Positions 1 to 64,000 of a stretch of DNA of 64,000 nucleotides are shown here, one piece after another. Positions within the stretch are counted from its first letter, which is position 1; the number at the start of each line of letters is the position of its first letter. The notes below the pieces were generated by a model. The model searched no databases, had not been told where the DNA came from, and worked only from the letters and a program-made list of their open reading frames with translations. The DNA is from Chloroflexota bacterium (GTDB taxonomy: Bacteria > Chloroflexota > UBA6077 > JAJPHF01). The position numbers and the translations under genes are program-made. The stretch is from the NCBI GenBank assembly GCA_035294645.1, contig DATGKN010000119.1, positions 8,972-72,971 on the forward strand, written 5' to 3'.

Positions 1-35
1 CATGGCCCGCCGCGCCGCTCGCCGGGCCGGCCGGG

Positions 36-1511
36 TCACTCGCCGCTGTCCGCGGCGGCCCACGTTGCAAACTGTTCCCGCAGGGCCTGGTCGAAACCCG
101 CCAGTGTGGCCCCACCGGTGACCACGGCGAACGCGGCCGGCGTCGGCACCCCGGCGCGCTGCGCGTGCAGGAGAGCGAACACGGCCGCAGGCCCGAACCG
201 CTGCGCGAATAGCGCTGCCGCATAGTACGCCTGGCCGTAGGCGCGATCGGCCGCTCCGACCCCGAGGCGGTCCCAGTCGCTGAAGCGCTCCAGCGCGGAC
301 AGCGGCAGCAGACGGCCTTCCGCAGCCGCCTGGGCCACCACCCGGGCACGCTGCTGCCGGCGGACCGCTACGCTCTGCGGCGCGACCACGGACAGCACCT
401 CGCCCGCGACATACTCGGCCTGCCCCTCGATCAGCCAAGCGATAGCCTGGGGGAACACGTCGTCGAGGCCCGCGGCCGCCTGAGCCAGGTGCACCGCCTC
501 GTGCGTCAGGTTCCACAGCAGCTCGTAGTCGTTCAGCGCGATGTGCAGGTGCTGCGCCCAACCGCCCTCGGCCGTGCGTACCCCCTGCCGTAAAGCGCGG
601 CTCACGCCCGGCCCACGGTACTGCCCCCCCACGGCCTGTTCTAGATCCCACTCGGACTTGTAGATCACCAGCCGCAGCGGCCCGTGGTACCCTCCGCCCG
701 TGGCCGCCTCCACGGCCGCCAGTTGGGCTTCTAGCAGCCGCGCCAAGCTGAGGGCCACAGACGGCTCCACGCCGTCGTCGCGTTGGAACTCCACGGTCCA
801 CTCGCCCAGAGCGAAGCGGGCGAAGCCATCGCCCCCATCCTGCACACTGGGCATATCGCCAGCCGGGGGCACGACGCGCAGCAGATCGAGGGTGAGCTGC
901 GCCGCGCGGGCGTTGGTCGGGTCGGAGAACGCCACAACCTCCTCCGCCCGCGCGGCGGCCTCGGCGAACTCCCCCCGCGCCAGCAACACCCGCGCCAGCA
1001 CCAGCCGCGCGGCCCCCGCGTTCTCCGCGGGCAGCGCGGGCGCCGCCAGCGCACGCTGGGCATCGCTCAGGGCTTCGGCATAGCGGCCCAGCTCCAAGCC
1101 GACCAGCGCGCGGAGCGTGCGCGCCGACTCCTCGTCGGCAGCACGCGTCAGCACGTGATCGAGATCGGCGAGCGCGGCCTGGGGCTGGCCAGCGCGATAG
1201 TAGGCCAGCGCGCGCACCAGGCGCGGCGCGAGCCACTCTGGCTCGCGGGCCAGCTGTGCCGAGGCCAGCGCGATCGCCTCACCGTAGCGCCCCGCGCGCA
1301 CGCTCTCCAGGGCGTCGGGCTCGGCCGCACGGACCGGCGGCATCGCCCCGCTCGGCGGCAGGAGCACCAAGCCGGCGACCACTAGCCCCAACGCGCCCAG
1401 GCGGCCAACCAGCGCTCGCCACCGGCCACCCACTCGGCGCCATGGAGCGCGCCCTCGGGCCACGGGCGGTGTAGACTCCACGCTGCCGTCTCCGCTCGTC
1501 TGCACGGCCAT
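36..1511 (-). CDS. TPR-repeat protein with a C-terminal HExxH (peptidase MA-like) motif and an N-terminal membrane anchor
   Basis: TPR-like repeats (ALAYYRAGQPQAALADLD...). HEAVH zinc-binding motif (WNLTHEAVHLAQ). Hydrophobic segment ALGLVVAGLVLL near the N-terminus. Start set at the internal Met (MAVQTSG); the track ORF extends to 1616 from a TTG. Confidence 0.55.
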   Translation of the reverse strand: MAVQTSGDGSVESTPPVARGRAPWRRVGGRWRALVGRLGALGLVVAGLVLLPPSGAMPPVRAAEPDALESVRAGRYGEAIALASAQLAREPEWLAPRLVRALAYYRAGQPQAALADLDHVLTRAADEESARTLRALVGLELGRYAEALSDAQRALAAPALPAENAGAARLVLARVLLARGEFAEAAARAEEVVAFSDPTNARAAQLTLDLLRVVPPAGDMPSVQDGGDGFARFALGEWTVEFQRDDGVEPSVALSLARLLEAQLAAVEAATGGGYHGPLRLVIYKSEWDLEQAVGGQYRGPGVSRALRQGVRTAEGGWAQHLHIALNDYELLWNLTHEAVHLAQAAAGLDDVFPQAIAWLIEGQAEYVAGEVLSVVAPQSVAVRRQQRARVVAQAAAEGRLLPLSALERFSDWDRLGVGAADRAYGQAYYAAALFAQRFGPAAVFALLHAQRAGVPTPAAFAVVTGGATLAGFDQALREQFATWAAADSGE

Positions 1512-1714
1512 CGTGCGCCGCTGCCGAGCAGCTGTCAAGTCCCGCTCACACCCTTGTGCCGCGTGGCCAGGGCAACAGCGCTTCTCGCGGCGCGACGGCC
1601 CCGGCCGCTCGTGCAATGTGCCTAACCGCCCGAAACGGTTTTCGTGTCGGCTGCCCGATGAAGGGCGCGCGAGGCGAGGGCTAGCCTAGGGGCGGAAGCG
1701 GGAAGGAGGTGGCC

Positions 1715-2959
<1,245 letters not shown>

Positions 2960-2980
2960 CCCACGGGAGGGAAACGCACG

Positions 2981-3112
2981 ATGGACACGGTGCTGCTGTT
3001 CATCTCGCTGGTCGCGTTCGCGGCGCTGGTCGTCGGCTGGATGATGCTGCCGGCGCAGGTACCCGGCGCCAGCGAGGCAGCCACGTCGGCCCCCGCCATG
3101 CACGCAGCGTAA
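2981..3112 (+). CDS. Small (43 aa) hydrophobic single-TM peptide, function unknown
   Basis: MDTVLLFISLVAFAALVVGWMMLPAQVPG...; GGGAGGG RBS before the ATG. Lies between the amtB stop and a strong hairpin. Below the ORF-track length cut-off. Confidence 0.4.
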   Translation: MDTVLLFISLVAFAALVVGWMMLPAQVPGASEAATSAPAMHAA

Positions 3113-3129
3113 ACCGCGTCGATCCGCAC

Positions 3130-3164
3130 GGCGGCGCTCCCGGCAGGCGGTCGGGAGCGCCGCC
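3130..3164. terminator. Bidirectional hairpin terminator between convergent amtB operon and MidA-like gene
   Basis: Perfect 13-bp inverted repeat GGCGGCGCTCCCG-(9 nt)-CGGGAGCGCCGCC in a convergent intergenic gap. Confidence 0.55.
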
Positions 3165-3175
3165 GTGCACGCTGC

Positions 3176-4471
3176 TCAGCCCCTTCCCGGCGACGGCCAG
3201 CGGTCCCAGCCCAGCCGCGGGCGCTCCGGTGCCAGCGGGGGCGGGATAGCGAGCGGCGCGGCCTGCTCGTCCAGCCCGTGAAGCGGCTGCGCGCCTAGCT
3301 CGCGGCCGAAGCCCACCACCCACAGCCGCCCCAGCCCGCCCGGGTTCGTCAGCGTGTCCAGTGCGGCCAGCTCGCCGCGCTCGACCACCGCCGGCAGGCG
3401 CCCACCGCGCACGGTTTCTCGCCACGTGTCGAGCCCCAGCCGCCGCAGGAAGTCGGCCTGGCGCGCGAGGCCCAGCGGCGCGAGGCCCGCGGCGCGGCCC
3501 TCCAGCAAGAGGCTGGTCAGGTCGACCTGGCTGGTCAGATCCTGGCGGCCCACGCGCGCGTAGAGATTCTCGCTCAGCGCGTGCCGGGAGTAGCCGCGCA
3601 GGGTGCCGCGGGGATAGCGCGCCGAGTACAGCACCTCCGCCGGGTGCCCGTAGTCGATCAGCAGCAGGGCGCCCCGCCGCAGGCGCGCTGCCTGCGCTCG
3701 CAGCCAGGCCAGCGCCGCGAGGTTCACCTCGGCCAGGTGGTCGTCCGGGGGGCGCAAGCCGAGGCGCGCGAAGTAGGCGGCCAGCGCCGGGGTCGAGGGC
3801 GGGCCGTCGATCTCGGCGAAGCCGGCGTCCGCCAGCGTCACATAGCGCTCGTACAGCCCCCCCTGCCGCCACACCACACGATGGACAGGGAAAGCGTCGA
3901 GCAGCTCGTTGGCCAGCAGCACGCCCTCCAGCGCGGGAGGCAGCGGCGCCAGGCCGCCGGCCGCGGCCGCCTCCGGCGCGACCCACTCCACCTGCGCGCT
4001 CCACGGGCGCAGCTGGCGCTGCTGCCAGCGCCGGAGTGCGGCGCTGCGCTCTACCAGCCGGTAGCGTACGGCCGCGGCGAAAGCAGGAGCCTCGGCCTGC
4101 GCGGCGGTGAGGAAGTCGTGCGCCAGCCGCCCGCTGCCGCCGCCCCACTCCTCGACCACGAACGGGGCGGGCCGCTCCAACCGCTCCCACACCTCACGCA
4201 CCTGCCGCGCCAGCAGCGCGCCGAACGCCGCGTGCACCTCGGGGCTGGTGTAGAAGTCGCCGTGGGCGCCGGGCGGGGCCTGCAGGGCGCTATAGTAGCC
4301 CAGCGTGGGATGATAGAGCACCTGCTCCAGATAGGCCGCCACCGTGAGCGGCCCTTGCGCGCGAATGGCGGCGCGCAGGGCGGCGACCAGCCGTGGCCGG
4401 CTCTCTGTCCGCGCGTGGGTGCCGCTACGCCTCGACCTCGAAGATGCCTTCAATCTCGACCGCCATCCCAT
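3176..4471 (-). CDS. MidA/NDUFAF7-family SAM-dependent methyltransferase (DUF185)
   Basis: Conserved LEQVLYHPTLGYYS...GDFYTSPEVHAAFGALLARQ...VVEWGGGSG motifs. ATG start overlaps the upstream ridA 3' end by about 47 nt, so the start is uncertain. Confidence 0.75.
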   Translation of the reverse strand: MGWRSRLKASSRSRRSGTHARTESRPRLVAALRAAIRAQGPLTVAAYLEQVLYHPTLGYYSALQAPPGAHGDFYTSPEVHAAFGALLARQVREVWERLERPAPFVVEEWGGGSGRLAHDFLTAAQAEAPAFAAAVRYRLVERSAALRRWQQRQLRPWSAQVEWVAPEAAAAGGLAPLPPALEGVLLANELLDAFPVHRVVWRQGGLYERYVTLADAGFAEIDGPPSTPALAAYFARLGLRPPDDHLAEVNLAALAWLRAQAARLRRGALLLIDYGHPAEVLYSARYPRGTLRGYSRHALSENLYARVGRQDLTSQVDLTSLLLEGRAAGLAPLGLARQADFLRRLGLDTWRETVRGGRLPAVVERGELAALDTLTNPGGLGRLWVVGFGRELGAQPLHGLDEQAAPLAIPPPLAPERPRLGWDRWPSPGRG

Positions 4472-4886
4472 TGGGCAGCGCCTGCATGCCCACCGCCGAG
4501 CGGGCGTGCCGGCCCGCGTCGCCCCATAGGGCGATCAGCAGCTCCGAGCAGCCATTGATCACCTGCGGCGTCTGAGTGAACTCCTCGGTGCAGTTGACCA
4601 TGCCCAGCAGCTTGACCACGCGGCGCACCTTCGCCAGGTCGCCCAGCACCAGCTTGATGCTGGCCAGCATGTTCAGCGCTGTCAGCCGCGCGGCCTCTTG
4701 GCCCTGCTCGATGGTCCACTCGCGGCCCACCTTGCCGATGAACTGCACCTTGCCATCCTTGACCGGACCGTGGCCCGAGACGAACAGCAGGTTGCCCACC
4801 TGCACCGCTGGCACGTACAGTGCCGCCGGTGGGAACGGGGCAGGCAGCTCGAGTCCCAGCGCGCGCAGCTTCTCCTCGGGATGCAT
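4425..4886 (-). CDS. ridA: RidA/YjgF family reactive-intermediate deaminase
   Basis: LPAPFPPAALYVPAVQVGNLLFVSGHGP...ALPNGMAVEIEGIFEV, typical RidA. Confidence 0.85.
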   Translation of the reverse strand: MHPEEKLRALGLELPAPFPPAALYVPAVQVGNLLFVSGHGPVKDGKVQFIGKVGREWTIEQGQEAARLTALNMLASIKLVLGDLAKVRRVVKLLGMVNCTEEFTQTPQVINGCSELLIALWGDAGRHARSAVGMQALPNGMAVEIEGIFEVEA

Positions 4887-4926
4887 ACGCTCTCCTCAAC
4901 ATGGTGTGGCTAGCCGGCCGCACGGC

Positions 4927-6090
4927 TCACTCGTCCTGCGGGCGACCGAATAGGCTCCCGATAGTGAACCGCGGCGTGGGCCGCTCGGGTGGGGGCGCTG
5001 GCGCGGGGGCCTCGCCCGCCGCCGGGAACACCGCGGCGGGGTCGCCCGCACGCTCGGCCTCGGCTAACAGCTCCTCGAGCTGGCCCGCCATGTACAGGTC
5101 GTGGGCGTGGATGCGGGCCAGCACTACCCGCGCCTCCTCATCCTCGATGGCGTCCTTCTCCTCGCCGTAGTGCGCGGCCAGCTCGCGCTGGCGGGCGATG
5201 CCCGCGCGTAGGACGTAGGCGGCGTCGCGCGTGCGGTCGATGTCGTCGTGGCGGGTGGTCACCTCGCCGCCCAGGTCGCTGACCCGCTCGGCCAGCCAGC
5301 CCCAGTGCTTCATGTGCCACTGGGCGATGTCCAGTTGCAGCTCCTTGCCCAGCCGGTTCGCCTTGTGGACGAACGACTGGAAGAGATACTGCAACACCGT
5401 GGTGTACTCTTTGGCGATATCGTTGTTGAGCGCGGCAATGAGCTGCTCGTGGCCCGGCGGCAGCGCCATGCGCGCGGGCTCCTTGACGTAGATCACCTCG
5501 TTGGTAGCTCGGCCGCTGTAGGCACCGAAGGCCTCGGGCCGCGCGGCCGCCTCGCGCTGCGTCTCGGCGCTGGCCGGCTGCTGGATGTCATCCCGCGCCG
5601 CGCGGCGGCCGCTGAAGGGGCCGATATCTGGCCGCGGGGTGGGCGCGTCGGGGTCGCCGCCGAACTCGCTGACGAAGCCGCGGAACAGCTCGCGGTGCGC
5701 CCGCTCGTCGACCAGGATGCGCTCGAGCACGCGCTGGATACGGCGGTCGTCGATGTTGCGCAGGTGCTCCAGGTACATGGCGATGGCGCGGTCCTCGGCG
5801 TCGACATCCAGCAGCATCAGGTCGGCCGGCGGCGAGCCGTTGACGTAGATCACATCGCGCTCGATGGTCGGGTCGGAGCCGAGGTCGACCACCAGCTCGG
5901 CCAGCCAGCGGAAATGGCGCATCTCGTCGCGGGCGATCTCCTCCACCTCGCAGGGGATGTCGTTGCCCGTGTCGCCCATGCGCCAGACGTGCTGGAGATA
6001 CTGGAGGATCGCCGCATGCTCGCCCGCGAGGTCATCCTGGAGCATGCGTACCACTGCGTCCCGCTCGCGCGCGTTCACCTTGCCTCCCAC
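4927..6090 (-). CDS. Tandem two-domain ferritin-like (bacterioferritin/rubrerythrin-like) protein
   Basis: Two repeated ferritin-like four-helix units (EHAAILQYLQH...DEMRHFRWL and EYTTVLQYL...KHWGWLAERV...ARIHAHDLYMAG). GTG start. Confidence 0.6.
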   Translation of the reverse strand: MGGKVNARERDAVVRMLQDDLAGEHAAILQYLQHVWRMGDTGNDIPCEVEEIARDEMRHFRWLAELVVDLGSDPTIERDVIYVNGSPPADLMLLDVDAEDRAIAMYLEHLRNIDDRRIQRVLERILVDERAHRELFRGFVSEFGGDPDAPTPRPDIGPFSGRRAARDDIQQPASAETQREAAARPEAFGAYSGRATNEVIYVKEPARMALPPGHEQLIAALNNDIAKEYTTVLQYLFQSFVHKANRLGKELQLDIAQWHMKHWGWLAERVSDLGGEVTTRHDDIDRTRDAAYVLRAGIARQRELAAHYGEEKDAIEDEEARVVLARIHAHDLYMAGQLEELLAEAERAGDPAAVFPAAGEAPAPAPPPERPTPRFTIGSLFGRPQDE

Positions 6091-6149
6091 GGCGCTCTCG
6101 CGCCCCGTGCCGTCGTCGTGGGCATTCTACGTGGCCGCGGCCCCGCACA

Positions 6150-6183
6150 GCTAGCGGCGTCGGCTGCCCGCATTGCTTATAAT
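6150..6183 (+). promoter_or_regulatory. Candidate promoter (TATAAT -10 at about 6178-6183) for the 6295 gene in a divergent intergenic region
   Basis: cattgcTTATAATgtc in a 70% GC background, about 110 nt upstream of the GGAGGAGG-GTG start. Confidence 0.3.
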
Positions 6184-6294
6184 GTCGAGTTAGAAAGTCA
6201 ACGGCGGCCCGGCACGACGGCCACATGCCGTGGATGGTACCCTATAGATCAAGCTGCGCGGGGCTGGGCCGGCGTGCAGGTGGAGGAGGGCGTG

Positions 6295-6698
6295 TGAGCG
6301 AGGCAACACCGCCGCCTGGGAACGAGGCGCGGGGGAGCCAGGTGCCGCAGCTCGCCTTGCTGTATCGCAAGGTACTGGCGGGCGACTGCGGCGTCGCCCA
6401 AGTGTGGTTCGACCAGCGGGTGCTCGACCGCTATCGTGGGCAGGCCGGCTACCGCGTGCTACGGTCCAACAGCGCCGGGCGGCTGCGCGCGCCGGCCGGC
6501 TGGACGCTCGACTTCGGCATCGCCGATGGCGACCGGCTGATCCATGCCGCCGCTGCCGACCTGGCCCAGCGCCTGCCGCCGGCCGAGCGGCAGCACTGGC
6601 TCGAGCATGTCGTCACCCCGCCGGTGAGCCGCGTCTTTCTCACCATGCGGCTGGGCGCGGGGAGCTGCGTCGACGACGGCGAGATCCGCGACTGGTAG
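6295..6698 (+). CDS. Hypothetical protein (about 134 aa)
   Basis: GGAGGAGG RBS followed by GTG. Good GC3 codon bias. No recognisable domain (…[34 protein letters not shown]…). Confidence 0.45.
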
Positions 6699-6735
6699 AC
6701 CGTCGAGCCTGGGCAGCAAGCGAGAGGAGAGTGCC

Positions 6736-7602
6736 ATGGCCAGCGAGGGCTATGCCAACCCGGCGGCGCTGGTGACCACCGAGTGGGTGGCCCAGCACCT
6801 CAACGACCCCAAGGTACGGTTGATCGAGGTCGATGTCGACACTACCGCCTACGACCAAGGGCATATCCCGGGCGCGGTCGGGGTGAACTGGAGCACCCAG
6901 CTCACCGACCAGATCCAGCGCGACATCCCCAAGAAGGAGGCGTGGGAGCGGCTGATGAGTCAGTGCGGCGTCACGCCCGACACGAAGATCGTCTTCTACG
7001 GGGACAACAACAACTGGTTTGCCGCCTACGCCTACTGGGTGGCCAAGATGTACGGCCACGAGGACGTCGTGCTGATGAACGGCGGCCGCAAGAAGTGGGA
7101 GCTGGAGGGCCGCCCGATGACCACCGAGCGCCCCAACATCCAGCCTACCCAGTACAAGGCCAAGGACCTAGACCCCAAGTACCGCGCCTACATGCGCGAC
7201 GTCCTGCCGTTCGTGGGCGCGCCGGCGGGCAAGGCGCTGGTGGATGTACGCTCGCCGGCCGAGTACAACGGCGAGATCATCGCCCCGCCGGGCCTGCCCG
7301 AGACGGCCCAGCGCTGCGGCCACATTCCGGGCGCGGTGAACATCCCCTGGGGCCTGGCGGTCAACGAGGACGGCACGTTCAAGTCGCCCGAGGAGCTGCG
7401 CCAGCTGTACGCCAGCAAGGGCGTCACGCCGGACAAGGAGGTCATCGCCTACTGCCGTATCGGCGAGCGCTCCTCGCACACCTGGTTCGTGCTCAAGGAA
7501 CTGCTGGGCTACCCGCACGTGCGCAACTACGACGGCTCGTGGACCGAGTGGGGCAGCGTGATCGGCGTGCCGATCGAGAACCCGGCCGCAAGCAAGGCTT
7601 AA
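6736..7602 (+). CDS. sseA: Thiosulfate/3-mercaptopyruvate sulfurtransferase (tandem rhodanese domains)
   Basis: Two rhodanese domains; active-site CRIGERSSH; typical SseA N-terminus. Confidence 0.88.
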
Positions 7603-7662
7603 CCGCGCGGGGCGGGCGGCCTGGCGCTGCTCGCCCCGCCGACGCTGTTGGAGGGGAGAGTC

Positions 7663-7944
7663 ATGGCCCAAGCCAGCACCGCGCCGACGCTGACGCGGCT
7701 CCAGGTGCGCATCACCCAGGAGGTGTTCCCTCCGTACCACGCGATGCACGGCACGCCCCACACCGTGGTGCAGCGGCTGTTCACCTTCGAATTCCCACAG
7801 GGCACGGCCGAGGTCGATCAGACCGACTACGGCCACCCCGGGCGGTTCAACCCCTGCCACGCGCGGCGCATCCCTACCCCGTTGCAGTCCAAGACGAACC
7901 AGATCGTGGCGGCCGCCGAGGCGCTGGCCGCGCTGCTCGACTGA
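7663..7944 (+). CDS. Small hypothetical protein (93 aa) downstream of rhodanese
   Basis: GGAGGGGAG RBS then ATG (MAQASTAPTLTRLQVRITQEVFPPYHAMHG...). No match to DUF1416/SseC or TusA that I can recognise. Confidence 0.45.
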   Translation: MAQASTAPTLTRLQVRITQEVFPPYHAMHGTPHTVVQRLFTFEFPQGTAEVDQTDYGHPGRFNPCHARRIPTPLQSKTNQIVAAAEALAALLD

Positions 7945-8054
7945 GGCACGGGCCTACCAGCGGGCCGCTCGCCTGTGGGCGGGCGGCCTGTTCTTTCGGG
8001 AGGGGACGAGCAGCCGGCTACCCGCCCGGCGCCCCCATGCCTGGGCGGATAGCG

Positions 8055-9299
8055 TCAGTGGACGCCGCACAGGAACGCGAGTGCGGCGCATGCGTGCACC
8101 TGGGCGGTGGTTAGCAGGTCATCGAGCGTGACGAACTCGTCGGGACCGCCCATGTGGTGCGCCGTCGGGCCATAAACGACGGTGGGGATGCCGGCCGCGC
8201 GGAAGTAGCGCGCGTCAGTGGCGCCGAGCCGCACCACGGGCAGCGCCGGCTCCCCGCGCACCGCCGCGCTGGCCGCCACCACCGCCCGCACGATCGGCGC
8301 GTCGGGGGGGGTGCAGTGCGGATCGAACCGCGCCAGCACTTCGACAGCGACCTCTTCGACGCGCGCCGCCGCCAGCCGCGCCTCCAGCGCCTCTAGCACC
8401 GCATCGGCCCGCAGCCCGACGGGCAGGCGGATGTCCAGCGTGGCCTCGGCCTGGTCGGCCACCAGGTTCGTGGAAGTCCCTCCCGCCAGGGTGCCGATGT
8501 TCACCGTCACGCGGTCGAGGATGGCGGGCGCCTCCTCGCCCCAGTGCATGGCCACCAGCGGGCGCTGCCGCTCCAGCACCGCCGCTACCCCCGGCGGCGT
8601 GGCGGGGACGAGCTCGCCCAGCGACTCGGCGACCATCAGAGCACGGACCAGGCGGGCCGTCGCGCTTTGGCGGGTGCCGTAGGCGGCGTGGGCCGCGCGG
8701 CCCCGGGCGCGCAGCCGCAGCCAGAGGCCCCCCTTCTCGCCGATGCCCACAGCCCAGGGGCCGCACTGGTCGCCGATCAGGCAGGCGTCGGCGGCGCGCA
8801 GGGCGGGGAGGTGGGCCAACAGCCATCGCGTACCCCAGGTGCCGCCCGCCTCCTCGTCGGAGGAGTAGCTGAAGGTCACCCGGCCGGGCGGCGGCTGCTC
8901 GGCCCAGAGCCGCGCTAGCAGCAGCGAGGCGGCGAGCCCGGCGCGCATGTCGCTGGCGCCACGCCCATACAGCCGCCCGTCGGCCAGCAGCCCGCCGAAC
9001 GGCGGCCGAGTCCAGCCCTCGCCCGCGGGGAAAGTGTCGAGATGGCTGTTGAGCAGCAGGTGCGGCCGCGCCGCTGCAGGCCCGAGCGTGGCCACGACAT
9101 TCGGGCGCTCGGGGTGCGGCGCGTGGACCTGCACGGCTAGCCCGGCCGCCGCCAGGTAGTCGGCGACGAAGGCGGCCACGGCGCGCGTGTCGCCCGGCGG
9201 GTTCTCGCTCGGGAAGCGCACGAGCCGCGCGCACAGCGCGACCAGCTCCGCCTGCCGGGCCGCGACAGCGGCCCGCAGATGCGCGTAGCACGGCTCCAT
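8055..9299 (-). CDS. M20 family metallopeptidase (ArgE/DapE-like deacylase)
   Basis: Typical M20 features: NSHLDTF, GRGASDMRAGLAA, SSDEEAGG, C-terminal dimerisation region. Start at the internal ATG (MEPCYAHL) with a GGGAGGGAG RBS. The longer track ORF (to 9857) is an upstream extension. Confidence 0.85.
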   Translation of the reverse strand: MEPCYAHLRAAVAARQAELVALCARLVRFPSENPPGDTRAVAAFVADYLAAAGLAVQVHAPHPERPNVVATLGPAAARPHLLLNSHLDTFPAGEGWTRPPFGGLLADGRLYGRGASDMRAGLAASLLLARLWAEQPPPGRVTFSYSSDEEAGGTWGTRWLLAHLPALRAADACLIGDQCGPWAVGIGEKGGLWLRLRARGRAAHAAYGTRQSATARLVRALMVAESLGELVPATPPGVAAVLERQRPLVAMHWGEEAPAILDRVTVNIGTLAGGTSTNLVADQAEATLDIRLPVGLRADAVLEALEARLAAARVEEVAVEVLARFDPHCTPPDAPIVRAVVAASAAVRGEPALPVVRLGATDARYFRAAGIPTVVYGPTAHHMGGPDEFVTLDDLLTTAQVHACAALAFLCGVH

Positions 9300-9436
9300 C
9301 CAAGCTCCCTCCCGCGCCGCGAACCCGGCTGTCCAGGGTATACAAAGTCGTGAGCAGTGGCGGCCAGCGTCCACGGTGTCATACATAATTTTGCCGAGAG
9401 TACGGTCGTCGTGGTGGTAAGCGCGCCGGTTGTCGA

Positions 9437-9465
9437 TTGACATGAAAAGAGGCGCCACGTATAAT
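9437..9465 (+). promoter_or_regulatory. Perfect sigma70 consensus promoter (TTGACA-N17-TATAAT)
   Basis: ttgaca at about 9437-9442, a 17-nt spacer, tataat at about 9460-9465. Sits in a 70% GC genome, immediately downstream of an AT-rich patch (catacataatttt, about 9378-9395). Confidence 0.7.
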
Positions 9466-9579
9466 CCCCCCATACCCGGGAGGGCCGCGGGGGTCCCTCG
9501 CGGGACAGACGCGGGATGGTCGAGCGGAGGGAGCATGCGCGCGGCGGCTCGCCTGGTGGCGCCCGGCGCGCCGTGGGAC

Positions 9580-9608
9580 GCCCTGTGCGGTGCACAGCGG
9601 CGTTTTTT
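9580..9608 (+). terminator. Intrinsic terminator/attenuator hairpin closing a ~135-nt leader
   Basis: CTGTGC-ggt-GCACAG stem followed by cggcgTTTTTT. Lies about 135 nt downstream of the consensus promoter and about 65 nt upstream of the SWIM gene start. Confidence 0.55.
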
Positions 9609-9671
9609 AGTTCCCTGCTCGGCCCGGGATGGCGCCCTGCAGGCAGGGCACTGCAAGCGGAGGTGGACGGC

Positions 9672-9938
9672 ATGCAGTCGAGCCTGATCGGCAAGATCCA
9701 GAAGGCCATCGTGTACGCGCGCGAGCCCGAGCGGGTCCGCTTCTCTCAATTCACGGCCACCTTCCGCGGTGAGCACGACTCGTACACGGTGCGCTTCGAC
9801 GGCAGCCGCTGGTCCTGCACCTGCGCCTTCTTCCCCGCTTGGGGCCTCTGCTCGCACACCATGGCCATCGAGAAGATGCTGGCTGCCATGCTGCCACAGG
9901 AGGCCCGCCAGTCGATGCCGGCGCCCGCCACGGTCTGA
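9672..9938 (+). CDS. Small SWIM zinc-finger protein (88 aa)
   Basis: C-x-C-x9-C-x-H signature (CTCAFFPAWGLCSH). GGAGGTGGA RBS before the ATG. The track ORF from 9516 is an in-frame upstream extension through the terminator. Confidence 0.6.
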   Translation: MQSSLIGKIQKAIVYAREPERVRFSQFTATFRGEHDSYTVRFDGSRWSCTCAFFPAWGLCSHTMAIEKMLAAMLPQEARQSMPAPATV

Positions 9939-10723
9939 GCGCCCCGCGCCAGCCAGCGGGCCTCGCGCTGGGCGCCGGGTTCTGGATCGCCGTCCAGTTC
10001 TTGACGCGCCTGCCGGCGCCCCAGCCCCACGTACAGTGCGTCGCCCAGCTCGGGGTGGCGCTGCCGTTTTTTCCCGCTGTCGGCTTGCTGCTCGGCGCGC
10101 TGCTGGCGGCGGGCGAGTGGGCCTTGCGGCCGCTGCTGGCGCCCACGGTCGTTAGCGCGCTGCTGGTGGCCGCGCTGGTGGTACTCACCGGCGCGCTGCA
10201 TCTCGACGGGTTGGTCGATACCTGCGACGCGCTGTGCCTGAACGCCGCGCCCACCGAGCGGCTCGCGCTGATGCACGATAGCCGCGCGCGCGACCCGGGC
10301 GCCATCGCCGCCTGCCTCTTGCTGCTGGGCAAGTTTGCCGCCATCCTCCTGCTACCCGAAACGGTCCGTACCAGCGCGCTGCTGGTCGCGCCGCTGGTGG
10401 GCCGCTGGGCCAACGTGGCGGCGTACTGGGGCTACCCCTACGCGCGGCGCACCCCGGGGGCGAGCCTCGCTCTCAAGCAGGGCGCCACGCGCGCGCGGAT
10501 GCTGGCCGCCACGGCGTTCACCTGCGGTGGCTTACTGCTCGTGCTGGGCCCGGCGGGCGGCCTGGTGCTGCTCGGCGCGGCCGCGCTGACCCATCTCGTC
10601 GCCTGCCTCAGCCGCCAGCGGCTCGGCGGGCTCACCGGCGACGTGTACGGGGCGATCACCGAACTGGTCGAGGCCGCTACCCTCGTGCTCGTCCCGCTAG
10701 CAGTCGGGGCCTACGGATCATGA
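9839..10723 (+). CDS. cobS: Adenosylcobinamide-GDP ribazoletransferase (cobalamin-5'-phosphate synthase), copy 1; start uncertain
   Basis: CobS motifs: VQFLTRLP and LHLDGLVDTCDAL. The only canonical in-frame start (ATG 9839) overlaps the SWIM gene by 100 nt. No ATG or GTG lies between the SWIM stop and the conserved N-terminal motif. Confidence 0.75.
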   Translation: MGPLLAHHGHREDAGCHAATGGPPVDAGARHGLSAPRQPAGLALGAGFWIAVQFLTRLPAPQPHVQCVAQLGVALPFFPAVGLLLGALLAAGEWALRPLLAPTVVSALLVAALVVLTGALHLDGLVDTCDALCLNAAPTERLALMHDSRARDPGAIAACLLLLGKFAAILLLPETVRTSALLVAPLVGRWANVAAYWGYPYARRTPGASLALKQGATRARMLAATAFTCGGLLLVLGPAGGLVLLGAAALTHLVACLSRQRLGGLTGDVYGAITELVEAATLVLVPLAVGAYGS

Positions 10724-11469
10724 GCCTGCTGGTGGCCTTGCAGTTTCTGACGCGCCTGCCGCTGCCGGCCGGCCTGCCGATCGCCGGGCCGGCGCTGGGG
10801 CGCGCACTAGGCTGGTTTCCCCTCGTGGGGGCCCTGCTGGGAGCGGTGCTGGCCGCCGCCGACTGGGCGCTGAGCCACGCGCTCCCGCGCGGGCTGGTCG
10901 ACGTGCTGCTGCTGGCGCTGTTGGCGTTGCTCACGGGCGGGTTGCACCTCGACGGATTCATGGATACCTGCGACGGGCTGTTCAGCTTGCGCAGCCCCGA
11001 GGAGCGCCTAGCCATCTTCCGCGACAGCCGGGTGGGCAGCTTCGGCGTGGTAGGGCTGACCACGCTGCTGCTGCTCCAGTGGGCCGCGCTGGGCGCTCTG
11101 CCGTCCGCCCACCGCGCCGGCTGTCTCATCGTCGCGCTGGCCACCGCGCGCTGGGCGATGGTGTACGCCATCGTGGCATTCCCCTACGGCCGCGCGGAGG
11201 GGTTGGGCCGTGTCTTCAAAGACCAGGCCGGGCCGCACGCCCTGCTGGTGGCCACGGCGCTGGGGGCGCTGATCGCGGGCGGGGTGCTGGGCGGGGTAGG
11301 ACTAGTGACCCTGGCGCTCGCAGCGCTCATCGCCTGGCTGTTCGCCCGCTACTGCCTCGGCCGCCTGCCGGGGCTGACAGGAGACACCTACGGCGCGCTC
11401 AACGAGCTGGTGCAGACGCTGCTGCTGGTGCTGCTGCCGCCACTGCTGCGCGGGCAGGGCGCGGGTTAA
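10720..11469 (+). CDS. cobS: Adenosylcobinamide-GDP ribazoletransferase, copy 2 (tandem paralog)
   Basis: MSLLVALQFLTRLPLP...LHLDGFMDTCDGL. ATGA start/stop overlap with copy 1. Confidence 0.85.
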   Translation: MSLLVALQFLTRLPLPAGLPIAGPALGRALGWFPLVGALLGAVLAAADWALSHALPRGLVDVLLLALLALLTGGLHLDGFMDTCDGLFSLRSPEERLAIFRDSRVGSFGVVGLTTLLLLQWAALGALPSAHRAGCLIVALATARWAMVYAIVAFPYGRAEGLGRVFKDQAGPHALLVATALGALIAGGVLGGVGLVTLALAALIAWLFARYCLGRLPGLTGDTYGALNELVQTLLLVLLPPLLRGQGAG

Positions 11470-11549
11470 GAATCGGTTGACGTTCGCGCCAACGCCCGCC
11501 TGGGGCCCGCCGGACTCTCTACCATAGGCTAGGGGAAGGAACGGTGAAC

Positions 11550-11999
11550 ATGCGGGGCCGTGCACAGGCAGCGGTCGAGTTCGCGCTGGTGCTGCCGCTG
11601 GTGTTGCTGGTGCTGGCCGGCACCATCGAGTTCGGCCGCGCGTTCTTCGCCTACGCCCAGCTGTTGCAAGCCGTGCAGGAGGGCGCGCGCTACGGCGCGC
11701 TGCTGGGCTACGCCACCAACGACGCAGCGATCACCGCGCGCGTGCAGCAGCTCGCGCCGGGCGGCAACGGCGATCCGGTGACGATCAGCGCCACGGTCAG
11801 CCCGACCGACTCCACGCCCGTGCCGGCCGCCAATCGCCAGCGGGGCAACGTGCTGCAAGTGGCGGCCACGCACCGGCATACGGTGCTGATTCCTTTGTTT
11901 CCGCTGAGCAGTCTGCGCCTGAGCGCCAGCGCGAGTATGGTCATCGAGACCAACCCCACCGCCTGGCTACCCGCACCGGCCGCCCCCCGGGAGGCCTGA
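11550..11999 (+). CDS. tadE: TadE/TadF-like pilus assembly (pseudopilin-like) protein
   Basis: N-terminal TadE motif AAVEFALVLPLVLLVLAGTIEFGRAF. GGAAGGAA RBS, ATG 8 nt downstream. Confidence 0.8.
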   Translation: MRGRAQAAVEFALVLPLVLLVLAGTIEFGRAFFAYAQLLQAVQEGARYGALLGYATNDAAITARVQQLAPGGNGDPVTISATVSPTDSTPVPAANRQRGNVLQVAATHRHTVLIPLFPLSSLRLSASASMVIETNPTAWLPAPAAPREA

Positions 12000-12002
12000 G
12001 CG

Positions 12003-12917
12003 ATGCGGGCGCGCGGGCAGGTCGTGGTGCTGGTCGCGGCGGCGCTACCGGTGCTGCTCGGCTTTCTCGGGCTCGCACTCGACGGGGGCTATTACTTCGC
12101 GGCCCGCGGCGCCGTGCAGTTCGCCGCCGACGCCGCCGCGCACGCCGCCGCGCAGGATGTGCAACTGGCGCAAGCCGGCAACGCGCTGTACTACGGCCGC
12201 GCCGCGACCGATGGCCAAACCGTAGGCCGCAACAACGTGGTGCCCCTGGAACTGACTGCTATCACCGTGGAGATCGCCTATAACGATTCGGCCACCGCGG
12301 CGCCCACCAGCAGTGGGTGGTACACGACCCTGCCGACTAGTAACACGCGCGCGGTGCGGGCGACGGTGCGCGCGCAATACCCCACGCTGTTCCTCAAGCT
12401 ACTGGGGATCCCGCTGGTCGGGCTCGAGCGCACGGCCGTGGTCAGCCTGGGCGGGAGCGGGCTGCTGCCGCTGGCGGTCTGTGTCGCCGAGATGCAGCAG
12501 TTCCCAGCGGGGCCCTGGACGATCTACCAGAACGGCAGCTCGCTGTGCCGGCCCGCGCCCGTGTTGCTCTGGGATGGCCTGGTCAACATCGACAACCAGC
12601 GCAACTGCGGCACCGGCAACAACAGCTACTACCAGTGGATCGTGCCGCGGCCCAGCGCGCCCGCGCCGCCCGGCACGACGGTCACCCTCGACACGCGCGG
12701 CTGCAGCGGTCGCATCGACAACTGGGTGACCCAGGCCGGGTACACCAGCGCCACCATCCTCGTGGTGGACACGAGCACGGTGCTGGCCCCGTTGTTCTTG
12801 CAAGCCACGGTGAAAGGGTGTCGCGACGTGCAGCTCGCCATCCCGCGCAACAACGTGATCACCGCGACCCCACTCGGCCCGGTCCGCGGCTGTAGCGCGC
12901 TGGTGCAGACCTACTGA
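12003..12917 (+). CDS. tadG: TadG-like pilus assembly protein with Cys-rich C-terminal domain
   Basis: N-terminal TadE/G-like segment (VVVLVAAALPVLLGFLGLALDGGYYFAARGAVQFAADAAAHAAA). Long C-terminal domain with several Cys. Confidence 0.7.
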   Translation: MRARGQVVVLVAAALPVLLGFLGLALDGGYYFAARGAVQFAADAAAHAAAQDVQLAQAGNALYYGRAATDGQTVGRNNVVPLELTAITVEIAYNDSATAAPTSSGWYTTLPTSNTRAVRATVRAQYPTLFLKLLGIPLVGLERTAVVSLGGSGLLPLAVCVAEMQQFPAGPWTIYQNGSSLCRPAPVLLWDGLVNIDNQRNCGTGNNSYYQWIVPRPSAPAPPGTTVTLDTRGCSGRIDNWVTQAGYTSATILVVDTSTVLAPLFLQATVKGCRDVQLAIPRNNVITATPLGPVRGCSALVQTY

Positions 12918-13432
12918 CCCGCGGGCAGCTCGTACAGCACGGTGATGTGCTCGCGATTCACCGCCGCATAGCTCACGCGCGCCACCTCCGCGTCGGTGGC
13001 CGCCTGGGCGACGCGCACGTCGGTCAGGGGCAAGAACTGACTCTGGAGGTTAGCGAGATACTGTTCCCACACCACGTGCTCCAACAGATGCAGCGCACCG
13101 CTGAGTAGGTAGGCACCGACGCCCAGGCCCACGCGCACCGGCTCCTTGGCCACCAGCAGGCCCGCGGGCGAGCGCGGCTGCGTCTCCGTAGTCGGCAGGA
13201 CGAACAGCACATCGTGCTTGCGCAGCAGCACGCGGCGGTGCGCGGGCGGCCAGACCTGGGCGCCCGTAGGCAGGATTTGGCCACCATGCAGCACGAGGTA
13301 GACGGCCGCGGTGTTGTTGAGCAGGTCGGTGAGCCGGCGGTAGCGCCCCAGCTCGACGAACCCGCGGACCCAGCCGTGCGCCGTGCAGGCGTTGATGCCA
13401 ACGACCTCACCCGTGCTGGCGGCCGGCTGCAT
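12911..13432 (-). CDS. Hypothetical protein (173 aa), last gene of the minus-strand tad operon
   Basis: GGGGAGAGG RBS 8 nt before the ATG, 20 nt after the cpaB stop. Soluble; no recognisable domain. The 3' end overlaps the convergent tadG. Confidence 0.5.
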   Translation of the reverse strand: MQPAASTGEVVGINACTAHGWVRGFVELGRYRRLTDLLNNTAAVYLVLHGGQILPTGAQVWPPAHRRVLLRKHDVLFVLPTTETQPRSPAGLLVAKEPVRVGLGVGAYLLSGALHLLEHVVWEQYLANLQSQFLPLTDVRVAQAATDAEVARVSYAAVNREHITVLYELPAGQ

Positions 13433-13451
13433 CGTTATCGCCTCTCCCCGC

Positions 13452-14210
13452 TCACGGCCCGGCGCCGGCCGGCTCCCGCAGGTACGCGCGGGCTAGCTCC
13501 TCGATAGTCACCGGCTCGGTGGGCACCGTGCCGCCCTGGTCGAAGCGCCGCAGGGCTAGGGCGATGCGCCCGCCCGTCTCCAGCAGGTACTCCAGCACCA
13601 CGGCCTGCTGGTAGTCCAGCAGCAGGGTCACGGTCGCCACGGGGGTGTTGCTGGCGCGTGGCCGGCCTTCGGGCTGCCACGGCCCCACGGCGAACACCGG
13701 CACGTCCTGGAAGATGGTGCGCGCCACCGGCTCGTTGTTGGCGCGGTTCCAGGTGGCGATCACATCCACCCGGTCGCCCGGCTGGACGGCGCCCGCCACG
13801 GTCAGCGTCTCGGAGGCTGGAATAGCCAGAGCGACTTTGTCGCGCGGGATGAGCGCCGAAGGACGCACCCCGGCCGCGCCGCCGACACTCGAGGCCAGCC
13901 GCTCGGGGGTATCCAGCACGATCTCGCCGGGGGCGAGCGCCACGGTAGTGGCCTTACCGATCAGCTGGGCCGGCTGGGGCACGGCGCCGGGCGGCACCAG
14001 CTCGCTGGGCACCTGGCGGGTCGTCAGTAGCTGGTCGATGTTGCTGCCAGTGAACAGCGTGCGCTCCGGAATCGCCTCGCGGGCTACCACCACGGTGGTG
14101 GTGGCCCGGCCGGCGCTCTGCACACTCGTGAGAGTGGCGTACACCGCGACGCCGACTAGCAAGGCGAGCGTGGCGCCCGCGGCGATCAGCAGCTTGCTCG
14201 TCGAGTCCAT
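13452..14210 (-). CDS. cpaB: Flp pilus assembly protein CpaB/RcpC
   Basis: N-terminal TM helix (LLIAAGATLALLVGVAVYATL) plus SAF/CpaB domain architecture. Confidence 0.8.
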   Translation of the reverse strand: MDSTSKLLIAAGATLALLVGVAVYATLTSVQSAGRATTTVVVAREAIPERTLFTGSNIDQLLTTRQVPSELVPPGAVPQPAQLIGKATTVALAPGEIVLDTPERLASSVGGAAGVRPSALIPRDKVALAIPASETLTVAGAVQPGDRVDVIATWNRANNEPVARTIFQDVPVFAVGPWQPEGRPRASNTPVATVTLLLDYQQAVVLEYLLETGGRIALALRRFDQGGTVPTEPVTIEELARAYLREPAGAGP

Positions 14211-14216
14211 GAGTCC

Positions 14217-15137
14217 TCAAGGCCGGCCCAGCAGGGCGATCGCGCTCAAGACCGCCGGGCCGATGATCACGATGAACAGCATCGGCATGATACAGAGCAC
14301 GATGGGGAACAGCAGCTTGATCGGCGCCTGCCGGGCCAGCTCCTCCGCGCGCACCCGGCGCGCCGTGCGCAGCGAGCGGGCCTGGGCGCGGAGCGCTCGC
14401 GCCAGCCCCGTGCCCAACTCCTCGGCCTGGATCACCGCGGCGGCGAACTCGCGCAGGTGCAGCGACTGCGTGCGGGTAGCCAAGGCTTGTAGCGCCTCGC
14501 GGCGCGACCGGCCGAGCTGCAAATCGGTCAAGTAGCGCCGCAGCTCCTCGACCAACGGCCCGCGGCCCCGCTCGCACAGGAAGGCGATCGCGCTGTCGAA
14601 ACTCAGCCCGGCCTCCAGGCTGAGGATCAGCACATCTACCGCGTCGACCAGCTCGCGCTCGATCGCCGCGCGGCGCGCGCGAACCATCCGGTCGAGCACG
14701 ACCACCGGCAGCGCGTAGCCCAGCGCTAGCCCCAACAGCATCCCCAGCGGCCCAGGCACCCGCGCCAGCAGGGCCAGCACACCGCCTAGCGTGCCCCCCA
14801 CGACCACAGCCAGCAAGCGCAGCCCCAGGAACTCCGCCACCGTCGTCTGCTCGGCCAGACCCGCGCGCGCCAGGGTAGCCCGCAGCTCGCGCACGCGCGC
14901 CGGCGACAGGCGCGCCGCCCAGCGCTGCCCCAAGTCCCCCAGCAGGTCACTGGCCGATGGGGAGCGGCCGGGCGCCGGTTCGGCCATGGCGCCGATCAGG
15001 CCAAAGCGCGTCAGCCGCTGGCGCATGACGCGCTGCTGGTGTAGCCGCAAGGCGGCCACCGTGAGCAGCAGCACGCCGAGCGCGCTGGCGAACGCCAGCC
15101 CCGCGGCGGTCACCGCCAGTCCGACGCCTCCCGTCAC
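14217..15137 (-). CDS. tadC: Type II secretion system F-family membrane protein TadC
   Basis: GspF/TadB-C family polytopic membrane protein. Confidence 0.8.
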   Translation of the reverse strand: MTGGVGLAVTAAGLAFASALGVLLLTVAALRLHQQRVMRQRLTRFGLIGAMAEPAPGRSPSASDLLGDLGQRWAARLSPARVRELRATLARAGLAEQTTVAEFLGLRLLAVVVGGTLGGVLALLARVPGPLGMLLGLALGYALPVVVLDRMVRARRAAIERELVDAVDVLILSLEAGLSFDSAIAFLCERGRGPLVEELRRYLTDLQLGRSRREALQALATRTQSLHLREFAAAVIQAEELGTGLARALRAQARSLRTARRVRAEELARQAPIKLLFPIVLCIMPMLFIVIIGPAVLSAIALLGRP

Positions 15138-15138
15138 C

Positions 15139-16035
15139 TCAAACCTCCACGCGGTTGAGGATGCGGATGCTCAGCAACCCCACGCCGAGCAGCACCAGCG
15201 CGAACAACAGCAGCACGCGGCCGGCCTCGGTGTTGAACAGCGGGCTGATGTAAGAGGGGCTGGCCATCAGCATCACGCCCACCACCACGAACGGCAGCGC
15301 GGCCAGCACCCAGCCGGAAAACCGCGCCTGCGCCGTAAGCGCGCGCAGCTCGGCCTGCAGCTGCAAGCGCTCGTGGATGGCGGCAGCCAGGTTCATCAGC
15401 AGCCCGGGCAAGTCCCCCCCCACCCGGTGCTGCACCGCCAGGATGGTGGCGAAGAAGTGGAACACCCCGCTGTGGGTACGCTCGGCCAGCGCGTCGAGCG
15501 CCGCCTGCAGCGGCTGGCCGAGCTCGATCGCCCGCAACACCTGGGCGAACTCCTGGGCGATCGGATCGGGGGCGTCCTCGACCACCCGCTGCAGCGCTTG
15601 CACCAGGCTGGCACCGCTCTCCATGGCCGCGGCCATGGTCTGCAGCGCCGGCGCGAGCTGGGCCTCTAGCAGCGCGCGGCGCTCGCGCTGGCGCTGGTAC
15701 TCCAACCAAACGATTACCGTGCCACAGGCCATGACCAGCGGCAGCACCAACGACCAGGCCAGCCCCAGCAGGCCGCCTAGCGCCAGCAGCACGATGGCCA
15801 AGCTCAGCGCAGCGCTACCCCGGTGCCGCGCCACCCACTGGCCGCCTCCGTGCAGCACCCCCCACAACGGGTGCGGTGACGCTGCAGCAGCAGCGGGAGC
15901 ATCGGCCAGCGTCAGGAACCGGCGCGCGCGCCGGCGCATGGCGCGCCGCTGTCGCCACCCCCGAGCGCTGGCGACTACTAGCAAGAAGGTCGCCGCGCTC
16001 GCTGCCATCGCCGCTACGAAGGGAAGCAGCTCCAT
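15139..16035 (-). CDS. tadB: Type II secretion system F-family membrane protein TadB
   Basis: GspF-like family; adjacent paralog of tadC. Confidence 0.8.
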   Translation of the reverse strand: MELLPFVAAMAASAATFLLVVASARGWRQRRAMRRRARRFLTLADAPAAAAASPHPLWGVLHGGGQWVARHRGSAALSLAIVLLALGGLLGLAWSLVLPLVMACGTVIVWLEYQRQRERRALLEAQLAPALQTMAAAMESGASLVQALQRVVEDAPDPIAQEFAQVLRAIELGQPLQAALDALAERTHSGVFHFFATILAVQHRVGGDLPGLLMNLAAAIHERLQLQAELRALTAQARFSGWVLAALPFVVVGVMLMASPSYISPLFNTEAGRVLLLFALVLLGVGLLSIRILNRVEV

Positions 16036-16041
16036 GGCACG

Positions 16042-17238
16042 TCACCCTCGCGCGTCGTTGCCGGCGCGCTCGACGTACTCGGCGAGCTTGTGCATGATCT
16101 GCGAGAACTCCGCCCTAGGGTTAGCGAGCACCACCGGCCGCCCCAGGTTCAGCGCGCTGGTCAGCTGGCGCCCGTAGCTGTTCAGGCGGAAATATTGGCC
16201 CGGGCCGAGTACTCGCTCGACCTCCTGCGGCGCGATGCCGACGTTCGAATTGGCCCGGTTGATGATCACCGCGATCTTACTGCGCGGGTAGCCGAGCGTC
16301 TCGGCGAGCTGCAAGAAGTGCTTGGCGTTGCGCAGGGCCCCTAGCTCCGGGTGCAGCACTAGGAAGATCACATCCGAACGGTCGAGCACCGCTAACAACT
16401 CTTCATCGTACGACACCTGGCAGTCGATGACGACGTAATCGAACGAGCGCGCCAGGACGGTGAGCACGCGCTCGATACAGGTAGCGTCGATCGTCTCGGC
16501 CAGCTCGGGGCGCTCGGGCCGGATCAGCAGCTCGACGCCGCTCTCGTGCTTGGCCAGCACCTGGTCGAGCAGGCTACTGTCCAGCTCCTCTAGATGCGGG
16601 AGCAGATCGACGATACTGCGGCCGAACGGCAGGTCCAGCAGGATGTTGGCATCGCCGAAGCGCAGGTCCGCATCCATGAGCACCACTCGCTTGCCGGTGC
16701 GCAGGCGCAGAGTGACCGCGAGGTTCACGGCGATAGTGGTTTTGCCCTGGCCGCCCTTGGGGCTGAACAACGCCACGCGCCGGGCGAGGCGTGGCGGGGG
16801 GGCGGGCACGACGGGCGCAGCGGGCGCGCCACGGGCGAGCAGCGCCTGCCGCTCCAGCGCCCGCTGGCGCACCGTGCGAATCGTGTCAGCCATCTGCGCG
16901 GCATCGGTGATCGGCTTGAGCAAGTAGCCCTGCGCCCCGGCCACCATCGCGCGCTGCATGTACTCGGTGCGCTCCTCCGAGCTGACCATGATCACCGAGC
17001 TGTCGGGGTTCTTGGAAGCGATCAGCCAGGTGGCGTGGATGCCGTCGATATCCGGCAGATGCACATCCATGAGGATCACATCGGGGTGCAGCTCGCTCGC
17101 GCGGCGCACCGCCTCTTGGCCGGTGGAGACGACGTCGACGACCTCCATGTCGGGCTGGGCAGCGAGCATGTCGCGGATCAGCCGCGCGGCCAGCGCGCTG
17201 TCGTCTACGACCAGGATGCGAATCTTCGGCGCTGCCAT
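16042..17238 (-). CDS. cpaE: CpaE/TadZ-like pilus localisation protein: N-terminal response-regulator receiver fused to ParA/MinD-like ATPase domain
   Basis: REC domain (RILVVDDSALAARLIRDML...ILMDVHLPDIDG...GYLLKP). Deviant Walker A (VALFSPKGGQGKTTIAVNLA). Confidence 0.85.
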   Translation of the reverse strand: MAAPKIRILVVDDSALAARLIRDMLAAQPDMEVVDVVSTGQEAVRRASELHPDVILMDVHLPDIDGIHATWLIASKNPDSSVIMVSSEERTEYMQRAMVAGAQGYLLKPITDAAQMADTIRTVRQRALERQALLARGAPAAPVVPAPPPRLARRVALFSPKGGQGKTTIAVNLAVTLRLRTGKRVVLMDADLRFGDANILLDLPFGRSIVDLLPHLEELDSSLLDQVLAKHESGVELLIRPERPELAETIDATCIERVLTVLARSFDYVVIDCQVSYDEELLAVLDRSDVIFLVLHPELGALRNAKHFLQLAETLGYPRSKIAVIINRANSNVGIAPQEVERVLGPGQYFRLNSYGRQLTSALNLGRPVVLANPRAEFSQIMHKLAEYVERAGNDARG

Positions 17239-17462
17239 GCCCGTCGCTCGCCTCGGCCTACCCGCAGCGGGTACGGGGTGATGACTACAGCGGGAGGCAA
17301 CTACCTAGCCCGCTGGGCCCCAGCCCCGGCCTTCGCGCTGCCCGTCCGCGCATTAGATAGCATGCCGCGGCCCACCGCAACCGGGTGTGCCAGAGTTGTG
17401 ACCTGCCGGCAGTATACTCGCCCCCCCATCCGTGGTCCGCTCGCCGCACCAGGCGCCGCGCG

Positions 17463-18245
17463 TCAACGCTCGCGCGCGGGCAGCGGCAGCGGCTGGTCTT
17501 GGCGGTACGGCAGCCCCAGGCGCAGCGCGACCTCGGCGCGCGCCAGCTCGGCGCCCAGGTACGCCGCGTGGTCGAGCCGCGAGACGAGCCCGGCGGCCAG
17601 GATCGCGCGGTACAGCTCGGCGGCCGTGCGCCCCACGAAGCGATGGCCCGTCGGCCCGCTGAGGGCGGTCGCGTGGGCGACCACGATCTGCCCCTCGGCC
17701 ACCGCGACCAGGAAGTTGCCCAGCGGGTCGGGCTCCCAGCTCGCCCCGGCGGACGGCTGGGCCAGTGGGACGGCATCGAGTGGTGGCGGCGTCCACCCGG
17801 CGGGCACCAGCACCGGCGTGCCCGTCGCGGTCGGCGGGGGCAAGGCACGGATCGCCGCGGCCACGCGCGCCGGATCGGTGCAACCGCGCAGGTCGACCGC
17901 CCTGACCTGGCGGCGGAAGCGCTCGACAGCCGCGGGGGGCAGGCGCAGCTCGGTGCCTGGCACGGTGCCGTCCGCAGCCAGGCCGTGCGCGACCAGGGCC
18001 ACCAGGGCGCGGCCGCTGCCCGTGTAATCGACGCCGCAGACGACCAAGTAGCGCAGTGTGGGGTGGGCCAGCACGCTATCGACCAACAGGCCAATGCCCC
18101 ACAGCGAGTAGAGGTTGCCGCAGGCAGCGTACAACTCCCGCGGCACGCCCGCCAGGATGCGGTCCTGGGGCGTCCAGAGGGTCACGAGCCCCACAGGACT
18201 CGCAGGGTCGCCGAGAGTGACCTCGGGGGGATAGCTGCTAGCCAT
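17463..18245 (-). CDS. MtrA-like protein (homolog of tetrahydromethanopterin S-methyltransferase subunit A) with DUF4346-like C-terminal half
   Basis: Recalled alignment to archaeal MtrA: ...VTLGDPASPVGLVTLWTP / YVVGNPESCVGVVTLGSH and LRYLVVCGVDYTGSGRALVALVAHGLAADGTVPGTE...AVERFRRQVRAVDLRGCTDPARVAAAIRAL / [34 protein letters not shown]...AVERFRQQIEIVDLID. Identified from memory, not from a search. Confidence 0.6.
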   Translation of the reverse strand: MASSYPPEVTLGDPASPVGLVTLWTPQDRILAGVPRELYAACGNLYSLWGIGLLVDSVLAHPTLRYLVVCGVDYTGSGRALVALVAHGLAADGTVPGTELRLPPAAVERFRRQVRAVDLRGCTDPARVAAAIRALPPPTATGTPVLVPAGWTPPPLDAVPLAQPSAGASWEPDPLGNFLVAVAEGQIVVAHATALSGPTGHRFVGRTAAELYRAILAAGLVSRLDHAAYLGAELARAEVALRLGLPYRQDQPLPLPARER

Positions 18246-18471
18246 TGCGCGTCGGCAAGTCCCCTTTCTGTGGGCAGGATACGCGGCGCACAGACCCGCA
18301 ACAAGCGCTGCGGGGCCGACCGCGGGTATGGAATCCTCTATAGCGAGAAGCGCCCGCCAGGGGCGTGGGGCGTACTGGCGCGCGATTGCCCCGCTGCTGG
18401 CAACATGGTACGATCACACAGTTGCCCGAGGCGGCAGGCGCGCGCTTGGCGAGAGCAGCGAGAGAGCGGCT

Positions 18472-19233
18472 ATGGCGCGCATCATCGCCGTCGCGAACCA
18501 GAAAGGCGGCGTGGGCAAGACGACGACGACCGCGAACCTCGGCGCCGCCTTGACCATGCTCGACCACCGTGTGCTGTTGGTGGACATGGACCCACAGGGC
18601 AATCTCACCGCCGCCTTCGGCCTGGAGAAGCAGGCGGAGTGCACGGTGGCCGATGCTCTGCTGGACCGCCGCGTGCCGCTGCCCATCGTGCCGGTGAACC
18701 CCGCAACCCATCCACGGCTCGACCTGGTGCCCTCGGCGATCCCCCTGGCGATGGCCGAGGCCGCGTTGAGCAACAAGCTCGGCCGCGAGCTCCGCCTACG
18801 CGACCAACTAGTCCCGGTCCAGGACGCGTACGACTACATCCTGATCGATACGCCGCCCGCCTTGGGCCTGCTGACCATCAACGCGCTAGTGGCGGCCACC
18901 GGGGTGATCGTACCCACCGAGGCCCGCTTCTTCTCCCTCCAAGGCCTCCAGATGCTCCAAGAGAGCGTCGACGAGATCCTATACCTCAACCCTCGGCTCA
19001 CCCTGCTTGGTATTCTGTTAAGCAAGCTGGACCGGCGCTTGCGCGAGGAGCGGGCGGTAGCCGAGTACCTGCGCGAGCGGTGGGGGGCGCTGGTGTTCCG
19101 CACGGAGATCAGCGCCAACAGCAAGATTCTGGAGGCGGGGTCGGCGGGCACCTCGGTTTTCCGTTATGCTGGAGCCGAGCGCGCCGCCGAGTTGTATTTG
19201 GCTCTGGCCCGAGAGGTGGTGGAGCGTGGCTGA
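18472..19233 (+). CDS. parA: ParA/Soj-family deviant Walker-A ATPase (orphan, immediately upstream of ftsZ)
   Basis: [27 protein letters not shown]...[20 protein letters not shown]. Confidence 0.85.
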
Positions 19234-20542
19234 GACTCCCGGCTTCAACCCTGACCGCCTCGCCGACACCAAGCGGCCCGAGCCGGTGGTGCCGCGGATT
19301 CTCGATGCCCCGGTGGCCTCGCAGGCCCGCGGGTTCACCGAGATCAAGATCGTGGGGGTGGGCGGCGGCGGCGGCAATGCCGTCAACCGTATGATCGAGG
19401 CCGACGTGCGCGGCGTCGAGTTCATCGCCGTCAACACCGATAGCCAGGCCCTGAGCCAATCGCTCGCGCTCCAGCGCCTCTGCATCGGGGCGCGTACCAC
19501 GCGCGGGCTCGGCGCGGGCGGCGACCCGCAGCAGGGCGAGCGGGCCGCCCTGGCCAGTGAGGCCGAGCTGCGCGAGCTGCTCGCCGACACGGACATGGTG
19601 TTCATCACCGCCGGCCTCGGCGGCGGTACGGGCACCGGTGCCGCCCCGGTGATCGCCGGCATCGCCCGTGAGCAGGGCGCGCTCACCGTGGCGGTAGTGA
19701 CCCTGCCGTTCAGCTTCGAGGGGGCGCGCCGCCGCCGGGTGGCCGACGCCGGCCTGCGCGCCCTGCGCGAGCGCGTGGACGCTATCATCGTGATCCCCAA
19801 CGACCGCCTGCTGCGGCTCAGCGACGGCCACCTGCCGATGGTCGAGGCGTTCCGGCTGGCCGACGACGTGCTGCGGCAGGGCGTGCAGGGCATCGCCGAC
19901 CTGATCACCTATACGGGGCTGATCAACCTCGACTTCGCCGATGTCAAGACGGTGATGGCCAACGCCGGCACGGCGCTGATGGCCGTCGGTGAGGCGCGGG
20001 GCGAGGCGCGGGCGCTCCAGGCGGCCCACGCGGCGATCAATAGCCCGCTGCTCGATGCCAGCATCGCGGGCGCGCGCGGCGTGCTGATCAACATCACCGG
20101 CGGCCCCGACCTGACCCTCACCGAGGTCAGCGAGGCGGCCAACGCCATCTACGAGGTCGTGGACCCCGGCGCCAACATCCTCATCGGCGCGGTGGTGCAC
20201 CCGCGCCCGCAGGCGGAGGTGCGGCTGACGCTGATCGCCACGGGGCTGCCCGACAGCGACAGCGGCGCCGGGCGGGAGGCGCGCGAGCGGCGCTGGCCTG
20301 GCGAGCGGGGCGGCTGGGAACGGCCTGCGCCACTCGACGAGGCCCGCGCGCACGACGACGCGTCCGACTGGGAGCGCGAGCCGCCGGAGCGCGAGGGGCG
20401 CCGCCCGCCGCCCGACGCCCCGCCGTGGGACTACCTCGTCTCGCGGCGGCACGATGACCCACCGCCAGCGCCGCCGCGCCGGCCGGAGCCCGCCGATCTC
20501 GACCTGCCGCCGTTCCTGCGCCGCCGCCGGCAGCGGCCGTAG
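19226..20542 (+). CDS. ftsZ: Cell division GTPase FtsZ (start uncertain)
   Basis: [17 protein letters not shown]...[18 protein letters not shown]. Conserved C-terminal peptide [10 protein letters not shown]. Candidate GTG start overlaps the parA stop (RBS GAGAGGTGG). Alternative ATG at 19166. Confidence 0.9.
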
Positions 20543-20543
20543 C

Positions 20544-21641
20544 TTAGTCGCCGAAGCAGATCCCCAAGGCGCGTGCGGTGCGCACCAGCTCGCCATCGAC
20601 GGGCACCCGTTTCTGCACGCCCACGGCCTCGGCCAGCGTGACGTCGACCACCGCCGTGCCGTGCAAAGCGACCATTCGCCCGAAGCCGCCGGCAGCGATC
20701 AACCGCGCGGCCGCCGCCCCGAAGCGCGTGGCCAAGTTGCGGTCGAACGCCGTGGGGCTCCCACCGCGCTGCAAGTGGCCGAGCACCACGGCGCGCGTCT
20801 CGATCCCGGTGCGCCGCTCGATCTCGCCCACTAGCCAGGGGCCGATGCCGCCCAACCGGGGCTGGGCCGCGGGATTGGACGACGGCTGATAGATGCGCTG
20901 GCCGCCGCGCGGCGCCGCGCCCTCGGCGACTACCACGATGCTCGAGTCGCGGCGCCGCTGGCTGCGCGCCTCCAGGGCCTGCGCCACGCGGTCGAGATCG
21001 AAGGGGAGCTCGGGGATCAGGATCACCGCCGCCGCACCGGCGAGGCCCGATTCGAGGGCGATCCAGCCGGCGTCGCGGCCCATTACCTCGACGATCATCA
21101 CGCGGTGGTGGCTCTCGGTGGTGGTGTGCAGGCGGTCGATCGCCTCGGTCGCGGTCTGCACCGCCGTGTGGTAGCCGAACGTCACATCAGTCGCCGAGAG
21201 GTCGTTATCGATCGTCTTGGGCACCCCCACCAGCGGCACGCCCAGGTCGGCGAACCGCTTGGCGATGTGCAGCGAGCCGTCGCCGCCGACCACGCACAGG
21301 GCATCGAGGCCCAGCAGCTCCAGCGAGTGCAGCACTTCGGCCGAGCGGTCGCGGTGGACCAGCTGGCCGCCTTCATAGCTCACGTAGTCGAAGGGGTTGC
21401 AGCGGTTGGTGGTGCCGAGGATCGTGCCTCCGAGGGGCAGGATGCCCTTGACGGCATCGAGGTCGAGCGGGCGCGCCCGGGGCGGATCGAGCAGCCCCTC
21501 ATAGCCATCGATGATCCCCAGCACCTGCCAGCCGTACTGGAGGACCGCCGTGCGGGTAAATGCCCGCAGCACGCCGTTGAGACCAGGGCAGTCACCGCCG
21601 CCGGTGAGGATGCCCACGCGCTGGATCATCCGGCTCGCCAC
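20544..21641 (-). CDS. pfkA: 6-phosphofructokinase (ATP- or PPi-dependent)
   Basis: RVGILTGGGDCPGLNGVLRA...VVGGDGSL...GVPKTIDNDL. Start at ATG 21629 or GTG 21641; AGGAGGGG lies 5 nt before the GTG. Confidence 0.88.
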   Translation of the reverse strand: MASRMIQRVGILTGGGDCPGLNGVLRAFTRTAVLQYGWQVLGIIDGYEGLLDPPRARPLDLDAVKGILPLGGTILGTTNRCNPFDYVSYEGGQLVHRDRSAEVLHSLELLGLDALCVVGGDGSLHIAKRFADLGVPLVGVPKTIDNDLSATDVTFGYHTAVQTATEAIDRLHTTTESHHRVMIVEVMGRDAGWIALESGLAGAAAVILIPELPFDLDRVAQALEARSQRRRDSSIVVVAEGAAPRGGQRIYQPSSNPAAQPRLGGIGPWLVGEIERRTGIETRAVVLGHLQRGGSPTAFDRNLATRFGAAAARLIAAGGFGRMVALHGTAVVDVTLAEAVGVQKRVPVDGELVRTARALGICFGD

Positions 21642-21693
21642 GTGCCCCTCCTGTTCGCGCCCGAACACATGCCGCCTACGCTACCCCTGGGCT

Positions 21694-21723
21694 ATTGTCC
21701 CGCCCGGCCGGCCGGGCGACAAT
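21694..21723. promoter_or_regulatory. Imperfect palindrome ATTGTC-CCGCCCGGCC|GGCCGGGCG-ACAAT in pfk/sir2 divergent intergenic region (possible operator)
   Basis: 30-nt inverted repeat with TTGTC/GACAA ends, 50-65 nt upstream of the pfk start. Confidence 0.3.
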
Positions 21724-21907
21724 CGCCTTGCCCCACGTCTGTGAGCCGCGTATCCTTCGAACTGCTCGCCCTTTGCCCTGCCGTCCTGAACGACGGGCCC
21801 GGCCGGGCGGCGGCGAATTACGCGGGGCACGCGTCGCGTAGGCGGGCTGCACGCGCTTTCCGCAGCGTGCGCCGGCTCAGCGCGCCGCCCAGGGGATCCG
21901 CAACGGT

Positions 21908-22672
21908 ATGGATGACGCCATCCGCGCGCTGGCCGCGCTGCTGCGCCCGGCCACCCGCATCCTGGTGTTCACCGGGGCGGGCATGAGCACCGAGTCGGGC
22001 ATTCCCGACTTCCGCAGCCCGGGCGGAATATGGGACCGCTACCCGATCGTGTACTTCGACGAGTTCCTGCGCGACGAGGAGGCGCGCAAGCGGTACTGGC
22101 GGCGCAGCCGCGAGACGTACCCGGTGCTGGCCCGCGCCGAGCCGAACCCGGCCCACTATGCTATCGCCGAGCTGGAGCGACGCGGCAAGGTGCTGGCGGT
22201 TGTCACCCAGAACATCGACGGCCTGCACGCGCGCGCCGGCACCACGCCCGACAAGCTGATCGAGCTGCACGGCAACAACCTCGCCGTGGTGTGCCTCGAC
22301 TGTGGCGCGCGCACGCCGCGCGAGGCGATCCAGGCGGAGCTGGTGGCGGGGGTCGAGGTACCCCGCTGCGCCCGCTGCGGCGGGCTGCTGAAGAACACCA
22401 CCGTCTCGTTCGGCGAGCCGCTGCCCGCCGAGGCGCTCCAGCGCGCGACACTGGCGGCCCTGACCTGCGACCTATGCCTGGTGATCGGCTCGTCGCTGGT
22501 AGTGTATCCGGCGGCCGACATCCCCGTGCTGGCCGCGCAGCAAGGAGCGCCACTGGCCATCATCAACACCACGCCCACGCCGCTGGATGCCACGGCCGAC
22601 CTGGTCCTCCACGCGCGGGCCGGGGAGGTGCTGCCAGCGGCGGTGGCCGCGCTGGATCAGGCCGCGGACTAA
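21908..22672 (+). CDS. cobB: NAD-dependent protein deacylase (Sir2/CobB family)
   Basis: VFTGAGMSTESGIPDFRSPGG; zinc-ribbon CLDCG...CARCGG. Confidence 0.88.
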   Translation: MDDAIRALAALLRPATRILVFTGAGMSTESGIPDFRSPGGIWDRYPIVYFDEFLRDEEARKRYWRRSRETYPVLARAEPNPAHYAIAELERRGKVLAVVTQNIDGLHARAGTTPDKLIELHGNNLAVVCLDCGARTPREAIQAELVAGVEVPRCARCGGLLKNTTVSFGEPLPAEALQRATLAALTCDLCLVIGSSLVVYPAADIPVLAAQQGAPLAIINTTPTPLDATADLVLHARAGEVLPAAVAALDQAAD

Positions 22673-23274
22673 TCGCCCCAGTAGCGCTCCTCCTTCCAGG
22701 GGTCGCCGCGCATGTGGTAGCCGTAGCTCTCCCAGAAGCCCGGGGCATCTTCCGCGCGGAACTCCAACCCGCGCACCCACTTGGCGCTCTTCCAGAAGTA
22801 CAGATGCGGCACTACCAGCCGCAGGGGCCCGCCGTGCTCGGGCGTTAGCTCCGCGCCGTCGTGCTTGTACGCGAACAGCACCTCGTCGCGGTCGAGGTCG
22901 GCCAGCGGCAGGTTGGTAGTGAAGCCCTGCTCGGCGTGGACCATCACGTAGCGCGCCTCCGGCAGGGGCTGGACGGCCTCCAGCACCCGGCGAGCCGGCA
23001 CGCCCTCGAAGGTATTGTCGAACTTGCTCCAGCGCGTGACGCAGTGGATGTCGCAGGTGACCGCTGTATGGCCCAGGGCGCGGAACTGGTCGTACGTCCA
23101 CTCCTGGGGCTGCGCGACTAGGCCCCACACGCGGAACCGCCAGCTGGGCAGGTGGACGCGTGGCACGTCGCCGTAGTGGAGAACGGGCCAGCCCTTGGTG
23201 AGGTACTGGCCGGGCGGCAGGCGGCCAGCCGGGGCCTCCGGACGGCGGCCCCTTGTGAAGAAGTCGAAGGCCAT
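22669..23274 (-). CDS. Sulfite-oxidase-family molybdopterin-binding oxidoreductase domain protein
   Basis: Oxidoreductase molybdopterin-binding fold (…CDIHCVTRWSKFDNTFEGVP…HGGPLRLVVPHLYFWKSAKWV…). Start at the internal ATG with GGAGA RBS. 3' end overlaps the convergent cobB. Confidence 0.75.
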   Translation of the reverse strand: MAFDFFTRGRRPEAPAGRLPPGQYLTKGWPVLHYGDVPRVHLPSWRFRVWGLVAQPQEWTYDQFRALGHTAVTCDIHCVTRWSKFDNTFEGVPARRVLEAVQPLPEARYVMVHAEQGFTTNLPLADLDRDEVLFAYKHDGAELTPEHGGPLRLVVPHLYFWKSAKWVRGLEFRAEDAPGFWESYGYHMRGDPWKEERYWGD

Positions 23275-23368
23275 CGCGGTCTCCTCGCCGGGCTCTCTCG
23301 GCCCTCTGCCTGCATTATAGGGAGCGCGCGGGGCCAGCCCGCCGGCGCTGCCGCACAGCACCGCGCGG

Positions 23369-25426
23369 CTAGGGGCTCGCGGCCGCGCCGCAGTCCAACA
23401 ACGTCAGCGCGCCGCCCACTCCACCAAAGCGCCGGCCGGGCAGGCGCGCCGGGCCATCGGCCGGGGCAACGTCCTCCCACTGCTCGCGCGGCACGCTCAT
23501 GCAGTGCGTGTACGCCCATTCCACCAGCGCCTGTTGGCGAGCCGGGCCGAAAGCCCACGGCCCGCCCGCTGGCTCGGTCGGGGCGGGAAACAGCGCGTAG
23601 CGCACCGCGCCAGCAGCTATGTGGGCGGCGAACTGCTCGGGGGTAAGGATCGGGTCGCTGCCGCTGAAGCCGCCCACGGCCATAACGGGCGCGCCGGTGG
23701 CTAGGATCAGCGGGGCGGCCGTGTTGGCGTTGAGGGTAGCGACCAGGAAGCGCGCCCCGTCGCGGTGCTGAGTGAGAAACTCGATCAGGCGGGCGGTGGC
23801 CGGCGCGCTCGCCCAGCCCGGCTGCCGCAGGACCTCTGGGCCGGCGATCGGCCGCGGGCTATCCCCGTGCCAGCCCGGCAGGGCGGCCCAGACACCAGGC
23901 GCGAGGAGCAGGGCCAGCACCCCCCCACCTAGCGCGCCGGCGGCTAGCCGTGCCCAGCGGCCGTGGCGCCAGGCCCGCCGGCGAGCGACTAGCAACGCGG
24001 CGGCGCTGCCGAGGCTCAGGGCCGCGCTGGGCGGCGCGAGCCAGGCACTCCACTCGGGGTAGTCGGCCAGCAGGCGGCCCTCGGCGAGCACCCCAGCGAG
24101 CAGCAACGGCGGCAATAGCCAGCCGAGCCACGCCCGGCCCCGATACGCCTGCCAGAGCGTGGCGAGCCCGATGGCCGCCACCGCCGCGACCGCGGGGCTA
24201 AGCATGACCAGGTAATACGGCTGGAACTGGCGGGTAGCGCTGAAGAAGCCCACCACGGTCAGGAGCCAGCCGCCCCAGAGCCACAGCGCCTGCCGCTGGC
24301 GCAGCGTGAGGTGCCCGCGCCAGGCCAGCCCGACGAGCAGCAGCAGGCTGAGCGCGGCGAGCGGTAGCAGCCAGCCGATTTGGCCGCCGAGTGGGCGGGC
24401 GAGCAGGCGCAGCGGCCCCGGTGCGCCGATGCCCCCCGGGCCCGCGAAGGCGGCCGCCGCGGCCTCGGGCGCACCGCTGGCAACAGGGCTGCGAGCCGCC
24501 GGGCGGTCCGCCGCTAGGCCGCCGGCCATGGCATCCGCGGGCCCGGCCCCGGGAAACAGGGGCTGGCCGGGCAGCACGCGACTGAGGCCGTTGTGCCAGA
24601 CGATCAACTCCAGAACCGAGTTGTGCGCCGTCGAGCCGACATACGGCCGCGCGGCCGCCGGGGTCAAGTCGACGGCCACGGCCCAGACGAGTGCCACGGC
24701 GCCCAGCACGCCGCTGGCGCACGCTAAATGCGCTATCCGTCGCCGCCAGGAGCCCGGCGCGGCGACCAGGTACGCCAGCCAGAACGCCGGCAGCACGAGT
24801 AACGCCTGGAGCATCTTGATGTTGAAGCCCAAGCCGAGCGTGCCAGCCGCCAGCAGGAGCCAGCGGAGCTGCCCGCGCTCGACGGCGCGGCCAAGCGCCC
24901 CGGCGGCGAGGAGCACGGCCAGCACCAGCAGGCTATCGATCGTGTTGTTGCGGTTCGTCGCGACGCTGATCGGCGTGAGCGCCAGGAACAGGGCGGCGAG
25001 CCCGCCGGCCAGCAGCCCATATGCGCGCCCCACGAGCGTGTACAGCACAGCCACCGCGAGCACCCCGGCTAGCGCCTGCGGCAACAGCAGGCTAAGCGCG
25101 CTGAACCCCAGCAGCCGGGCGCTCGCCGCCTGGAGCCAGAAGCCGAGCGGCGGCTTGTCCACGCTAACGAACCCGCCCGGGTCGAACGCCGCGTAGAACA
25201 GCGCGTGCCAGCCGCTGAGCATGCTGCGTACGGTGGCGGCGTAGTAGAGATTGCCGTAGCCGGCCTGGCCCAACCGAACCAGGTCGAGCGCTGCGGCGAG
25301 CAGGAGGCTCACGGCCCCCAGGGCGTGCGTGCGGCAAGCCAACAGCCCACGGGCGGCAGCGGCCGGCTGCCCGCGCCGCGCCCGCGCGGCGCGCAGGGAG
25401 TGGGGAAGGGCGAGCATGCGGCGCAC
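23369..25426 (-). CDS. Glycosyltransferase family 39 (ArnT/PMT-like) polytopic membrane protein
   Basis: N-terminal GT39 region (GYGNLYYAATVRSMLSGWHALFYAAFDPGGFVSVDKPPLGFWL...). About 10+ TM segments. Long C-terminal extension. Confidence 0.75.
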   Translation of the reverse strand: MRRMLALPHSLRAARARRGQPAAAARGLLACRTHALGAVSLLLAAALDLVRLGQAGYGNLYYAATVRSMLSGWHALFYAAFDPGGFVSVDKPPLGFWLQAASARLLGFSALSLLLPQALAGVLAVAVLYTLVGRAYGLLAGGLAALFLALTPISVATNRNNTIDSLLVLAVLLAAGALGRAVERGQLRWLLLAAGTLGLGFNIKMLQALLVLPAFWLAYLVAAPGSWRRRIAHLACASGVLGAVALVWAVAVDLTPAAARPYVGSTAHNSVLELIVWHNGLSRVLPGQPLFPGAGPADAMAGGLAADRPAARSPVASGAPEAAAAAFAGPGGIGAPGPLRLLARPLGGQIGWLLPLAALSLLLLVGLAWRGHLTLRQRQALWLWGGWLLTVVGFFSATRQFQPYYLVMLSPAVAAVAAIGLATLWQAYRGRAWLGWLLPPLLLAGVLAEGRLLADYPEWSAWLAPPSAALSLGSAAALLVARRRAWRHGRWARLAAGALGGGVLALLLAPGVWAALPGWHGDSPRPIAGPEVLRQPGWASAPATARLIEFLTQHRDGARFLVATLNANTAAPLILATGAPVMAVGGFSGSDPILTPEQFAAHIAAGAVRYALFPAPTEPAGGPWAFGPARQQALVEWAYTHCMSVPREQWEDVAPADGPARLPGRRFGGVGGALTLLDCGAAASP

Positions 25427-25558
25427 CTCGTGCGACGGTCTCTCGCCCTCTCAGAGTAGGCGCTGGGTGTTAATGGCGCGGGGAGGGACTGTTAACGCCG
25501 TGTGGGCCTGGCGCGGCCCGAGAACGCCCCCCGATTGCCGCAACGCGACGGCCGGGCC

Positions 25559-26248
25559 TCAGCGCCGGCGGAGGTCGTCGAGGAACAGGATGGTCTCCCG
25601 CCAAGCATCGGCGGCGGCCGCCGGCAGGTAGCCCGAGCCCTCCGGCAGCGTGAAGGCGTGGCTCGCCCCGCTGTAGATCTTCAGCGCGAACGGCTTACCG
25701 TGGCGCTGCAGCGCCTGCGCCATCTCGATCGCGTGCTCCAGTGGCGCGCGCGGGTCGCCCGCGCAGTGCAGCATCAGCAGCGGCGCCCGGATGCGCGCCG
25801 CCCCGTCGATCGCCGCCTGCGTCTCCTCCGGCGCGCGCTCTCGGGTGAGCGTACCGTGGTAGATCAGCCCGGCCCACGGCCAGTCCCAGCGCGCCAGGGC
25901 CAGGTACGCCACCCGGCCGCCGAAGCAGTAGCCGCCCACGGCGATGCGGTCGCCGTCCACGTACTCCTGCGTGCGCAGCCAGGCGGCGGCGTCGGCCACG
26001 TACTGGAGCACCTCCTCGGTGGACGGCGTGGCGACGCGCGACTGCCAGTCGATCGCCAGCCCGACGTAGCCCTCGTCGCCGAACCGCTCGGCGGCGCGGC
26101 GGTTGCCCGCCTCCAGCCCGTTGAGCCCGTGCACCAGGATCACGGCCGGGAACCGGCCGGGCATGGCCGGCCGCCCCAGGTGGCCCCGCACCGTCGCCTC
26201 GCCGCTGCGGAAGCTCACGCTCTCGCCGGTCAGAATGCCCCAGCCCAT
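25559..26248 (-). CDS. Dienelactone hydrolase family alpha/beta hydrolase
   Basis: AVILVHG...GYCFGG nucleophile elbow...catalytic His near C-terminus (SHAF). Confidence 0.8.
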   Translation of the reverse strand: MGWGILTGESVSFRSGEATVRGHLGRPAMPGRFPAVILVHGLNGLEAGNRRAAERFGDEGYVGLAIDWQSRVATPSTEEVLQYVADAAAWLRTQEYVDGDRIAVGGYCFGGRVAYLALARWDWPWAGLIYHGTLTRERAPEETQAAIDGAARIRAPLLMLHCAGDPRAPLEHAIEMAQALQRHGKPFALKIYSGASHAFTLPEGSGYLPAAAADAWRETILFLDDLRRR

Positions 26249-26260
26249 GCTACCTCCTCT

Positions 26261-27355
26261 CTACACGGTCGCCGCCTGGCAGGCCGGAATGACCTGCTCG
26301 GCGAACAGGCGCAATGATCGCAAGGCTTGTTCGGCGGTCAGGTTGCCGAAGGCGAAGGCGCCCGCGAAGTAGTTGGCGCCGGTGATCGCCAGCGCCTCCT
26401 GCACGCGCTGGCGCACGGTGGCCGGCGAGCCGACGTAGATGCCGCCGATGGCCACGAACTCGTCCCAGTCGCCGCGCCGGATGCGCGTGTCGTTGTGCAG
26501 CGTCCAGAGGTAGCCGAAGCTCTCCAGGAACTCCTTGTACGCTTCCTTCGCCTCGCGCTCGGCCTGGGCGTCGGTCTCGGCCACGTACACATGGCGGGCC
26601 AGCCCGTAGCATGGCTCGGCCACATGGCCGTTCAGCCGCTGCGGGTCGCCGGCGTGGGCGGCGCGCTGGGCGTGGTAGATGGCGAATTGCTCGCGCGTGG
26701 CCTCCAGCGACGGGAACAGCGAGCCGAACATCGTGCTGAAGTTGTGCTGGCCGATCCAGGGCACCGAGGTCGGGTAGTTGGTCGGGTACCACAGCGGGGG
26801 GTAGGGCCGCTGGCGCGGCTGGTGGACCAACCGCACGTCCTTGAACGTGAAGTAGCGGCCCTCGAAGTTCACCGCGCCGGTGGCGAGCCCCTGGAGGATC
26901 ACCGTGAGCGCCTCCTGGAAGATGGCGCGGCTCTCGTCGAGCGACACGTGGAAAGGGTCCATCTCGTACGGCGACACGCCGCGGCCCACCCCGGGCTCTA
27001 GTCGCCCCCCCGCGAGGTGATCGAGCATGGCGATCTCTTCCATCAGCCGCAGGGGGTGGTACAGCGGCAGGACATACACCATGGGGCCGAGCCGGATGCG
27101 GCGCGTACGCTGGGCCGCGGCGGCCAGGAACAGGTTGGGCGAGGGCGCCATGCACAGGGGCGTCCAGTGGTGCTCGGCGAGGTGGTAGTAGGCGTAGCCG
27201 AGCCGGTCGGCGGCCTCGATCAGCCGCAGGCGGTCCTCGTACAGCGTGCTGAGATCCACGCCCCGGCGCTGGTCCAGCCAGTCGAAGATACCGAAGCGCA
27301 CGCGTGGGCTGGCACGCTCCAGCATGGAGGCGCCGGGCTCGGTCGTTGCAGACAT
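26261..27355 (-). CDS. LLM-class (luciferase-like) flavin/F420-dependent oxidoreductase
   Basis: Luciferase-like TIM barrel: FGIFDWLD...YYHLAEHHWTPLCMAPSPNLFLAAAAQRTRRIRLGPMVYVLP. Confidence 0.8.
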   Translation of the reverse strand: MSATTEPGASMLERASPRVRFGIFDWLDQRRGVDLSTLYEDRLRLIEAADRLGYAYYHLAEHHWTPLCMAPSPNLFLAAAAQRTRRIRLGPMVYVLPLYHPLRLMEEIAMLDHLAGGRLEPGVGRGVSPYEMDPFHVSLDESRAIFQEALTVILQGLATGAVNFEGRYFTFKDVRLVHQPRQRPYPPLWYPTNYPTSVPWIGQHNFSTMFGSLFPSLEATREQFAIYHAQRAAHAGDPQRLNGHVAEPCYGLARHVYVAETDAQAEREAKEAYKEFLESFGYLWTLHNDTRIRRGDWDEFVAIGGIYVGSPATVRQRVQEALAITGANYFAGAFAFGNLTAEQALRSLRLFAEQVIPACQAATV

Positions 27356-27431
27356 GGCCGTGTTCCCTCCCTCCAGGGCCGCTGGCGGGAGTATAGAGGG
27401 CGCGGCGCGCGCTCGCCAGCAGCAGCGCCGA

Positions 27432-28661
27432 CTACAGCGCGCCGGCCTCGCGCAGCGCGGCGATCTCCGCGGGGCTGAAGCCCGCGGCGGTCAGGATCTC
27501 GTCGGTGTGCTCGCCCAGCCGCGGCGCCGGGCGGCGGATCGTGCCGGGCGTGCGCGAGAGGCGGAACGCCATGCCGGGCATCTGCACCGTGCCCGCCGTG
27601 GGGTGCTCGACTGTGGCGCGCAGGCCGAGGTGCAGGACCTGCGGGTCGGCGAACACTTGCGCCAGGTCGTAGATCGGGCCGCAGGGCACCTCGGCGCGCT
27701 CCAGCAGCGCGAGGGCCTCGGCCATGGTCAGCTCGCGCAGCCGCGGCGTGATCGCCGCGATCAGCGCCTCGCGGTTGGTCACCCGATCGGCGTTAGTGCG
27801 GAAGCGCGGATCGTCCTGGAGCGCCTCGAGGCCCAGCGCGCGGCAGAAGCGCACCCAGATGGCCTCGTTGGCCACCCCGACGTTGATGTAGCCATCGGCC
27901 GTGGGCAGCGCCTCGTAGGGGGCGATCAGCGGGTGGCGGTTGCCCACGCGCCGCGGCGGCTGGCCGGTGGCGAAGTAGGCGCCGGCCTGATGCGACAGCA
28001 GCGCGACCAGGCCCCCCAGCATCGAGGTGTCGATGACCTGCCCCTGGCCAGAGCGGGTGCGCTCGTACAGCGCGGCCACGGTGGCGAAGGCGGCGAACAT
28101 GCCCGCGGCCAAGTCCCCGATGGGGATGCCCGCCTTGAGGGGCCCGCTCTCCTCTGTGCCCGTCAGGCTCATGATGCCGCCGATGCCCTGGAGGATCTGG
28201 TCGTAGGCGGGCTGGTCGCGCCGCGGGCCGTCCTGCCCGAAGCCGCTGACGGCCGTGTAGATCAGGTGTGGGTTGAGCGCGAGCGCCTGCTCGGGGCTGA
28301 GCCCCAGTCGCGCGAGCGTGCCAGGCCGGAAGTTCTCCACGAGGATGTCGGCCTGCTGGACGAGCCGATAGAGCACCTCGCGGGCGGCGGGCACCTTGAG
28401 GTTGAGCGTCAGCGAGCGCTTGTTGCGGTTGACGGTCAGGAAATAGGCGCTCTCGCCAGCGATGAACGGGGGGCCCCAGCCGCGCGTCTCGTCGCCCCCG
28501 GGTGGCTCGACCTTGAGCACGTCCGCTCCCAGGTCGCCCAGCATGAGCGTGCAGTAGGGCCCCGCCAGGGCGCGGGTGAGGTCGAGCACGACGATGCCCG
28601 CTAGCGGCCCGCCGATCGGCTGGGGCATGGGGCGCGGCTGGGCGGTTGGCTGCACGATCAC
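27432..28661 (-). CDS. Family III CoA-transferase (CaiB/BaiF family)
   Basis: GIVVLDLTRALAGPYCTLMLGDLGADVLKVEPPGGDETR, canonical CaiB/BaiF N-terminus. Confidence 0.88.
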   Translation of the reverse strand: MIVQPTAQPRPMPQPIGGPLAGIVVLDLTRALAGPYCTLMLGDLGADVLKVEPPGGDETRGWGPPFIAGESAYFLTVNRNKRSLTLNLKVPAAREVLYRLVQQADILVENFRPGTLARLGLSPEQALALNPHLIYTAVSGFGQDGPRRDQPAYDQILQGIGGIMSLTGTEESGPLKAGIPIGDLAAGMFAAFATVAALYERTRSGQGQVIDTSMLGGLVALLSHQAGAYFATGQPPRRVGNRHPLIAPYEALPTADGYINVGVANEAIWVRFCRALGLEALQDDPRFRTNADRVTNREALIAAITPRLRELTMAEALALLERAEVPCGPIYDLAQVFADPQVLHLGLRATVEHPTAGTVQMPGMAFRLSRTPGTIRRPAPRLGEHTDEILTAAGFSPAEIAALREAGAL

Positions 28662-28737
28662 CTGTCCGAGCGGCCGGTAGGCCGGCCTATTTCGCTGGTA
28701 TAGCAGAGCCGGCCCTCGCGTGCCCAGCGCCCGCCGG

Positions 28738-30570
28738 CTACGGCGCGGTGGCCGGCCGCGGCAGCCGCTCGCGGAGCCGCTCGAAGCCGTGCTGGAGGTG
28801 CTCCTGCAGCTCGTGCATCGTCTCCTGCACGTGGGCCAGGTGGCGCGCGATCGCCGCGCGGCGCCGCGAGGTGTACGGCCCGATGCGACGGTAGCGCTGG
28901 TACCGCGCGCGCACCAGCCGGCCCGGCGGGGTGGCCAGTAGCTGCGGCAGCTCGTGCGCGACGGCGGCGTGGACCGCCTGCACCGCCGCAGCCGGGTCGG
29001 TGTGCGCGCCGCCCGCCGGCTCGGGCACGATAGCGTCGATGATGCCCAGCTCCAGCAGGTCGGGCGCCGTGATGCGCAGCGCCGGGGCCAGGGCGGGCGC
29101 CTGGGTGGCGTCGCGGTACAGGATGGCCGAGGCGCCCTCCGGCGAGATGACCGAGAAGATAGCGTGCTCCTGCATCAGCACGCGGTCGGCCACCGCCAGC
29201 GCCAGCGCGCCCCCGCTGCCCCCCTCGCCGATCACCACGGCGAGGGTCGGCACCGGTAGGCTCACCATGCGCGCCAGGCAATGCGCGATCGCGTGGGCCA
29301 GCCCGCGGGCCTCGGCCTCCACCCCGGCCTCGGCGCCCGGGGTGTCCACGAAGGTGAGTAGCGGCAAGCGAAACTTGGCCGCCAGCCGCATCACCCGCAG
29401 GGCCTTGCGGTAGCCCTCGGGCAGCGCGCGCCCGCCGCGCCGGCGCGGGTCGTCGGGGTCGCGCTCCAACCCGATGGCCGCCACGGGCTGGCCGTCGAGC
29501 GTGCCGAGCCCGACGACCACCGCCGGGTCATCGCCATACGCCTGATCGCCGTGCAGCTCGTAGAAGTCGGGCAGCAGGCCACGGATGTAGTCGAGCGCGG
29601 TCGGCCGCGCGGGGTGGCGGGCGAGCTGGACCGTCTCCCACGCCGAGGGGCGCGGCCCGTCGGACGGCGCCGGGGCGCTCTCGGCGGGCGGCTCGCGCCG
29701 GGGCACGTGCGCGGGTGCCAGCAGGCCGAGCAGCGTCGCCAGCGTGGCGCGCAGCTCCGGGCGCGGCACCACGGCGTCGACGAAGCCGTGCGCGTGCAGG
29801 AACTCGGCGCTATGCGAGCGCTCGCCGGCCGCGGTGGCGCCGCCTGCCCCGGTCTGCTCGCGCACGCGCGGGCCGGCAAAGCCGATCAGCGCCCCGGGCT
29901 CGGCCAGGTGGATGTCGCCCAGGCTGGCGAAGCTGGCGAACACGCCGCCCGTGGTGGGGTGGGTAAGCACCACGATGTACGGCACCCGCGCGGCGTGCAG
30001 CCGGTGAGCCGCGGCGGCCGTCTTGGCCATCTGCATCAGCGACAGCATGCCCTCCTGCATGCGCGCGCCGCCGCTACCGATGATGGCGATCAGCGGCCAG
30101 CGCTGGCGCGCCGCCAGCTCGAACGCCAGCGCCACTTTTTCGCCCACCACCGAGCCCATACTGCCGCCGAGAAACTCGAAGTCGAGCACGGCGAGCACCG
30201 CCGGGCGCCCTTCTACGCGCAGCGTGCCGGTCACCACCGCCTCGCTCAGCCCGGTGCGCCGCTGCGCCTCCTCCAGCCGCGCCTGGTAGGGCATCCGATC
30301 GCTGAACCGCAAGGGGTCCACGGAGATCAGTTCGGCGTGCGTCTCGCGGAACGAGCCCGGGTCGGCCAGCGCGGCGATGCGCTCGCGGGCGCCGAGCGGG
30401 TAGTGGTAGCCGCAGTGGGGGCAGACGCGCAGGCGCTCATACAGCTCCGCGCCGTCGAGCGCGCCGGTGCAGCGCGTGCACTGGCGCGGCGGAGGTGACT
30501 CGACTGCAGCTGGGGGATCGGGAGCACGCCGGTGCCGCCAGTCCGCGAACAGCTCGGTCAGGTTCCGCAC
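28738..30570 (-). CDS. accDA: Fused acetyl-CoA-carboxylase-type carboxyltransferase, beta (AccD, Zn-ribbon) plus alpha (AccA) in one 610-aa polypeptide
   Basis: N-terminal AccD (CTRCTGAL...CPHCGYHYP; GGSMGSVVGEK). C-terminal AccA (LDYIRGLLPDFYELHGD...TPGAEAG...GEGGSGGALAL). Confidence 0.85.
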   Translation of the reverse strand: MRNLTELFADWRHRRAPDPPAAVESPPPRQCTRCTGALDGAELYERLRVCPHCGYHYPLGARERIAALADPGSFRETHAELISVDPLRFSDRMPYQARLEEAQRRTGLSEAVVTGTLRVEGRPAVLAVLDFEFLGGSMGSVVGEKVALAFELAARQRWPLIAIIGSGGARMQEGMLSLMQMAKTAAAAHRLHAARVPYIVVLTHPTTGGVFASFASLGDIHLAEPGALIGFAGPRVREQTGAGGATAAGERSHSAEFLHAHGFVDAVVPRPELRATLATLLGLLAPAHVPRREPPAESAPAPSDGPRPSAWETVQLARHPARPTALDYIRGLLPDFYELHGDQAYGDDPAVVVGLGTLDGQPVAAIGLERDPDDPRRRGGRALPEGYRKALRVMRLAAKFRLPLLTFVDTPGAEAGVEAEARGLAHAIAHCLARMVSLPVPTLAVVIGEGGSGGALALAVADRVLMQEHAIFSVISPEGASAILYRDATQAPALAPALRITAPDLLELGIIDAIVPEPAGGAHTDPAAAVQAVHAAVAHELPQLLATPPGRLVRARYQRYRRIGPYTSRRRAAIARHLAHVQETMHELQEHLQHGFERLRERLPRPATAP

Positions 30571-30758
30571 AAGCCCTCCTCGGCGCGCGGCCTGTGGCCA
30601 GCCTTTTTGGCTGCCGGCGGAACGCTCGCGGGCGCCGCTGCCCGCGGCGGCGCTGCCGTATCCTAGGTCTAGTCTACTCCAGTGCGCGGGCGAGCGACAT
30701 CTCGGCGCTGCAACGCCGGTGCGTGCCGTACACGGCGAGCAGCGGGGGAGAACACAGG

Positions 30759-31334
30759 GTGACCGCTCGGCGGGTGTGGGTGGGCGAAGACGCCGGCCAG
30801 CGGGCGCTGTTCGTCGAGGGCGTGGTCCAGTCGGTCGCGGCGGCCGATGCCTTGCGGGGGCCGGGCTACTGGCCCGCCATGCTGCCCGACGCGCGCCCGC
30901 GCCGCGCGCTGCTGCTGGGCCTGGGCGGCGGCACGATCGCCCACCTGCTGGTGCGCCGTTTCGGGCCGCTGCCGCTGGTGGGCGTCGAGATCGATCCCGA
31001 CGTGCTGGCGGTCGCCCGCGCCGCGTTCGACCTCGCCCTGCCGTCGCTAACCGTGGTCGAGGGCGACGCGGTCGATTACATCGCCACCTGCACCGAGCGC
31101 TTCGACTACATCTGCGTCGATCTGTACCGCGGCGCGGAGCCCGAGCGGCGCGTGTACGCGCGCCCGTTCCTGCGCCAGCTCCGCGCGCGGTGCCTGCCGG
31201 GCGGGCTGGTGGTGTTCAACCTGTTTCGCGACGGGCGCACCGCGCGCCGGCTGCACCGCCTCCAGCAGGTGTTCCCACACACCACCAGCGAGCGCATCGG
31301 CCAGAACATCGTCGTGCGCGCCCGCGTTCCTTGA
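30759..31334 (+). CDS. Spermidine-synthase-like class I SAM-dependent methyltransferase
   Basis: RALLLGLGGGTIAHLL...VEIDPDVLAVAR...DYICVDLY. GTG start with GGGGGAG RBS; the upstream track extension is not coding-like. Confidence 0.6.
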   Translation: MTARRVWVGEDAGQRALFVEGVVQSVAAADALRGPGYWPAMLPDARPRRALLLGLGGGTIAHLLVRRFGPLPLVGVEIDPDVLAVARAAFDLALPSLTVVEGDAVDYIATCTERFDYICVDLYRGAEPERRVYARPFLRQLRARCLPGGLVVFNLFRDGRTARRLHRLQQVFPHTTSERIGQNIVVRARVP

Positions 31335-31389
31335 GCCAGGGCGCAGCGCCCAGTGCCCGCTGCCGGCAGGCGATCGATGTTCGTCTCGC

Positions 31390-31887
31390 TCAGCGGTCGG
31401 CTTGGAGCTTGCGCGCGGCGGCCAGGATCGAGCGCACGATCCCCTCGTAGCCGGTGCAGCGGCATAGGTTGCCGGCGGCGTTCTCGCGCACCTCGCGCTC
31501 GGTCGGGTTGGGATTGTCGCGCAGGAACTCGTAGGCCGCCATCAGCACCCCTGGGGTGCAGAAACCACACTGGAGGCCGTGGTGCTCCCAGAACGCCTCC
31601 TGCAAGGGGTGCAGCTGCTCGCCGCGCGCCAGCCCCTCGACGGTCATGATCTCGGCGCCATCGACCTGCACGGCGAACAGCAGGCAGGAGCGCACCGCCC
31701 GGCCGTCCACCAGCACGGTGCAGGCGCCGCAGATGCCGTGCTCGCAGCCCACGTGCGTGCCCGTCAGGCCCAGGTCCTCGCGCAGGAAGTCGCTCAGCAG
31801 CCGTCGCGGCTCGACCTGGCCCTCGTACTCGATCCCGTTCACGCGCACGGTGATCGCTTGCTTGCGCGTGCGCGCCACGTGGCGCAT
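31390..31887 (-). CDS. coxS: Molybdenum hydroxylase small subunit, [2Fe-2S]-binding (CoxS/XdhC-like)
   Basis: GCEHGICGACTV and QCGFCTPG iron-sulfur motifs. Confidence 0.9.
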   Translation of the reverse strand: MRHVARTRKQAITVRVNGIEYEGQVEPRRLLSDFLREDLGLTGTHVGCEHGICGACTVLVDGRAVRSCLLFAVQVDGAEIMTVEGLARGEQLHPLQEAFWEHHGLQCGFCTPGVLMAAYEFLRDNPNPTEREVRENAAGNLCRCTGYEGIVRSILAAARKLQADR

Positions 31888-31908
31888 GCTGCACCTCCCT
31901 CTCGCGCT

Positions 31909-32790
31909 CTACTGGGTATCGGCCGCGGCGGCGCGCTGGAGAGCGAGCCGCAGCGCCCGCCGCGTCAGCACGCGCACCATGTCGCGCCGGTAGTCGGCGC
32001 TGGCGTGAATATCGCTCTCCGGCTCGGCCTGCGCGGCGGCGCGCACCCCCGCCTCGGCGAACAGCTCCTCGCCGGGGCGCTCGCCGACCAACAGCGCCTC
32101 CGCCTCGGTGGCCTTGATCGGTACCGGCCCCGCGCCGCACAGGCCGATGCCGGCGCGCGCCACCGTGCCGTCGGGGGCCAGCTCGAGCTGCACGCCCACA
32201 CCGACCATGGCGTAGTCGCCGTGCCGCCGGCTCAGCTCCAGGAACGCGCCGCCGTGCCGCCCCGTGGGCAGCCGGAAGCGCGCCTCGACCAGCAGCTCGG
32301 TCGGGTCGAGCGTGGTAGTCAGATAGGTGAGATAGAACTCTTCCGGTGCCAGCGGGCGCTGGCCGGCGACGCTGGCCGCCACCAGCTCGCCGCCCAGCGC
32401 CACCAGCACGGCGGGCAGCTCGGAGGCCGGATCGGCGTGCGCCAGGTTGCCGCCGATGGTGCCGCGGTTGCGGATCTGCGCGTGGCCGAGGGCGTGCAGC
32501 GCGTCGGCGACGAGCGGCAGGTGCTGCCGGACCAGCGGGTAGCGCTCCAGGGTGCGCTGGCGCGTGATGGCGCCGATGGCGAGCCAGCCGTTCTCCTCGC
32601 GGATGTAGTCCAGCTCGCGCAGGCGGTTGATGTCGACCAGCGCCTCGGGCTTGGCCAGCCGCATGTTCAGCAGCGGCACGAGGCTCTGGCCGCCAGCGAG
32701 GATCTTCGCCGCGTCGCCGCGCTCGGCCAGCACGGCCAGCGCCTCGTCCAGCGTGTCGGGCGCGTAGTAGTCGAAAGCGGCGGGCTTCAC
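31909..32790 (-). CDS. coxM: Molybdenum hydroxylase FAD-binding medium subunit (CoxM-like)
   Basis: FAD-binding PCMH domain (AGGQSLVPLL...IRNRGTIGGNLAHADPASE). GTGA start overlaps the coxL stop. Confidence 0.88.
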   Translation of the reverse strand: MKPAAFDYYAPDTLDEALAVLAERGDAAKILAGGQSLVPLLNMRLAKPEALVDINRLRELDYIREENGWLAIGAITRQRTLERYPLVRQHLPLVADALHALGHAQIRNRGTIGGNLAHADPASELPAVLVALGGELVAASVAGQRPLAPEEFYLTYLTTTLDPTELLVEARFRLPTGRHGGAFLELSRRHGDYAMVGVGVQLELAPDGTVARAGIGLCGAGPVPIKATEAEALLVGERPGEELFAEAGVRAAAQAEPESDIHASADYRRDMVRVLTRRALRLALQRAAAADTQ

Positions 32791-35222
32791 GGTTGGCCTC
32801 CCGTGGCCTGGCGGGCACGCGCCTCGCGTAGCAGCGCCCACACTTTGCTCGGCGTGATCGGCAGCGAGGTGATCTCGATGCCCAGCGGCTTGAGCGCGTC
32901 GGCCACGGCGTTGGCGATCGCCGCGGGCGCCGTCTCCGAGCTGCTCTCGCCCACCCCCTTGGCGCCGGTGAGCGAGGCGGGCGTGGGATATTCGACGTGG
33001 CCGATGGTCAGCGGCGGCGCCTCCATCGCCGTCGGACAGAGGTAGTCCATGAAGGTGCCCGCCAGGAACGCGCCGTTCTCGTCGTACACCATCTCCTCGT
33101 ACATCGCGCCGGCCATCCCATGCAGCACCGCGCCCCAGATCTGGCCCTCGACGAGCAGCGGGTTCAGGATGCGGCCGGCGTCGTGCATCGAGTAGTAGTG
33201 CTGGAGCTGGATCTCGCCGGTCTCGGGGTCGATCTCCACGGCCACGATCTCGCCCACGAAGCCGTACAGCTGCGACGAGTTGACGCGGTCCTGGTCGTCG
33301 GGCGCCACGGCGTGCTCGAAGTTCCACACCGAGGTGTTCTGCAGGCCCGGCTCGATGCCGGGTGGCAGCGCGTTGGGGTTCCAGTGGGCCACCCCGGCCA
33401 CGCGGCGGAACGTCACGTTGCGGTCGGGCTGGCCCTTGACGAAGAACACGCCGTCTTCGAGCACCACGTCGTCGGGGGCGGCCTCCAGCAGGTGGGCGGC
33501 GATGGCGCGCATCTTCTCCTTGACGCGCCGCGCCGCCAGTAGCGTGGCGCTAGCTCCCGCCGCGGCGAAGCGGCTGGAGTAGGTGCCCGTGGCGATCGAC
33601 CAGGCGCGCGAGTTGCTGTCGAAGTCGGCCACCACACGTACGTTCTCGATGGGGATGCCGAACTCCTCGGCCACCAGCTGCGCGACGGTCGTCTCGTGGC
33701 CCTGGCCCTCGGGACAGGTGTTGATCGTGCAGGTCACGTTGCCGCGAGCGTCGACCATCACCGTGCCCGTCTCGGCGGCGCCCGACTTAGCCTGGTAGCC
33801 GGGGCGCTGGCGCAGCTTGCGGTCGAAGGCGATCGTCACGTAGCCCATGTTGGACACCGACGGGTCGACCGCCAGCGCGATGCCGATGCCGTACAGGCGG
33901 CCCGCGGCCCGCGCCCGCGCCTGCTCCTCGCGCAGCCGGGCGTAGTTGGCCAGCTCCAGGAGCTTCTCGAAGGTGGCCGGGTAGTCGCCCGCGTCGTAGA
34001 TGCCGCCGGTGGGCGTGGTGTACGGCATGGCGCTGCCGGGGATGAGGTTGCGGCGCCGCAGCTCGGCCGGGTCCAGGCCCAGCGTGTCGGCCGCCTTGTC
34101 CAGCAGCCGCTCGATGTTGAAGTACAGGTGCTGGCAGCCGTAGCCGCGGTTGGGGCCCGTGAGCGACTTGTTGGTGTGCACCGCGTAGGCTTCGACGGCC
34201 AGGTGCTGGAACCGGTAGGGGCCGACCTGGTTGCCCAGCGGGCGGAACAGGCAGCCGGGGTCCGGGGCGCGGATGTAGGCGCCCACGTTGTCGATCAGCT
34301 TCTGGCGCATGCCCAAAATCGTGCCGTCGCGCTTGAGCGCCACCTCCATGTAGGCCACGCGGTCGGTGTTCGACGAGCTGGCGGCCAGGTGTTCGAGGCG
34401 GTCCTCGACCCACTTCACCGGCACGCCCGTCTTGCGCGCGGCCAGCGCGATCAGCGCGATGTAGGGGAACATGCTCGACTTAATGCCGAACCCGCCGCCG
34501 ATATCCGGCGGCACGATGAACCGTAGCTTGTTCTCCGGTGTGCGCAGCGCCCGTGCAGTGACCGGGTGCAGGCTGAACGGCCCCTGGAAGTTGGACCAGA
34601 TGGTGTACTCGCCGTTGATCGGGTTGAACTGGGCGATGACGGCGTAGCACTCCATCGGCGTGGAGCTGTACTTGGGGAACACCTGCCGCTGGCTGACGAC
34701 CACATCGGCCTCGGCAAAGGCCGCGTCGGGGTCGCCGTAGCGCAGGCTGCGGTGGCAAGCGATGTTGTGGCCGATGTCCTCGTGCAACACCGGCGCGTCG
34801 GGCGCCATGGCCCGCTCGGGGTCGACCACGGCGGGCAGCGGCTCGTAGTCGACCTCGATCAGCTCGCGCGCGTCCTCGGCGATGTAGCGGTCTTTGGCCA
34901 CCACCACGCACACCGGCTCGCCCACGAAGCGCACCTTGTCGGTGGCGGTGGCGTAGTAGCGCACGGGCGTTTCCACCCCCACGGGGAACGGGTCGGACAT
35001 CTCCAACACGTCCTGGGGAGTGAGGATGCCGACCACGCCCGGCACGGCCAGCGCCCGCTCGATGTTGACCGACCGGATGCGCGCGTGGGCGTGGGGGCTG
35101 CGCAGGATGGCGGCGTGGTACAGCACCGGCAGCGGGCGCAGGTCGTCCACGTAGGTGCCTTGGCCCGTCAGCAGGCGCGGGTCCTCGGCGCGCTTGATCG
35201 GCTGGCCGATCCACTTGGGCAT
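32787..35222 (-). CDS. coxL: Molybdenum hydroxylase large (molybdopterin) subunit, xanthine dehydrogenase family; not a bona fide CO dehydrogenase
   Basis: Large-subunit fold (MPKWIGQPIKRAEDPRLLTGQGTYVDD...). The active-site loop reads VGAYIRAPDPG, not AYRCSFR/AYRGAGR. Confidence 0.85.
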   Translation of the reverse strand: MPKWIGQPIKRAEDPRLLTGQGTYVDDLRPLPVLYHAAILRSPHAHARIRSVNIERALAVPGVVGILTPQDVLEMSDPFPVGVETPVRYYATATDKVRFVGEPVCVVVAKDRYIAEDARELIEVDYEPLPAVVDPERAMAPDAPVLHEDIGHNIACHRSLRYGDPDAAFAEADVVVSQRQVFPKYSSTPMECYAVIAQFNPINGEYTIWSNFQGPFSLHPVTARALRTPENKLRFIVPPDIGGGFGIKSSMFPYIALIALAARKTGVPVKWVEDRLEHLAASSSNTDRVAYMEVALKRDGTILGMRQKLIDNVGAYIRAPDPGCLFRPLGNQVGPYRFQHLAVEAYAVHTNKSLTGPNRGYGCQHLYFNIERLLDKAADTLGLDPAELRRRNLIPGSAMPYTTPTGGIYDAGDYPATFEKLLELANYARLREEQARARAAGRLYGIGIALAVDPSVSNMGYVTIAFDRKLRQRPGYQAKSGAAETGTVMVDARGNVTCTINTCPEGQGHETTVAQLVAEEFGIPIENVRVVADFDSNSRAWSIATGTYSSRFAAAGASATLLAARRVKEKMRAIAAHLLEAAPDDVVLEDGVFFVKGQPDRNVTFRRVAGVAHWNPNALPPGIEPGLQNTSVWNFEHAVAPDDQDRVNSSQLYGFVGEIVAVEIDPETGEIQLQHYYSMHDAGRILNPLLVEGQIWGAVLHGMAGAMYEEMVYDENGAFLAGTFMDYLCPTAMEAPPLTIGHVEYPTPASLTGAKGVGESSSETAPAAIANAVADALKPLGIEITSLPITPSKVWALLREARARQATGGQP

Positions 35223-35249
35223 GGCTCGTTCCCTCTGCGGTGTGGGCCG

Positions 35250-36074
35250 CTACAGCCGCAGCAGACGTGCGGCGGTACCTCCCAGGATAGCTTGCAGCGC
35301 AGCGTCGTCCAATGGCAGGCGCCGCAGGGCGGCGATGTTGTCGCCGATCTCGGTAGGGATCCCCGGCCAGTCGGAGCCGAACACGCACTTGTGGGCGATG
35401 CGCGGCAGGTCGGGAAAGTAGGCGAGCAGCTTGTGCGGCGGCAGCCCCGCCAGGTCGATGTACACGTTGGCGTGCAGCCGGGCCAGCGCCGCCGCGCGAT
35501 CGTACCAGAACGGCCGCCCGCCGTGGCACAGCAGCAGGTTCAGCTCCGGGAAATCGACCGCCACGTCATCGAGATAGAGCGGGTCGCCGTACTTGAGCCG
35601 CGCGCCGGGGAAGACGGACGAGCCGGTGTGGCACAGCACGGGAATCCCCAGCTCCTGCGCACGGGCGTACAGCGGGTACAGCAGCGGGTCGTTCGGGTAG
35701 TAGTAGCTGTAGGTGGGGTACAGCTTCAGCGCCCGAAAGCCCAGCTCGCGCACCAGGCGGTCGAGCTGGCGCGCCGGCTCGCGATCGACGAACGGGTTCA
35801 GGCTGGCACACGGCAGCAGGCGCGGACTCGCCGCGCAGAACTGGGCCACGTACTCGTTGCTGATCACCCCGGGCGAGGCGGGCGTGTTGGAGGCCAGCAC
35901 TAGGGCGTAGTCCACCCCCTGCTCGTCCAGATAGGCCAGGAACCGGTGGGGATCGGCCCACTCGGCGACGAACGCCGCGTAGGGCTGTCGGCGATTGGCC
36001 TCGACATGGGCCGCGTAGCCCGGGCTGAGCACCTCCATCCGCGCGGTGTGCACGTGGCAGTCGACGACCGGCAT
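35250..36074 (-). CDS. Amidohydrolase_2 family (ACMSD-like metal-dependent hydrolase/decarboxylase)
   Basis: MPVVDCHVHT...CHTG...LLLCHGGRPFW...FGSDWP, PF04909-type motifs. Confidence 0.8.
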   Translation of the reverse strand: MPVVDCHVHTARMEVLSPGYAAHVEANRRQPYAAFVAEWADPHRFLAYLDEQGVDYALVLASNTPASPGVISNEYVAQFCAASPRLLPCASLNPFVDREPARQLDRLVRELGFRALKLYPTYSYYYPNDPLLYPLYARAQELGIPVLCHTGSSVFPGARLKYGDPLYLDDVAVDFPELNLLLCHGGRPFWYDRAAALARLHANVYIDLAGLPPHKLLAYFPDLPRIAHKCVFGSDWPGIPTEIGDNIAALRRLPLDDAALQAILGGTAARLLRL

Positions 36075-36092
36075 CGCCTCGCTACCGCCCCC

Positions 36093-36440
36093 CTACTTCT
36101 TGTAGTAGCGCACCTCGAAGGTGGTGCAGCCCTCTGGCGCGACCCAGGGGCCGTGCGGCATGCCGGGCGGCCGGCAGGCGTACATCCCCTTGGTGAACGT
36201 CTGGTTCAGAGAGAGGTCGTGTAGGCTCCCGTCGATGATCCAGACCTCCTCCCAGAAGTCGTGCCGCTGCACGCCCAGCGGCGAGGTGTCGGTGCCGGGC
36301 TCGAAGCGCAGCATCCGGGTGTAATCCCCCGTCTCGGGGTCGCGGCTGAGGATCCGCTGCTTGAGCCCCGGGACCTCGAGGTCTTCCCACGGGATCGACG
36401 AGGGATCGAAAAATTCGTACTCGGGCTTGGGCATGCCCAC
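36093..36440 (-). CDS. Small cupin-domain protein
   Basis: 115 aa; beta-barrel cupin-like sequence (…HDFWEEVWIIDGSLHD…). Confidence 0.6.
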   Translation of the reverse strand: MGMPKPEYEFFDPSSIPWEDLEVPGLKQRILSRDPETGDYTRMLRFEPGTDTSPLGVQRHDFWEEVWIIDGSLHDLSLNQTFTKGMYACRPPGMPHGPWVAPEGCTTFEVRYYKK

Positions 36441-36496
36441 GCTCCCTCTGTAAAAACTCTACCGCGCCAAGCCGTCTGCCGCCCCGGCCGCTCCAC

Positions 36497-37159
36497 TCAG
36501 ACATCCAGGTCGTCGACCACCCTTACCGTGTAGGCGCAGCGCAGCGCGCGCCCGTCGGGGTGCGCCAGCACGGCCGTGAACTGGGTGCCGCAGCGCAGCG
36601 CGCCCCCGAGCAGGGGCAGCGTGCCGCAGAAGATCGCGCTGCCCTCCAGGTCGCCTCCTACGCGCTGGCGCACCAGAGCGAGAATCGCATCGGGCGGTAG
36701 CAGCTCGGCCACGCTCCCCTCTTGGTACGGCGCTCCGTCGACCTCGCTGCGCAGGTGGCAGCGATCCCAGGCATCGCGCACGGCCGCCCAGCGCCATGCG
36801 GCACGCGAGATCGGCTTGGGACAGACTTGCTTGCTGCGCGCGACGTGCAGGCGCTCCAACGCGCGGTCGGTATGGTCGCTGCCCACGGCGACGTACAGCT
36901 CGCCGCCCGTGTACAGCAGGACGAACTCGGCCTCACCGGAGGTGTCGCGCCCCACCACGTAGACGTGCTCCGCGGTAGTCAGGCGATCGGGCGCCAAGGC
37001 GTACAGCGCGGGCGTGCGCGCCGGGGCTGGAATGCCGTGCTCGCGCAGCTCGGCGATGTGGCGCGCGACAGCGGCCTGGTCACGACCAGTGTAGCCCGCG
37101 ATCAGCAGGCGCCGCGGCTCGAACGCCACCGCCGTACCCTCGACTTCGAGCTGCAACAC
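36497..37159 (-). CDS. DUF2848 domain protein
   Basis: GTG start preceded by GGAGGGAG. VLQLEVEGTAVAFEPRRLLIAGYTGRD... family, often adjacent to amidohydrolases. Confidence 0.6.
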   Translation of the reverse strand: MLQLEVEGTAVAFEPRRLLIAGYTGRDQAAVARHIAELREHGIPAPARTPALYALAPDRLTTAEHVYVVGRDTSGEAEFVLLYTGGELYVAVGSDHTDRALERLHVARSKQVCPKPISRAAWRWAAVRDAWDRCHLRSEVDGAPYQEGSVAELLPPDAILALVRQRVGGDLEGSAIFCGTLPLLGGALRCGTQFTAVLAHPDGRALRCAYTVRVVDDLDV

Positions 37160-37382
37160 GCTCCCTCCTCGCTGCTCCAGGGCTGTGCCTCCAGCTCCCC
37201 GGCGCGGCTTCGCCCCATTGTAGCACCGCCTTCCCCTCCCCACCGCGCTGCCGCTCGGCGGCCCGCCCTCGCCTTGCAGACGGTAATTGCGGTCTGTGCG
37301 GGCACGGCCCTATACCAGCCGGGAACCCACGAGGCCGGAACGCGAGAGCACAGCGGCGTCACGCCGCGGAGAAGGCAGAGGT

Positions 37383-38159
37383 ATGATGCGAGCGCTTCAG
37401 CAGCCCCTAGCCGTGGGATTTCTCGGGCTGGCACTCGCCGTGGGCACCGTGGTCAGTACAGCGGCCCTCCCGGCTCCCCTAGCCGCCGCGCAGGCGACGC
37501 CCTCTCCGAGTCCGACCAGCGTCGGCGGCGCTGGCCAGCCGTCGCGCGAGGCCGAGGGCAGTGGACAAGCCGTGGCGACCAGCAGCGAGGGGCCGCCGCC
37601 CACTGGCGCCGCGTCGAACACGCCCACCCCAACAGTCAGCGCCGCCCCCACACGTCAGGTGGCTACGGCCGCTGGCAGCGACAGCGCCGCGCCGCCCAGT
37701 GGCCAAGGCACCACCGGCGGTGGGCAGACGGGTAGCGGCCAGCCTGCGGCGGGCAGCAGCGAGGCCAGCAGCCAGGGCAGCGGGGGAACCCAGGCGAGCG
37801 GCCAAACCACAGCCGGGGGCCAAGAGACGGCAGGCGCGAGCCAGAACGCCAGTCCGGGCGGGCAGCCCGCCGGCGCGCCGCAGGAGGCGGGCAGCACGGC
37901 GGGATCCTCGTCCGGCACGGGCCAAGCAGCAGGCGCGACGACCGCCGCGGTAGATCCGGCCGCGCCGTTCATCGCTCGGCTCGACCGGCTCGAGGCCGCC
38001 CTGCGCGCGGGCGACTGCACAGCGGCCGCCGGTGAGCTCGCGGCGATCAATCGCGAGGGGCCCGACGCCCTGGTGCGCGCTGGCCTGAGCCAGCGCCAGA
38101 TCGAGGAGCTCCAGCGGCGCTTCGGGGAGCTCTTGCTGCTCGGCTTCCAGCGCTGCTGA
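37383..38159 (+). CDS. Secreted low-complexity (Gly/Ser/Thr/Ala/Gln-rich) protein with small structured C-terminal domain
   Basis: Signal peptide (MMRALQQPLAVGFLGLALAVGTVVSTAALPAPLAAAQA). About 150 aa of low-complexity linker. C-terminal helical domain containing Cys. Confidence 0.55.
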   Translation: MMRALQQPLAVGFLGLALAVGTVVSTAALPAPLAAAQATPSPSPTSVGGAGQPSREAEGSGQAVATSSEGPPPTGAASNTPTPTVSAAPTRQVATAAGSDSAAPPSGQGTTGGGQTGSGQPAAGSSEASSQGSGGTQASGQTTAGGQETAGASQNASPGGQPAGAPQEAGSTAGSSSGTGQAAGATTAAVDPAAPFIARLDRLEAALRAGDCTAAAGELAAINREGPDALVRAGLSQRQIEELQRRFGELLLLGFQRC

Positions 38160-38224
38160 GCGCGGCATGCGCGCCCAACGACTAGCCGCCCCGGGACTAA
38201 GGCGAGGTTGCGGGCCGTGGCGGT

Positions 38225-38719
38225 TTGTCGTTTAATCGCGCGGTGATGTATCCAGCGGCACGACGACGGCCTCCTCGCCTGGCGCGGCTGCTCGACCGGG
38301 CCTGGGCGCGCTATGACGACCTCAGCGACCCGCAGCGGGTACTGCTCGGCGTCCTCCTGGCGCTCGTGCTGGCGGCCAGCGCGCTGTACCTGCTCGGCGC
38401 GGCCAGCCTGCTCGCGCTCCAACGCTGGCCCGAGGGACTACCGCCCTCAACGACCAGTCCCCAGCAAGCGGCCGCCTCCCCAACCGAGGAGGTCGAGCCT
38501 ATCTCGCCCCTGTTAGCGGACATCACTCCCACGCTACGGCCGACGCTCACGCCCCGGCCCACCTCCACAGCCTCCCCCACGCCGCCCCGCGCGAGCGGGC
38601 TGCCGGGCGCGGGGCCCCCGAGCGTTTCCCCGGGCGGCCGCCCGCTCGGCCTCACTACCCCGACGCCCACGGGCCGCGGGATCGCCATCACCCCCACGCC
38701 CCCGCGCTCCCTGCGCTGA
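38225..38719 (+). CDS. Membrane-anchored protein with Pro/Thr-rich tail (start uncertain)
   Basis: One TM helix ([26 protein letters not shown]) then PT-rich sequence. An alternative ATG lies about 21 nt downstream of the ORF start. Confidence 0.45.
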
Positions 38720-38805
38720 GCGGCCTACCGGGCGAAAAGCGGCCGCGCCAGACGGCTATGCTATACTCCCCGCGACACGGCCGCTGCACGGCTAGCGAGG
38801 GAAGC

Positions 38806-39798
38806 GTGGCCCTAGGCAAAGACTTCCTAGCGATCGGCGACCTCGACGCCGACGAGCTACACGCGCTGCTAGACACCGCGCTGGCCTTGAAAGCCGAGTG
38901 GGCGCGCGGACACCTACCGCCGCTGCTGGCGGGCAAGCGACTGGCGCTGGTGTTCCAGAAGCCGTCGCTGCGCACGCGCGTGTCGTTCGAGGTGGCCATG
39001 CAGCACCTCGGCGGCACCGCCCTGTACCTCTCCCCGGCCGAGGTGGGGCTGGGCCAGCGGGAGAGCTTCGCCGACGTGGCGCGGGTGCTCAGCCGCTACG
39101 TGGACGCGATCGCCGCGCGCACGTTCCTGCACAGCGACTGCGAGACGCTGGCCGCCCACGCCACCGTGCCGGTGATCAACGCGCTGTCCGACCGCGAGCA
39201 CCCCTGCCAGTGCCTGGCGGACCTGCTGTCGATCCGCGAGCGGTTCGGGCGGCTGGAGGGCATCCCGGTAGCGTTCGTGGGCGACGGGAACAACGTGGCA
39301 GCGTCGCTGATCGCCGCCGCGCCGCTGGTGGGGCTCGACCTGCGCGTGGCCACCCCCCCGGGCTACGAGCCCGACGCGGGGATCTGGAAGCGAGCCCGCC
39401 AGCGTGCCCAAACGCCGGCCGCCGAGGCGCGCGGGGCGCGGCTGCGCCTGTTCCACGACCCCACCGAGGCCGTGCGCGGCGCCCGCGTCATCTACACCGA
39501 CGTCTGGTTTAGTATGGGACAGGAGGCCGAGCGCGAGCAGCGCCAGGCGATCTTCCCGCCCTACCAGGTCAACGCCGCGCTGGTGGCCCACGCGGCCGAC
39601 GACGCAGTGGTGATGCACTGCCTGCCCGCCCACCGCGGCGAGGAGATCACCGACGAGGTGCTCGACGGCCCGCGCTCGATCGTGCTGGACCAAGCGGAGA
39701 ACCGGCTGCACGCGCAGAAGGCGCTGCTGTGCGCGCTGCTCGGGGCCCCCGAGGTGGCCCTGGCGCGAGGCGCCCGCCCCGAAGCGGGCAGCAGCTAG
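38806..39798 (+). CDS. argF: Ornithine carbamoyltransferase
   Basis: SLRTRVSFE (STRTR motif), [10 protein letters not shown] (HPxQ), [11 protein letters not shown] start with GGGAAG RBS. Confidence 0.9.
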
Positions 39799-39885
39799 TA
39801 CCCCGGCGCGGGGCGGCGCGCCGGACAGCCGGCGGCGCGTGCGCGGCGCGGCTCGCCCGGGCGGGCCACGGGGAGACGTGCGGCC

Positions 39886-40770
39886 TTGAGTGAGCTGCTC
39901 CAGAACCTGCTCTACGGCCTCCGCCTGCTCGTCGACTGGCGCGGGCTGGTCGAGTTCCTGATCATCACCGTGGTGATCTATGTCGGCCTGTCGTTCATCC
40001 AAGGGACCACGGCGATGCCTATCCTGCGCGGGCTGGCCATCGCCTACGTCGTCGGCGCCGTGCTGGCCAACCTGTTTGCCTTCTCGGTGATCGGCTCGCT
40101 GCTGCGCGGCGCGCTCAACGGCCTGCTGCTCGCCCTGGTGGTCATCTTCGCCCCCGAGCTGCGTCGCGCGGGCGAGCAGCTCGGGCGGCCTGGCCAGCTG
40201 CTGCGCCGCCCGGCCACCCTCACGGCCGCCGGCCGCACCATCGACACGATCGCCACCACCGCGCGGCGGCTGTCCGAGCTGCGCTGGGGCGCGCTGATCG
40301 TGCTGGAGCGCAACACCGGCCTGGGCGAGTACGCCGAGACCGGCACGCGGTTGGACGCCCTGCTGTCCGAGCAGATGTTGCTGAACATCTTCTTCCCCCA
40401 CGCGCCACTGCACGACGGCGCGGTGATCGTGCAGGGCGAGCGGATCGTCGCCGCGGGCTGCCTCCTGCCGCTCACGGAAAACACGCACCTCGGCGCGCAC
40501 CTGGGCACCCGCCACCGGGCGGCGATCGGGATCACGGAGCGGACCGACGCACTGTGCGTGGTGGTCTCGGAGGAGAACGGCCAGATCTCGATCGCCAACA
40601 ACGGCCGCATGGTGCGCAACCTCGACGAGGAGAAGCTGCGCAAGGTGCTCCAAGTCATCTACCAGCCGGCGCAGCAACGCGGGCGGCTACGGCTCGTGCG
40701 TGGGATCACGAGCTGGCTGCGCGACGTGGGTACCTGGATTCGCGGCGGGGAGGCGCGGCGCCATGCCTGA
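39886..40770 (+). CDS. cdaA: Diadenylate cyclase CdaA (membrane-anchored DAC domain)
   Basis: Three N-terminal TM helices. DAC motifs LHDGAVIV...GTRHRAAIGITE...VVVSEENGQIS. Apparent TTG start with GGGGAGA RBS. Confidence 0.85.
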   Translation: MSELLQNLLYGLRLLVDWRGLVEFLIITVVIYVGLSFIQGTTAMPILRGLAIAYVVGAVLANLFAFSVIGSLLRGALNGLLLALVVIFAPELRRAGEQLGRPGQLLRRPATLTAAGRTIDTIATTARRLSELRWGALIVLERNTGLGEYAETGTRLDALLSEQMLLNIFFPHAPLHDGAVIVQGERIVAAGCLLPLTENTHLGAHLGTRHRAAIGITERTDALCVVVSEENGQISIANNGRMVRNLDEEKLRKVLQVIYQPAQQRGRLRLVRGITSWLRDVGTWIRGGEARRHA

Positions 40771-42238
40771 GATTCCAGGGTTCGACCTCGGCCGCGCCCT
40801 GCTGGCCCTCGCCTTCTCGCTCGCCATCTGGGTGCAGGTACAAGCCGAGCAGAACCCCGAGCGCCTGACCACGCTGCGGCTCACCGTCGAGCCGCGCAAC
40901 GTGCCCCCGGGGCTGGTGGTCACCAACCAGGCGGAGTGGAGCCCGGTGGAGGTCCAGATCAGTGCGCCGCGCGACGCGCTGGCCGAGGTTCACGAGGCGG
41001 ACTTCCGCGCCTTCGTCGACCTCTCGCGTGCCGTGCGCACCACCGATCCCGCGGGCGAGGAGTTCGAGGTCCAGGTGGCGCAAGTGGGCAGCCGCGACCC
41101 GCGCGTGCGCATCGGCGAGCCGAATCCGCGCCGGCTGCGCGTGCGGCTGGAGGAGGTGATCTCGCGCTCGGTGCCGGTGCGCGCGCGCACCGAGGGCAAC
41201 CCCCCGTTCGGGTACCGCGCGGGGCGCGCGGAGATCAGCCCCCCCAGCGTGAGCGTGACCGGCCCGGCCAGCTACGTCAACCGCGTCGAGGCGGCGGAGG
41301 TCGAGGTGCGCTTGGACGCGGCCACCGCCGACATCGACCAGCAGCTGCCGGTGCAGTTGGTCAGCGCCCAGGGCGAGCGCCTCAATCCCAGCACCGCCCA
41401 GACCCAGGTCCAGCCCGCGCTGGTCCGCGTCACCCTGCCCGTCACGCAGCAGCTCGGCTACAAGGAGGTCGGCATTCATCCCCGCGTGCAGGGGAGCGTT
41501 CCCCCAGGCTATTGGGTGCAGAGCGTTACCGTCGATCCCGCCGTCGTCCCGCTGGTCGGCGATCCCGCCGCCCTGACCAACGTGAACGCGGTGGAGACCA
41601 GTCCTATCGATCTCACCGGTCATACCAGCCCCTTCTCGCAACCGGTCAGCGCGCAGGTGCCCCCGGGCCTCACGCTGGGCCGGGCCGATCAGATCACCCT
41701 GACCGTGCAGGTCGTGCCGCTGACCCTGACGCAGACGCTGCGCGTGCCGATCAACGTCGCCAACCTAGCTAGCACCCTCTACGTCAGTAACGACCTCCCC
41801 CTGGTCGAGGTCACCGCCAGTGGACCGGCTACCCAGGGGCTGAACGCGACGGACGTGCGCGCCCGGGTCGACGCCAGCAGCCTCGACGCCGGCACGTACG
41901 CGCTGCCCGTCGCGGTGCAGCTGCCGCCGGGCTTCACGCTGGAGGCGCTGCAACCGAGCACCGTGACGCTCACGTTGCAAGCGGTGAGCTCGCGCGCCGC
42001 TCCCACGCCCGCGCCACCACCGCCCTCCCCGCCCCCGCCCACCGTGGAGGGGAGCGGCGTGCCCCAGCCGGAAGCGTCCGCGACTCCCGTGCCGATCCCC
42101 ACCGCATCGCCCTCCGCAACCCCGACCGCCCCGCCGACGGCCACGCCCACGGGCACGCGCACCGCCTCGCCCACGCCCGGCGCGTCCGCCACGGCCACCC
42201 CGGCGCCGACACGCACCACGACGGCAGGGGAGCGATAG
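40763..42238 (+). CDS. cdaR: CdaR (YbbR-repeat regulator of CdaA) with Pro/Ala/Thr-rich C-terminal tail
   Basis: YbbR-like repeats; N-terminal TM. Start overlaps the cdaA stop by 8 nt. Confidence 0.8.
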   Translation: MPEIPGFDLGRALLALAFSLAIWVQVQAEQNPERLTTLRLTVEPRNVPPGLVVTNQAEWSPVEVQISAPRDALAEVHEADFRAFVDLSRAVRTTDPAGEEFEVQVAQVGSRDPRVRIGEPNPRRLRVRLEEVISRSVPVRARTEGNPPFGYRAGRAEISPPSVSVTGPASYVNRVEAAEVEVRLDAATADIDQQLPVQLVSAQGERLNPSTAQTQVQPALVRVTLPVTQQLGYKEVGIHPRVQGSVPPGYWVQSVTVDPAVVPLVGDPAALTNVNAVETSPIDLTGHTSPFSQPVSAQVPPGLTLGRADQITLTVQVVPLTLTQTLRVPINVANLASTLYVSNDLPLVEVTASGPATQGLNATDVRARVDASSLDAGTYALPVAVQLPPGFTLEALQPSTVTLTLQAVSSRAAPTPAPPPPSPPPPTVEGSGVPQPEASATPVPIPTASPSATPTAPPTATPTGTRTASPTPGASATATPAPTRTTTAGER

Positions 42239-42242
42239 CCAT

Positions 42243-43559
42243 ATGGTCAAACCGCTGGTCGCCTTGGTCGGCCGGCCGAACGTCGGCAAATCGACGCTGT
42301 TCAACCGCCTCATCGGGCGCCCTTACGCAGTGACGCACGAGGTGCCCGGCACCACGCGCGACCGCCTGTACGGCAACGCGGAGTGGGCCGAGGTGGAGTT
42401 CACGCTGGTCGATACGGGGGGCATCGGGCTGGAAGTCGAAGGCGACATCATGGCCGGCACGCGGGCCCAGGCCCAGGCGGCTATCGACGAGGCCGACGTT
42501 ATCGTGCTGGTCACCGATGGACAGACCGGCCCCACCAGCGCCGACTTCGACCTGGCCGAGCTGCTGCGCCGCACTCAGAAGCCCGTGCTGGTCGCGGTGA
42601 ACAAGACCGAGGGCCCGCGCGGACCGCTCCTCGCGCTGGAGTTCCACGCGCTGGGGCTCGGCGAGCCGATCGCGATCTCCGCCATCCACGGTAGCGGCGT
42701 GGCCGACCTGCTCGACGCTATCCTCGTGCGGCTGCCCCGCACTCCTGAGGAGCCGCCCGCCGAGGACGAGATCGGCATCGCCATCGTCGGGCGCCCGAAC
42801 GTGGGCAAGAGTTCGCTGCTCAACGCTATCGTGGGCCAGCCGCGCTCGATCGTCAGCGACCTCCCCGGGACCACGCGCGACGCGGTAGATACCGTATTCG
42901 ACTACGGCGAGCACCGCCTGCGCCTGATCGATACCGCCGGCATCCGCCGCCGTGGCCGCATCGTGCCGGGGGTCGAGAAGTACAGCGTGCTGCGCGCCCT
43001 ACGGGCCATCGACCGCGCCGATGTAGCTATCTTGGTGCTGGACGCCCAGGAGGGCATCACGGCGCAGGACGCCCACATCGCGGGCTACATCCAAGAGGCG
43101 GCCAAGGGCGTCGTGCTGGTCTTGAACAAGTGGGACCTGGTGGAGAAGAACCCGCGCGTGCAGACCGAGTGGACGCAGGTCGTGCGCCGCAATCTCCAGT
43201 TTCTGGACTACGCGCCGCTGCTGTTCGTGTCGGCGCTGACGGGGCGCGGCGTGCGGCGTGTGCTCGACGCGGCGATCGCGGCGGCGCAGGAGCATCGCCG
43301 CCGGGTGCCCACCGCGCGGCTGAACGCCGTGATCGGCCAGGCGATACAGGACCACCCGCTGTACAGCAAGGGCAAACAGTTCAAGATCCTCTATGCCACC
43401 CAGAGCGACGTGCGGCCGCCCACGTTCGTGTTCTTCTGCAACGACCCAGAGCTGCTCCACTTCTCGTACCGGCGCTACCTGGAGAACCGCCTGCGGCAGG
43501 CGTTCGGCTTCGAGGGCACGGGCCTCAAGTTGGTGTTCCGCGGCCGGCGCGAGGAGTGA
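42243..43559 (+). CDS. der: Ribosome-associated GTPase Der/EngA (tandem GTPase domains plus KH)
   Basis: Two G-domains (GRPNVGKSTLFN...; GRPNVGKSSLLN...). Confidence 0.92.
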   Translation: MVKPLVALVGRPNVGKSTLFNRLIGRPYAVTHEVPGTTRDRLYGNAEWAEVEFTLVDTGGIGLEVEGDIMAGTRAQAQAAIDEADVIVLVTDGQTGPTSADFDLAELLRRTQKPVLVAVNKTEGPRGPLLALEFHALGLGEPIAISAIHGSGVADLLDAILVRLPRTPEEPPAEDEIGIAIVGRPNVGKSSLLNAIVGQPRSIVSDLPGTTRDAVDTVFDYGEHRLRLIDTAGIRRRGRIVPGVEKYSVLRALRAIDRADVAILVLDAQEGITAQDAHIAGYIQEAAKGVVLVLNKWDLVEKNPRVQTEWTQVVRRNLQFLDYAPLLFVSALTGRGVRRVLDAAIAAAQEHRRRVPTARLNAVIGQAIQDHPLYSKGKQFKILYATQSDVRPPTFVFFCNDPELLHFSYRRYLENRLRQAFGFEGTGLKLVFRGRREE

Positions 43560-44190
43560 GTGGGAAGCGCGCGAGCGGCGTGTAGCGCGGGCCCGCTGGC
43601 TGCAGCTCGCTGCGCATGAGCGTCAGCGCCTCGACGGTGAACGGCGGCGGCGCGGCGGGCAGCGGCAAGGCGGGGAGCTGCCGGGCGAGTCGCCGGCCGA
43701 CGGCCGGGTCGGCTCCTGGGCGGGCACGACCGAGTGTCAGGTGCGCTACCAGCGGCTTGCGGTCGAACGCCACGCCTTCGGCGGCCAGCGCCGCGCCCAC
43801 GGCAGCGTGCAGCGCCTCCAGCCCATGGCCGCTGGCGTGGGCGCCCACCCACAGCACACGCGGGACCGCCCCGCCGAAGTGGCCGAGCGGGCCCAGGGCG
43901 AGCTGAAAAGGCGCCTGGCGCGCGGTGGCGTCACGCAGCGCGCGCTCGATGGCCGCGCGCTGCGCCGGCGGCTGCTCGCCGAGAAACACCACGGTCAGAT
44001 GGAGCAGCTCGGGCGCGACCCAGCGGGCATAGCCGGGCGCTAGCCGCTCCAGCTCCGCCGCCCGCGCGGCCAGGTAGCGGCGCCACGCCGCGGGCAGCTC
44101 GATAGCCACGAACAGCCGCAGCCGCGCGGCGGCCGGCGGCTCCGCCTCGCCGGTGCCGGCGGGGGGGTTAGTGGCCATCGCCTCCCCCAT
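43525..44190 (-). CDS. thpR: RNA 2',3'-cyclic phosphodiesterase (2H phosphoesterase, ThpR/LigT)
   Basis: Two H-x-T/S-x motifs (HLTVVFLG, HLTLGR). 3' end overlaps the convergent der by 35 nt. Confidence 0.8.
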   Translation of the reverse strand: MGEAMATNPPAGTGEAEPPAAARLRLFVAIELPAAWRRYLAARAAELERLAPGYARWVAPELLHLTVVFLGEQPPAQRAAIERALRDATARQAPFQLALGPLGHFGGAVPRVLWVGAHASGHGLEALHAAVGAALAAEGVAFDRKPLVAHLTLGRARPGADPAVGRRLARQLPALPLPAAPPPFTVEALTLMRSELQPAGPRYTPLARFPLTPRAGRGTPT

Positions 44191-44503
44191 TCGGCGACGC
44201 CTCGCTCTCGGCCCGCGCGCGGTCGTCGAACACGCCCACCTCGCGGCCCACGAACACCGAGACCACGAAGTCCTCGCGCGCTACCCCGGCTGTCCAGACC
44301 AGATCGTCGTCGATCTGGGCGAGCAACGCGCGCACCACCGCGCGGTCGAGCTCCTGCTCGAGCAGGAGCAGTCCGTACACCACGCCTTGGGCGAAGTGCA
44401 GCTCGAGGCGCCCGAGCGGCGTCTCGCCCAGGCTCAGGAGGTACGCCTCGGAGGCCAGGGTGCGGTACAGCCGGTCATAGCGGAGCGCGCGGCTCTCGGC
44501 CAC
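44168..44503 (-). CDS. Hypothetical small protein (about 111 aa) between glnA and thpR
   Basis: In-frame C-terminal part of track ORF 44168..44791. GTG start preceded by AGGAG. Good codon bias. The upstream part of the track ORF overlaps glnA in another frame and is rejected. Confidence 0.45.
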   Translation of the reverse strand: MAESRALRYDRLYRTLASEAYLLSLGETPLGRLELHFAQGVVYGLLLLEQELDRAVVRALLAQIDDDLVWTAGVAREDFVVSVFVGREVGVFDDRARAESEASPNGGGDGH

Positions 44504-44513
44504 GGCCGGGCTC

Positions 44514-45869
44514 CTAGTAGACCTGCAGGTAGCGCTCGATCTCCCAGGGCGTGACCTGCTTGCGGTACTCATCCCATTCCTGGCGCTTGGCCTCCAGGAA
44601 CCAGTCGAACACGTGCTGACCGAGCGCCTCGCGCACCACGTCGTCGCGCTCCAGCTCGTCGAGCGCCTCGGCCAGCGAGGTGGGCAGCATGCCCACGGCG
44701 TGCTTGGCCATGGTCTGCTCGTCGAAATGGAACAGGTCCTCCTCGATCGGCGGCGGCAGCGGCAGCTGGCGCTTGATCCCGTCGAGGCCACAGGCGAGCA
44801 TCACGGCGAAGGCGAGGTACGGGTTGCAGCTCGGGTCGGGGCAGCGCAGCTCGATGCGGGTCGACGAGGGACGCCCCTTGGTGATGCGCGGTACCCGTAC
44901 CAGTGCCGAGCGGTTGATGCGCCCCCAGCTGATGTACACCGGCGCCTCGTAGCCAGGCACCAGCCGCTTGTAGGAGTTCACCAGCGGCGCCAGCACGGCG
45001 CACATGCCGCGCGCGTGGTGCAACAGCCCGGCCATGTAGTGGCGCGCGATCGCCGACAGGCCGTACTCGTTGGTCTCGTCGTGGAACAGGTTCTGGCCCG
45101 TGTGGATGTCGGCGAGGCTCTGGTGCGTATGCATGCCAGAGCCGGCCATGCCGTAGAACGGCTTGGGCATGAACGTGGCATACAGGCCGTGGCGCTCGGC
45201 GATCGCCTTCATGGTCACCCGGAAGGTAATCGCCGCGTCGGCGGTGCGCAGCGCCGGCCCGTAGCGGAAGTCGATCTCGTGCTGGCCCGGCGCCACCTCG
45301 TGGTGGCTCGCCTCGACGGTGATGCCCTGGGCCTCCAGGGCATTGACCATCTCCTTGCGCACCTCGGCGGCCTCGTCGGTGGTCACGTCGAAGTAGCTGG
45401 CCCGATCGTGCGGCAAGCTCTCGATGGCCCCGGGCCGGTCGCCGCGCAGCAGGAAGAACTCCAGCTCCGGCCCCGTTTGGAACAGGAAGCCCAGGCGCGC
45501 CGCCTCGGCCTCCATGCGCCGCAGCACATAGCGCGGGTCGCCGGCGAACTCCGTCCCATCGGGGGTGTACACGTTGCAGATCACCTTGGCCGTGGGGTTG
45601 CCGTCCTGCTCCCAGGGGATCGGCCCGAACGTGGCCAGGTCGGGCTCCAGGTACATGTCGCTCTCGTGGATGCGCGCGAACCCCTCGATCGAGGAGCCAT
45701 CGAACCACAGGCCGTAGTCGATGGCATCCTCGAACTTATGGATGGGGATAGTGATGTTCTTCACCACTCCGACGATGTCGGTGAACTGCAAGTTGACGAA
45801 CTTGACGCCGCTGCGCTCGGCCTGGCTGAGCACCTCCTGCTTCAGCTCGCGATTGGCCCGGTTGCTCAT
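44514..45869 (-). CDS. glnA: Glutamine synthetase, type I
   Basis: FDGSSIEGFARIHESDMYL...; full GS catalytic domain. Confidence 0.92.
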   Translation of the reverse strand: MSNRANRELKQEVLSQAERSGVKFVNLQFTDIVGVVKNITIPIHKFEDAIDYGLWFDGSSIEGFARIHESDMYLEPDLATFGPIPWEQDGNPTAKVICNVYTPDGTEFAGDPRYVLRRMEAEAARLGFLFQTGPELEFFLLRGDRPGAIESLPHDRASYFDVTTDEAAEVRKEMVNALEAQGITVEASHHEVAPGQHEIDFRYGPALRTADAAITFRVTMKAIAERHGLYATFMPKPFYGMAGSGMHTHQSLADIHTGQNLFHDETNEYGLSAIARHYMAGLLHHARGMCAVLAPLVNSYKRLVPGYEAPVYISWGRINRSALVRVPRITKGRPSSTRIELRCPDPSCNPYLAFAVMLACGLDGIKRQLPLPPPIEEDLFHFDEQTMAKHAVGMLPTSLAEALDELERDDVVREALGQHVFDWFLEAKRQEWDEYRKQVTPWEIERYLQVY

Positions 45870-47632
45870 CTGCTCCTATCCTCTCTAGCGTGTGCCACGC
45901 GGCTCGCCCGCGCTGCCTGTGCGCCGTTGACCGGCTCCCCGGCCGCGGCGCCGCTCGCCTCCACCACCTCCACCGGGCGCCGCGGCCCGGCCGCCGGCCG
46001 CAGGCGCAGGGCGACCTGCACGGCCAGCCGCACCTCAGGATCGTCCAGGTCGAGCCCGGCGATCGCCTGGATGCGGGCCAGGCGGTACAGCAGCGTGTTG
46101 CGGTGCAGGTGCAGCGCCTCGGCGGCGCGCACGTGGTTGCCGTGGTGGGCGAAGAACCCCTCCAGGGTGCGGATCAGCTCGGTGCCGTGGCGCTCGTCGT
46201 AGCTCTCCAGCGCCCCCAGGAACTCGTCGTAGAACGCCTGCAGCTCGGGCGAGCCGCGCAGCGGGAACAGCAGCCGGCGGATGCCCAGATCGGCGAAGTG
46301 GGTGGTCCGGCTGCCGCCGAGCAATGCTTGGCCGATGGCCAACGCCTCGGCGGCCTCGTGGTAGCTGGTGCTCAGCCCCGCCAGCCCCCGATAGGCGCGC
46401 CCGACGCCCAGCGAGACCGCCAGCCCTTCGAGCAGGCCCGCCAACGCCTGGCGCAGCGCCTCCGGCCCAGGCCCCCCGCGCGCCACCTCGGGGCCAGCGG
46501 GCACGAACACCACCACGCGCTCCTCTTCTTGGCGCAGCAGGTATGCCACACCGCGTTCGTCGAGCAGCCGCCGCAGCGCATCGCGCAGCCGCAGGCGGGG
46601 TTGCTCGACCGTGCTGCTATCGCCGGCCGGGCCGTGGTCGAGGGCGAAGGCCAGCGCGACGTGCTCGCCGTTTAGATCGTAGCCCAGCGCGCGCGCCCGG
46701 GCCGCCAGCTCGGCCTCGGACGCGAAGCGGCCGGTCAGCGCGGCGTCGAGCACATCGGCCTGCAGGCGGTACTCGGCCTCGGCCACGGCCCGCTGCTTGG
46801 CGATCTCCAGTGCGCAGACAATCGCCGCCGGGCCGATGATCAGGTGGTCCAGCTCGTCGCAGGCCGCCGCCGGTCCCACGGCGCTGAGGAACCCGGCCAT
46901 CGTACGCTTGAGCACGATCGGCACGATCACCCGCGCCAGGCCCGAGTCGCCCAACAGCTGCACCTGGGGGCTGGGGGCGTGGGCGCGCAGCTCCTCACGG
47001 CGGGGCCAGGGCAACTCGCGCGTGCGCGCTTGCAGCTCGGCGATCACCACCGCTAGCGGGGGGAGTGGCGCGTCGGCGCGCGGGGCCTGCGGCGCCGCGG
47101 CCTCCTGCACGAGCCCATACTCGTCCTGGATCACCACCAGCTTCTCCATCGTGTCGGCCAAGGCCTGCACGATGGCCCCGAGCCCGCGGTCTTCCAGCGC
47201 GATGCGCGTGAGCCGCTGGTAGGTCTCGTCGGCGCGCTGGCGCAGGTGGGCGCGGCGATCCACGATCAGCGCGACGATCGCACGTTCCAGATCCGCTGCG
47301 CGTACCGCCGCGGGCGCGACGAGTAGCGGCATGCCCGCCGCCTCGGCCGCCTCGACCAACGCGGACGGGGGCGGCTGCACCAGCAGCAGGCCCGCGACTT
47401 TGATCTCGTCGAGCAGGCCGACCAGCCGGCGGGCGCTCTCGCTGGTGACCGCCGGGGGAAGCGCCGCGAAAATCACCAGCTCGCCGGCTTCCAGCGAGCC
47501 GGCGGCGAGCGGGCGCGTACCCGCTACCCGAGCCCAGTGGACGGGACGCTGGAGGTTGGCCGCGCCGGCGAGGACCCGCGTGTCGGCGGGCAAGGCAAGG
47601 CGCATGATCTCCGCCAGGGTCAGCTGGCGCAA
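45866..47632 (-). CDS. PucR/CdaR-family transcriptional regulator, translationally coupled to glnA
   Basis: C-terminal PucR HTH (HGNHVRAAEALHLHRNTLLYRLARIQAIAGLDL). ATGA overlap with the glnA start. Candidate TTG start with AGAGAGGG RBS (ATG alternative at 47605). Confidence 0.75.
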   Translation of the reverse strand: MRQLTLAEIMRLALPADTRVLAGAANLQRPVHWARVAGTRPLAAGSLEAGELVIFAALPPAVTSESARRLVGLLDEIKVAGLLLVQPPPSALVEAAEAAGMPLLVAPAAVRAADLERAIVALIVDRRAHLRQRADETYQRLTRIALEDRGLGAIVQALADTMEKLVVIQDEYGLVQEAAAPQAPRADAPLPPLAVVIAELQARTRELPWPRREELRAHAPSPQVQLLGDSGLARVIVPIVLKRTMAGFLSAVGPAAACDELDHLIIGPAAIVCALEIAKQRAVAEAEYRLQADVLDAALTGRFASEAELAARARALGYDLNGEHVALAFALDHGPAGDSSTVEQPRLRLRDALRRLLDERGVAYLLRQEEERVVVFVPAGPEVARGGPGPEALRQALAGLLEGLAVSLGVGRAYRGLAGLSTSYHEAAEALAIGQALLGGSRTTHFADLGIRRLLFPLRGSPELQAFYDEFLGALESYDERHGTELIRTLEGFFAHHGNHVRAAEALHLHRNTLLYRLARIQAIAGLDLDDPEVRLAVQVALRLRPAAGPRRPVEVVEASGAAAGEPVNGAQAARASRVAHAREDRSR

Positions 47633-47891
47633 CGAGCAGCCCTCTCTGCGTCGACTGGCTGAGCGAGCAACTACAGCGACCGGGATGCGAGCAGCGGCGA
47701 CATCGGCGCGGCGGCAAGCCCCGAGCCTGTGCAAAGTATACGAGCCACACGGCGCGCTGGCAAGCCGCGACGCCCGCCACTAGGCCGTTACACCCAAGGC
47801 ATGTTGGGCGGGCAGCACGAATCCCGGTGCCGCTTGGCACCAACCGCTCCCGCATGGTACCGTGGAGGTGGCAGGAACGACGCCTGCTCGC

Positions 47892-49586
<1,695 letters not shown>

Positions 49587-49590
<4 letters not shown>

Positions 49591-50879
49591 CCGCCCTGTG
49601 CATCCGCGGCGGCCGGGTCATCGACCCCGCGAGCGGCCTCGACGGCCTCGCCGACGTGCGCCTGCACGACGGCCGGGTGGTCGAGGTCGGCCCGGCGCTC
49701 GCCGCGGCGGCCGACGAGGTGGTGCTCGACGCCACGGGCTGCATCGTGGCCCCGGGCTTCATCGACCTGCAGTGCCACCTCGGCGACGCCGACCACGACG
49801 ACGCCGAGACGCTCGCCACGCTGGGGGCGGCGGCCGCGGCCGGCGGCTTCACGACGCTCTGCTGCCTGCGCGAGGGCGACCCCTGCGTCGACGACGCGGC
49901 GGCGGTGGTGGCGCTGCGCGAGCGGGCGGCCGCCGAGACCCGCGTGCGCGTGCGGCCCCTGGGGGCGGTGACCCGCGGACGCCAGGGCGCGGAACTCGCC
50001 GAGCTGGGCGCCATGGCCGAGGCCGGCGCGGTGGCGTTCACCGACGGCGGGCTGTCGGTGCGCAGCGCGCGGGTGCTGCGCAACGCGCTCAGCTACAGTG
50101 TGCTCACGGGGCGGCCGGTGGTCGAGCAGCCGTGCGACCCCGACCTCGCCCAGGGCGGCCTGGCGCACGAGGGGGCGGTGGCCACACACCTGGGCCTGCC
50201 GGGCATCCCCGCCGCCGCCGAGGAGTTCGCCGTGGCGCGGGCGCTGGCGCTCGCGCGGGCGACCGGCGGGCGGTTGCACCTCGGCCCGCTGAGCACGGCG
50301 GCGGCCGTGGAGCAGGTGCGCGCCGCGCGCGCCGCCGGGCTGGCGGTCACCGCCGCCGTGACCGCGCACCACCTGCTGCTCGACGAGACGGCGCTGGCCA
50401 GCGGGCCCGAGGGCTGGCCCTACACCACCAGCACCAAGCTCCTGCCACCGCTGCGGACCGCCGCCGATCGCGCGGCGCTGTGCGCGGGCGTCGCCGATGG
50501 CACGCTGGTGGTGGTGAGCGACCACTGGCCGCGCCGCGCGATCGAGAAGGACTGCGAGTACGTCTACGCCGCGCCGGGCGCGAGTGCTCTGGAGAGCGTG
50601 CTGGGCGTGCTGCTGGAGCTGGTGGCGCGGGGCGAGCTGGCGCTGGACGCCGCGCTGCGCGCCCTGACCGTCGGGCCCGCGGCCGCGTTCGGCTTGGAGG
50701 GCGGGCGCCTGGCGCCGGGCGCGCCGGCCGACTGCGTGGTGTTCGACCCCGAGCCACGCTGGCAGGTCGAGCCGGCGCGCTGGCGCTCGCGCGGGCGCAG
50801 CACGCCGCTGGCCGGCCACTGGCTGCGCGGCCGCGTGCGGGCCACCATCGCCGGCGGCGAGATCGTCTATCGTGTGTAG
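49587..50879 (+). CDS. pyrC: Dihydroorotase
   Basis: MTALCIRGGRVIDPASG...APGFIDLQCH...; ATGA overlap with the pyrB stop. Confidence 0.9.
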
Positions 50880-50889
50880 CAGGGCTGAG

Positions 50890-52053
50890 ATGGTAGTGCA
50901 TGTAGAATCCCCCCCGAGCGCCCCGGTCCCGCGGCTCGCCGTGCCGGGCGCGCTGGTGCTGGAAGACGGTGCCGCATACGTGGGCACGCTGTTCGGCGCC
51001 GGGCGGGAGACGGCCGCCGAGGTCGTCTTCAACACTGGCATGACGGGGTACCAGGAGATCTGCACCGACCCGTCGTATCGCGGCCAGATGGTGGTGCTCA
51101 CGCACCCGCAGATCGGCAACTACGGTGTCGATCTGGCGGTGGCGGAGTCGACGCGGCCGTGGGTGGCGGGGCTGATCGTGCGCGAGCTGGCCCTGGAGCC
51201 GCACCACTGGCGCGCGAGCGAGCCGCTGGACGCCTACCTGGCGCGCCACGGCGTCACGGGGCTGGAGGGGATCGACACCCGCGCGCTGACGCGGCGGCTG
51301 CGGCGGCGCGGGGCGCTGCGCGGGGTGCTGGCGCCGATCGCGCGGCCAGAGCTGTCCACCGGCGAGCACGCCGCGCTGCTCCAGCGCGCCCGCCAGCTGC
51401 CGGCGCTGTCGGAGCGCGACGTGGTGAGCGAGGTGGTGGGCGCCGCGAGCGCGGCCGTCACGCCCGCCGGCACGGGGCCGCGCGTGGTGGTGCTCGACTG
51501 CGGCGCCAAGCACAACATCGTGCGCTCGCTGCAACGGCGCGGCGCGGCGGTGACCACGGTGGGCGCCGACGCCACGCTGGAGACGATCCTCGCCGCGCGG
51601 CCGGCGGGGGTGGTGCTGGCCAACGGGCCGGGCGATCCGGCGGCGCTGCCGGGCGTCGTGGGGCTGGTCCGCGACTTGTTGCGCACCGACCTGCCCATCT
51701 TTGGCATCTGCCTGGGCCATCAGTTGCTCGCGCTGGCGGTGGGGGCCACCACCAGCCGCCTGCCGTTCGGCCACCACGGCAGCAACCACCCGGTGCAGGA
51801 CGTGCGCACGGGCGCGGTACACATCACCGCGCAGAATCATGAGTTCCAGGTGGACCGTGACTCGCTGCCGGCGGCGTCGGGCTTCTACGTGAGCCACATC
51901 AACTTGAACGACGGCTCGGTCGAGGGCCTGGCCCACCGCGAGCGGCCGGTGTTCTCCGTGCAGTTTCACCCGGAGGGCTGCCCCGGGCCACAGGACAACC
52001 AGTACCTGTTCGATGAGTTCTTCGCGCTGCTGGCGGCGCGCGTAGGCGAGTGA
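50890..52053 (+). CDS. carA: Carbamoyl-phosphate synthase small (glutaminase) subunit
   Basis: GICLGHQLL catalytic Cys motif; CarA N-terminal domain. Alternative GTG start at 50872. Confidence 0.92.
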   Translation: MVVHVESPPSAPVPRLAVPGALVLEDGAAYVGTLFGAGRETAAEVVFNTGMTGYQEICTDPSYRGQMVVLTHPQIGNYGVDLAVAESTRPWVAGLIVRELALEPHHWRASEPLDAYLARHGVTGLEGIDTRALTRRLRRRGALRGVLAPIARPELSTGEHAALLQRARQLPALSERDVVSEVVGAASAAVTPAGTGPRVVVLDCGAKHNIVRSLQRRGAAVTTVGADATLETILAARPAGVVLANGPGDPAALPGVVGLVRDLLRTDLPIFGICLGHQLLALAVGATTSRLPFGHHGSNHPVQDVRTGAVHITAQNHEFQVDRDSLPAASGFYVSHINLNDGSVEGLAHRERPVFSVQFHPEGCPGPQDNQYLFDEFFALLAARVGE

Positions 52054-52059
52054 CGACGC

Positions 52060-55367
<3,308 letters not shown>

Positions 55368-55371
<4 letters not shown>

Positions 55372-56510
55372 ACACTGCCGCCCCCGCTCCCGCCGAGCCA
55401 GCGGCCACGCGCGACGAGGAGGTGGCGCGCCGGCTGGGCAGGGCGCGGCGGCAACACTTCCTGCTCGTGGCGACGGCGAGTCTTGTGTTGCCCGGGCTGG
55501 CGTGGTCCAGCGGGCTGGCGGCGCGCTGGACCGCCGCGCTGAGCGCCCTGCTGCCCGCCTGGGCCGTGGCGCCCGCGTTGGTCGCCGGGCTGCTGGCGCT
55601 GTACCGCCTCCTGCTGCTGCCCGCGAGCTACGGCTGGGGATATTGGCTGCCGCGGCGCTACGGGCTCGCCACGCAGTCGCCCGCCGGCTGGCTGCTCGAC
55701 TGGCTGAAAGCCAGCGCGCTCGGCGTGGCGCTCGGCACGCTGGTTGCCAGCCTGTTCTACCTGTGCGTGGCGGCGCTCGGCCCCCACTGGTGGTGGGGCT
55801 ACGCGCTGCTGCTGAGCGCGGGCGCCGTGCTGCTGGCCTATGTGACGCCGTACGTCGTGGTTCCGCTGTTCTACCCCCTGCGGCCCCTCGACAGCCCGCC
55901 GCTGGCGGCGCGCATCGCGGCGCTGTTCGAGCGTGCGGGCGTGCGGCCGCCGCGGGTGGCGGTGATCGCCCTGAGCCGGCGCACGGCGGAGGCGAACGCG
56001 GCGGTGATCGGGCTGGGCCAGTCGCGGCGCGTGGTGCTGGGCGACACGCTGCTGGCGCAGTTCACCCCCGAGGAGATCGAGACGATCGTGGCCCACGAGC
56101 TGGGGCACCACGTGCGCGGCGATATCTGGCGCGGGATCGCCCTCGAGCTGGCCGGGATCTGGGGCGGGCTGGCGCTGGCCGCCTGGCTGCTCCCGTGGGT
56201 GTTCGCCACTTGGGGGCTGGGCGACTGGCGTGCACCCGCGGCGTTCCCCCTGCTGGCACTGCTCGCCGCCGCGGCCGGACTTGCTACCATGCCCCTGGTG
56301 AACGCCTGGTCGCGGGCTTGCGAGCGCGCGGCCGATCGCTACGCGGTCGCGCTGTCGGGCAACGGGGCGGCGTTCGCGACGGCCCTGGAGCGGCTGGCGG
56401 CGCAGAACCGGCTCGAACGCCAGCCGCCGCGGTGGGCGGAGCTGCTGCTGGCCACGCACCCGTCGGTGGCCGAGCGGGTGGCGCGGGCACGAGGAGGCGC
56501 ACGTGCGTGA
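55368..56510 (+). CDS. M48-family (HtpX/Ste24-like) membrane zinc metalloprotease
   Basis: HELGHH zinc motif; multiple TM helices. ATGA overlap with the carB stop. Confidence 0.8.
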
Positions 56511-56511
56511 G

Positions 56512-56886
56512 ATGCACATCGGCGGCCGGCGCTTCCCGGCAGGGCTGCTGCTGGCGGTGGTCGGGCCGGCCTGCGCGCTGATCCTGCTGGCCACAGCGCA
56601 GCGGGCGGTGGAGGGCTACCAGCTGGCGCGCCAGGTGGAGGCGATGCGCCGCGAGGTGGCCGAGCTGCGCGAGCAGAACGTGGAGCTGCAGCGGCGCATC
56701 GCGCGCTACCGCAGCGACGCCTATATCGAGCGAGTGGCGCGCGAGGAGCTGAACCTCGTGCGGCCGGGCGATGTGCCGGTGATCATCGTGGCGCCCACGC
56801 CCGCCCCGACCGCCGCGCGCCCCACTCCTACCCCGGATATCCCCGTGCCCCGCCAGTGGCTGCGCCACTTCCTCGACGAGCCATGA
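56512..56886 (+). CDS. ftsB: Septum formation initiator FtsB/DivIC-like protein
   Basis: N-terminal TM followed by coiled coil (QVEAMRREVAELREQNVELQRRIARYRSDAYIERVAREEL). Alternative GTG start at 56503. Confidence 0.75.
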   Translation: MHIGGRRFPAGLLLAVVGPACALILLATAQRAVEGYQLARQVEAMRREVAELREQNVELQRRIARYRSDAYIERVAREELNLVRPGDVPVIIVAPTPAPTAARPTPTPDIPVPRQWLRHFLDEP

Positions 56887-58412
56887 GCGGGGCCGCGTCG
56901 GACCCTACCGCTCCCACGACCGCGCGGGTCGATCGCGCGCTGCGGGCCAGCCTGGCGGCCCTGCGCGCCGCGGGGCTGGGCAGCGGGGCGCGGGTGCTGG
57001 TCGGCCTCTCGGGCGGGCAGGACTCGCTGGCGCTCACGCATGCGCTCTGGCGGCTGCGCGCGGAGCACGGGTGGGCGCTGCATCCAGTGTACGTCGACCA
57101 CGGCCTGCGCGCGGCGGGCGCCGCGGAGAGCGCCCATCTGGCCGCGCTGTGCGCCGACTGGGGCCTGCCACTGGTCACGCTGCACCTCGACGTGCCGGCC
57201 TACCGCCGCCAGCATCGCCTGAACGTGCAGGCCGCGGCGCGCTACGCCCGCTACCAGGCGCTGGCGCGGCTGGCGGCGCAGCTCGGCGCCGACGCGGTGG
57301 CCGTCGGCCACACCGCCGACGACGTGGCGGAGACGCTGCTGCTGCACCTGCTGCGCGGCGCGGGCCTCGACGGCCTGAGCGCCATGCCGTTGGTGGCCAC
57401 GCTGCCGCTGGCGGCGCTCGGCCCGCCGCTGGACGCGCCCGCGCCGCCGCCCAGCGCGCTGCGTGTGGTGCGGCCGCTGCTGGCGGTCGCCCGCGCCGAC
57501 ACGCTGGCCTACTGCGCCGAGCAGGGGCTCGCGCCGCTGGTCGAGGCCGGGCGTGCCTACACGCGCAACCGCGTGCGCGACGAGGTACTCCCCTGTCTGG
57601 AGCGCGTGCAGCCCGGGGCGCGCCAGGCGCTGATGCGGGCGGCGCGGGCGCTGGCCGAGGAGCGCACGGTGGTGGAGCGCGCCGTGGAGATGGAGTGGCG
57701 CCAGCGCGCCCGGCTGGCGGACGCGGCGGTGACGCTCGCCCTCGCCGGCTGGGCGGAGCTGCCCGCGGCGCTGCAACGGCGGCTGATTCGCCGGGCGGTG
57801 GTGGCGCTGCGGGGCACCGCCGCCGATCTCAGCCAGGCGGTGCTCGACGCGGCGCTGCGAGTCGCTGCGGGGGAATCGGGGCGCGGGATCGACCTGCCGC
57901 ACGGGCTGCGGCTGGAGCGCGAGGGCCCCACGCTGCGCTTGGTCGCTCGTGCCCCGGCGCGCGCGGCGGAGGCGGCGAGCTGGCCGCTGCCCGTGCCGGG
58001 CGGCCTGGTGCTGCCCGGCTGGGGCTGCCTGCGGGCGGAGTACGCGCCACCCCCGCCGCCGGACCGCTGGCGCGCGGTCGCGCCATTCGAGGGCTGGCTG
58101 GACGCCGCGGCCGTGCGCTTGCCGCTGCGCGTGCGGTTCCGTCGGCCGGGCGACCGCTTCCAGCCGCTGGGCATGGCGCACGCCAAGCGGCTACAAGACT
58201 TCCTGGTGGACAGCCGCGTGCCACGCCACCAGCGCGCGCGTTTACCCCTGGTAGTGGCCGATAATGGTATTGTGTGGGTAGTCGGGCAGCGCATCGCGCA
58301 CTGGGCGCGCCTGCGGCCCGAGACGACGACCGCGCTGCACTTGTGGGCGGAGCCCGGGATGGCAAGCAGCGCTTGTCCTCTCCCCGTGCAGCGATTAGAG
58401 GTAGCGCCGTGA
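56883..58412 (+). CDS. tilS: tRNA(Ile)-lysidine synthetase
   Basis: PP-loop (VLVGLSGGQDSLAL). ATGA overlap with the ftsB stop. Confidence 0.88.
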   Translation: MSGAASDPTAPTTARVDRALRASLAALRAAGLGSGARVLVGLSGGQDSLALTHALWRLRAEHGWALHPVYVDHGLRAAGAAESAHLAALCADWGLPLVTLHLDVPAYRRQHRLNVQAAARYARYQALARLAAQLGADAVAVGHTADDVAETLLLHLLRGAGLDGLSAMPLVATLPLAALGPPLDAPAPPPSALRVVRPLLAVARADTLAYCAEQGLAPLVEAGRAYTRNRVRDEVLPCLERVQPGARQALMRAARALAEERTVVERAVEMEWRQRARLADAAVTLALAGWAELPAALQRRLIRRAVVALRGTAADLSQAVLDAALRVAAGESGRGIDLPHGLRLEREGPTLRLVARAPARAAEAASWPLPVPGGLVLPGWGCLRAEYAPPPPPDRWRAVAPFEGWLDAAAVRLPLRVRFRRPGDRFQPLGMAHAKRLQDFLVDSRVPRHQRARLPLVVADNGIVWVVGQRIAHWARLRPETTTALHLWAEPGMASSACPLPVQRLEVAP

Positions 58413-59044
58413 CGGTCGAACGCCCGCGTTTCGCCCCGCCGGAGGGGGCTCTCCTCGGCGAGGACCCTGGCCCGCTGCAGCCCGCCGACCATCCCGACAT
58501 CGAGGCGGTGCTCGTGTCGCGCGAGGCGCTCGCCCGCCGCGTGGCCGCGCTGGGCGCCCAGATCACCGCCGACTACGCCGCGCGCACGGCCGACGCGCCG
58601 CCGGTGGTGATCGGCATCCTCAAGGGCGCGCTGCTGTTCCTCGCCGACCTGGTGCGCGCGATCGACATCCCGATCGCCGTGGACTGCATGCGGGCGGCCA
58701 GCTACGGCGCGCGGACCGTCACCAGCGGCACGGTGCGCATCCAGCAGCCGCCGAGCGAGCCGCTGGCGGGGCGCGATGTGCTGGTGGTGGACATGGTGCT
58801 GGACACCGGGCTCACGCTGCGCACGATCGATCGCTACCTGCGCGAGCAGGGCGCGCGGTCGGTCCGCTACTGCGTGCTGGTGGCCAAGGTGCGCGACGGG
58901 CACCTGCCGTACCCGGTGGACTACGTCGGGTTCCGCATCCCCGATCGCTGGGTGGTGGGCTACGGCGGCGATTACGCCGACCGCTATCGGAACCTGCCGT
59001 ACATCGGGATCTTGCGCCCGGAGGTGTACGCCGCCCAGTCGTAG
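58409..59044 (+). CDS. hpt: Hypoxanthine-guanine phosphoribosyltransferase
   Basis: [18 protein letters not shown]-binding motif. GTGA overlap with the tilS stop. Confidence 0.88.
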
Positions 59045-59060
59045 ATGCCCGCGCGGGCAG

Positions 59061-59089
59061 TTGGTCCGCGCCGGGCCGTCTGATATACT
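59061..59089 (+). promoter_or_regulatory. Candidate ftsH promoter (TTGGTC-N17-TATACT)
   Basis: Good -35/-10 match with a 17-nt spacer, about 135 nt upstream of the ftsH ATG. Confidence 0.45.
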
Positions 59090-59222
59090 TCCCACACTGG
59101 CTACTGGACCATGCTGGACGCACTGCTTACCGCTTCGGCCTCTGGTCGGGGGCACCTCCCCGCGCGGGGCTTGCGTCCTCTCGGCAACGGCCGGCGCGCG
59201 CCGGCGCGTTGGAGGACAATGG

Positions 59223-61163
<1,941 letters not shown>

Positions 61164-61176
61164 GCGGACCTAGTCC

Positions 61177-61211
61177 ACGGGCGGGGCCACGGCAGGGTCC
61201 CGCCCGTTTCG
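61177..61211 (+). terminator. Hairpin terminator after ftsH
   Basis: ACGGGCGGG-(13 nt)-CCCGCCCGT followed by TTTCG. Confidence 0.45.
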
Positions 61212-61229
61212 CATCGGGCGGAGCCGCCT

Positions 61230-62264
61230 ATGTCGTCGACTGGGCTATACTACTCGCCGCAGTTCCTGCGCCATGAGGCCCCTGGCCATCCTGAGGCCCC
61301 TTCCCGCCTGACCGCTGCCTGGGCCCTGTTCGAACGCCACGGCTTGTTGCTCGATCTCGCGGTGAGCCAGCCCCCCCCGGCCGACCTCGCGGTGATCGAG
61401 GGCGTGCACAGCGCACCCTACATCCGCACGGTGCGCGCCATGGCCGCCGAGGGGGGGGGCTGGCTGGATGGCGACACGTTCGTGAGCCCCGCGTCGTTCG
61501 AGGCGGCGGTGCTCGCGGCCGGCGCGGCGGTAGACGCCACCGCTGCAGTGCTGGCCGGCCGCTTGCGCAACGCCTTCGTCCTGGTCCGTCCGCCGGGCCA
61601 CCACGCCGTGCGCGACCAGGCGATGGGCTTCTGCCTGTTCAACAATGTGGCGATCGCCGCCCAGTGGGCCGTGCGCGCCGGCGGCGCCCAGCGCGTGTTG
61701 ATCGTCGACTTCGATGTGCACCATGGGAACGGCACGCAGGAGATCTTCTACGAGCGGGCCGATGTCTGCTTCTTCTCGATCCACCAGTTCCCCCTCTATC
61801 CGGGCACCGGCCGCCTGGCAGAGGCCGGCAGCGGCGCGGGCGCCGGCACGACGGCCAACCTCCCGCTGCCGCCCGGGTGCGGCAATGCGGAGTATCTGCG
61901 GGCGTTCGACGAGATCTTGACGCCACTCGCCCAGCGCTGGCGCCCGGACGTGCTCCTGGTGTCGGCTGGCTATGACGCCCACTGGCGCGACCCGCTGGCC
62001 AACATGCGCTTGACAGTCGAGGGCTATGTAGCCCTGGTGGAACGCCTGCAAGCGCTAGCCGCCGAGCTGTGCGGCGGGCGGCTGGTGGTAGTCCTGGAGG
62101 GCGGCTACAACTTGAATGCCATCGCCGCCGCGGCGGTGGCCAGCGCCCAGGTGTTGGCAGGCCTGCCCCCGCTCGGCGACCCCTACGGCCAACCGCCGCC
62201 TCATCCCCTGGCCACGCAGGCCGAGTCCGTCCTGGCGGCCGCCCGCGAGCGATGGCAGCTCTGA
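61230..62264 (+). CDS. Histone deacetylase-family (AcuC/Aph-like) zinc amidohydrolase
   Basis: VRPPGHHA...DFDVHHGNGTQ...SAGYDAH motifs. Confidence 0.85.
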   Translation: MSSTGLYYSPQFLRHEAPGHPEAPSRLTAAWALFERHGLLLDLAVSQPPPADLAVIEGVHSAPYIRTVRAMAAEGGGWLDGDTFVSPASFEAAVLAAGAAVDATAAVLAGRLRNAFVLVRPPGHHAVRDQAMGFCLFNNVAIAAQWAVRAGGAQRVLIVDFDVHHGNGTQEIFYERADVCFFSIHQFPLYPGTGRLAEAGSGAGAGTTANLPLPPGCGNAEYLRAFDEILTPLAQRWRPDVLLVSAGYDAHWRDPLANMRLTVEGYVALVERLQALAAELCGGRLVVVLEGGYNLNAIAAAAVASAQVLAGLPPLGDPYGQPPPHPLATQAESVLAAARERWQL

Positions 62265-62481
62265 TCCAGAGCTCGGCCGCGCCGCGCGTCCACCGCCACC
62301 GTTCGTCCGCTCCATGCGCTCCGGGCCCCACAGGGCCGGCCCGAACGCGTGTCGCGCCTGTGCAACTTGCTCGAGTGCAGCGGCCGACTATTGGCACCTT
62401 GGTCCTATTGTCGGGGGGCCGGGTTGATGTTACCCTGGTGCCGCGTTGGCCCCACTTCGTCGGTTGAGAGGAGAGCGAGCC

Positions 62482-63753
62482 ATGCATGGGTGCGCACACG
62501 GCGACGGGCGGGTGGAGCGCCTGCACGACGAGCTCGTGGACCGCGCGGCGAATTTGGACCGCCTCACCCATCACGACCAGCTCAACCCGGCGGGCCTGGA
62601 GGCCTTCCTCAGCGCGCGCCGGGCGACGCGGCGCGATGTGCTGCGGTTCGGCGGGCTGCTGGCGTACACAACGGTCGCCTTTCCCCTAGGCGCCCAGGCG
62701 GCCACCCAGCCGTGGCTGCCGATCGCGGGCGGCGCGGCCAGCCAAGCGCCCCTATTCGATCCGAACCCACAGGCCCGCACGCACACCGTGGACTCGATCC
62801 CGGGCGAGACGGTCGTACTCGGCCAGTTCGACGTCACCAAAGCGCCGATCCTGACGATCGACCCGGGCGACATCATCGTCTACCGCAACACGCTGACCCA
62901 CTTCCTCGGGGCCATCCGCCCCGGGGTGAGCATCGACGAGATCGCGCAGCTCCGGCGCGACAATCCCGGGCGCGGGCCGCACTCGATCATCGGCCCCATC
63001 GCCGTGCGCGGCGCGGAGCCGGGCGACGTGCTGGAGTTTCGCCTGCTGCGCATCGACCCCATCGAGTATGGGTTCAACTTCAACAACCCGGCCGACCTGC
63101 GCACCGGCGCGCTGCCCGACGAGTTCCCCGAGGGCCAGGTGCGCTACTTCGATATCGACAAGGCGCAGGGGGTCGTGCGCTGGGACGATACGATCGCGCT
63201 CCAGCTCGCCCCCTTCCAGGGCACGCTCGGGGTAGCGCCCGACGTGACCGAGCCGGTTAGCTCGGTGCCGCCCGGCCCGTTCGGCGGCAACACCGACCTG
63301 CGCGAGCAGGTGGAGGGCACGCGGATCTTCATCCCGGTGTTCAAGCCGGGCGCGCTGATCTTCACCGGCGACTCCCACGCCCTGCAGGGCGACGGCGAGG
63401 TGAACCTCACAGCGGTCGAGACGGCCATGCGCGAGGTCCGCGTGCAGGTACTGCTGCACAAGGCGGTGCCGCTCAGCTGGCCGATCGCCGAGACGCCCAC
63501 CCACTGGATCCCGCTAGCCACCCACACCGACCTCAACGAGGCGTTTCGCCAGTGCCTGCGCAACGTGGTCGACTTCCTGGTGCGCAGCGCGGGCCTGACG
63601 CCGCTCGACGCCTACGGCCTGGCCAGCGTGGCGGTGAGCTTCCGGATCACGCAGGTGGTCAACGTGAACCAGGGCGTGCACGGCATGATCGCCAAGGCGT
63701 TGTTCGCGGAGGACGCCCGCCGGGAGATCGATCCGCTGCGGCGCCCTAGCTGA
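62482..63753 (+). CDS. Acetamidase/formamidase (FmdA/AmdA) family protein with long N-terminal extension containing a Tat-like RR motif
   Basis: FmdA_AmdA core (…GPIAVRGAEPGDVLEF…TGDSHALQGDGEV…). N-terminus has TRRDVLRFGGLLAYTTVAFPLGAQA (Tat-like) preceded by about 40 polar residues. GAGAGGAGAG RBS. Confidence 0.75.
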   Translation: MHGCAHGDGRVERLHDELVDRAANLDRLTHHDQLNPAGLEAFLSARRATRRDVLRFGGLLAYTTVAFPLGAQAATQPWLPIAGGAASQAPLFDPNPQARTHTVDSIPGETVVLGQFDVTKAPILTIDPGDIIVYRNTLTHFLGAIRPGVSIDEIAQLRRDNPGRGPHSIIGPIAVRGAEPGDVLEFRLLRIDPIEYGFNFNNPADLRTGALPDEFPEGQVRYFDIDKAQGVVRWDDTIALQLAPFQGTLGVAPDVTEPVSSVPPGPFGGNTDLREQVEGTRIFIPVFKPGALIFTGDSHALQGDGEVNLTAVETAMREVRVQVLLHKAVPLSWPIAETPTHWIPLATHTDLNEAFRQCLRNVVDFLVRSAGLTPLDAYGLASVAVSFRITQVVNVNQGVHGMIAKALFAEDARREIDPLRRPS

Positions 63754-63920
63754 CTCGCGCGCGGCGGGCTCTGGAACGCGAGCGCTCGGCCTGGCGCGCC
63801 CCGCGCCCGGGCTGAGCGCTCGCGGCGGCGCGCGGGTACTAGCCCCCGTTCACCGCTGGCCGCGGCCAGTTGACGGGCGTGGTTTGCCCTCGACGGGCAA
63901 TTCAACAAGGCGACAGGGCC

Positions 63921-64000
63921 TAGCGAATGAACCCCTGGTAATGGCGCATGAGCAACTGCGCCTCGAGCTGCTTGATGGTGTCGAGCACGACCCCGACCAC
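63921..64000 (-). CDS. 3' end of an unidentified gene running off the window
   Basis: The minus strand reads ...VVGVVLDTIKQLEAQLLMRHYQGFIR*; only 26 residues visible. Confidence 0.3.

Follow-up and report, generated by a model that had tools for sequence, protein, structure and literature searches.

A conserved promoter, upstream ORF and terminator preceding a SWIM-like zinc-finger gene in Chloroflexota: a candidate ribosome-mediated transcription attenuator

The window, i.e. the whole 64,000-nucleotide stretch of Chloroflexota DNA analyzed here, contains a short gene for a SWIM-like zinc-finger protein, followed by a tandem pair of CobS genes with which it is probably co-transcribed. The region in front of this gene harbors a promoter, a Shine-Dalgarno (SD) sequence with an upstream open reading frame (uORF) and an intrinsic terminator, and the positions of all features are collected in Table 1.

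Table 1. Positions of the leader elements and surrounding genes in the window.
Feature	Position	Strand	Remarks
M20-family peptidase gene	8055..9299	-	divergent upstream neighbor, outside the element
-35 hexamer TTGACA	9437..9442	+	retained in loci L001 and L081 although the sequence further upstream is not
-10 hexamer TATAAT	9460..9465	+	same-type promoter at the equivalent place in most of ~100 related loci
GC-rich hairpin near the 5' end of the leader	9475..9504	+	structural only; absent as a conserved element from the clade alignment
SD of the uORF, GGAGGGAG	9526..9533	+	within the conserved block GAGCGGAG-N5-ATGCG; duplex with the anti-SD predicted at -10 kcal/mol
uORF: ATG 9535, 50 codons (MRAAARLVAPGAPWDALCGAQRRFLV...), TGA 9685-9687	9535..9687	+	predicted ORF
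Intrinsic terminator: stem 9576-9605, core 9579-9602, loop GGT 9589-9591, bulged C9598, T6 9603-9608	9576..9608	+	invariant in the window's clade
Small hairpin GCCCTG-CAGG-CAGGGC between the terminator and the gene	9634..9649	+	5' arm GGCGCCCTGC kept in L001 and L081
SD of the SWIM-like gene, GGAGG	9659..9663	+	8 nt before the ATG
SWIM-like zinc-finger gene, 88 aa	9672..9938	+	invariant C49, C51, C60 and H62; Chloroflexota-wide family
Two tandem CobS genes (cobalamin-5'-phosphate synthase, PF02654)	~9839-10723 (start uncertain), 10720-11469	+	

The start of the SWIM-like gene is confirmed by its homologues, all of which begin with MxSSLIGKI. An N-terminal extension from ATG 9516, which would yield a 140-aa ORF, was rejected: the homologues all start at the MxSSLIGKI motif, GC3 of 9516-9671 is 0.73 compared with 0.92 in the gene, and this ATG is absent in L001. 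The arrangement C49-x-C51-x8-C60-x-H62 is invariant in 53 homologues. Searches of Pfam and NCBIfam with the protein returned sub-threshold matches only, the Pfam SWIM family (PF04434) scoring 11.1 bits (E = 0.3) against a threshold of 19.6 bits, and a Foldseek comparison of a confident AlphaFold model (pLDDT 84) with the PDB yielded no fold match. The gene was confirmed at 570 loci. Among the 75 genome loci whose gene neighborhood was inspected, no informative partner emerged (pyrF-like and dnaE-like genes lie further off), and the gene next to the SWIM-like gene is convergent in 46; the SWIM-cobS-cobS order is found in the window's clade and in a few other high-GC lineages.

The hexamers of the promoter (9437-9465) match the consensus at 12 of 12 positions and are separated by 17 nt, within the 16-18 nt spacing of sigma-70-type promoters. 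When up to two mismatches are allowed, the 64-kb window (72% GC) contains two promoter matches, with 0.02 expected, of which this one alone is perfect; no second promoter was found within 8500-10500. Transcription is predicted to start near A9472, and a transcript beginning there would measure 137 nt and end in the T tract of the terminator. In the latter, the inner hairpin CTGTGC-GGT-GCACAG (9583-9597) is extended by CGCC/GGCG past the bulged C, the inner stem being followed by CGGCG and then by T6, and the core stem with its flanks has a predicted energy of -19 kcal/mol. Thus, a GC-rich hairpin stands directly 5' of a U tract, as in intrinsic terminators. A preliminary description of this DNA had noted a textbook TTGACA-N17-TATAAT occurring once in the window, a hairpin with T6 about 135 nt downstream of it, and a distance of about 65 nt from this terminator to the SWIM gene and the two cobS genes behind it. 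These observations are borne out, promoter and terminator both lying well beyond chance expectation, the exact distance from the T tract to the ATG being 64 nt and both following genes belonging to PF02654. The further statement that this is the only clear U-tract terminator in the window holds in part: the sites at 7961-7998 (+) and 47468-47502 (-) are terminator-like as well, and 9576-9608 is the only one among the listed sites that has five consecutive T in its tail and sits between a promoter-like site and a gene start.

Comparison across the phylum shows the same layout, consisting of a promoter, SD and start codon, uORF, strong hairpin with T tract and gene SD, in most of about 130 Chloroflexota loci with GC contents of 45-73%, and promoter and terminator are kept in relatives where the flanks diverge. 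A hairpin with a T tract is present in 63% of 82 non-redundant leaders compared with 1.5% of dinucleotide shuffles, and the leader hairpins, whose median energy is -22 kcal/mol, include 44 different 5' arms in a set of 53. The preliminary description had proposed a covariation analysis of related genomes. Conservation in the window's clade concerns the SD/start block and the terminator, and in 40 Dehalococcoidia-type leaders compensatory double changes occur at 7 of 10 stem pairs around a nearly invariant GCAC/GUGC core. An unbroken T5-T7 forms the T tract in the window's clade, and in many AT-rich members the tract is interrupted (e.g. UUCUUAAGUU). We regard the promoter, the terminator and the leader of roughly 135 nt between them as genuine, conserved and cis-regulatory. 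In about 45 loci, only 18-26 nt, SD included, separate the hairpin from the ATG, and the gene can therefore be transcribed only through the terminator. Ktedonobacteria-type loci carry the module about 230 nt ahead of the gene, and in every group examined it is linked to and co-oriented with the SWIM-like gene. Another 17 loci have no leader at all, so that this control appears to be dispensable in some lineages. As judged from these comparisons, the leader belongs to the SWIM-like gene and not to cobS or B12; a link to cobS, as suggested by the initial reading of the window, is not upheld, since the leader follows the SWIM-like gene everywhere and the next gene is so often convergent.

The conserved SD and uORF inside the leader had been missed in the preliminary description. 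In a 10-sequence alignment of the window's clade, the only conserved blocks are GAGCGGAG-N5-ATGCG, which contains the SD and the uORF start (9526-9537, arranged as GGAGGGAG-C-ATG), and the terminator, which is also the sole consensus structure. The uORF begins 41 nt before the start of the terminator. An SD and a start codon with an ORF reaching the terminator were found in 31 of 51 leaders, compared with 14.8 +/- 2.8 (maximum 24) in shuffles; 20 of the 51 fail the strict SD criterion, and SD sites are weak in AT-rich members. In 78% of 63 non-redundant leaders, the start codon with the best SD precedes the terminator stem by 33-50 nt, and among the 63 ATG is used in 33, TTG in 18 and GTG in 12. 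The choice of the start by SD energy alone gave spurious ORFs of 1-2 codons, and a minimum of 8 codons was therefore imposed, which limits the reach of the statistics on stop positions. Under this rule, 48 of 50 leaders have a uORF stop that lies within or past the stem or precedes it by no more than 4 nt, a geometry that is not clearly rarer in the control frame +2. A stop codon at the stem base was also considered as a special feature and is not claimed (13/50 compared with 8/41 in control frame +2). In the window, the uORF crosses the terminator and stops 16 nt inside the SWIM-like ORF, in the +1 frame of the latter, and the same end (...CSRA*) is seen in L004, L008, L105, L043 and L077. 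The uORF of Dehalococcoidia-type loci often ends 5-35 nt from the SD of the gene, and no conserved distance separates the stop from the start of the gene. In six minimal leaders, four of which measure 82-85 nt in total, the uORF ATG is located 7-9 nt past the -10 hexamer, which implies a leaderless uORF at these loci.

Residues 3-10 of the uORF peptides, among which V (13%), A, L, T and I are frequent, have a Kyte-Doolittle value of 0.36 in the uORF frame vs -0.67 and -0.90 in the other two (p = 3e-4 and 5e-6, values that ignore shared ancestry). Within subgroups the peptides are kept, e.g. MQRP(R/P)KTPxVVLASx* or M(R/C)L(A/V)VT(T/I/A)LLS.., with an excess of third-position and synonymous changes in what are small and related samples. 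Across groups the peptide is not conserved, and even the uORFs of the window, L001 and L081 cross the terminator in three different frames. Searches for regulatory codon runs in the uORFs returned none, and with a varying peptide and three frames no sensing codon run can be named. The peptides of the window's clade, such as MRAAARLVAPG.., MQEPTAPPS.. and MLRDLGPRRRR.., are not hydrophobic.

Outside the two conserved blocks, sequence and length vary, with leaders of 110-194 nt in the window's clade and leaders of 82-98 nt in some relatives that consist of nothing but the short ORF and the terminator. At the place of the window's 5' hairpin, L001 has a different one (CCCGCGCG..CGCGCGGG), and other high-GC groups possess comparable 5' hairpins with changed sequence. 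In group C, the SD/start block is part of a hairpin (GGGAUG..CGUA-loop-UACG..CAUCC) that shows some one-sided changes. Folding of 9472-9608 gave an unremarkable energy (z = -1.46), and RNAalifold, applied to the window's clade and four other groups, revealed upstream of the terminator only local, group-specific hairpins. Pairing of the terminator 5' arm with upstream sequence, calculated from the partition function as a signature of an antiterminator, was not above that of shuffles (mean z = -0.45; 1 of 63 leaders above 1.64), and a conserved antiterminator sought by eye in group B, with its repeated ACACCA, gained no support. An Rfam scan, also proposed in the preliminary description, identified no family: neither the window nor 18 related loci matched Rfam 15 at the gathering score, and at E <= 10 nothing relevant emerged in 9300-9750, cobalamin families included, the weak hits to mir-2005, sau-6072 and SOX2OT being dismissed as chance. 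Covariance models of the cobalamin riboswitch (RF00174 and related) found no match and no B12 box is present, in line with what had been noted from the window itself, and a tRNA/tmRNA scan found none. In the literature on SWIM, Chloroflexi or Dehalococcoides, no paper linking them with such a leader was found.

From the sequence evidence, we consider it reasonably probable that 9437-9671 comprises the promoter of the SWIM-like gene together with its 5' leader and works as a transcription attenuator of the ribosome-mediated (leader-peptide) type. The cobS pair behind the gene would, in the window's clade, be served by this leader as well. Among the readings offered in the preliminary description, the attenuator-controlled leader is the one that survives, with promoter, leader and terminator conserved. 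According to this model, the strong promoter would start a transcript near 9472 that carries the SD at 9526-9533 and the ATG at 9535. If no ribosome is on the uORF when the polymerase reaches the T tract, the hairpin would form and a transcript of about 135 nt would be released. A ribosome that has started at 9535 and follows close behind the polymerase would instead cover or unwind the 5' arm of the hairpin (9576-9588), the terminator would fail and SWIM-cobS-cobS would be transcribed. Read-through would thus depend on translation of the uORF, since the translating ribosome blocks the hairpin; the act and timing of translation would matter and the peptide sequence would be largely irrelevant. 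As no antiterminator takes part, ribosome and polymerase would have to be tightly coupled in time, or the polymerase would have to pause. Candidate inputs are the efficiency of uORF initiation, the elongation rate on the first codons rich in Val, Ile, Leu, Thr and Ala, polymerase pausing and feedback by the SWIM-like protein.

Several other explanations have to be weighed against the proposed attenuator. If the region were a riboswitch or a protein-bound leader, termination would be set by a ligand or by an RNA-binding protein (perhaps the SWIM-like protein) that attaches to the leader or to its conserved GCAC...GUGC hairpin, and the SD/AUG block would be an RNA recognition element and not the start of translation. 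Conservation at the nucleotide level speaks for this, as the sequence of the terminator stem varies unusually little (not at all in the window's clade, hardly in the GCAC/GUGC core of the 40 Dehalococcoidia-type leaders), GAGCGGAG..ATGCG is conserved too, and the block of group C lies in a hairpin with one-sided changes; in addition, SWIM domains are thought to bind nucleic acids. Nevertheless, we regard it as unlikely, and the riboswitch put forward in the preliminary description is not supported: no Rfam family matches, no conserved aptamer-like structure beyond the terminator appears in a clade alignment with leaders of such variable length, the minimal leaders of 82-98 nt are too short for an aptamer, antiterminator pairing is not in excess, and the alternation of ATG, GTG and TTG together with frame-specific hydrophobicity are properties of translation and not of an RNA motif. 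The uORF and the hairpin could also act on translation or mRNA fate, by re-initiation at or unfolding of the SWIM-like start, or as a stabilizing or processing hairpin, which would fit the uORF end 16 nt inside the SWIM-like ORF in the window and five other loci, the proximity of Dehalococcoidia-type uORF ends to the gene's SD and the interrupted T tract of many AT-rich members. This is made quite unlikely by the T-rich tract that always follows the hairpin, uninterrupted in the window's clade, which is a hallmark of intrinsic terminators, by the variable placement of the uORF stop with respect to the start of the gene and by the ~230 nt in Ktedonobacteria-type loci, a distance too long for re-initiation.

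A separate small gene upstream, encoding either a small functional peptide or a ~135-nt small RNA that acts in trans, with the terminator as the leaky end of this gene, would account for a consensus promoter and a good terminator enclosing a segment of this size, for peptides such as MRLVIITLS.. that look like small hydrophobic proteins and for the distance to the gene in Ktedonobacteria-type loci. However, the peptide differs between groups and is frameshifted between close relatives (window, L001 and L081; L038 vs L067), the fold energy is unremarkable, most loci have no room for a second promoter and the module is strictly linked to and co-oriented with the SWIM-like gene in all groups examined, all of which renders this reading very improbable. 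The free-standing small RNA suggested at the outset is likewise at odds with the hairpin-ATG gap of 18-26 nt, which forces transcription through the terminator in about 45 loci. Least probable of all appears a classical leader peptide of the trp/his/ilv type that senses branched-chain amino acids or threonine via an antiterminator. The V, A, L, T and I content of residues 3-10 is suggestive, and MRLVIITLS, MRILIPIIK and MQRPRKTPIVVLA resemble ilv-type leaders, but no single-codon runs occur, antiterminator pairing was not detected, the regulated gene is not biosynthetic and the peptides of the window's clade are not hydrophobic.

The proposed attenuator recalls pyrBI of E. coli, which controls pyrimidine synthesis and senses UTP via polymerase pausing at a U-rich site. 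In both cases, a leader ORF runs into or through an intrinsic terminator (the uORF at 9535-9687 crosses 9576-9608), a ribosome close behind the polymerase prevents the hairpin in pyrBI and would do so in the proposed attenuator, and no RNA antiterminator is needed; here, in contrast, the regulated gene encodes an uncharacterized SWIM-like protein, and there is no sequence similarity. Cobalamin riboswitches (RF00174 and relatives) are often located upstream of cob genes and use terminators as expression platforms. They differ from the present leader, which has no match at E <= 10, no B12 box and no aptamer-sized conserved structure, and which tracks the SWIM-like gene and not cobS. With amino-acid attenuators (trp, his, leu, ilv; the Corynebacterium ilvB-II uORF, PMC10272879), the leader shares the SD, start codon and short ORF before an intrinsic terminator and many peptides rich in Val, Ile, Leu and Thr, whereas neither a regulatory codon run nor a detectable antiterminator is found and the downstream gene is not biosynthetic. 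Comparative genomics has revealed conserved intergenic motifs, among them uORFC-8-2 (upstream of cysS) and uORFC-6-1 (upstream of hflX), in which an SD and a short ORF are combined with the stem of a terminator and which were read as ribosome-stalling sensors; these belong to other phyla, genes and sequences, and the report mentions neither SWIM nor Chloroflexi (PMC8632094). In bmrCD (PMC4191407) and vmlR (PMC9226507), antibiotic-stalled ribosomes act through alternative RNA folds, and in mycobacteria leaderless polycysteine uORF attenuators carry Cys codon runs (bioRxiv 10.1101/834739). These systems resemble the one proposed here in that translation of a short leader ORF decides on premature termination, and the mycobacterial ones also in the leaderless uORF with which six leaders appear to begin, but alternative folds and Cys codon runs are not seen here.

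To our knowledge, the leader-peptide attenuators described so far stem almost without exception from Proteobacteria, Firmicutes and Actinobacteria, where the genes under their control are those for amino acids, pyrimidines or resistance. The candidate attenuator described here is conserved across a poorly studied phylum, from Dehalococcoidia over Ktedonobacteria-type to high-GC lineages, neither Rfam nor the literature searched contains it, and its regulated protein is a small zinc finger that is close to universal in Chloroflexota; it therefore provides a testable model of translation-coupled termination in this phylum. For annotation, it would explain the recurrent 'orphan' terminator upstream of the gene, and the case in the window should not be read as a B12 element. 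For the protein itself, it offers the clue that expression may be tied to translation. A more speculative and rather unlikely extension is a Chloroflexota-specific sensor of an autoregulatory or translation-status kind. In one version, the SWIM-like protein would tune termination or translation of the uORF by binding to its own leader, either at the SD/AUG block or at the GCAC...GUGC hairpin; in the other, the pair of uORF and terminator would serve as a readout of the overall capacity for translation. The latter version, if true, would represent control of a previously unrecognized translation- or nucleic-acid-associated factor, and either version, if true, would open a first route to the function of a family that at least 570 species-level genomes encode.

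The sigma70 promoter reported in the preliminary description, a perfect consensus, is present on the + strand, TTGACA-17 nt-TATAAT matching at 12/12 positions. With up to two mismatches allowed, the pattern occurs twice in the 64 kb of 72% G+C against 0.02 expected, the sole perfect copy being that at 9437-9465, and no second promoter-like site was found in window 8500-10500. The hairpin and T6 tract placed about 135 nt downstream were likewise recovered (9579-9608); with its flanks the hairpin has a folding energy of -19 kcal/mol, and the predicted start A9472 gives a 137-nt RNA. Calling it the only clear U-tract terminator in the window was slightly overstated, since at least two further terminator-like sites exist. 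One (7961-7998, +) has a 12-bp stem, CGGGCCGCTCGC/GCGGGCGGCCTG, with tail TTCTTTCG, directly 3' of a small gene ending at 7944; the other (47468-47502, -), whose hairpin has a perfect 12-bp stem and a T-rich tail, lies inside or adjoins an ORF at 45866-47779 (-). The window's second-best promoter match (TTGCCA-17-TATACT, 47735-47763, -), likewise inside or adjoining this ORF, lies 230 nt upstream of that hairpin, and the pair superficially resembles the leader arrangement. Between the leader terminator and the Shine-Dalgarno (SD) site of the SWIM-like gene lies a small hairpin (GCCCTG-CAGG-CAGGGC, 9634-9649), whose 5' arm is kept, together with the block CCTGCTCGGCC (9614-9624), in L001 and L081 (L numbers denote related loci carrying the SWIM-like gene).

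Features of the leader and its neighbourhood in the window, with SD-start pairs of related loci
Feature	Position	Strand	Remarks
M20 peptidase	8055-9299	-	upstream, divergent
-35 hexamer TTGACA	9437-9442	+	consensus match
-10 hexamer TATAAT	9460-9465	+	17-nt spacer from -35
uORF SD site GGAGGGAG	9526-9533	+	conserved clade block
uORF start codon ATG	9535	+	conserved clade block
Upstream ORF (uORF), 50 codons	9535-9687	+	starts 41 nt before stem
Terminator core stem	9579-9602	+	extended to CGCC/GGCG with one bulged C
Terminator inner hairpin	9583-9597	+	CTGTGC-GGT-GCACAG
T6 tract	9603-9608	+	after terminator stem
SWIM-like gene, 88-aa protein	9672-9938	+	downstream of leader
Two CobS genes (PF02654)	~9839-11469	+	follow SWIM-like gene; start of first copy uncertain
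SD-start pair, group B			GGGG-N6-ATGCAG
SD-start pair, L008 and L105			GGAGGG-N5-GTGCGG
SD-start pair, L013 and L007			GGAAGG/GGGAG-N5-6-TTG
SD-start pair, L025 and L062			AAGGAG-N12-ATGCG(A/G)
SD-start pair, L042			AAGGGG-N12-ATGCGG
SD-start pair, Ktedonobacteria-type loci			GAGGGGA-N7-ATGC(A/G)

The SWIM-like protein carries an invariant CxCx8CxH signature, and an alignment of 53 homologues, all with the N-terminus MxSSLIGKI, fixes its start; a longer ORF from ATG 9516, whose extra part has low GC3, was therefore rejected as the gene. The Pfam SWIM model scores 11.1 bits, under its 19.6-bit cut-off, and the confident AlphaFold model (pLDDT 84) has no fold match in PDB. The ORFs of the tandem CobS paralogues overlap by 4 nt (10720-10723), and the pair is also found in L082, L092 and L094. 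No ATG, GTG or TTG start for the first copy exists from the SWIM-like stop (TGA 9936-9938) to the conserved QFLTRLP motif (~9995), and its sole canonical in-frame start, TTG 9839, would place its first 100 nt within the SWIM-like gene; the CobS gene called in L137 shares 16 nt with the end of its SWIM-like neighbour. This oddity could reflect an unusual start codon, translational coupling or a frameshift. Directly 3' of the cobS pair, with no apparent link to the leader, lie TadE-like and TadE/G-like pilus-assembly genes (11544-12917).

Judged by comparison of loci, the leader goes with the SWIM-like gene and not with cobS. The SWIM-like family is widespread in Chloroflexota, with 570 loci confirmed by genome scan, of which 80 were kept; 48 metagenome loci and more from exact look-ups were also taken in. 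The gene after it is convergent in 46/75 genome loci, and the SWIM-cobS-cobS order is retained only in the window's clade (L001, L081, L082, L092, L094, L137), with cobS within ~1 kb in a few other high-GC lineages. The same layout nevertheless stands 5' of the SWIM-like gene almost everywhere, in loci of 45% to 73% G+C: a sigma-70-like promoter, an 80-250 nt leader, a strong hairpin with T-rich tract, and the gene's own SD and ATG. A B12 reading or link to cobS is thus not borne out. Hairpins with T tracts score above threshold in 63% of 82 non-redundant leaders, compared to 1.5% of dinucleotide shuffles, at a median energy of -22 kcal/mol and with 44/53 5' arms distinct. In 40 Dehalococcoidia-type leaders, compensatory double changes affect 7/10 pairs of the terminator stem. 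Since the hairpin lies just 18-26 nt from the ATG in ~45 loci, SD included, the gene there can be transcribed by read-through only. The hairpin is accordingly a terminator, cis-regulatory or leaky, and not the end of an independent gene.

Several loci deviate from this layout. In the Ktedonobacteria-type loci L014, L016, L018, L033, L052 and L069, the promoter-uORF-terminator module (positions about 3520-3800 of the loci) is followed by a long second leader segment. A minority (L017, L020, L028, L035, L037, L045, L066, L080, L096, L097, L110, L113, L115), in which the SWIM-like gene stands near 4001 or 1501 of the locus sequence, has no leader and shows a T(G/A)GACA-17-TATACT promoter-like site only 15-19 nt before the SWIM-like ATG, so the attenuator was lost, or never gained, in some lineages. 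L002 (JBLNDL010000093.1) and L008 (JAJPGT010000100.1) are labelled as metagenome-assembled genomes of Sphingomonadaceae and of Proteobacteria, but their SWIM-like gene and leader are of the Chloroflexota type; these contigs are possibly mis-binned or mislabelled.

The key component of the leader, overlooked in the preliminary description, is an SD site with its uORF. Ten clade leaders (window, L001, L081, L129, L130, L136, L137, L082, L092, L094) are 110 to 194 nt long and mostly unalignable. Their sole consensus structure is the terminator, invariant in sequence, and the sole other block kept is (C)GAGCGGAG-N4-5-(A/G)TGC(G/A) (window 9523-9539), which consists of the uORF's SD site and start codon. 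The SD-start pair is found again in every other group. Of 51 leaders, 31 have an SD and start with an ORF reaching the terminator, where 300 shuffles give 14.8 +/- 2.8 and at most 24. In 78% of 63 leaders the best-SD start falls 33-50 nt 5' of the terminator stem, where uniform placement across the 83-nt search range would put ~22%; start codons are ATG (33), TTG (18) and GTG (12).

Indirect but consistent support suggests that the uORF is translated. Its residues 3-10 are rich in V/A/L/T/I, with a hydrophobicity of 0.36; the two remaining frames score lower, at -0.67 and -0.90 (Wilcoxon p = 3e-4 and 5e-6, inflated by shared ancestry). Peptides are kept inside subgroups although the DNA differs: in group B (MQRP(R/P)KTP(I/F/V)(V/A)xxA(S/N)x*), pairwise differences per codon position are 22/22/40 and 18/54 differing codons are synonymous, versus 7/51 and 13/63 in shifted frames, while a Dehalococcoidia subgroup (M(R/C)L(A/V)VT(T/I/A)LLS(S/P)RKRST) has 10/21 versus 4/18 and 3/21. 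In six minimal leaders (L022, L026, L030, L055, L068, L070), the uORF ATG lies 7-9 nt past the -10 hexamer, exactly 9 in five, so that the predicted transcript begins at or beside the AUG and the uORF would be leaderless; the whole leader measures 82-85 nt in L030, L055, L068 and L070, and examples of the peptides are MLWLILRLG*, MLGLILHPR* and MIGSIPELI*. The peptide varies between groups without conservation across them, the uORFs of the window, L001 and L081 traverse the terminator in three different frames, and those of L038 and L067 are separated by a frameshift after codon 6. It is therefore likely the act of translation that counts, not the peptide product.

The window uORF crosses both hairpin and T tract and, being in the +1 frame relative to the SWIM-like ORF, ends 16 nt into it; the ...CSRA* ending is common to several other high-GC loci. 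Stops lie 0-2 nt before the stem in group B, L025, L062, L023, L040, L053, L059, L072, L136, L137, L016 and L033, and elsewhere within or just past it; only 2/50 uORFs stop more than 4 nt before it. This statistic is weak, since only starts opening ORFs of 8 codons or more were considered and stop positions in control frame +2 are similar. A ribosome translating or terminating there would occupy the terminator's 5' arm. No antiterminator was found, as the pairing probability of the 5' arm with upstream sequence is, if anything, under shuffle level (mean z = -0.45; 1/63 above 1.64). Together, these points make direct occlusion the best-supported model, in which we infer the steps from translation of the uORF onward. 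As long as the uORF carries no ribosome, hairpin formation would terminate transcription; with a ribosome close behind the polymerase, the hairpin would be blocked, allowing read-through into the SWIM-like gene and, in the window's clade, also cobS. The earlier suggestion of an attenuator-controlled leader was right in kind.

A riboswitch or protein-bound leader, also proposed earlier in its riboswitch form, is not supported: the leader has no match in Rfam 15, the ten-leader alignment holds no conserved structure besides the terminator, and minimal leaders span only 82-98 nt. However, a protein-binding variant, e.g. feedback by the SWIM-like protein, is kept alive by a group-specific hairpin around the start and by how strongly the terminator stem is conserved in sequence. 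CCAGTG/CACTGG and GCAC/GTGC cores are common to stems of distant groups, a conservation exceeding what hairpin formation alone needs, and could represent a protein-binding site. The notion of an independent small RNA or small-protein gene, the former raised initially, is not supported either, given the frameshifts between close relatives, the unremarkable fold energy and the short spacing, which leaves no place for a second promoter. Some uORFs end near or inside the SWIM-like gene, as would suit a uORF and hairpin acting on translation alone, but the T tract is constant and the module of Ktedonobacteria-type loci lies ~230 nt upstream of the gene, which argues against such a role. Finally, V/I/L/T-rich uORF peptides recall a classical branched-chain amino-acid attenuator, against which stand the missing codon runs and antiterminator, a regulated gene that is not biosynthetic, and non-hydrophobic uORF peptides in the window's clade.

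The direct-occlusion leader would work like known ribosome-mediated attenuators. Its proposed mode is like that of the E. coli pyrBI attenuator. Leaders working alike include the uORF motifs uORFC-8-2 upstream of cysS and uORFC-6-1 upstream of hflX (PMC8632094), ilvB-II (PMC10272879), bmrCD (PMC4191407), vmlR (PMC9226507) and leaderless polycysteine uORFs (bioRxiv 10.1101/834739). In contrast, both defining features of the trp/his/ilv class, antiterminator and regulatory codon run, are missing, and the leader does not belong to the cobalamin riboswitches. Full-text literature searches on such a leader returned no description connecting it with SWIM, Chloroflexi or Dehalococcoides. While the mechanism class is familiar, phylum-wide conservation adds value, and the association with a near-universal Chloroflexota protein without assigned function makes the leader a useful and directly testable lead.

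Follow-up and report, generated by a model that had tools for sequence, protein, structure and literature searches.

A conserved parA-ftsZ gene pair in uncultured Chloroflexota suggests a ParA ATPase dedicated to cell division

It has long been an open question how the Z ring is placed in bacteria that have neither Min nor nucleoid-occlusion proteins, a group to which many Actinomycetota and Chloroflexota seem to belong. Among ParA-like ATPases connected with division, MipZ requires ParB, and its gene does not share an operon with ftsZ. On the side of FtsZ, the C-terminal peptide docks FtsA, SepF, ZipA or MinC in other bacteria. Genes for ParA/MinD ATPases usually lie beside the genes of their cargo (PMC10241942). 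In the PomXYZ system of Myxococcus xanthus, the activator works through a short N-terminal peptide (PMC7993993). We analysed a stretch of 64 kb of DNA, hereafter the window, in which a ParA-type ATPase is encoded next to FtsZ.

The parA-ftsZ locus and its conservation

The parA gene (18472..19233, forward strand) encodes a ParA/Soj-type deviant Walker-A ATPase of 253 residues that belongs to a distinct ftsZ-linked family. It runs from ATG 18472, the start methionine being common to all relatives, to the TGA at 19231-19233. The longest open reading frame of ftsZ covers 19166-20542, within which we took GTG 19226 as the functional start because a Shine-Dalgarno-like run, GAGAGGTGG, is found at 19211-19219 on the forward strand within the last parA codons (..REVVERG), because public gene calls agree (438 residues), and because the residues encoded from 19226 on are strongly conserved among homologues. 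The ftsZ gene thus defined (19226..20542, forward strand, 438 codons plus the stop codon) encodes the sole FtsZ of the window. Its GTG is joined to the TGA of parA in an overlap of 8 nt, GTGGCTGA (19226..19233, forward strand), so the coordinates confirm the initial annotation, which had placed a ParA-type ATPase directly upstream of ftsZ with its stop overlapping the ftsZ start. The same -8 geometry was observed in L005, L013, L093, L094 and L178, and GAGGTG occupies the equivalent place in L005, L093, L094 and L096. The overlap measures 11 nt in L095 and 14 nt in L096. The two genes are probably translationally coupled; in L001 and L002 they are separated by a gap of 50 nt, which indicates that coupling is not universal. 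Folding of the junction RNA revealed no special structure (z = +1.18).

The promoter of the pair, from which parA and ftsZ would be co-transcribed, presumably lies in the 226-nt intergenic region (18246..18471 by ORF coordinates) between parA and a divergent MtrA/DUF4346-like gene. A sigma-70 consensus scan of this region gave no match, a result of little weight at 72% GC. A putative promoter, TTGCCC-N18-TACGAT at about 18386-18414, is weak and was picked by eye only. The terminator scan, likewise uninformative at 72% GC, returned a single terminator-like match at chance level, located inside parA.

The arrangement recurs in relatives. In all six ParA clusters whose contigs were read (the window's own protein, P0116, P0109, P0004, P0113 and P0120), ftsZ adjoins parA, and parA is directly upstream in the four FtsZ clusters read. 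A lack of conservation of the linkage had been set beforehand as a refuting outcome; the linkage was instead found in 10 of 10 related clusters, in at least six different flanking contexts and mostly with the same overlap. The hosts of this conserved pair make up a sizeable group within the uncultured soil Chloroflexota. Eight further putative ParA/FtsZ pairs came from contigs of equal size in both match lists. The upstream neighbours vary, comprising Tad/MtrA-like genes, a TP_methylase-TatD-polyprenyl synthase group, ribF or small G/Y-rich genes, and therefore only the parA-ftsZ pair itself is kept. Many relatives have two small divergent genes upstream of parA, coding for a protein with two transmembrane segments (2-TM) and a Zn-ribbon-TM-SH3 protein; the window lacks both, and hence they do not form part of the core module. 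Within the same loci, the conservation of ParA equals or exceeds that of FtsZ, with identities of 88 vs 83%, 73 vs 60-70% and 59 vs 43%. A profile search of contigs with the ParA alignment, whose patterns were the universal Walker A and IDTPP, returned mostly ordinary Soj among the 600 matches listed, together with one additional Chloroflexota locus (L013) and three Gaiellales-type loci.

As a control, we used 58 random, unrelated metagenomic ftsZ loci, each with 1.3 kb or more of sequence upstream. ftsA was upstream in 45 of them and parA in none. The departure from the dcw arrangement noted at the outset is real. ParA genes are abundant in general (60,116 ParA-like cluster representatives at E <= 0.001), which could make a chance adjacency or an annotation artefact conceivable. 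However, we give this explanation almost no weight: the persistence of the pair across different flanks and its absence from the control loci already refute it. Because the linkage is kept in every related cluster checked and in so many contexts, a dedicated division-related ParA-FtsZ operon is the best reading. Such an undescribed module had been suggested by the initial annotation, and our literature search, with most subscription journals outside its coverage, found no described parA-ftsZ operon or ParA-linked N-terminal extension of FtsZ.

The ATPase and its genomic surroundings

By its sequence motifs, the ATPase is a member of the ParA/MinD superfamily, with a KGGxGK[ST] P-loop carrying the signature lysine and with the Walker A' and Walker B aspartates. 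It matches Pfam AAA_31 (1e-51) and CbiA, and K11, G12, K16, T17, D38, D40 and D126 are all present and invariant in the ftsZ-linked ParA family. The AlphaFold model (pLDDT 86) superimposes on the Soj/ParA structures 9A6N, 8RAY, 1WCV and 6IUB with TM scores of 0.85-0.91 in Foldseek. The ATPase is thus Soj-type both by sequence (PDB phmmer) and by fold, and its match to the Pfam MipZ family is confined to the P-loop, so that the earlier designation as MipZ/PomZ-like is not supported as a family label. The C-terminal amphipathic helix proposed for inspection was not found; the protein ends level with Soj and has no extension. The inspection of DNA-binding surface residues had a positive outcome. 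At the positions of R189 and R218, which we take to be the DNA-binding residues of B. subtilis Soj in a numbering read on the 253-residue Metabacillus Soj, the ftsZ-linked family has an invariant Arg and an invariant Lys, respectively. A Lys at position 218 also occurs in 15 of 64 ParB-linked Soj proteins. The conserved basic residues suggest that the ATPase could bind DNA non-specifically.

These Soj-like features might simply mean that the ATPase is the chromosome-partition Soj/ParA of this lineage, with parB and parS elsewhere and with ftsZ adjacent only for co-expression, without any action on FtsZ. In the PDB, chromosomal ParA/Soj proteins are indeed the top matches in sequence and in fold, and the catalytic residues are retained together with both Soj DNA-binding positions. 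However, the ftsZ-linked proteins form a discrete family. More than 120 ParA clusters are at least 71% identical to the window's ATPase; the best full-length representative scores 311 bits, and no other exceeds 50% identity or 214 bits. In a neighbour-joining (NJ) tree, the family makes up a separate long branch, and the Soj of L090, the one Chloroflexia Soj-ParB locus sampled, is no closer (42%) than the Soj proteins of other phyla (39-49%). Several residues that are near-universal in the comparison set of 64 ParB-linked Soj proteins are replaced, namely Q149 by E, T184 by S, L192 by E, R215 by A or T, and P223 by G. The NCBIfam partition model NF041546 (ParA_partition) gives 101.9 bits against a cut-off of 180, and the ATPase reaches the cut-off of none of the NCBIfam equivalog models.

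The surroundings of the gene also speak against a partition function. Pfam scans of about 50 ORFs and the gene table revealed no parB, ftsA, ftsQ or min genes in the 64-kb window, minC and minE included. Five ParB sequences, an FtsA and a ScpA found no match in the window by tblastn, and the parS consensus was not found in the 64 kb even when up to three mismatches were permitted. These scans agree with the initial annotation, which had seen no parB, parS-like or ftsA/ftsQ context, and parB is absent from the flanks of every related locus read. A role restricted to chromosome partition would also leave the N-terminal peptide of the co-occurring FtsZ, described below, unexplained. We therefore consider this possibility improbable. 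In the best reading, the ATPase has branched off from chromosomal Soj/ParA and become specialised for, and dedicated to, cell division.

The N-terminal peptide of FtsZ

The product of ftsZ is a canonical FtsZ by TIGR00065 (407 bits against a cut-off of 295), PF00091 (Tubulin) and PF12327 (FtsZ_C), with a core predicted by AlphaFold at pLDDT >90. Its C-terminal peptide (20495..20539, forward strand) is also canonical, with a conserved DxDxPxFLRR in which D424, D426, P428, F430, R432 and R433 are nearly invariant. At the other end, the protein bears a conserved N-terminal peptide, a feature on which the initial annotation did not remark. This extension of roughly 40 residues (GFNPDRL...; residues 1-39, 19226..19342, forward strand) is predicted to be disordered (pLDDT 46-57 in AlphaFold), and we propose it as a ParA-contact peptide. 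F7, P9, R11, R17, V22, I25, A34, G36, F37 and T38 are invariant in 55 FtsZ homologues whose overall identity goes down to 59%. The strict peptide pattern occurs in 86 of the 120 closest FtsZ clusters; the others mostly have a one-residue variant or a start called downstream of the motif. The peptide is absent from 79 control FtsZ loci, and in about 1.2 Mb of loci the peptide motifs are restricted to FtsZs right after parA, plus one small ORF that also directly follows parA.

Activating peptides of ParA/MinD ATPases, as found in ParB, MinE, ParG, PomX and McdB, are of a short, conserved and unstructured type at the extreme N terminus, which residues 1-39 of FtsZ fit. Such activating peptides are also rich in positive charges on which activation depends. 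The peptide of the window has about zero net charge, lacks R-x-R and contains R11 and R17 as its only invariant arginines; the peptide of the larger subclade has GRQRGG. Since the window's peptide is neither net positive nor endowed with R-x-R, its likeness to the known activator peptides is weaker than that of its counterpart in Gaiellales (Actinomycetota). In this order, including the cultured Gaiella occulta (GCA_003351045.1), parA likewise overlaps ftsZ (L015-L017, L097), and FtsZ begins with a conserved basic peptide, MARKRASMREGPLAELFR. All of the 120 homologues listed share its N-terminal sequence MARKRASMREGPLA(E/D)LFRATEAAQR essentially without variation, with 6 basic residues in 25. 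Despite this likeness in arrangement, the Gaiellales ParA falls into another clade (46-49% identity), with KGGVAKT as its Walker A and the Soj-like R..R motif retained. The Gaiellales FtsZ peptide shows no sequence relationship to that of the window, and an acidic Pro-rich linker of ~120 residues comes after it. The resemblance between Chloroflexota and Gaiellales probably reflects either convergent evolution or a very old divergence. With the same arrangement present in Gaiellales, the module extends beyond a single lineage.

The peptide could also serve FtsZ independently of ParA, for instance by tuning polymerisation or by binding another partner, with the two genes merely co-expressed and ParA carrying a different cargo. 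There is a precedent in heterocyst-forming cyanobacteria, for which N-terminal FtsZ peptides that have ParA-independent roles and affect polymerisation are described (PMC6175996), and the peptide of the window is not clearly basic. Against this stand the restriction of the motifs to positions right after parA, the pairing of two unrelated ParA clades each with an extended FtsZ, and the lack of any alternative cargo gene conserved beside the pair. We regard a ParA-independent role as quite unlikely.

We instead favour, with a probability of roughly one half, the explanation that parA and ftsZ constitute a conserved two-gene operon, probably translationally coupled, in which a division-dedicated ATPase positions the Z ring through the FtsZ peptide. 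The ATPase would form ATP-sandwich dimers bound non-specifically to the nucleoid, a step we assume from the retention of the catalytic residues and of the two DNA-binding positions. The dimers would touch FtsZ directly via the conserved disordered N-terminal peptide, which is carried only by parA-linked FtsZs; it is their co-occurrence that suggests this contact. FtsZ polymers would display many copies of the peptide and so might act as a ParA cargo that is multivalent and at the same time sets off ATP hydrolysis, and activation of the ATPase by the peptide is likewise conjectural. Such a cargo could be moved to mid-nucleoid and held there, comparable to the PomXYZ cluster or a ParB-bound plasmid, except that FtsZ would incorporate both adaptor and activator. 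The conserved pair together with the peptide suggests a mode of division-ring placement that has not been described. The combination of a conserved gene pair, a private ParA family and a private FtsZ N-terminal peptide provides a concrete and testable candidate mechanism, and the parallel in the cultured Gaiella occulta makes experiments possible.

Comparison with known ParA-type systems

Other ParA/MinD-superfamily ATPases share individual aspects with the ATPase described here. MinD belongs to the same superfamily and acts in division-site selection. The ATPase is not a MinD: it scores 59.7 bits against a cut-off of 212.9 with TIGR01968, has no C-terminal amphipathic membrane helix, and finds a MinD fold first at Foldseek rank 33. 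Actinobacterial ParA proteins of the PldP/Rv1708 type are also ATPases without an adjacent parB, and division effects are reported for this type. Their context is parA-scpA-scpB; the window contains no ScpA, and the type forms a separate clade in the NJ tree.

MipZ of Caulobacter crescentus was the analogy drawn in the initial annotation, as a ParA-superfamily ATPase acting directly on FtsZ. The ATPase is not a MipZ relative, since the Pfam PF09140 match comprises residues 4-44 only and no MipZ chain appears among the PDB sequence matches at E <= 1e-5 or in the Foldseek top 50. The same linkage and peptide would also be compatible with a negative regulator of the MipZ or nucleoid-occlusion type, in which the DNA-bound ParA dimer binds FtsZ and keeps it from polymerising above the nucleoid or close to a landmark, and the ring forms only where ParA is scarce. 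MipZ provides a precedent for direct inhibition of FtsZ by a ParA-like ATPase. However, besides the missing kinship, MipZ needs a ParB landmark and none is linked here, and we consider a negative regulator unlikely.

Chromosomal Soj/ParA proteins of type Ib (Thermus thermophilus Soj, 1WCV/2BEK; Bacillus subtilis Soj, 9A6N; ParA, 8RAY) are the closest in structure. They have the same size, no N-terminal DNA-binding domain and a deviant Walker A with the signature lysine, and the TM scores given above correspond to 40-42% identity in the Foldseek alignments. In contrast to them, the family of the window is found beside ftsZ, not parB, at all loci read.

The principle that we propose, a nucleoid-bound ParA ATPase moving a division-promoting cargo to mid-nucleoid, is that of PomZ in PomXYZ of Myxococcus xanthus. 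The difference is in gene context, which sets the ATPase apart from PomZ: no PomX- or PomY-like genes are linked, ftsZ is the only conserved neighbour, and the peptide is on FtsZ itself. A bolder version, which we offer tentatively and with the odds somewhat against it, is that a dedicated ParA would have FtsZ itself as its cargo and also as the partner that activates its ATPase. Binding of the FtsZ peptide to ParA-ATP dimers on the nucleoid would turn these dimers off, so that FtsZ polymers could position themselves at mid-nucleoid without adaptors such as ParB, PomX/Y, MinC/E or McdB, in a minimal two-protein system that would have arisen at least twice (uncultured Chloroflexota and Gaiellales). 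Such a system would account for the choice of the division site in certain Terrabacteria that show no linked Min or Noc genes. If FtsZ does carry its own ParA-activating peptide, no known ParA positioning system would be as compact, and the modularity of activator peptides would have a new example.

The parA–ftsZ locus in the window

Within the window, which has a G+C content of about 72% and whose proteins find their closest matches under the names Chloroflexi or Chloroflexota bacterium, parA runs on the forward strand from the ATG at 18472 to the TGA at 19231-19233. Its 253-residue product matches Pfam AAA_31 (1e-51) and CbiA. The frame of ftsZ, on the same strand, is open from 19166 and stops at 20542, and its product reaches 407 bits with the TIGR00065 model, whose cut-off is 295. 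From sequence comparison, we place the functional ftsZ start at the GTG at 19226, not at 19166, because a Shine-Dalgarno-like run, GAGAGGTGG, precedes it at 19211-19219 (forward strand), public gene calls use the same start (438 aa), and FtsZ homologues are strongly conserved in the residues encoded from 19226 on. The GTG thereby lies inside the end of parA, giving an overlap of 8 nt on the forward strand, GTGGCTGA; both the span of 18472-20542 and the overlap of the parA stop with the ftsZ start had been correctly proposed in the initial annotation. We infer that the two genes are co-transcribed. No special fold was found in the RNA of the junction.

Upstream of parA lies a divergent gene (17463-18245, reverse strand) that combines an MtrA-like domain and a DUF4346 pterin-binding domain in one product, an unusual pairing for a non-methanogen; the product falls far under the cut-offs of the models for tetrahydromethanopterin methyltransferase subunit A. 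Beyond it, also on the reverse strand, a Tad/Flp pilus cluster at 11481-17238 (TadE, Tad, RcpC/CpaB and two T2SSF TadB/C genes) includes a response-regulator-CpaE/TadZ fusion (16042-17238, reverse strand), which is a second ATPase of the ParA/MinD superfamily, 1.2 kb from parA and distinct from it. Phosphofructokinase and then SIR2 genes follow ftsZ in convergent orientation. About 50 ORFs spread over the 64 kb were scanned against Pfam; the housekeeping genes carAB, pyrB-like, glnA, der and ftsH were identified, and no ParB, FtsA, FtsQ, MinCDE or ScpA. In tblastn searches of the window, none of five ParB queries gave a match, nor did an FtsA and a ScpA; one FtsZ and one full ParA were recovered, and the P-loop of the TadZ-like gene was the only other match. 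The parS consensus had no match in the window at up to three mismatches. The lack of a parB, parS, ftsA or ftsQ context noticed earlier extends over the entire 64 kb. The locus belongs to the chromosome and is of a non-dcw type. Two long reverse-strand frames with high GC3, of 489 aa (56721-58190) and 531 aa (49524-51119), had no Pfam match; the latter, antisense to and overlapping carA, may be spurious.

Conservation of the gene pair

Starting from ParA, we found ftsZ directly downstream on all contigs read, for the window's own ParA and for five related clusters sampled from 88% down to 72% identity to it. Starting from FtsZ, ParA was directly upstream in 4/4 clusters read (56-61% identity), and for eight further ParA/FtsZ match pairs the longest contigs were of equal size in both match lists. 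A deeper relative, the Chloroflexota MAG chromosome L013, shares both the gene pair and the 8-nt overlap, at 59% (ParA) and 43% (FtsZ) identity to the window. The survey of relatives that the initial annotation had called for thus revealed the linkage in every ParA and FtsZ cluster whose contigs were read. In the window, L005, L013, L093, L094 and L178, the ftsZ GTG precedes the parA stop by 8 nt; L095 has an overlap of 11 nt and L096 one of 14 nt, and in L001 and L002 a 50-nt gap separates the two genes. A GAGGTG run occurs within the final parA codons.

The flanks vary among these loci, and only the parA–ftsZ pair is kept in common. Among the flanks seen are Tad/MtrA-like genes; four small G/Y-rich genes; TP_methylase-TatD-polyprenyl synthase, accompanied by two small divergent genes; and rbfA-nrnA-truB-ribF. 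In the closest relatives (ParA identity 88%), the four tandem small genes (L005 5125-7252, reverse strand) stand upstream of parA where the window has its MtrA-like and Tad genes; their products are extremely Gly/Tyr/Pro-rich, and those of 141 and 201 aa have signal-peptide-like N-termini. The two small divergent genes lie just 5' of parA in many Chloroflexota relatives, among them L001 (6700-7920, reverse strand), L002, L093-L096 and L180. Their products are a Zn-ribbon-TM-SH3 protein and one of about 145 aa that has two predicted TM segments and a FQREIDDIIRLAE helix; the window encodes no homologue of either.

As a control, we scanned metagenomes with the FtsZ alignment and collected an essentially random set of ftsZ loci, with identities to the query of 43-61%. 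Among the 58 loci with at least 1.3 kb of upstream sequence, an FtsA-like gene lies upstream in 45 (one checked by Pfam), and the fetched upstream sequence contains ParA in none, in keeping with the earlier remark that parA–ftsZ is not the standard dcw arrangement. In a published survey, ftsA-ftsZ of Dehalococcoidia adjoins mraZ-mraW, and a dcw cluster in Chloroflexus is referred to (PMC10608941). The control loci together with this survey indicate that the parA–ftsZ arrangement is a derived feature of a particular clade.

A Soj-type ATPase and two FtsZ N-terminal peptides

The nearest solved proteins by sequence are chromosomal ParA/Soj, namely 8RAY (2.5e-51), Thermus Soj (9e-42) and Helicobacter Soj; 8RAY and the ParA encoded in a Myxococcus genome (L052) are almost the same protein. 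MinD structures follow at about 1e-11. The AlphaFold model (pLDDT 86) likewise resembles 8RAY and the Soj proteins of B. subtilis, Thermus and Helicobacter (TM 0.85-0.91); McdA enters the ranking at 18 and MinD at 33. The profile searches suggested in the initial annotation reached no NCBIfam equivalog cut-off (partition ParA, 102 vs 180; MinD, 60 vs 213). Read as family membership, its MipZ-like label was not supported, as the Pfam MipZ match is confined to the P-loop, and MipZ is absent from the solved-protein sequence matches at E <= 1e-5 and from the top 50 fold matches. Nor is there the C-terminal amphipathic helix it had considered, the protein having no C-terminal extension able to be a membrane helix; a MinD identity was rejected on this ground, on its bit score and on its fold rank. 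The catalytic residues are all kept. We take R189 and R218 of B. subtilis Soj to be the basic positions mediating non-specific DNA binding; the equivalents in the ftsZ-linked ParA, Arg189 and Lys218, are both invariant.

Among 1.84 billion representative proteins searched, the best full-length representative reaches 311 bits and 62% identity to the window ParA, and all others at most 214 bits and 50%. In a neighbour-joining tree without bootstrap values, the ftsZ-linked Chloroflexota ParAs form one long-branched clade, apart from 64 ParB-linked Soj and 12 actinobacterial ScpA-linked ParAs. Near-universal Soj residues are replaced (Q149E, T184S, L192E, R215A/T and P223G), and in paired loci ParA is conserved at least as well as the essential FtsZ. 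The window ParA is Soj-type in sequence and fold, yet no ordinary Soj.

FtsZ of the window has about 39 residues ahead of its first core strand. Strict matches to F[ND]P[DSEN]R occur in 86 of the 120 closest FtsZ clusters, and most of the remainder have a one-residue variant or a start called downstream of the motif. The family consensus reads MPNGRQRGGFNPDR(M/L)ADLTRPVSVVPQIVEAP..ARGFTE, and F7, P9, R11, R17, V22, I25, A34, G36, F37 and T38 are invariant in an alignment of 55 sequences with overall identity down to 59%. Residues 1-39 have an AlphaFold pLDDT of 46-57 (core > 90), and the model thus points to a peptide that is both conserved and disordered, as is characteristic of docking motifs. 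Control FtsZ N-termini are short and unrelated; across all fetched loci the motif occurs solely at FtsZ N-termini 3' of parA. The usual C-terminal peptide is also kept in the 55-sequence alignment, and normal membrane-anchor interactions are therefore probably retained.

A parallel was found in three Actinomycetota MAGs among the best genome matches (labelled Thermoleophilia, Gaiellaceae and uncultured Actinomycetes), in which parA also overlaps ftsZ (L015 6752-8194; L017 6743-8110). Their ParA is 46-49% identical to that of the window and belongs to a different clade of the tree, and their FtsZ is extended at the N-terminus by about 150 residues. This FtsZ starts with MARKRASMREGPLA(E/D)LFRATEAAQR, a basic peptide also written MARKRASMREGPLAELFRATEAAQR, followed by a variable acidic, Pro-rich linker. 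The peptide is essentially unchanged in 120/120 closest homologues, a few of them called from an internal Met; they include the cultured Gaiella occulta, with the same gene overlap (L097, QQZY01000002.1, 5043-7464). In the Thermoleophilia MAG locus L016 (6743-8812), ftsZ occupies two frames, with the break around 7370-7540, either through a frameshift in the assembly or because the gene is a pseudogene. In one Actinomycetota MAG (L020), a 122-aa ORF (6771-7139) lies directly after a PldP-type parA and before scpA. Its product, without a Pfam match, starts with MSRRVSLPAADDLFRKTGEE and has the [DE]LFR[KA]T core in common with the N-terminus of Gaiellales FtsZ; it may act as a ParA partner on its own. 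In two lineages independently, FtsZ has acquired a putative docking peptide of its own at the N-terminus.

Proposed mechanism and relation to known systems

ParA/MinD genes usually adjoin the genes of their cargo (PMC10241942). Since ftsZ is the sole conserved neighbour of this parA and carries a private peptide, we propose that the two proteins interact. ParA would bind the nucleoid as an ATP dimer and contact FtsZ through the FtsZ N-terminal peptide, and FtsZ polymers would present ParA with a multivalent cargo and would probably also be its activator. The activator peptides of ParB, MinE, ParG, PomX and McdB are modular, short, positively charged N-terminal extensions (PMC7993993), which the basic N-terminal FtsZ peptides look like; the window's own peptide has no net positive charge, which makes the analogy weaker than in Gaiellales. 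We favour PomZ-like positive positioning at mid-nucleoid. Inhibition of FtsZ by ParA, in the manner of MipZ or nucleoid occlusion, would be equally compatible with the sequence data.

A parA–ftsZ operon or a ParA-linked FtsZ N-terminal peptide was not found described in the literature searched, the coverage of which is incomplete. We classify the pair as a putative member of the ParA-family divisome positioning systems. Of those known, MipZ belongs to another family and depends on ParB; PomZ requires PomX and PomY; MinD binds the membrane and has MinC and MinE as partners; and PldP is found in an scpA context, whereas the window ParA is found with ftsZ.

Follow-up and report, generated by a model that had tools for sequence, protein, structure and literature searches.

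The 11.6 kb of DNA between positions 25559 and 37159 of the 64-kb window (the whole stretch that was analysed) is composite: at least three independent units stand side by side in it, brought together by rearrangement. Its only truly catabolic part is a six-gene operon that encodes a molybdenum (Mo) hydroxylase related by sequence to 2-furoyl-CoA dehydrogenase (HmfA), together with three uncharacterised metal enzymes. On balance, we favour the view that this conserved operon specifies the hydroxylation and ring opening of a heteroaroyl-CoA thioester.

Gene content of the stretch

Eleven genes occupy the stretch, and every family that an earlier note on this DNA had named from the letters was recovered by Pfam and NCBIfam searches (Table 1). 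Ten of the genes lie on the minus strand, rather than the nine counted in that note; the lone plus-strand gene, which it left unnamed, is a SpeE/methyltransferase-like open reading frame (ORF). GC content is 0.69–0.75 here and 0.69–0.78 in the remainder of the window, and no tRNAs, Rfam matches or mobile-element genes were found in 25559–37159. Thus, the stretch carries no compositional signature of an island.

Table 1 Features of the stretch, with positions in the window
Feature	Position	Strand	Basis
DUF2848 protein, 220 aa	36497..37159	-	Pfam PF11010, 4.1e-61; operon gene 1
Cupin_7 protein, 115 aa	36093..36440	-	Pfam PF12973, 2.5e-13 in correct frame
Amidohydro_2 metal hydrolase, 274 aa	35250..36074	-	Pfam, 5e-43
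CoxL, Mo-hydroxylase large subunit, 811 aa	32787..35222	-	Pfam Ald_Xan_dh_C, MoCoBD_1, MoCoBD_2
CoxM-like FAD-binding medium subunit, 293 aa	31909..32790	-	Pfam FAD_binding_5, CO_deh_flav_C
CoxS-like [2Fe-2S] small subunit, 165 aa	31390..31887	-	Pfam Fer2, Fer2_2; last operon gene here
SpeE/methyltransferase-like ORF	30495..31334	+	Pfam Spermine_synth 1.3e-6 (weak)
Fused AccD-AccA carboxyltransferase (AccDA), 610 aa	28738..30570	-	NCBIfam AccA_sub, accD
Family III CoA-transferase (CoA_transf_3), 409 aa	27432..28661	-	Pfam, 8e-137
Luciferase-like (LLM) oxidoreductase	26261..27355	-	Pfam Bac_luciferase, 2.6e-51
Dienelactone-hydrolase-family (DLH) alpha/beta hydrolase	25559..26248	-	Pfam DLH, 2.9e-31
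Operon 5′ intergenic region, presumed promoter	37160..37286	.	ORF map

Synteny separates the units

The window is collinear with a close relative (locus L187, 88% nucleotide identity) only from 45952 to 31388, that is, up to CoxS, and collinearity with L188 and L001 also stops at the CoxS stop codon. Collinearity with a different relative, L101, runs only from the AccDA start (30570) towards FtsZ. The break therefore falls in the span 30571–31387, which separates the stop codon of CoxS (31388) from the start of AccDA. The SpeE-like ORF, which has no counterpart in L187 or L101, fills this break and lies outside the operon. It matches the NCBIfam model PRK04457 at 4.7e-19, far under the cutoff of that model, and its start is uncertain, overlapping the AccDA start as drawn.

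Neither among 80 DUF2848 loci nor among 80 AccDA loci does the eleven-gene architecture recur. AccDA, DLH and the methyltransferase are absent from all of the former, and DUF2848, Cupin_7 and an HmfA-type CoxL are absent from all of the latter. These counts, and a breakpoint inside the stretch, contradict the proposal that the genes constitute one catabolic island, whereas the description of a catabolic cluster of unfamiliar architecture stands, as the six-gene operon. In L187, CoxS is followed by genes for a PaaK-type CoA ligase, a 4HBT hotdog thioesterase, a CoA_trans protein and a UbiD decarboxylase, which make up the usual operon tail in relatives; rearrangement at the breakpoint has replaced this tail.

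The second unit, the fused AccD-AccA and the family III CoA-transferase, is part of a housekeeping backbone (OxMolyb, Sir2, PFK and FtsZ) of which AccDA is the first gene. The third comprises LLM and DLH, the latter starting 12 bp past the former. Both are variable genes that are missing from the syntenic relative L101.

The carboxyltransferase and its partner

AccDA looks like an ordinary acetyl-CoA carboxylase (ACC) carboxyltransferase. It exceeds the cutoff of NCBIfam AccA_sub (325.7 against 300), comes near that of accD (309.2 against 317.45), carries a Cys4 zinc ribbon (CTRC...CPHC) and has homologues at 42–50% identity in accBC/fab clusters. These hallmarks contradict the suggestion that it carboxylates or decarboxylates a CoA thioester of the catabolic pathway. 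The accompanying remark that no biotin carboxylase or BCCP partner lies nearby is correct for the whole window, where AccC matches only CarB ATP-grasp domains, at 21–27% identity. The association of AccDA with the CoA-transferase, also proposed earlier, is a conserved one: an orthologue (CoAT3) directly adjoins AccDA, on either side, in 8 of the 23 closest AccDA loci, with two further distant cases. Nothing, however, supports a link between this pair and the Mo-hydroxylase operon.

It is possible, if somewhat unlikely, that this unit alone is a biotin-independent dicarboxylate decarboxylation system outside fatty-acid synthesis, in which, for example, malonate and an acyl-CoA would yield malonyl-CoA and then acetyl-CoA and CO2. 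The absence of both biotin carboxylase and BCCP from the window is consistent with such a system, as are the paired loci, where the two genes often overlap and no accB, accC or fab genes are nearby. Also consistent is the fact that the best matches of the CoA-transferase are dicarboxylate enzymes (succinate–glutarate, mesaconate and oxalate), headed in NCBIfam by succinate--glutarate CoA-transferase with a score of 377 bits (cutoff 750), and that AccDA weakly matches the beta and gamma subunits of malonate decarboxylase. However, its scores on the accA and accD models are 4–6 times those on the malonate decarboxylase models, and its zinc ribbon is of the AccD type. Because the slightly remoter homologues occupy canonical accBC/fab clusters, the identity gradient looks taxonomic rather than functional. 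The accA and accD genes of E. coli are likewise unlinked to accBC, which further counts against a decarboxylation system.

A conserved six-gene operon

The minus-strand operon (31390–37159) encodes DUF2848, Cupin_7, an ACMSD/LigJ-type amidohydrolase, CoxL, CoxM and CoxS, separated in that order by 56, 18, 27, −4 and 21 bp, with the start of CoxM overlapping the stop of CoxL. Gene order is identical in Chloroflexota relatives (L001–3, L187 and L188) and is also found in a Symbiobacteriaceae genome (L183), whose CoxL is 58% identical to that of the window, with the same loops, and whose amidohydrolase is 57% identical. Comparison with L187 reveals 386 synonymous-only codon changes against 130 amino-acid changes. 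The operon is thus conserved across phyla and under purifying selection. Its 5′ region, which is divergent from two conserved low-complexity genes, contains no sigma-70 consensus site and no Rfam match.

A PaaK-type ligase adjoins this sub-branch of CoxL in L001–3, L187/188, L183 and L094, with mutual identities of 66–80% (69% between L183 and L001), and UbiD or UbiX is a neighbour in L093, L094, L095 and L187. In the 64-kb window no CoA ligase, thioesterase, HmfD, HmfE, CoxG, XdhC or UbiD/X was found, and the pathway is therefore locally incomplete in this genome.

CoxL groups with 2-furoyl-CoA dehydrogenases

Sequence comparison assigns CoxL to an uncharacterised sub-branch of the HmfA clade, inside which it falls in 200 of 200 bootstraps of a neighbour-joining tree that samples characterised XDH-family enzymes sparsely and leaves out PicA and other uncrystallised enzymes. 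Over trimmed alignment columns it is 46–56% identical to HmfA-type subunits, 36–40% to CO dehydrogenase (CODH) and 35% to Qor, and the clade including CoxL has in common a one-residue insertion before GGxFG and a G[GA]Y[IL]RxPEP motif. The reference hmfABCDE clusters were those of C. necator NH9 pENH92, D. shibae pDSHI01 and G. kaustophilus pHTA426; in tblastn searches CoxL is 54.7% identical to the hmfA-like gene of the last and 47.7% to D. shibae HmfA. Furfural degradation is confirmed for D. shibae and preliminary for G. kaustophilus (PMC3223595). Homologues of CoxL at 60–81% identity bear the KO-based JGI label ‘2-furoyl-CoA dehydrogenase large subunit’.

The earlier note rightly held that CoxL is not a CODH, as the protein has neither an AYRCSFR nor an AYRGAGR loop and lies in a separate clade. 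The segment that it cited, VGAYIRAPDPG (residues 313–323), indeed corresponds to neither form I nor form II, but alignment to 1n5w and 8uem reveals that this segment is not homologous to the CODH active-site loop, which in CoxL is residues 354–364 (LTGPNRGYGCQ). The substrate favoured in that note, an N-heteroaromatic ring, does not agree with the nearest characterised one, which is an O-heteroaromatic acyl-CoA rather than a free N-heterocycle. The phylogenetic placement that the note had called for puts CoxL in a characterised clade with a different known cluster, a result that counts against its interpretation. A nitrogen link for the pathway is still plausible, because DUF2848–Cupin_7 adjoins amide hydrolases elsewhere.

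The substrate is probably something other than 2-furoate itself, since the PaaK-type ligase associated with the operon is no relative of HmfD (25% identity across 160 aa). In its active-site loop CoxL has TGPNRGYGCQ, compared with TGL[VN]RGFGGPQ in verified HmfA, and following the catalytic Glu it has GESSS, compared with GEGN(C/N)MS.

Three accessory metal enzymes

The DUF2848 protein is predicted to be a divergent metal enzyme of the FAH fold. A PDB sequence search gave no significant match, whereas Foldseek relates the AF2 model (pLDDT 95) to fumarylpyruvate hydrolase, FAHD1, HpcE and KdaD with probability 1.0 and TM 0.6–0.7. Residues E76, E78, D95, D98 and K110 are invariant among homologues, which are ~220 aa in length. 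Cupin_7, with invariant H60, E64, E65, H96, R42 and R90, is the obligate partner of DUF2848, which it adjoins in 64–68 of 80 genomes as a widespread two-gene module. The commonest neighbours of this module are Nit-type and signature amidases, HpaB monooxygenases, Qor-like hydroxylases and aminotransferases. CoA enzymes are not among them, and the module may act on a free acid.

The amidohydrolase belongs to the ACMSD/LigW/LigJ branch as an uncharacterised subfamily. Its profile matches BB4693 in the PDB at 4e-22, and LigW, LigJ, gamma-RSD, ACMSD and LigY at 1e-9 to 1e-5, and Foldseek returns the same neighbours. The closest characterised relatives are decarboxylases and one hydratase, with no lactonases among them, and D5, H7, H9, H149, H184 and D235 are invariant. 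All three accessory enzymes retain their metal-site residues, and their families act on 2-oxo or enol carboxylates.

Proposed pathway and alternatives

On the model of the Trudgill route for furoate, a (hetero)aromatic carboxylate would be converted to its CoA thioester by a ligase encoded elsewhere in the genome. With water as its oxygen source, the Mo enzyme would then hydroxylate a 2-carbonyl-CoA of the furan or pyrrole type at the ring carbon beside its heteroatom, and the enol product would tautomerise to a lactone or lactam. DUF2848, Cupin_7 and the amidohydrolase would jointly carry out tautomerisations and hydrolytic ring opening, to give a 2-oxoglutarate-type 2-oxo acid or an amide of it. 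The CoxL clade and the co-evolving CoA ligase suggest that the substrate is a CoA thioester. In the Trudgill pathway, lactone hydrolysis and two tautomerisations are without an assigned enzyme (PMC3223595), and the three uncharacterised metal enzymes of the operon may perform these ring-opening steps. Weighing against this proposal are the gaps in the local pathway, the differences between CoxL and verified HmfA in the loop and the post-Glu segment, the unrelated ligase, the lack of lactonases among the closest characterised relatives of the amidohydrolase and the usual surroundings of DUF2848–Cupin_7, in which CoA enzymes are missing.

We consider it distinctly unlikely that the operon instead follows the O2-dependent logic of picolinate or gentisate degradation, wherein the Mo enzyme would hydroxylate a free heteroaromatic acid, the ACMSD-type enzyme would decarboxylate the ortho-hydroxy acid, the cupin would serve as an Fe(II) ring-cleaving dioxygenase and DUF2848 would hydrolyse the ring-fission product. 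The cupin keeps a 2-His-1-Glu site, the DUF2848 fold is that of fumarylpyruvate and fumarylacetoacetate hydrolases, aromatic decarboxylases are the closest characterised relatives of the amidohydrolase, and amide hydrolases are common beside the DUF2848–Cupin_7 module, whose neighbours in L007 and L008 include Rieske dioxygenases and a gentisate-dioxygenase-like cupin. However, the module is also present in strict-anaerobe lineages (Desulfosporosinus, Syntrophaceticus, Desulfobacterales and Syntrophorhabdales), with which an obligate dioxygenase role is hard to reconcile, and its neighbours there are ferredoxin-type enzymes (PreA-like DHOdh-Fer4 and 2-oxoacid:ferredoxin oxidoreductase). The indications of a CoA thioester also oppose a free-acid route.

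That all eleven genes degrade an N-heterocycle or aromatic compound together, the Mo hydroxylase acting on a free N-heteroaromatic ring and AccD-AccA and the CoA-transferase (de)carboxylating a CoA-thioester intermediate of the same pathway, is most improbable: all are enzyme-like, ten are co-directional, the AccDA–CoAT3 pair is conserved, XDH-family subunits lie near four AccDA loci (L112, L117, L118 and L119) and LLM is present in 18 of 80 DUF2848 loci, but synteny largely refutes this reading by breaking exactly between CoxS and AccDA, where 819 bp and an opposite-strand ORF part two halves never found together in either set of 80 loci, the XDH enzymes of L112 and L119 belong to a different, form-II-like clade (PYRGAGRP loop), the LLM of the window is just 22–41% identical to DUF2848-linked LLMs and CoxL lies outside the Qor-like N-heterocycle hydroxylase clade.

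Comparison with known systems

The hmfABCDE cluster of Cupriavidus basilensis HMF14 encodes the HmfABC dehydrogenase, the furoyl-CoA synthetase HmfD and the 2-oxoglutaroyl-CoA hydrolase HmfE. The heteroaroyl-CoA operon proposed here resembles it in having a three-subunit (L/M/S) Mo hydroxylase with a large subunit of the same clade, marked by the GxYxRxPEP motif and the insertion, and the CoA ligase, thioesterase and UbiD decarboxylase encoded in relatives of the operon follow the functional logic of HmfD, HmfE and HmfF. Unlike hmf, the operon lacks HmfD and HmfE, the window contains neither a CoxG/SRPBCC domain nor such a gene, the ligase of the relatives is PaaK-type rather than HmfD-type, and their thioesterase is a hotdog 4HBT protein rather than a crotonase. 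The active-site loop also departs from that of verified HmfA, and DUF2848, Cupin_7 and Amidohydro_2 are additions to the canonical clusters.

Aerobic CODH (CoxSML; 1n5w and 8uem) is of the same enzyme family and subunit architecture, and M. smegmatis CoxL is the best PDB sequence match of the window CoxL (2.7e-152). However, NCBIfam CODH models score only 547–557 against cutoffs of 950–991, and CoxL forms part of a separate long-branch clade. The N-heterocycle Mo hydroxylases Qor (1t3q) and 6-hydroxypseudooxynicotine dehydrogenase Kdh (7dqx) are again of the same family, and a Qor-related large subunit is found in other DUF2848 loci (L009, L019, L021, L025, L062 and L074), although the CoxL of the window is not in the Qor clade. 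The picolinate PicA/PicC pathway combines a Mo hydroxylase with an ACMSD-type Amidohydro_2 enzyme, as the window operon does.

DUF2848 shares its predicted fold with the FAH superfamily, which includes the oxaloacetate decarboxylase/acylpyruvase FAHD1 and L-2,4-diketo-3-deoxyrhamnonate hydrolase, and retains the ExE...D acidic cluster and a conserved Lys, but it is just 12–20% identical to solved members and differs in its obligate Cupin_7 partner. AccDA resembles E. coli-type AccD and AccA: its two halves reach or approach the trusted cutoffs, it has the zinc ribbon of AccD, and fused homologues lie in accBC/fab clusters. Unlike the E. coli-type enzyme, it unites AccD and AccA in one chain, and in this lineage its partner is a family III CoA-transferase, not accBC or fab genes.

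Six genes form a conserved operon beside unrelated genes

Homologues of DUF2848 place the window in an uncultured Chloroflexota bacterium. Calling genes by third-position GC content in the window, which is 72% GC, recovers every gene family that the earlier note had listed for the region 25559–37159, although ten of the eleven genes, rather than nine, lie on the minus strand. A 140-amino-acid ORF at 36082–36504 was considered as the cupin gene and rejected, being in the wrong frame and empty in Pfam searches; the true cupin gene is the one tabulated.

Genes called in the region 25559–37159
Gene	Position	Strand	Remark
DLH (dienelactone-hydrolase family)	25559–26248	−	
LLM (luciferase-like) oxidoreductase	26261–27355	−	
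Family III CoA-transferase (CoAT3)	27432–28661	−	
Fused AccD-AccA (AccDA)	28738–30570	−	
SpeE/methyltransferase-like ORF	30495–31334	+	weak match
CoxS	31390–31887	−	
CoxM	31909–32790	−	
CoxL	32787–35222	−	
Amidohydro_2	35250–36074	−	
Cupin_7	36093–36440	−	Pfam 2.5e-13
DUF2848	36497–37159	−	

These genes had been read as one catabolic island, a view contradicted by their spacing, by an opposite-strand ORF, decisively by synteny with relatives, and by co-occurrence counts. From DUF2848 to CoxS, successive gaps are 56, 18, 27, −4 and 21 bp, and a GGAGG-like site precedes each start. CoxS is then separated from AccDA by 819 bp holding the opposite-strand ORF. Co-directional genes with short gaps and a kept order, as in a single operon, are found only among the six genes at 31390–37159.

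Two relatives locate the discontinuity. The locus L187, which is 88% identical to the window in nucleotides and 87–96% identical in the six operon proteins, is collinear from 45952 (PucR, GlnA and onwards through CdaA, OTCase and two low-complexity genes) to the CoxS stop at 31388, where similarity ends; in L187, CoxS is followed instead by genes for a PaaK-type CoA ligase, 4HBT thioesterase, CoA_trans and UbiD decarboxylase. A second locus, L101 (AccDA 74% and CoAT3 78% identical), is collinear from the AccDA start at 30570 through CoAT3, an Oxidored_molyb gene, Sir2 and PFK to FtsZ, has quite different genes upstream of its AccDA, and lacks a PMT_2 glycosyltransferase as well as LLM and DLH, which are variable genes (separated by 12 bp in the window). 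Because the match to L187 is confined to the CoxS side and that to L101 to the AccDA side, the proposed island straddles a rearrangement breakpoint at 30571–31387. The SpeE-like ORF within it has a counterpart in neither relative, and repeats at the breakpoint are limited to short, GC-rich, chance-level matches. The join may be a chimeric metagenome assembly, and the case for an island would then be weaker still.

The same separation is evident among other genomes. Among 80 species-representative genomes with a DUF2848 gene, AccDA, DLH and the methyltransferase never occur within 10 kb of that gene (0/80), and CoAT3 does so in 4/80; none of 80 metagenome loci with fused AccDA carries DUF2848, Cupin_7 or an HmfA-type CoxL. 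Nor does the region resemble a horizontally acquired island. Its GC content is the same as that of the remainder of the window, its halves vary independently in relatives, and the window contains no tRNAs, Rfam matches (including the Moco riboswitch) or mobile-element genes. A promoter and terminator scan gave nothing above shuffled sequences.

Both flanks are housekeeping in character: one has Tad pilus genes, ParA, FtsZ, PFK and Sir2, and the opposite one has OTCase, CdaA-YbbR, Der, GlnA and pyrR-pyrB-carAB. The Tad/Flp pilus locus (11481–17304) encodes TadE-like and TadG-like proteins, RcpC/CpaB, two T2SSF proteins and a response-regulator-ParA/CpaE-type ATPase. Beside the ParA/FtsZ region, 17463–18413 (−) encodes a single protein that has both an MtrA-like domain (tetrahydromethanopterin S-methyltransferase subunit A) and PterinBD-DUF4346. 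A PucR-family regulator (PucR, GGDEF_2, HTH_30) lies directly upstream of glutamine synthetase at 44514–47779 (−), an order kept in L187, and a 489-amino-acid ORF at 56721–58190 (−) has strong codon-position GC periodicity and no Pfam match. Divergent from the operon, 37287–38159 (+) and 38225–38719 (+) encode two low-complexity Pro/Thr/Ser/Gly-rich proteins without Pfam matches, one with a signal-peptide-like N terminus and the other with a membrane anchor; their C-terminal parts are conserved in L187 (81–84% amino acid identity), and so these are probably real genes.

The six-gene order also occurs in three Chloroflexota MAGs (L001–L003, CoxL 85% identical), in L187 and L188, and in a Symbiobacteriaceae contig, L183. 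In L183 a Nit-type CN_hydrolase precedes the operon, CoxG lies within it and the same PaaK-type ligase follows (69% identical to that of L001); CoxL and the amidohydrolase are 58% and 57% identical to those of the window, and the CoxL loops are identical. Between the window and L187, codons with only synonymous changes outnumber those with amino acid changes in every operon gene (386 versus 130 in total), indicating that the operon is maintained by selection. The window copy is missing the downstream tail usual in relatives, and no activating CoA ligase is encoded near it. Searches of the window found no CN_hydrolase, GntR, amidase, HpaB, PaaK ligase, 4HBT, HmfD/E, CoxG, XdhC, MocA, UbiD/X or AccB/C.

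The original observation is confirmed in part, and its interpretation supported in part. What is left is an hmf-like operon, conserved but truncated locally, that encodes three accessory enzymes of uncharacterised families and lies beside unrelated genes. For annotation, it illustrates that rearrangement can create a plausible-looking catabolic island.

The molybdenum enzyme resembles 2-furoyl-CoA dehydrogenase

Pfam domains identify CoxL, CoxM and CoxS as a three-subunit enzyme of the XDH family, with a Mo-pterin large subunit, an FAD medium subunit and a small subunit bearing 2x[2Fe-2S], and the contiguous genes are translationally coupled. The segment VGAYIRAPDPG, previously taken to be the CoxL active-site loop, was misplaced: it spans residues 313–323, whereas the CODH loop (VAYRCSFR, 1n5w) aligns to residues 354–364, LTGPNRGYGCQ. 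The statement that CoxL is neither form I nor form II CODH nevertheless holds for the aligned loop (GPNRGYGCQ versus AYRCSFR and AYRGAGR), and NCBIfam CODH models score 547–557 against cutoffs of 950–991.

In a neighbour-joining tree, CoxL and the HmfA-type proteins (large subunits of the HmfABC 2-furoyl-CoA dehydrogenase) form one clade in 200/200 bootstraps, with CODH and Qor outside. CoxL is 46–56% identical to HmfA-type proteins versus 31–40% to CODH and Qor. A single inserted residue ahead of GGxFG is common to members of this clade, as is G[GA]Y[IL]RxPEP, the motif that had been misread as the loop. For CoxL homologues of 60–81% identity, the KO-based name at JGI is ‘2-furoyl-CoA dehydrogenase large subunit’. 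A tblastn search of plasmids matched G. kaustophilus pHTA426 (54.7%), D. shibae pDSHI01 (47.7%) and C. necator NH9 pENH92 (about 46%), in each case within a canonical hmfABC-hmfD-hmfE cluster; UbiD (HmfF) is near all three, and UbiX (HmfG) is near those of D. shibae and C. necator. Furfural degradation is confirmed for D. shibae, whose HmfA is just 54% identical to that of C. basilensis, and is indicated by preliminary data for G. kaustophilus (PMC3223595). This placement of CoxL in a characterised clade refutes, in its strict form, the proposal that the enzyme hydroxylates an N-heteroaromatic ring.

Within the clade, the window CoxL belongs to a distinct sub-branch (188/200), so far uncharacterised, whose members have a loop of their own, TGPNRGYG[CA]. 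Genes for this sub-branch are flanked by PaaK-type ligases (66–80% mutual identity, unrelated to HmfD), together with UbiD and UbiX; at 33% identity, the L187 UbiD was rejected as specifically HmfF-like. Compared with verified HmfA proteins, the active-site loop reads TGPNRGYGCQ rather than TGL[VN]RGFGGPQ, and the segment following the glutamate reads GESSS rather than GEGN(C/N)MS. Koopman and Wierckx identify HmfABC by adjacent HmfD and HmfE (PMC3223595), that is, furoyl-CoA synthetase and 2-oxoglutaroyl-CoA hydrolase, and tblastn with both proteins from three organisms gave no match in the window. The description that best fits CoxLMS, judged from these sequence features, is that of a (hetero)aroyl-CoA hydroxylase resembling 2-furoyl-CoA dehydrogenase, and its predicted substrate probably differs from 2-furoate.

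Two other pathway assignments were rejected. One is a uracil/thymine dehydrogenase route leading through barbiturate and malonate to the CoA-transferase and carboxyltransferase, which is opposed by the position of CoxL in the HmfA clade, the lack of a barbiturase-type gene and the absence of linkage between AccDA-CoAT3 and the operon. The other, a sugar-acid pathway combining a glyceraldehyde dehydrogenase-like CoxSML with a lactonase and an FAH protein, fails because the NCBIfam glyceraldehyde-dehydrogenase models all score below cutoff and the amidohydrolase falls outside the lactonase branch.

The carboxyltransferase and CoA-transferase are a separate pair

Fused AccD-AccA proteins are common, and homologues with 42–50% identity reside in accB-accC-fab clusters. 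The neighbours among 80 AccDA loci include AccC (43), FabZ (42), FabK (41), FabF (39), FabG (38) and AccB (36). The window protein keeps the AccD Cys4 zinc ribbon and scores 325.7 against a cutoff of 300 for AccA_sub, 337 against 357 for accA PRK05724 and 309.2 against 317.45 for accD. By sequence, it is most likely an ordinary ACC carboxyltransferase. As the earlier note stated, it has no biotin carboxylase or BCCP partner nearby, and indeed none is found anywhere in the window; the lack of biotin partners close by does not necessarily make such a fusion catabolic.

A CoAT3 orthologue (52–78% identity) is directly adjacent to AccDA in 8/23 of the closest loci (L101, L112–L116, L118 and L119), on either side and often overlapping, and a 35% homologue accompanies AccDA in two more (L103 and L105); none of these ten loci has accB, accC or fab genes nearby. 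The suggestion that the carboxyltransferase and CoA-transferase belong together is therefore borne out by a conserved pair, which may, less probably, act as a biotin-independent dicarboxylyl-CoA decarboxylase, but its proposed tie to the Mo-hydroxylase operon is not, and the pair is unrelated to that operon. Two AccDA-CoAT3 loci also have XDH large subunits alongside (L112, 958–3312; L119, 13990–16344) with a form-II-CoxL-like loop, PYRGAGRP. These were rejected as kin of the window CoxL because they fall in a different form-II-like clade and are about 41% identical to it, although the neighbouring CoxS is 66% identical.

Three accessory enzymes belong to metal-dependent families

A sequence search of the PDB with DUF2848 found nothing significant. 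Its AF2 model (pLDDT 95) has an FAH fold, matched by Foldseek at probability 1.0 to fumarylpyruvate hydrolase, FAHD1, HpcE, KdaD and others. Residues E76, E78, D95, D98 and K110 are invariant, and the four acidic ones are putative ligands of the acidic metal-binding cluster that goes with the FAH beta-sandwich. The invariant residues of Cupin_7 (H60, E64, E65, H96 and two arginines) fit a putative 2-His-1-carboxylate metal site binding a carboxylate substrate.

The amidohydrolase is a TIM-barrel protein of the Amidohydro_2 family (COG2159) whose HxH, two further His and Asp metal ligands are intact, with D5, H7, H9, H149, H184 and D235 invariant. Profile matches and fold neighbours place it in the ACMSD/LigW/LigJ/LigY branch rather than among LigI-type lactonases. 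The closest structure, BB4693, is itself uncharacterised, and JGI labels its homologues ‘predicted TIM-barrel fold metal-dependent hydrolase’. The families of all three proteins act on 2-oxo or enol carboxylates.

DUF2848 and Cupin_7 form a widespread module

At least 582 stretches encoding DUF2848–Cupin_7 were confirmed among 185,579 species genomes, and we found no published function for DUF2848 or for combinations of the module’s families; for pyrrole-2-carboxylate, the literature yielded only a 1997 enzymology reference. Neighbours were counted in 80 genomes carrying DUF2848.

Neighbours of DUF2848 in 80 genomes
Neighbour	DUF2848 loci
Cupin_7	64–68/80
Nit1/YafV-like CN_hydrolase	36/80
XDH-family large subunit (several clades)	29/80
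GntR-FCD regulator	27/80
LLM (F420-type)	18/80
HpaB-like monooxygenase	17/80
PreA-like DHOdh-Fer4	16/80
Signature amidase	16/80
2-oxoacid:ferredoxin oxidoreductase	10/80
Flavin reductase	9/80
AMP-forming CoA ligase	6/80

The XDH large subunits at these loci include HmfA-type proteins (L064 and L065) and Qor-related proteins (L009, L019, L021, L025, L062 and L074). In Bacilli the operon reads GntR-(small reductase)-HpaB-CN_hydrolase-DUF2848-Cupin_7. Plasmid pNK83 of Caballeronia sp. NK8 (record 239234–261192) carries canonical hmfE, an AraC regulator, hmfABC, hmfD and an MFS transporter and, about 5 kb from hmf, a second cluster of flavin reductase-HpaB-cupin-amidase-SBP-DUF2848-ABC transporter; the plasmid may thereby combine a route for furoate with one for a nitrogen analogue.

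DUF2848-cupin directly follows a class I/II aminotransferase on the R. solanacearum SY1 megaplasmid (record 1082862–1087614) and in an Acidobacteria MAG; in L011, where this order is seen, glutamine synthetase is also present. The R. solanacearum aminotransferase is of the YbdL methionine/glutamine type (PRK09082, 466 bits versus a cutoff of 420). These neighbours hint at a product of transamination, 2-oxoglutaramate for example, as the compound on which the module acts.

The pair is also present in strict-anaerobe lineages with ferredoxin-dependent partners, which speaks against the cupin being obligatorily a dioxygenase. One recurrent anaerobic architecture (L004/L014 and L059) combines two XDH-family enzymes, a small ferredoxin, a three-subunit 2-oxoacid:ferredoxin oxidoreductase and PreA-like DHOdh-Fer4 with CN_hydrolase, DUF2848, Cupin_7 and a branched-chain-type ABC transporter, and looks like an uncharacterised anaerobic N-heterocycle pathway.

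The finding is valuable mainly because it gives access to the function of this module, which is directly testable because cultured, tractable carriers exist (Priestia megaterium, Neobacillus bataviensis, Ralstonia solanacearum, Pantoea vagans and Caballeronia sp. NK8).

Comparison with the furoate pathway

The furoate (Trudgill) pathway has been textbook knowledge since 1969. Furoate is converted to furoyl-CoA, which undergoes Mo-dependent C5 hydroxylation and enol-keto tautomerisation to a lactone; lactone hydrolysis, described as “spontaneous or catalysed”, and a second tautomerisation yield 2-oxoglutaroyl-CoA, whose thioester is then hydrolysed. Ring opening and the two tautomerisations are still without assigned enzymes (PMC3223595).

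L187 encodes a candidate for every step of this type. UbiD would carry out an upstream decarboxylation, the PaaK-type ligase CoA activation, the HmfA-type enzyme hydroxylation, the three metal enzymes the three unassigned steps and the 4HBT thioesterase thioester hydrolysis. This complete set leads us to propose, by analogy with the Trudgill pathway, that the window operon would hydroxylate a furan- or pyrrole-type 2-carbonyl-CoA and open its ring to a 2-oxoglutarate-type product. A nitrogen heteroatom would make this product an amide and so account for the CN_hydrolase of L183 and other loci. In two phyla, the operon keeps an HmfA-type hydroxylase together with three uncharacterised metal enzymes of fitting chemical families. 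Compared with the canonical hmf cluster, relatives of the window operon carry a PaaK-type ligase and 4HBT thioesterase in place of HmfD and HmfE.

More speculatively, and with the odds in our view well against it, DUF2848 and Cupin_7, here with a dedicated ACMSD-type amidohydrolase, could constitute a previously unrecognised module that converts 5-hydroxylated five-membered heteroaromatic 2-carboxylates, or equivalent cyclic 2-hydroxy-5-oxoproline/2-oxoglutaramate species, to open-chain 2-oxoglutarate or 2-oxoglutaramate. If true, the operon would encode a CoA-dependent route, needing no O2, by which Chloroflexota break down a furan- or pyrrole-type acid. This single hypothesis would also cover neighbours as varied as HmfA- and Qor-type Mo hydroxylases, HpaB, Nit/omega-amidase-like hydrolases, YbdL-type (glutamine) aminotransferases and 2-oxoacid:ferredoxin oxidoreductases, and the module would supply the ‘spontaneous or unassigned’ lactone or lactam opening and tautomerisations of Trudgill and pyrrole-2-carboxylate catabolism.
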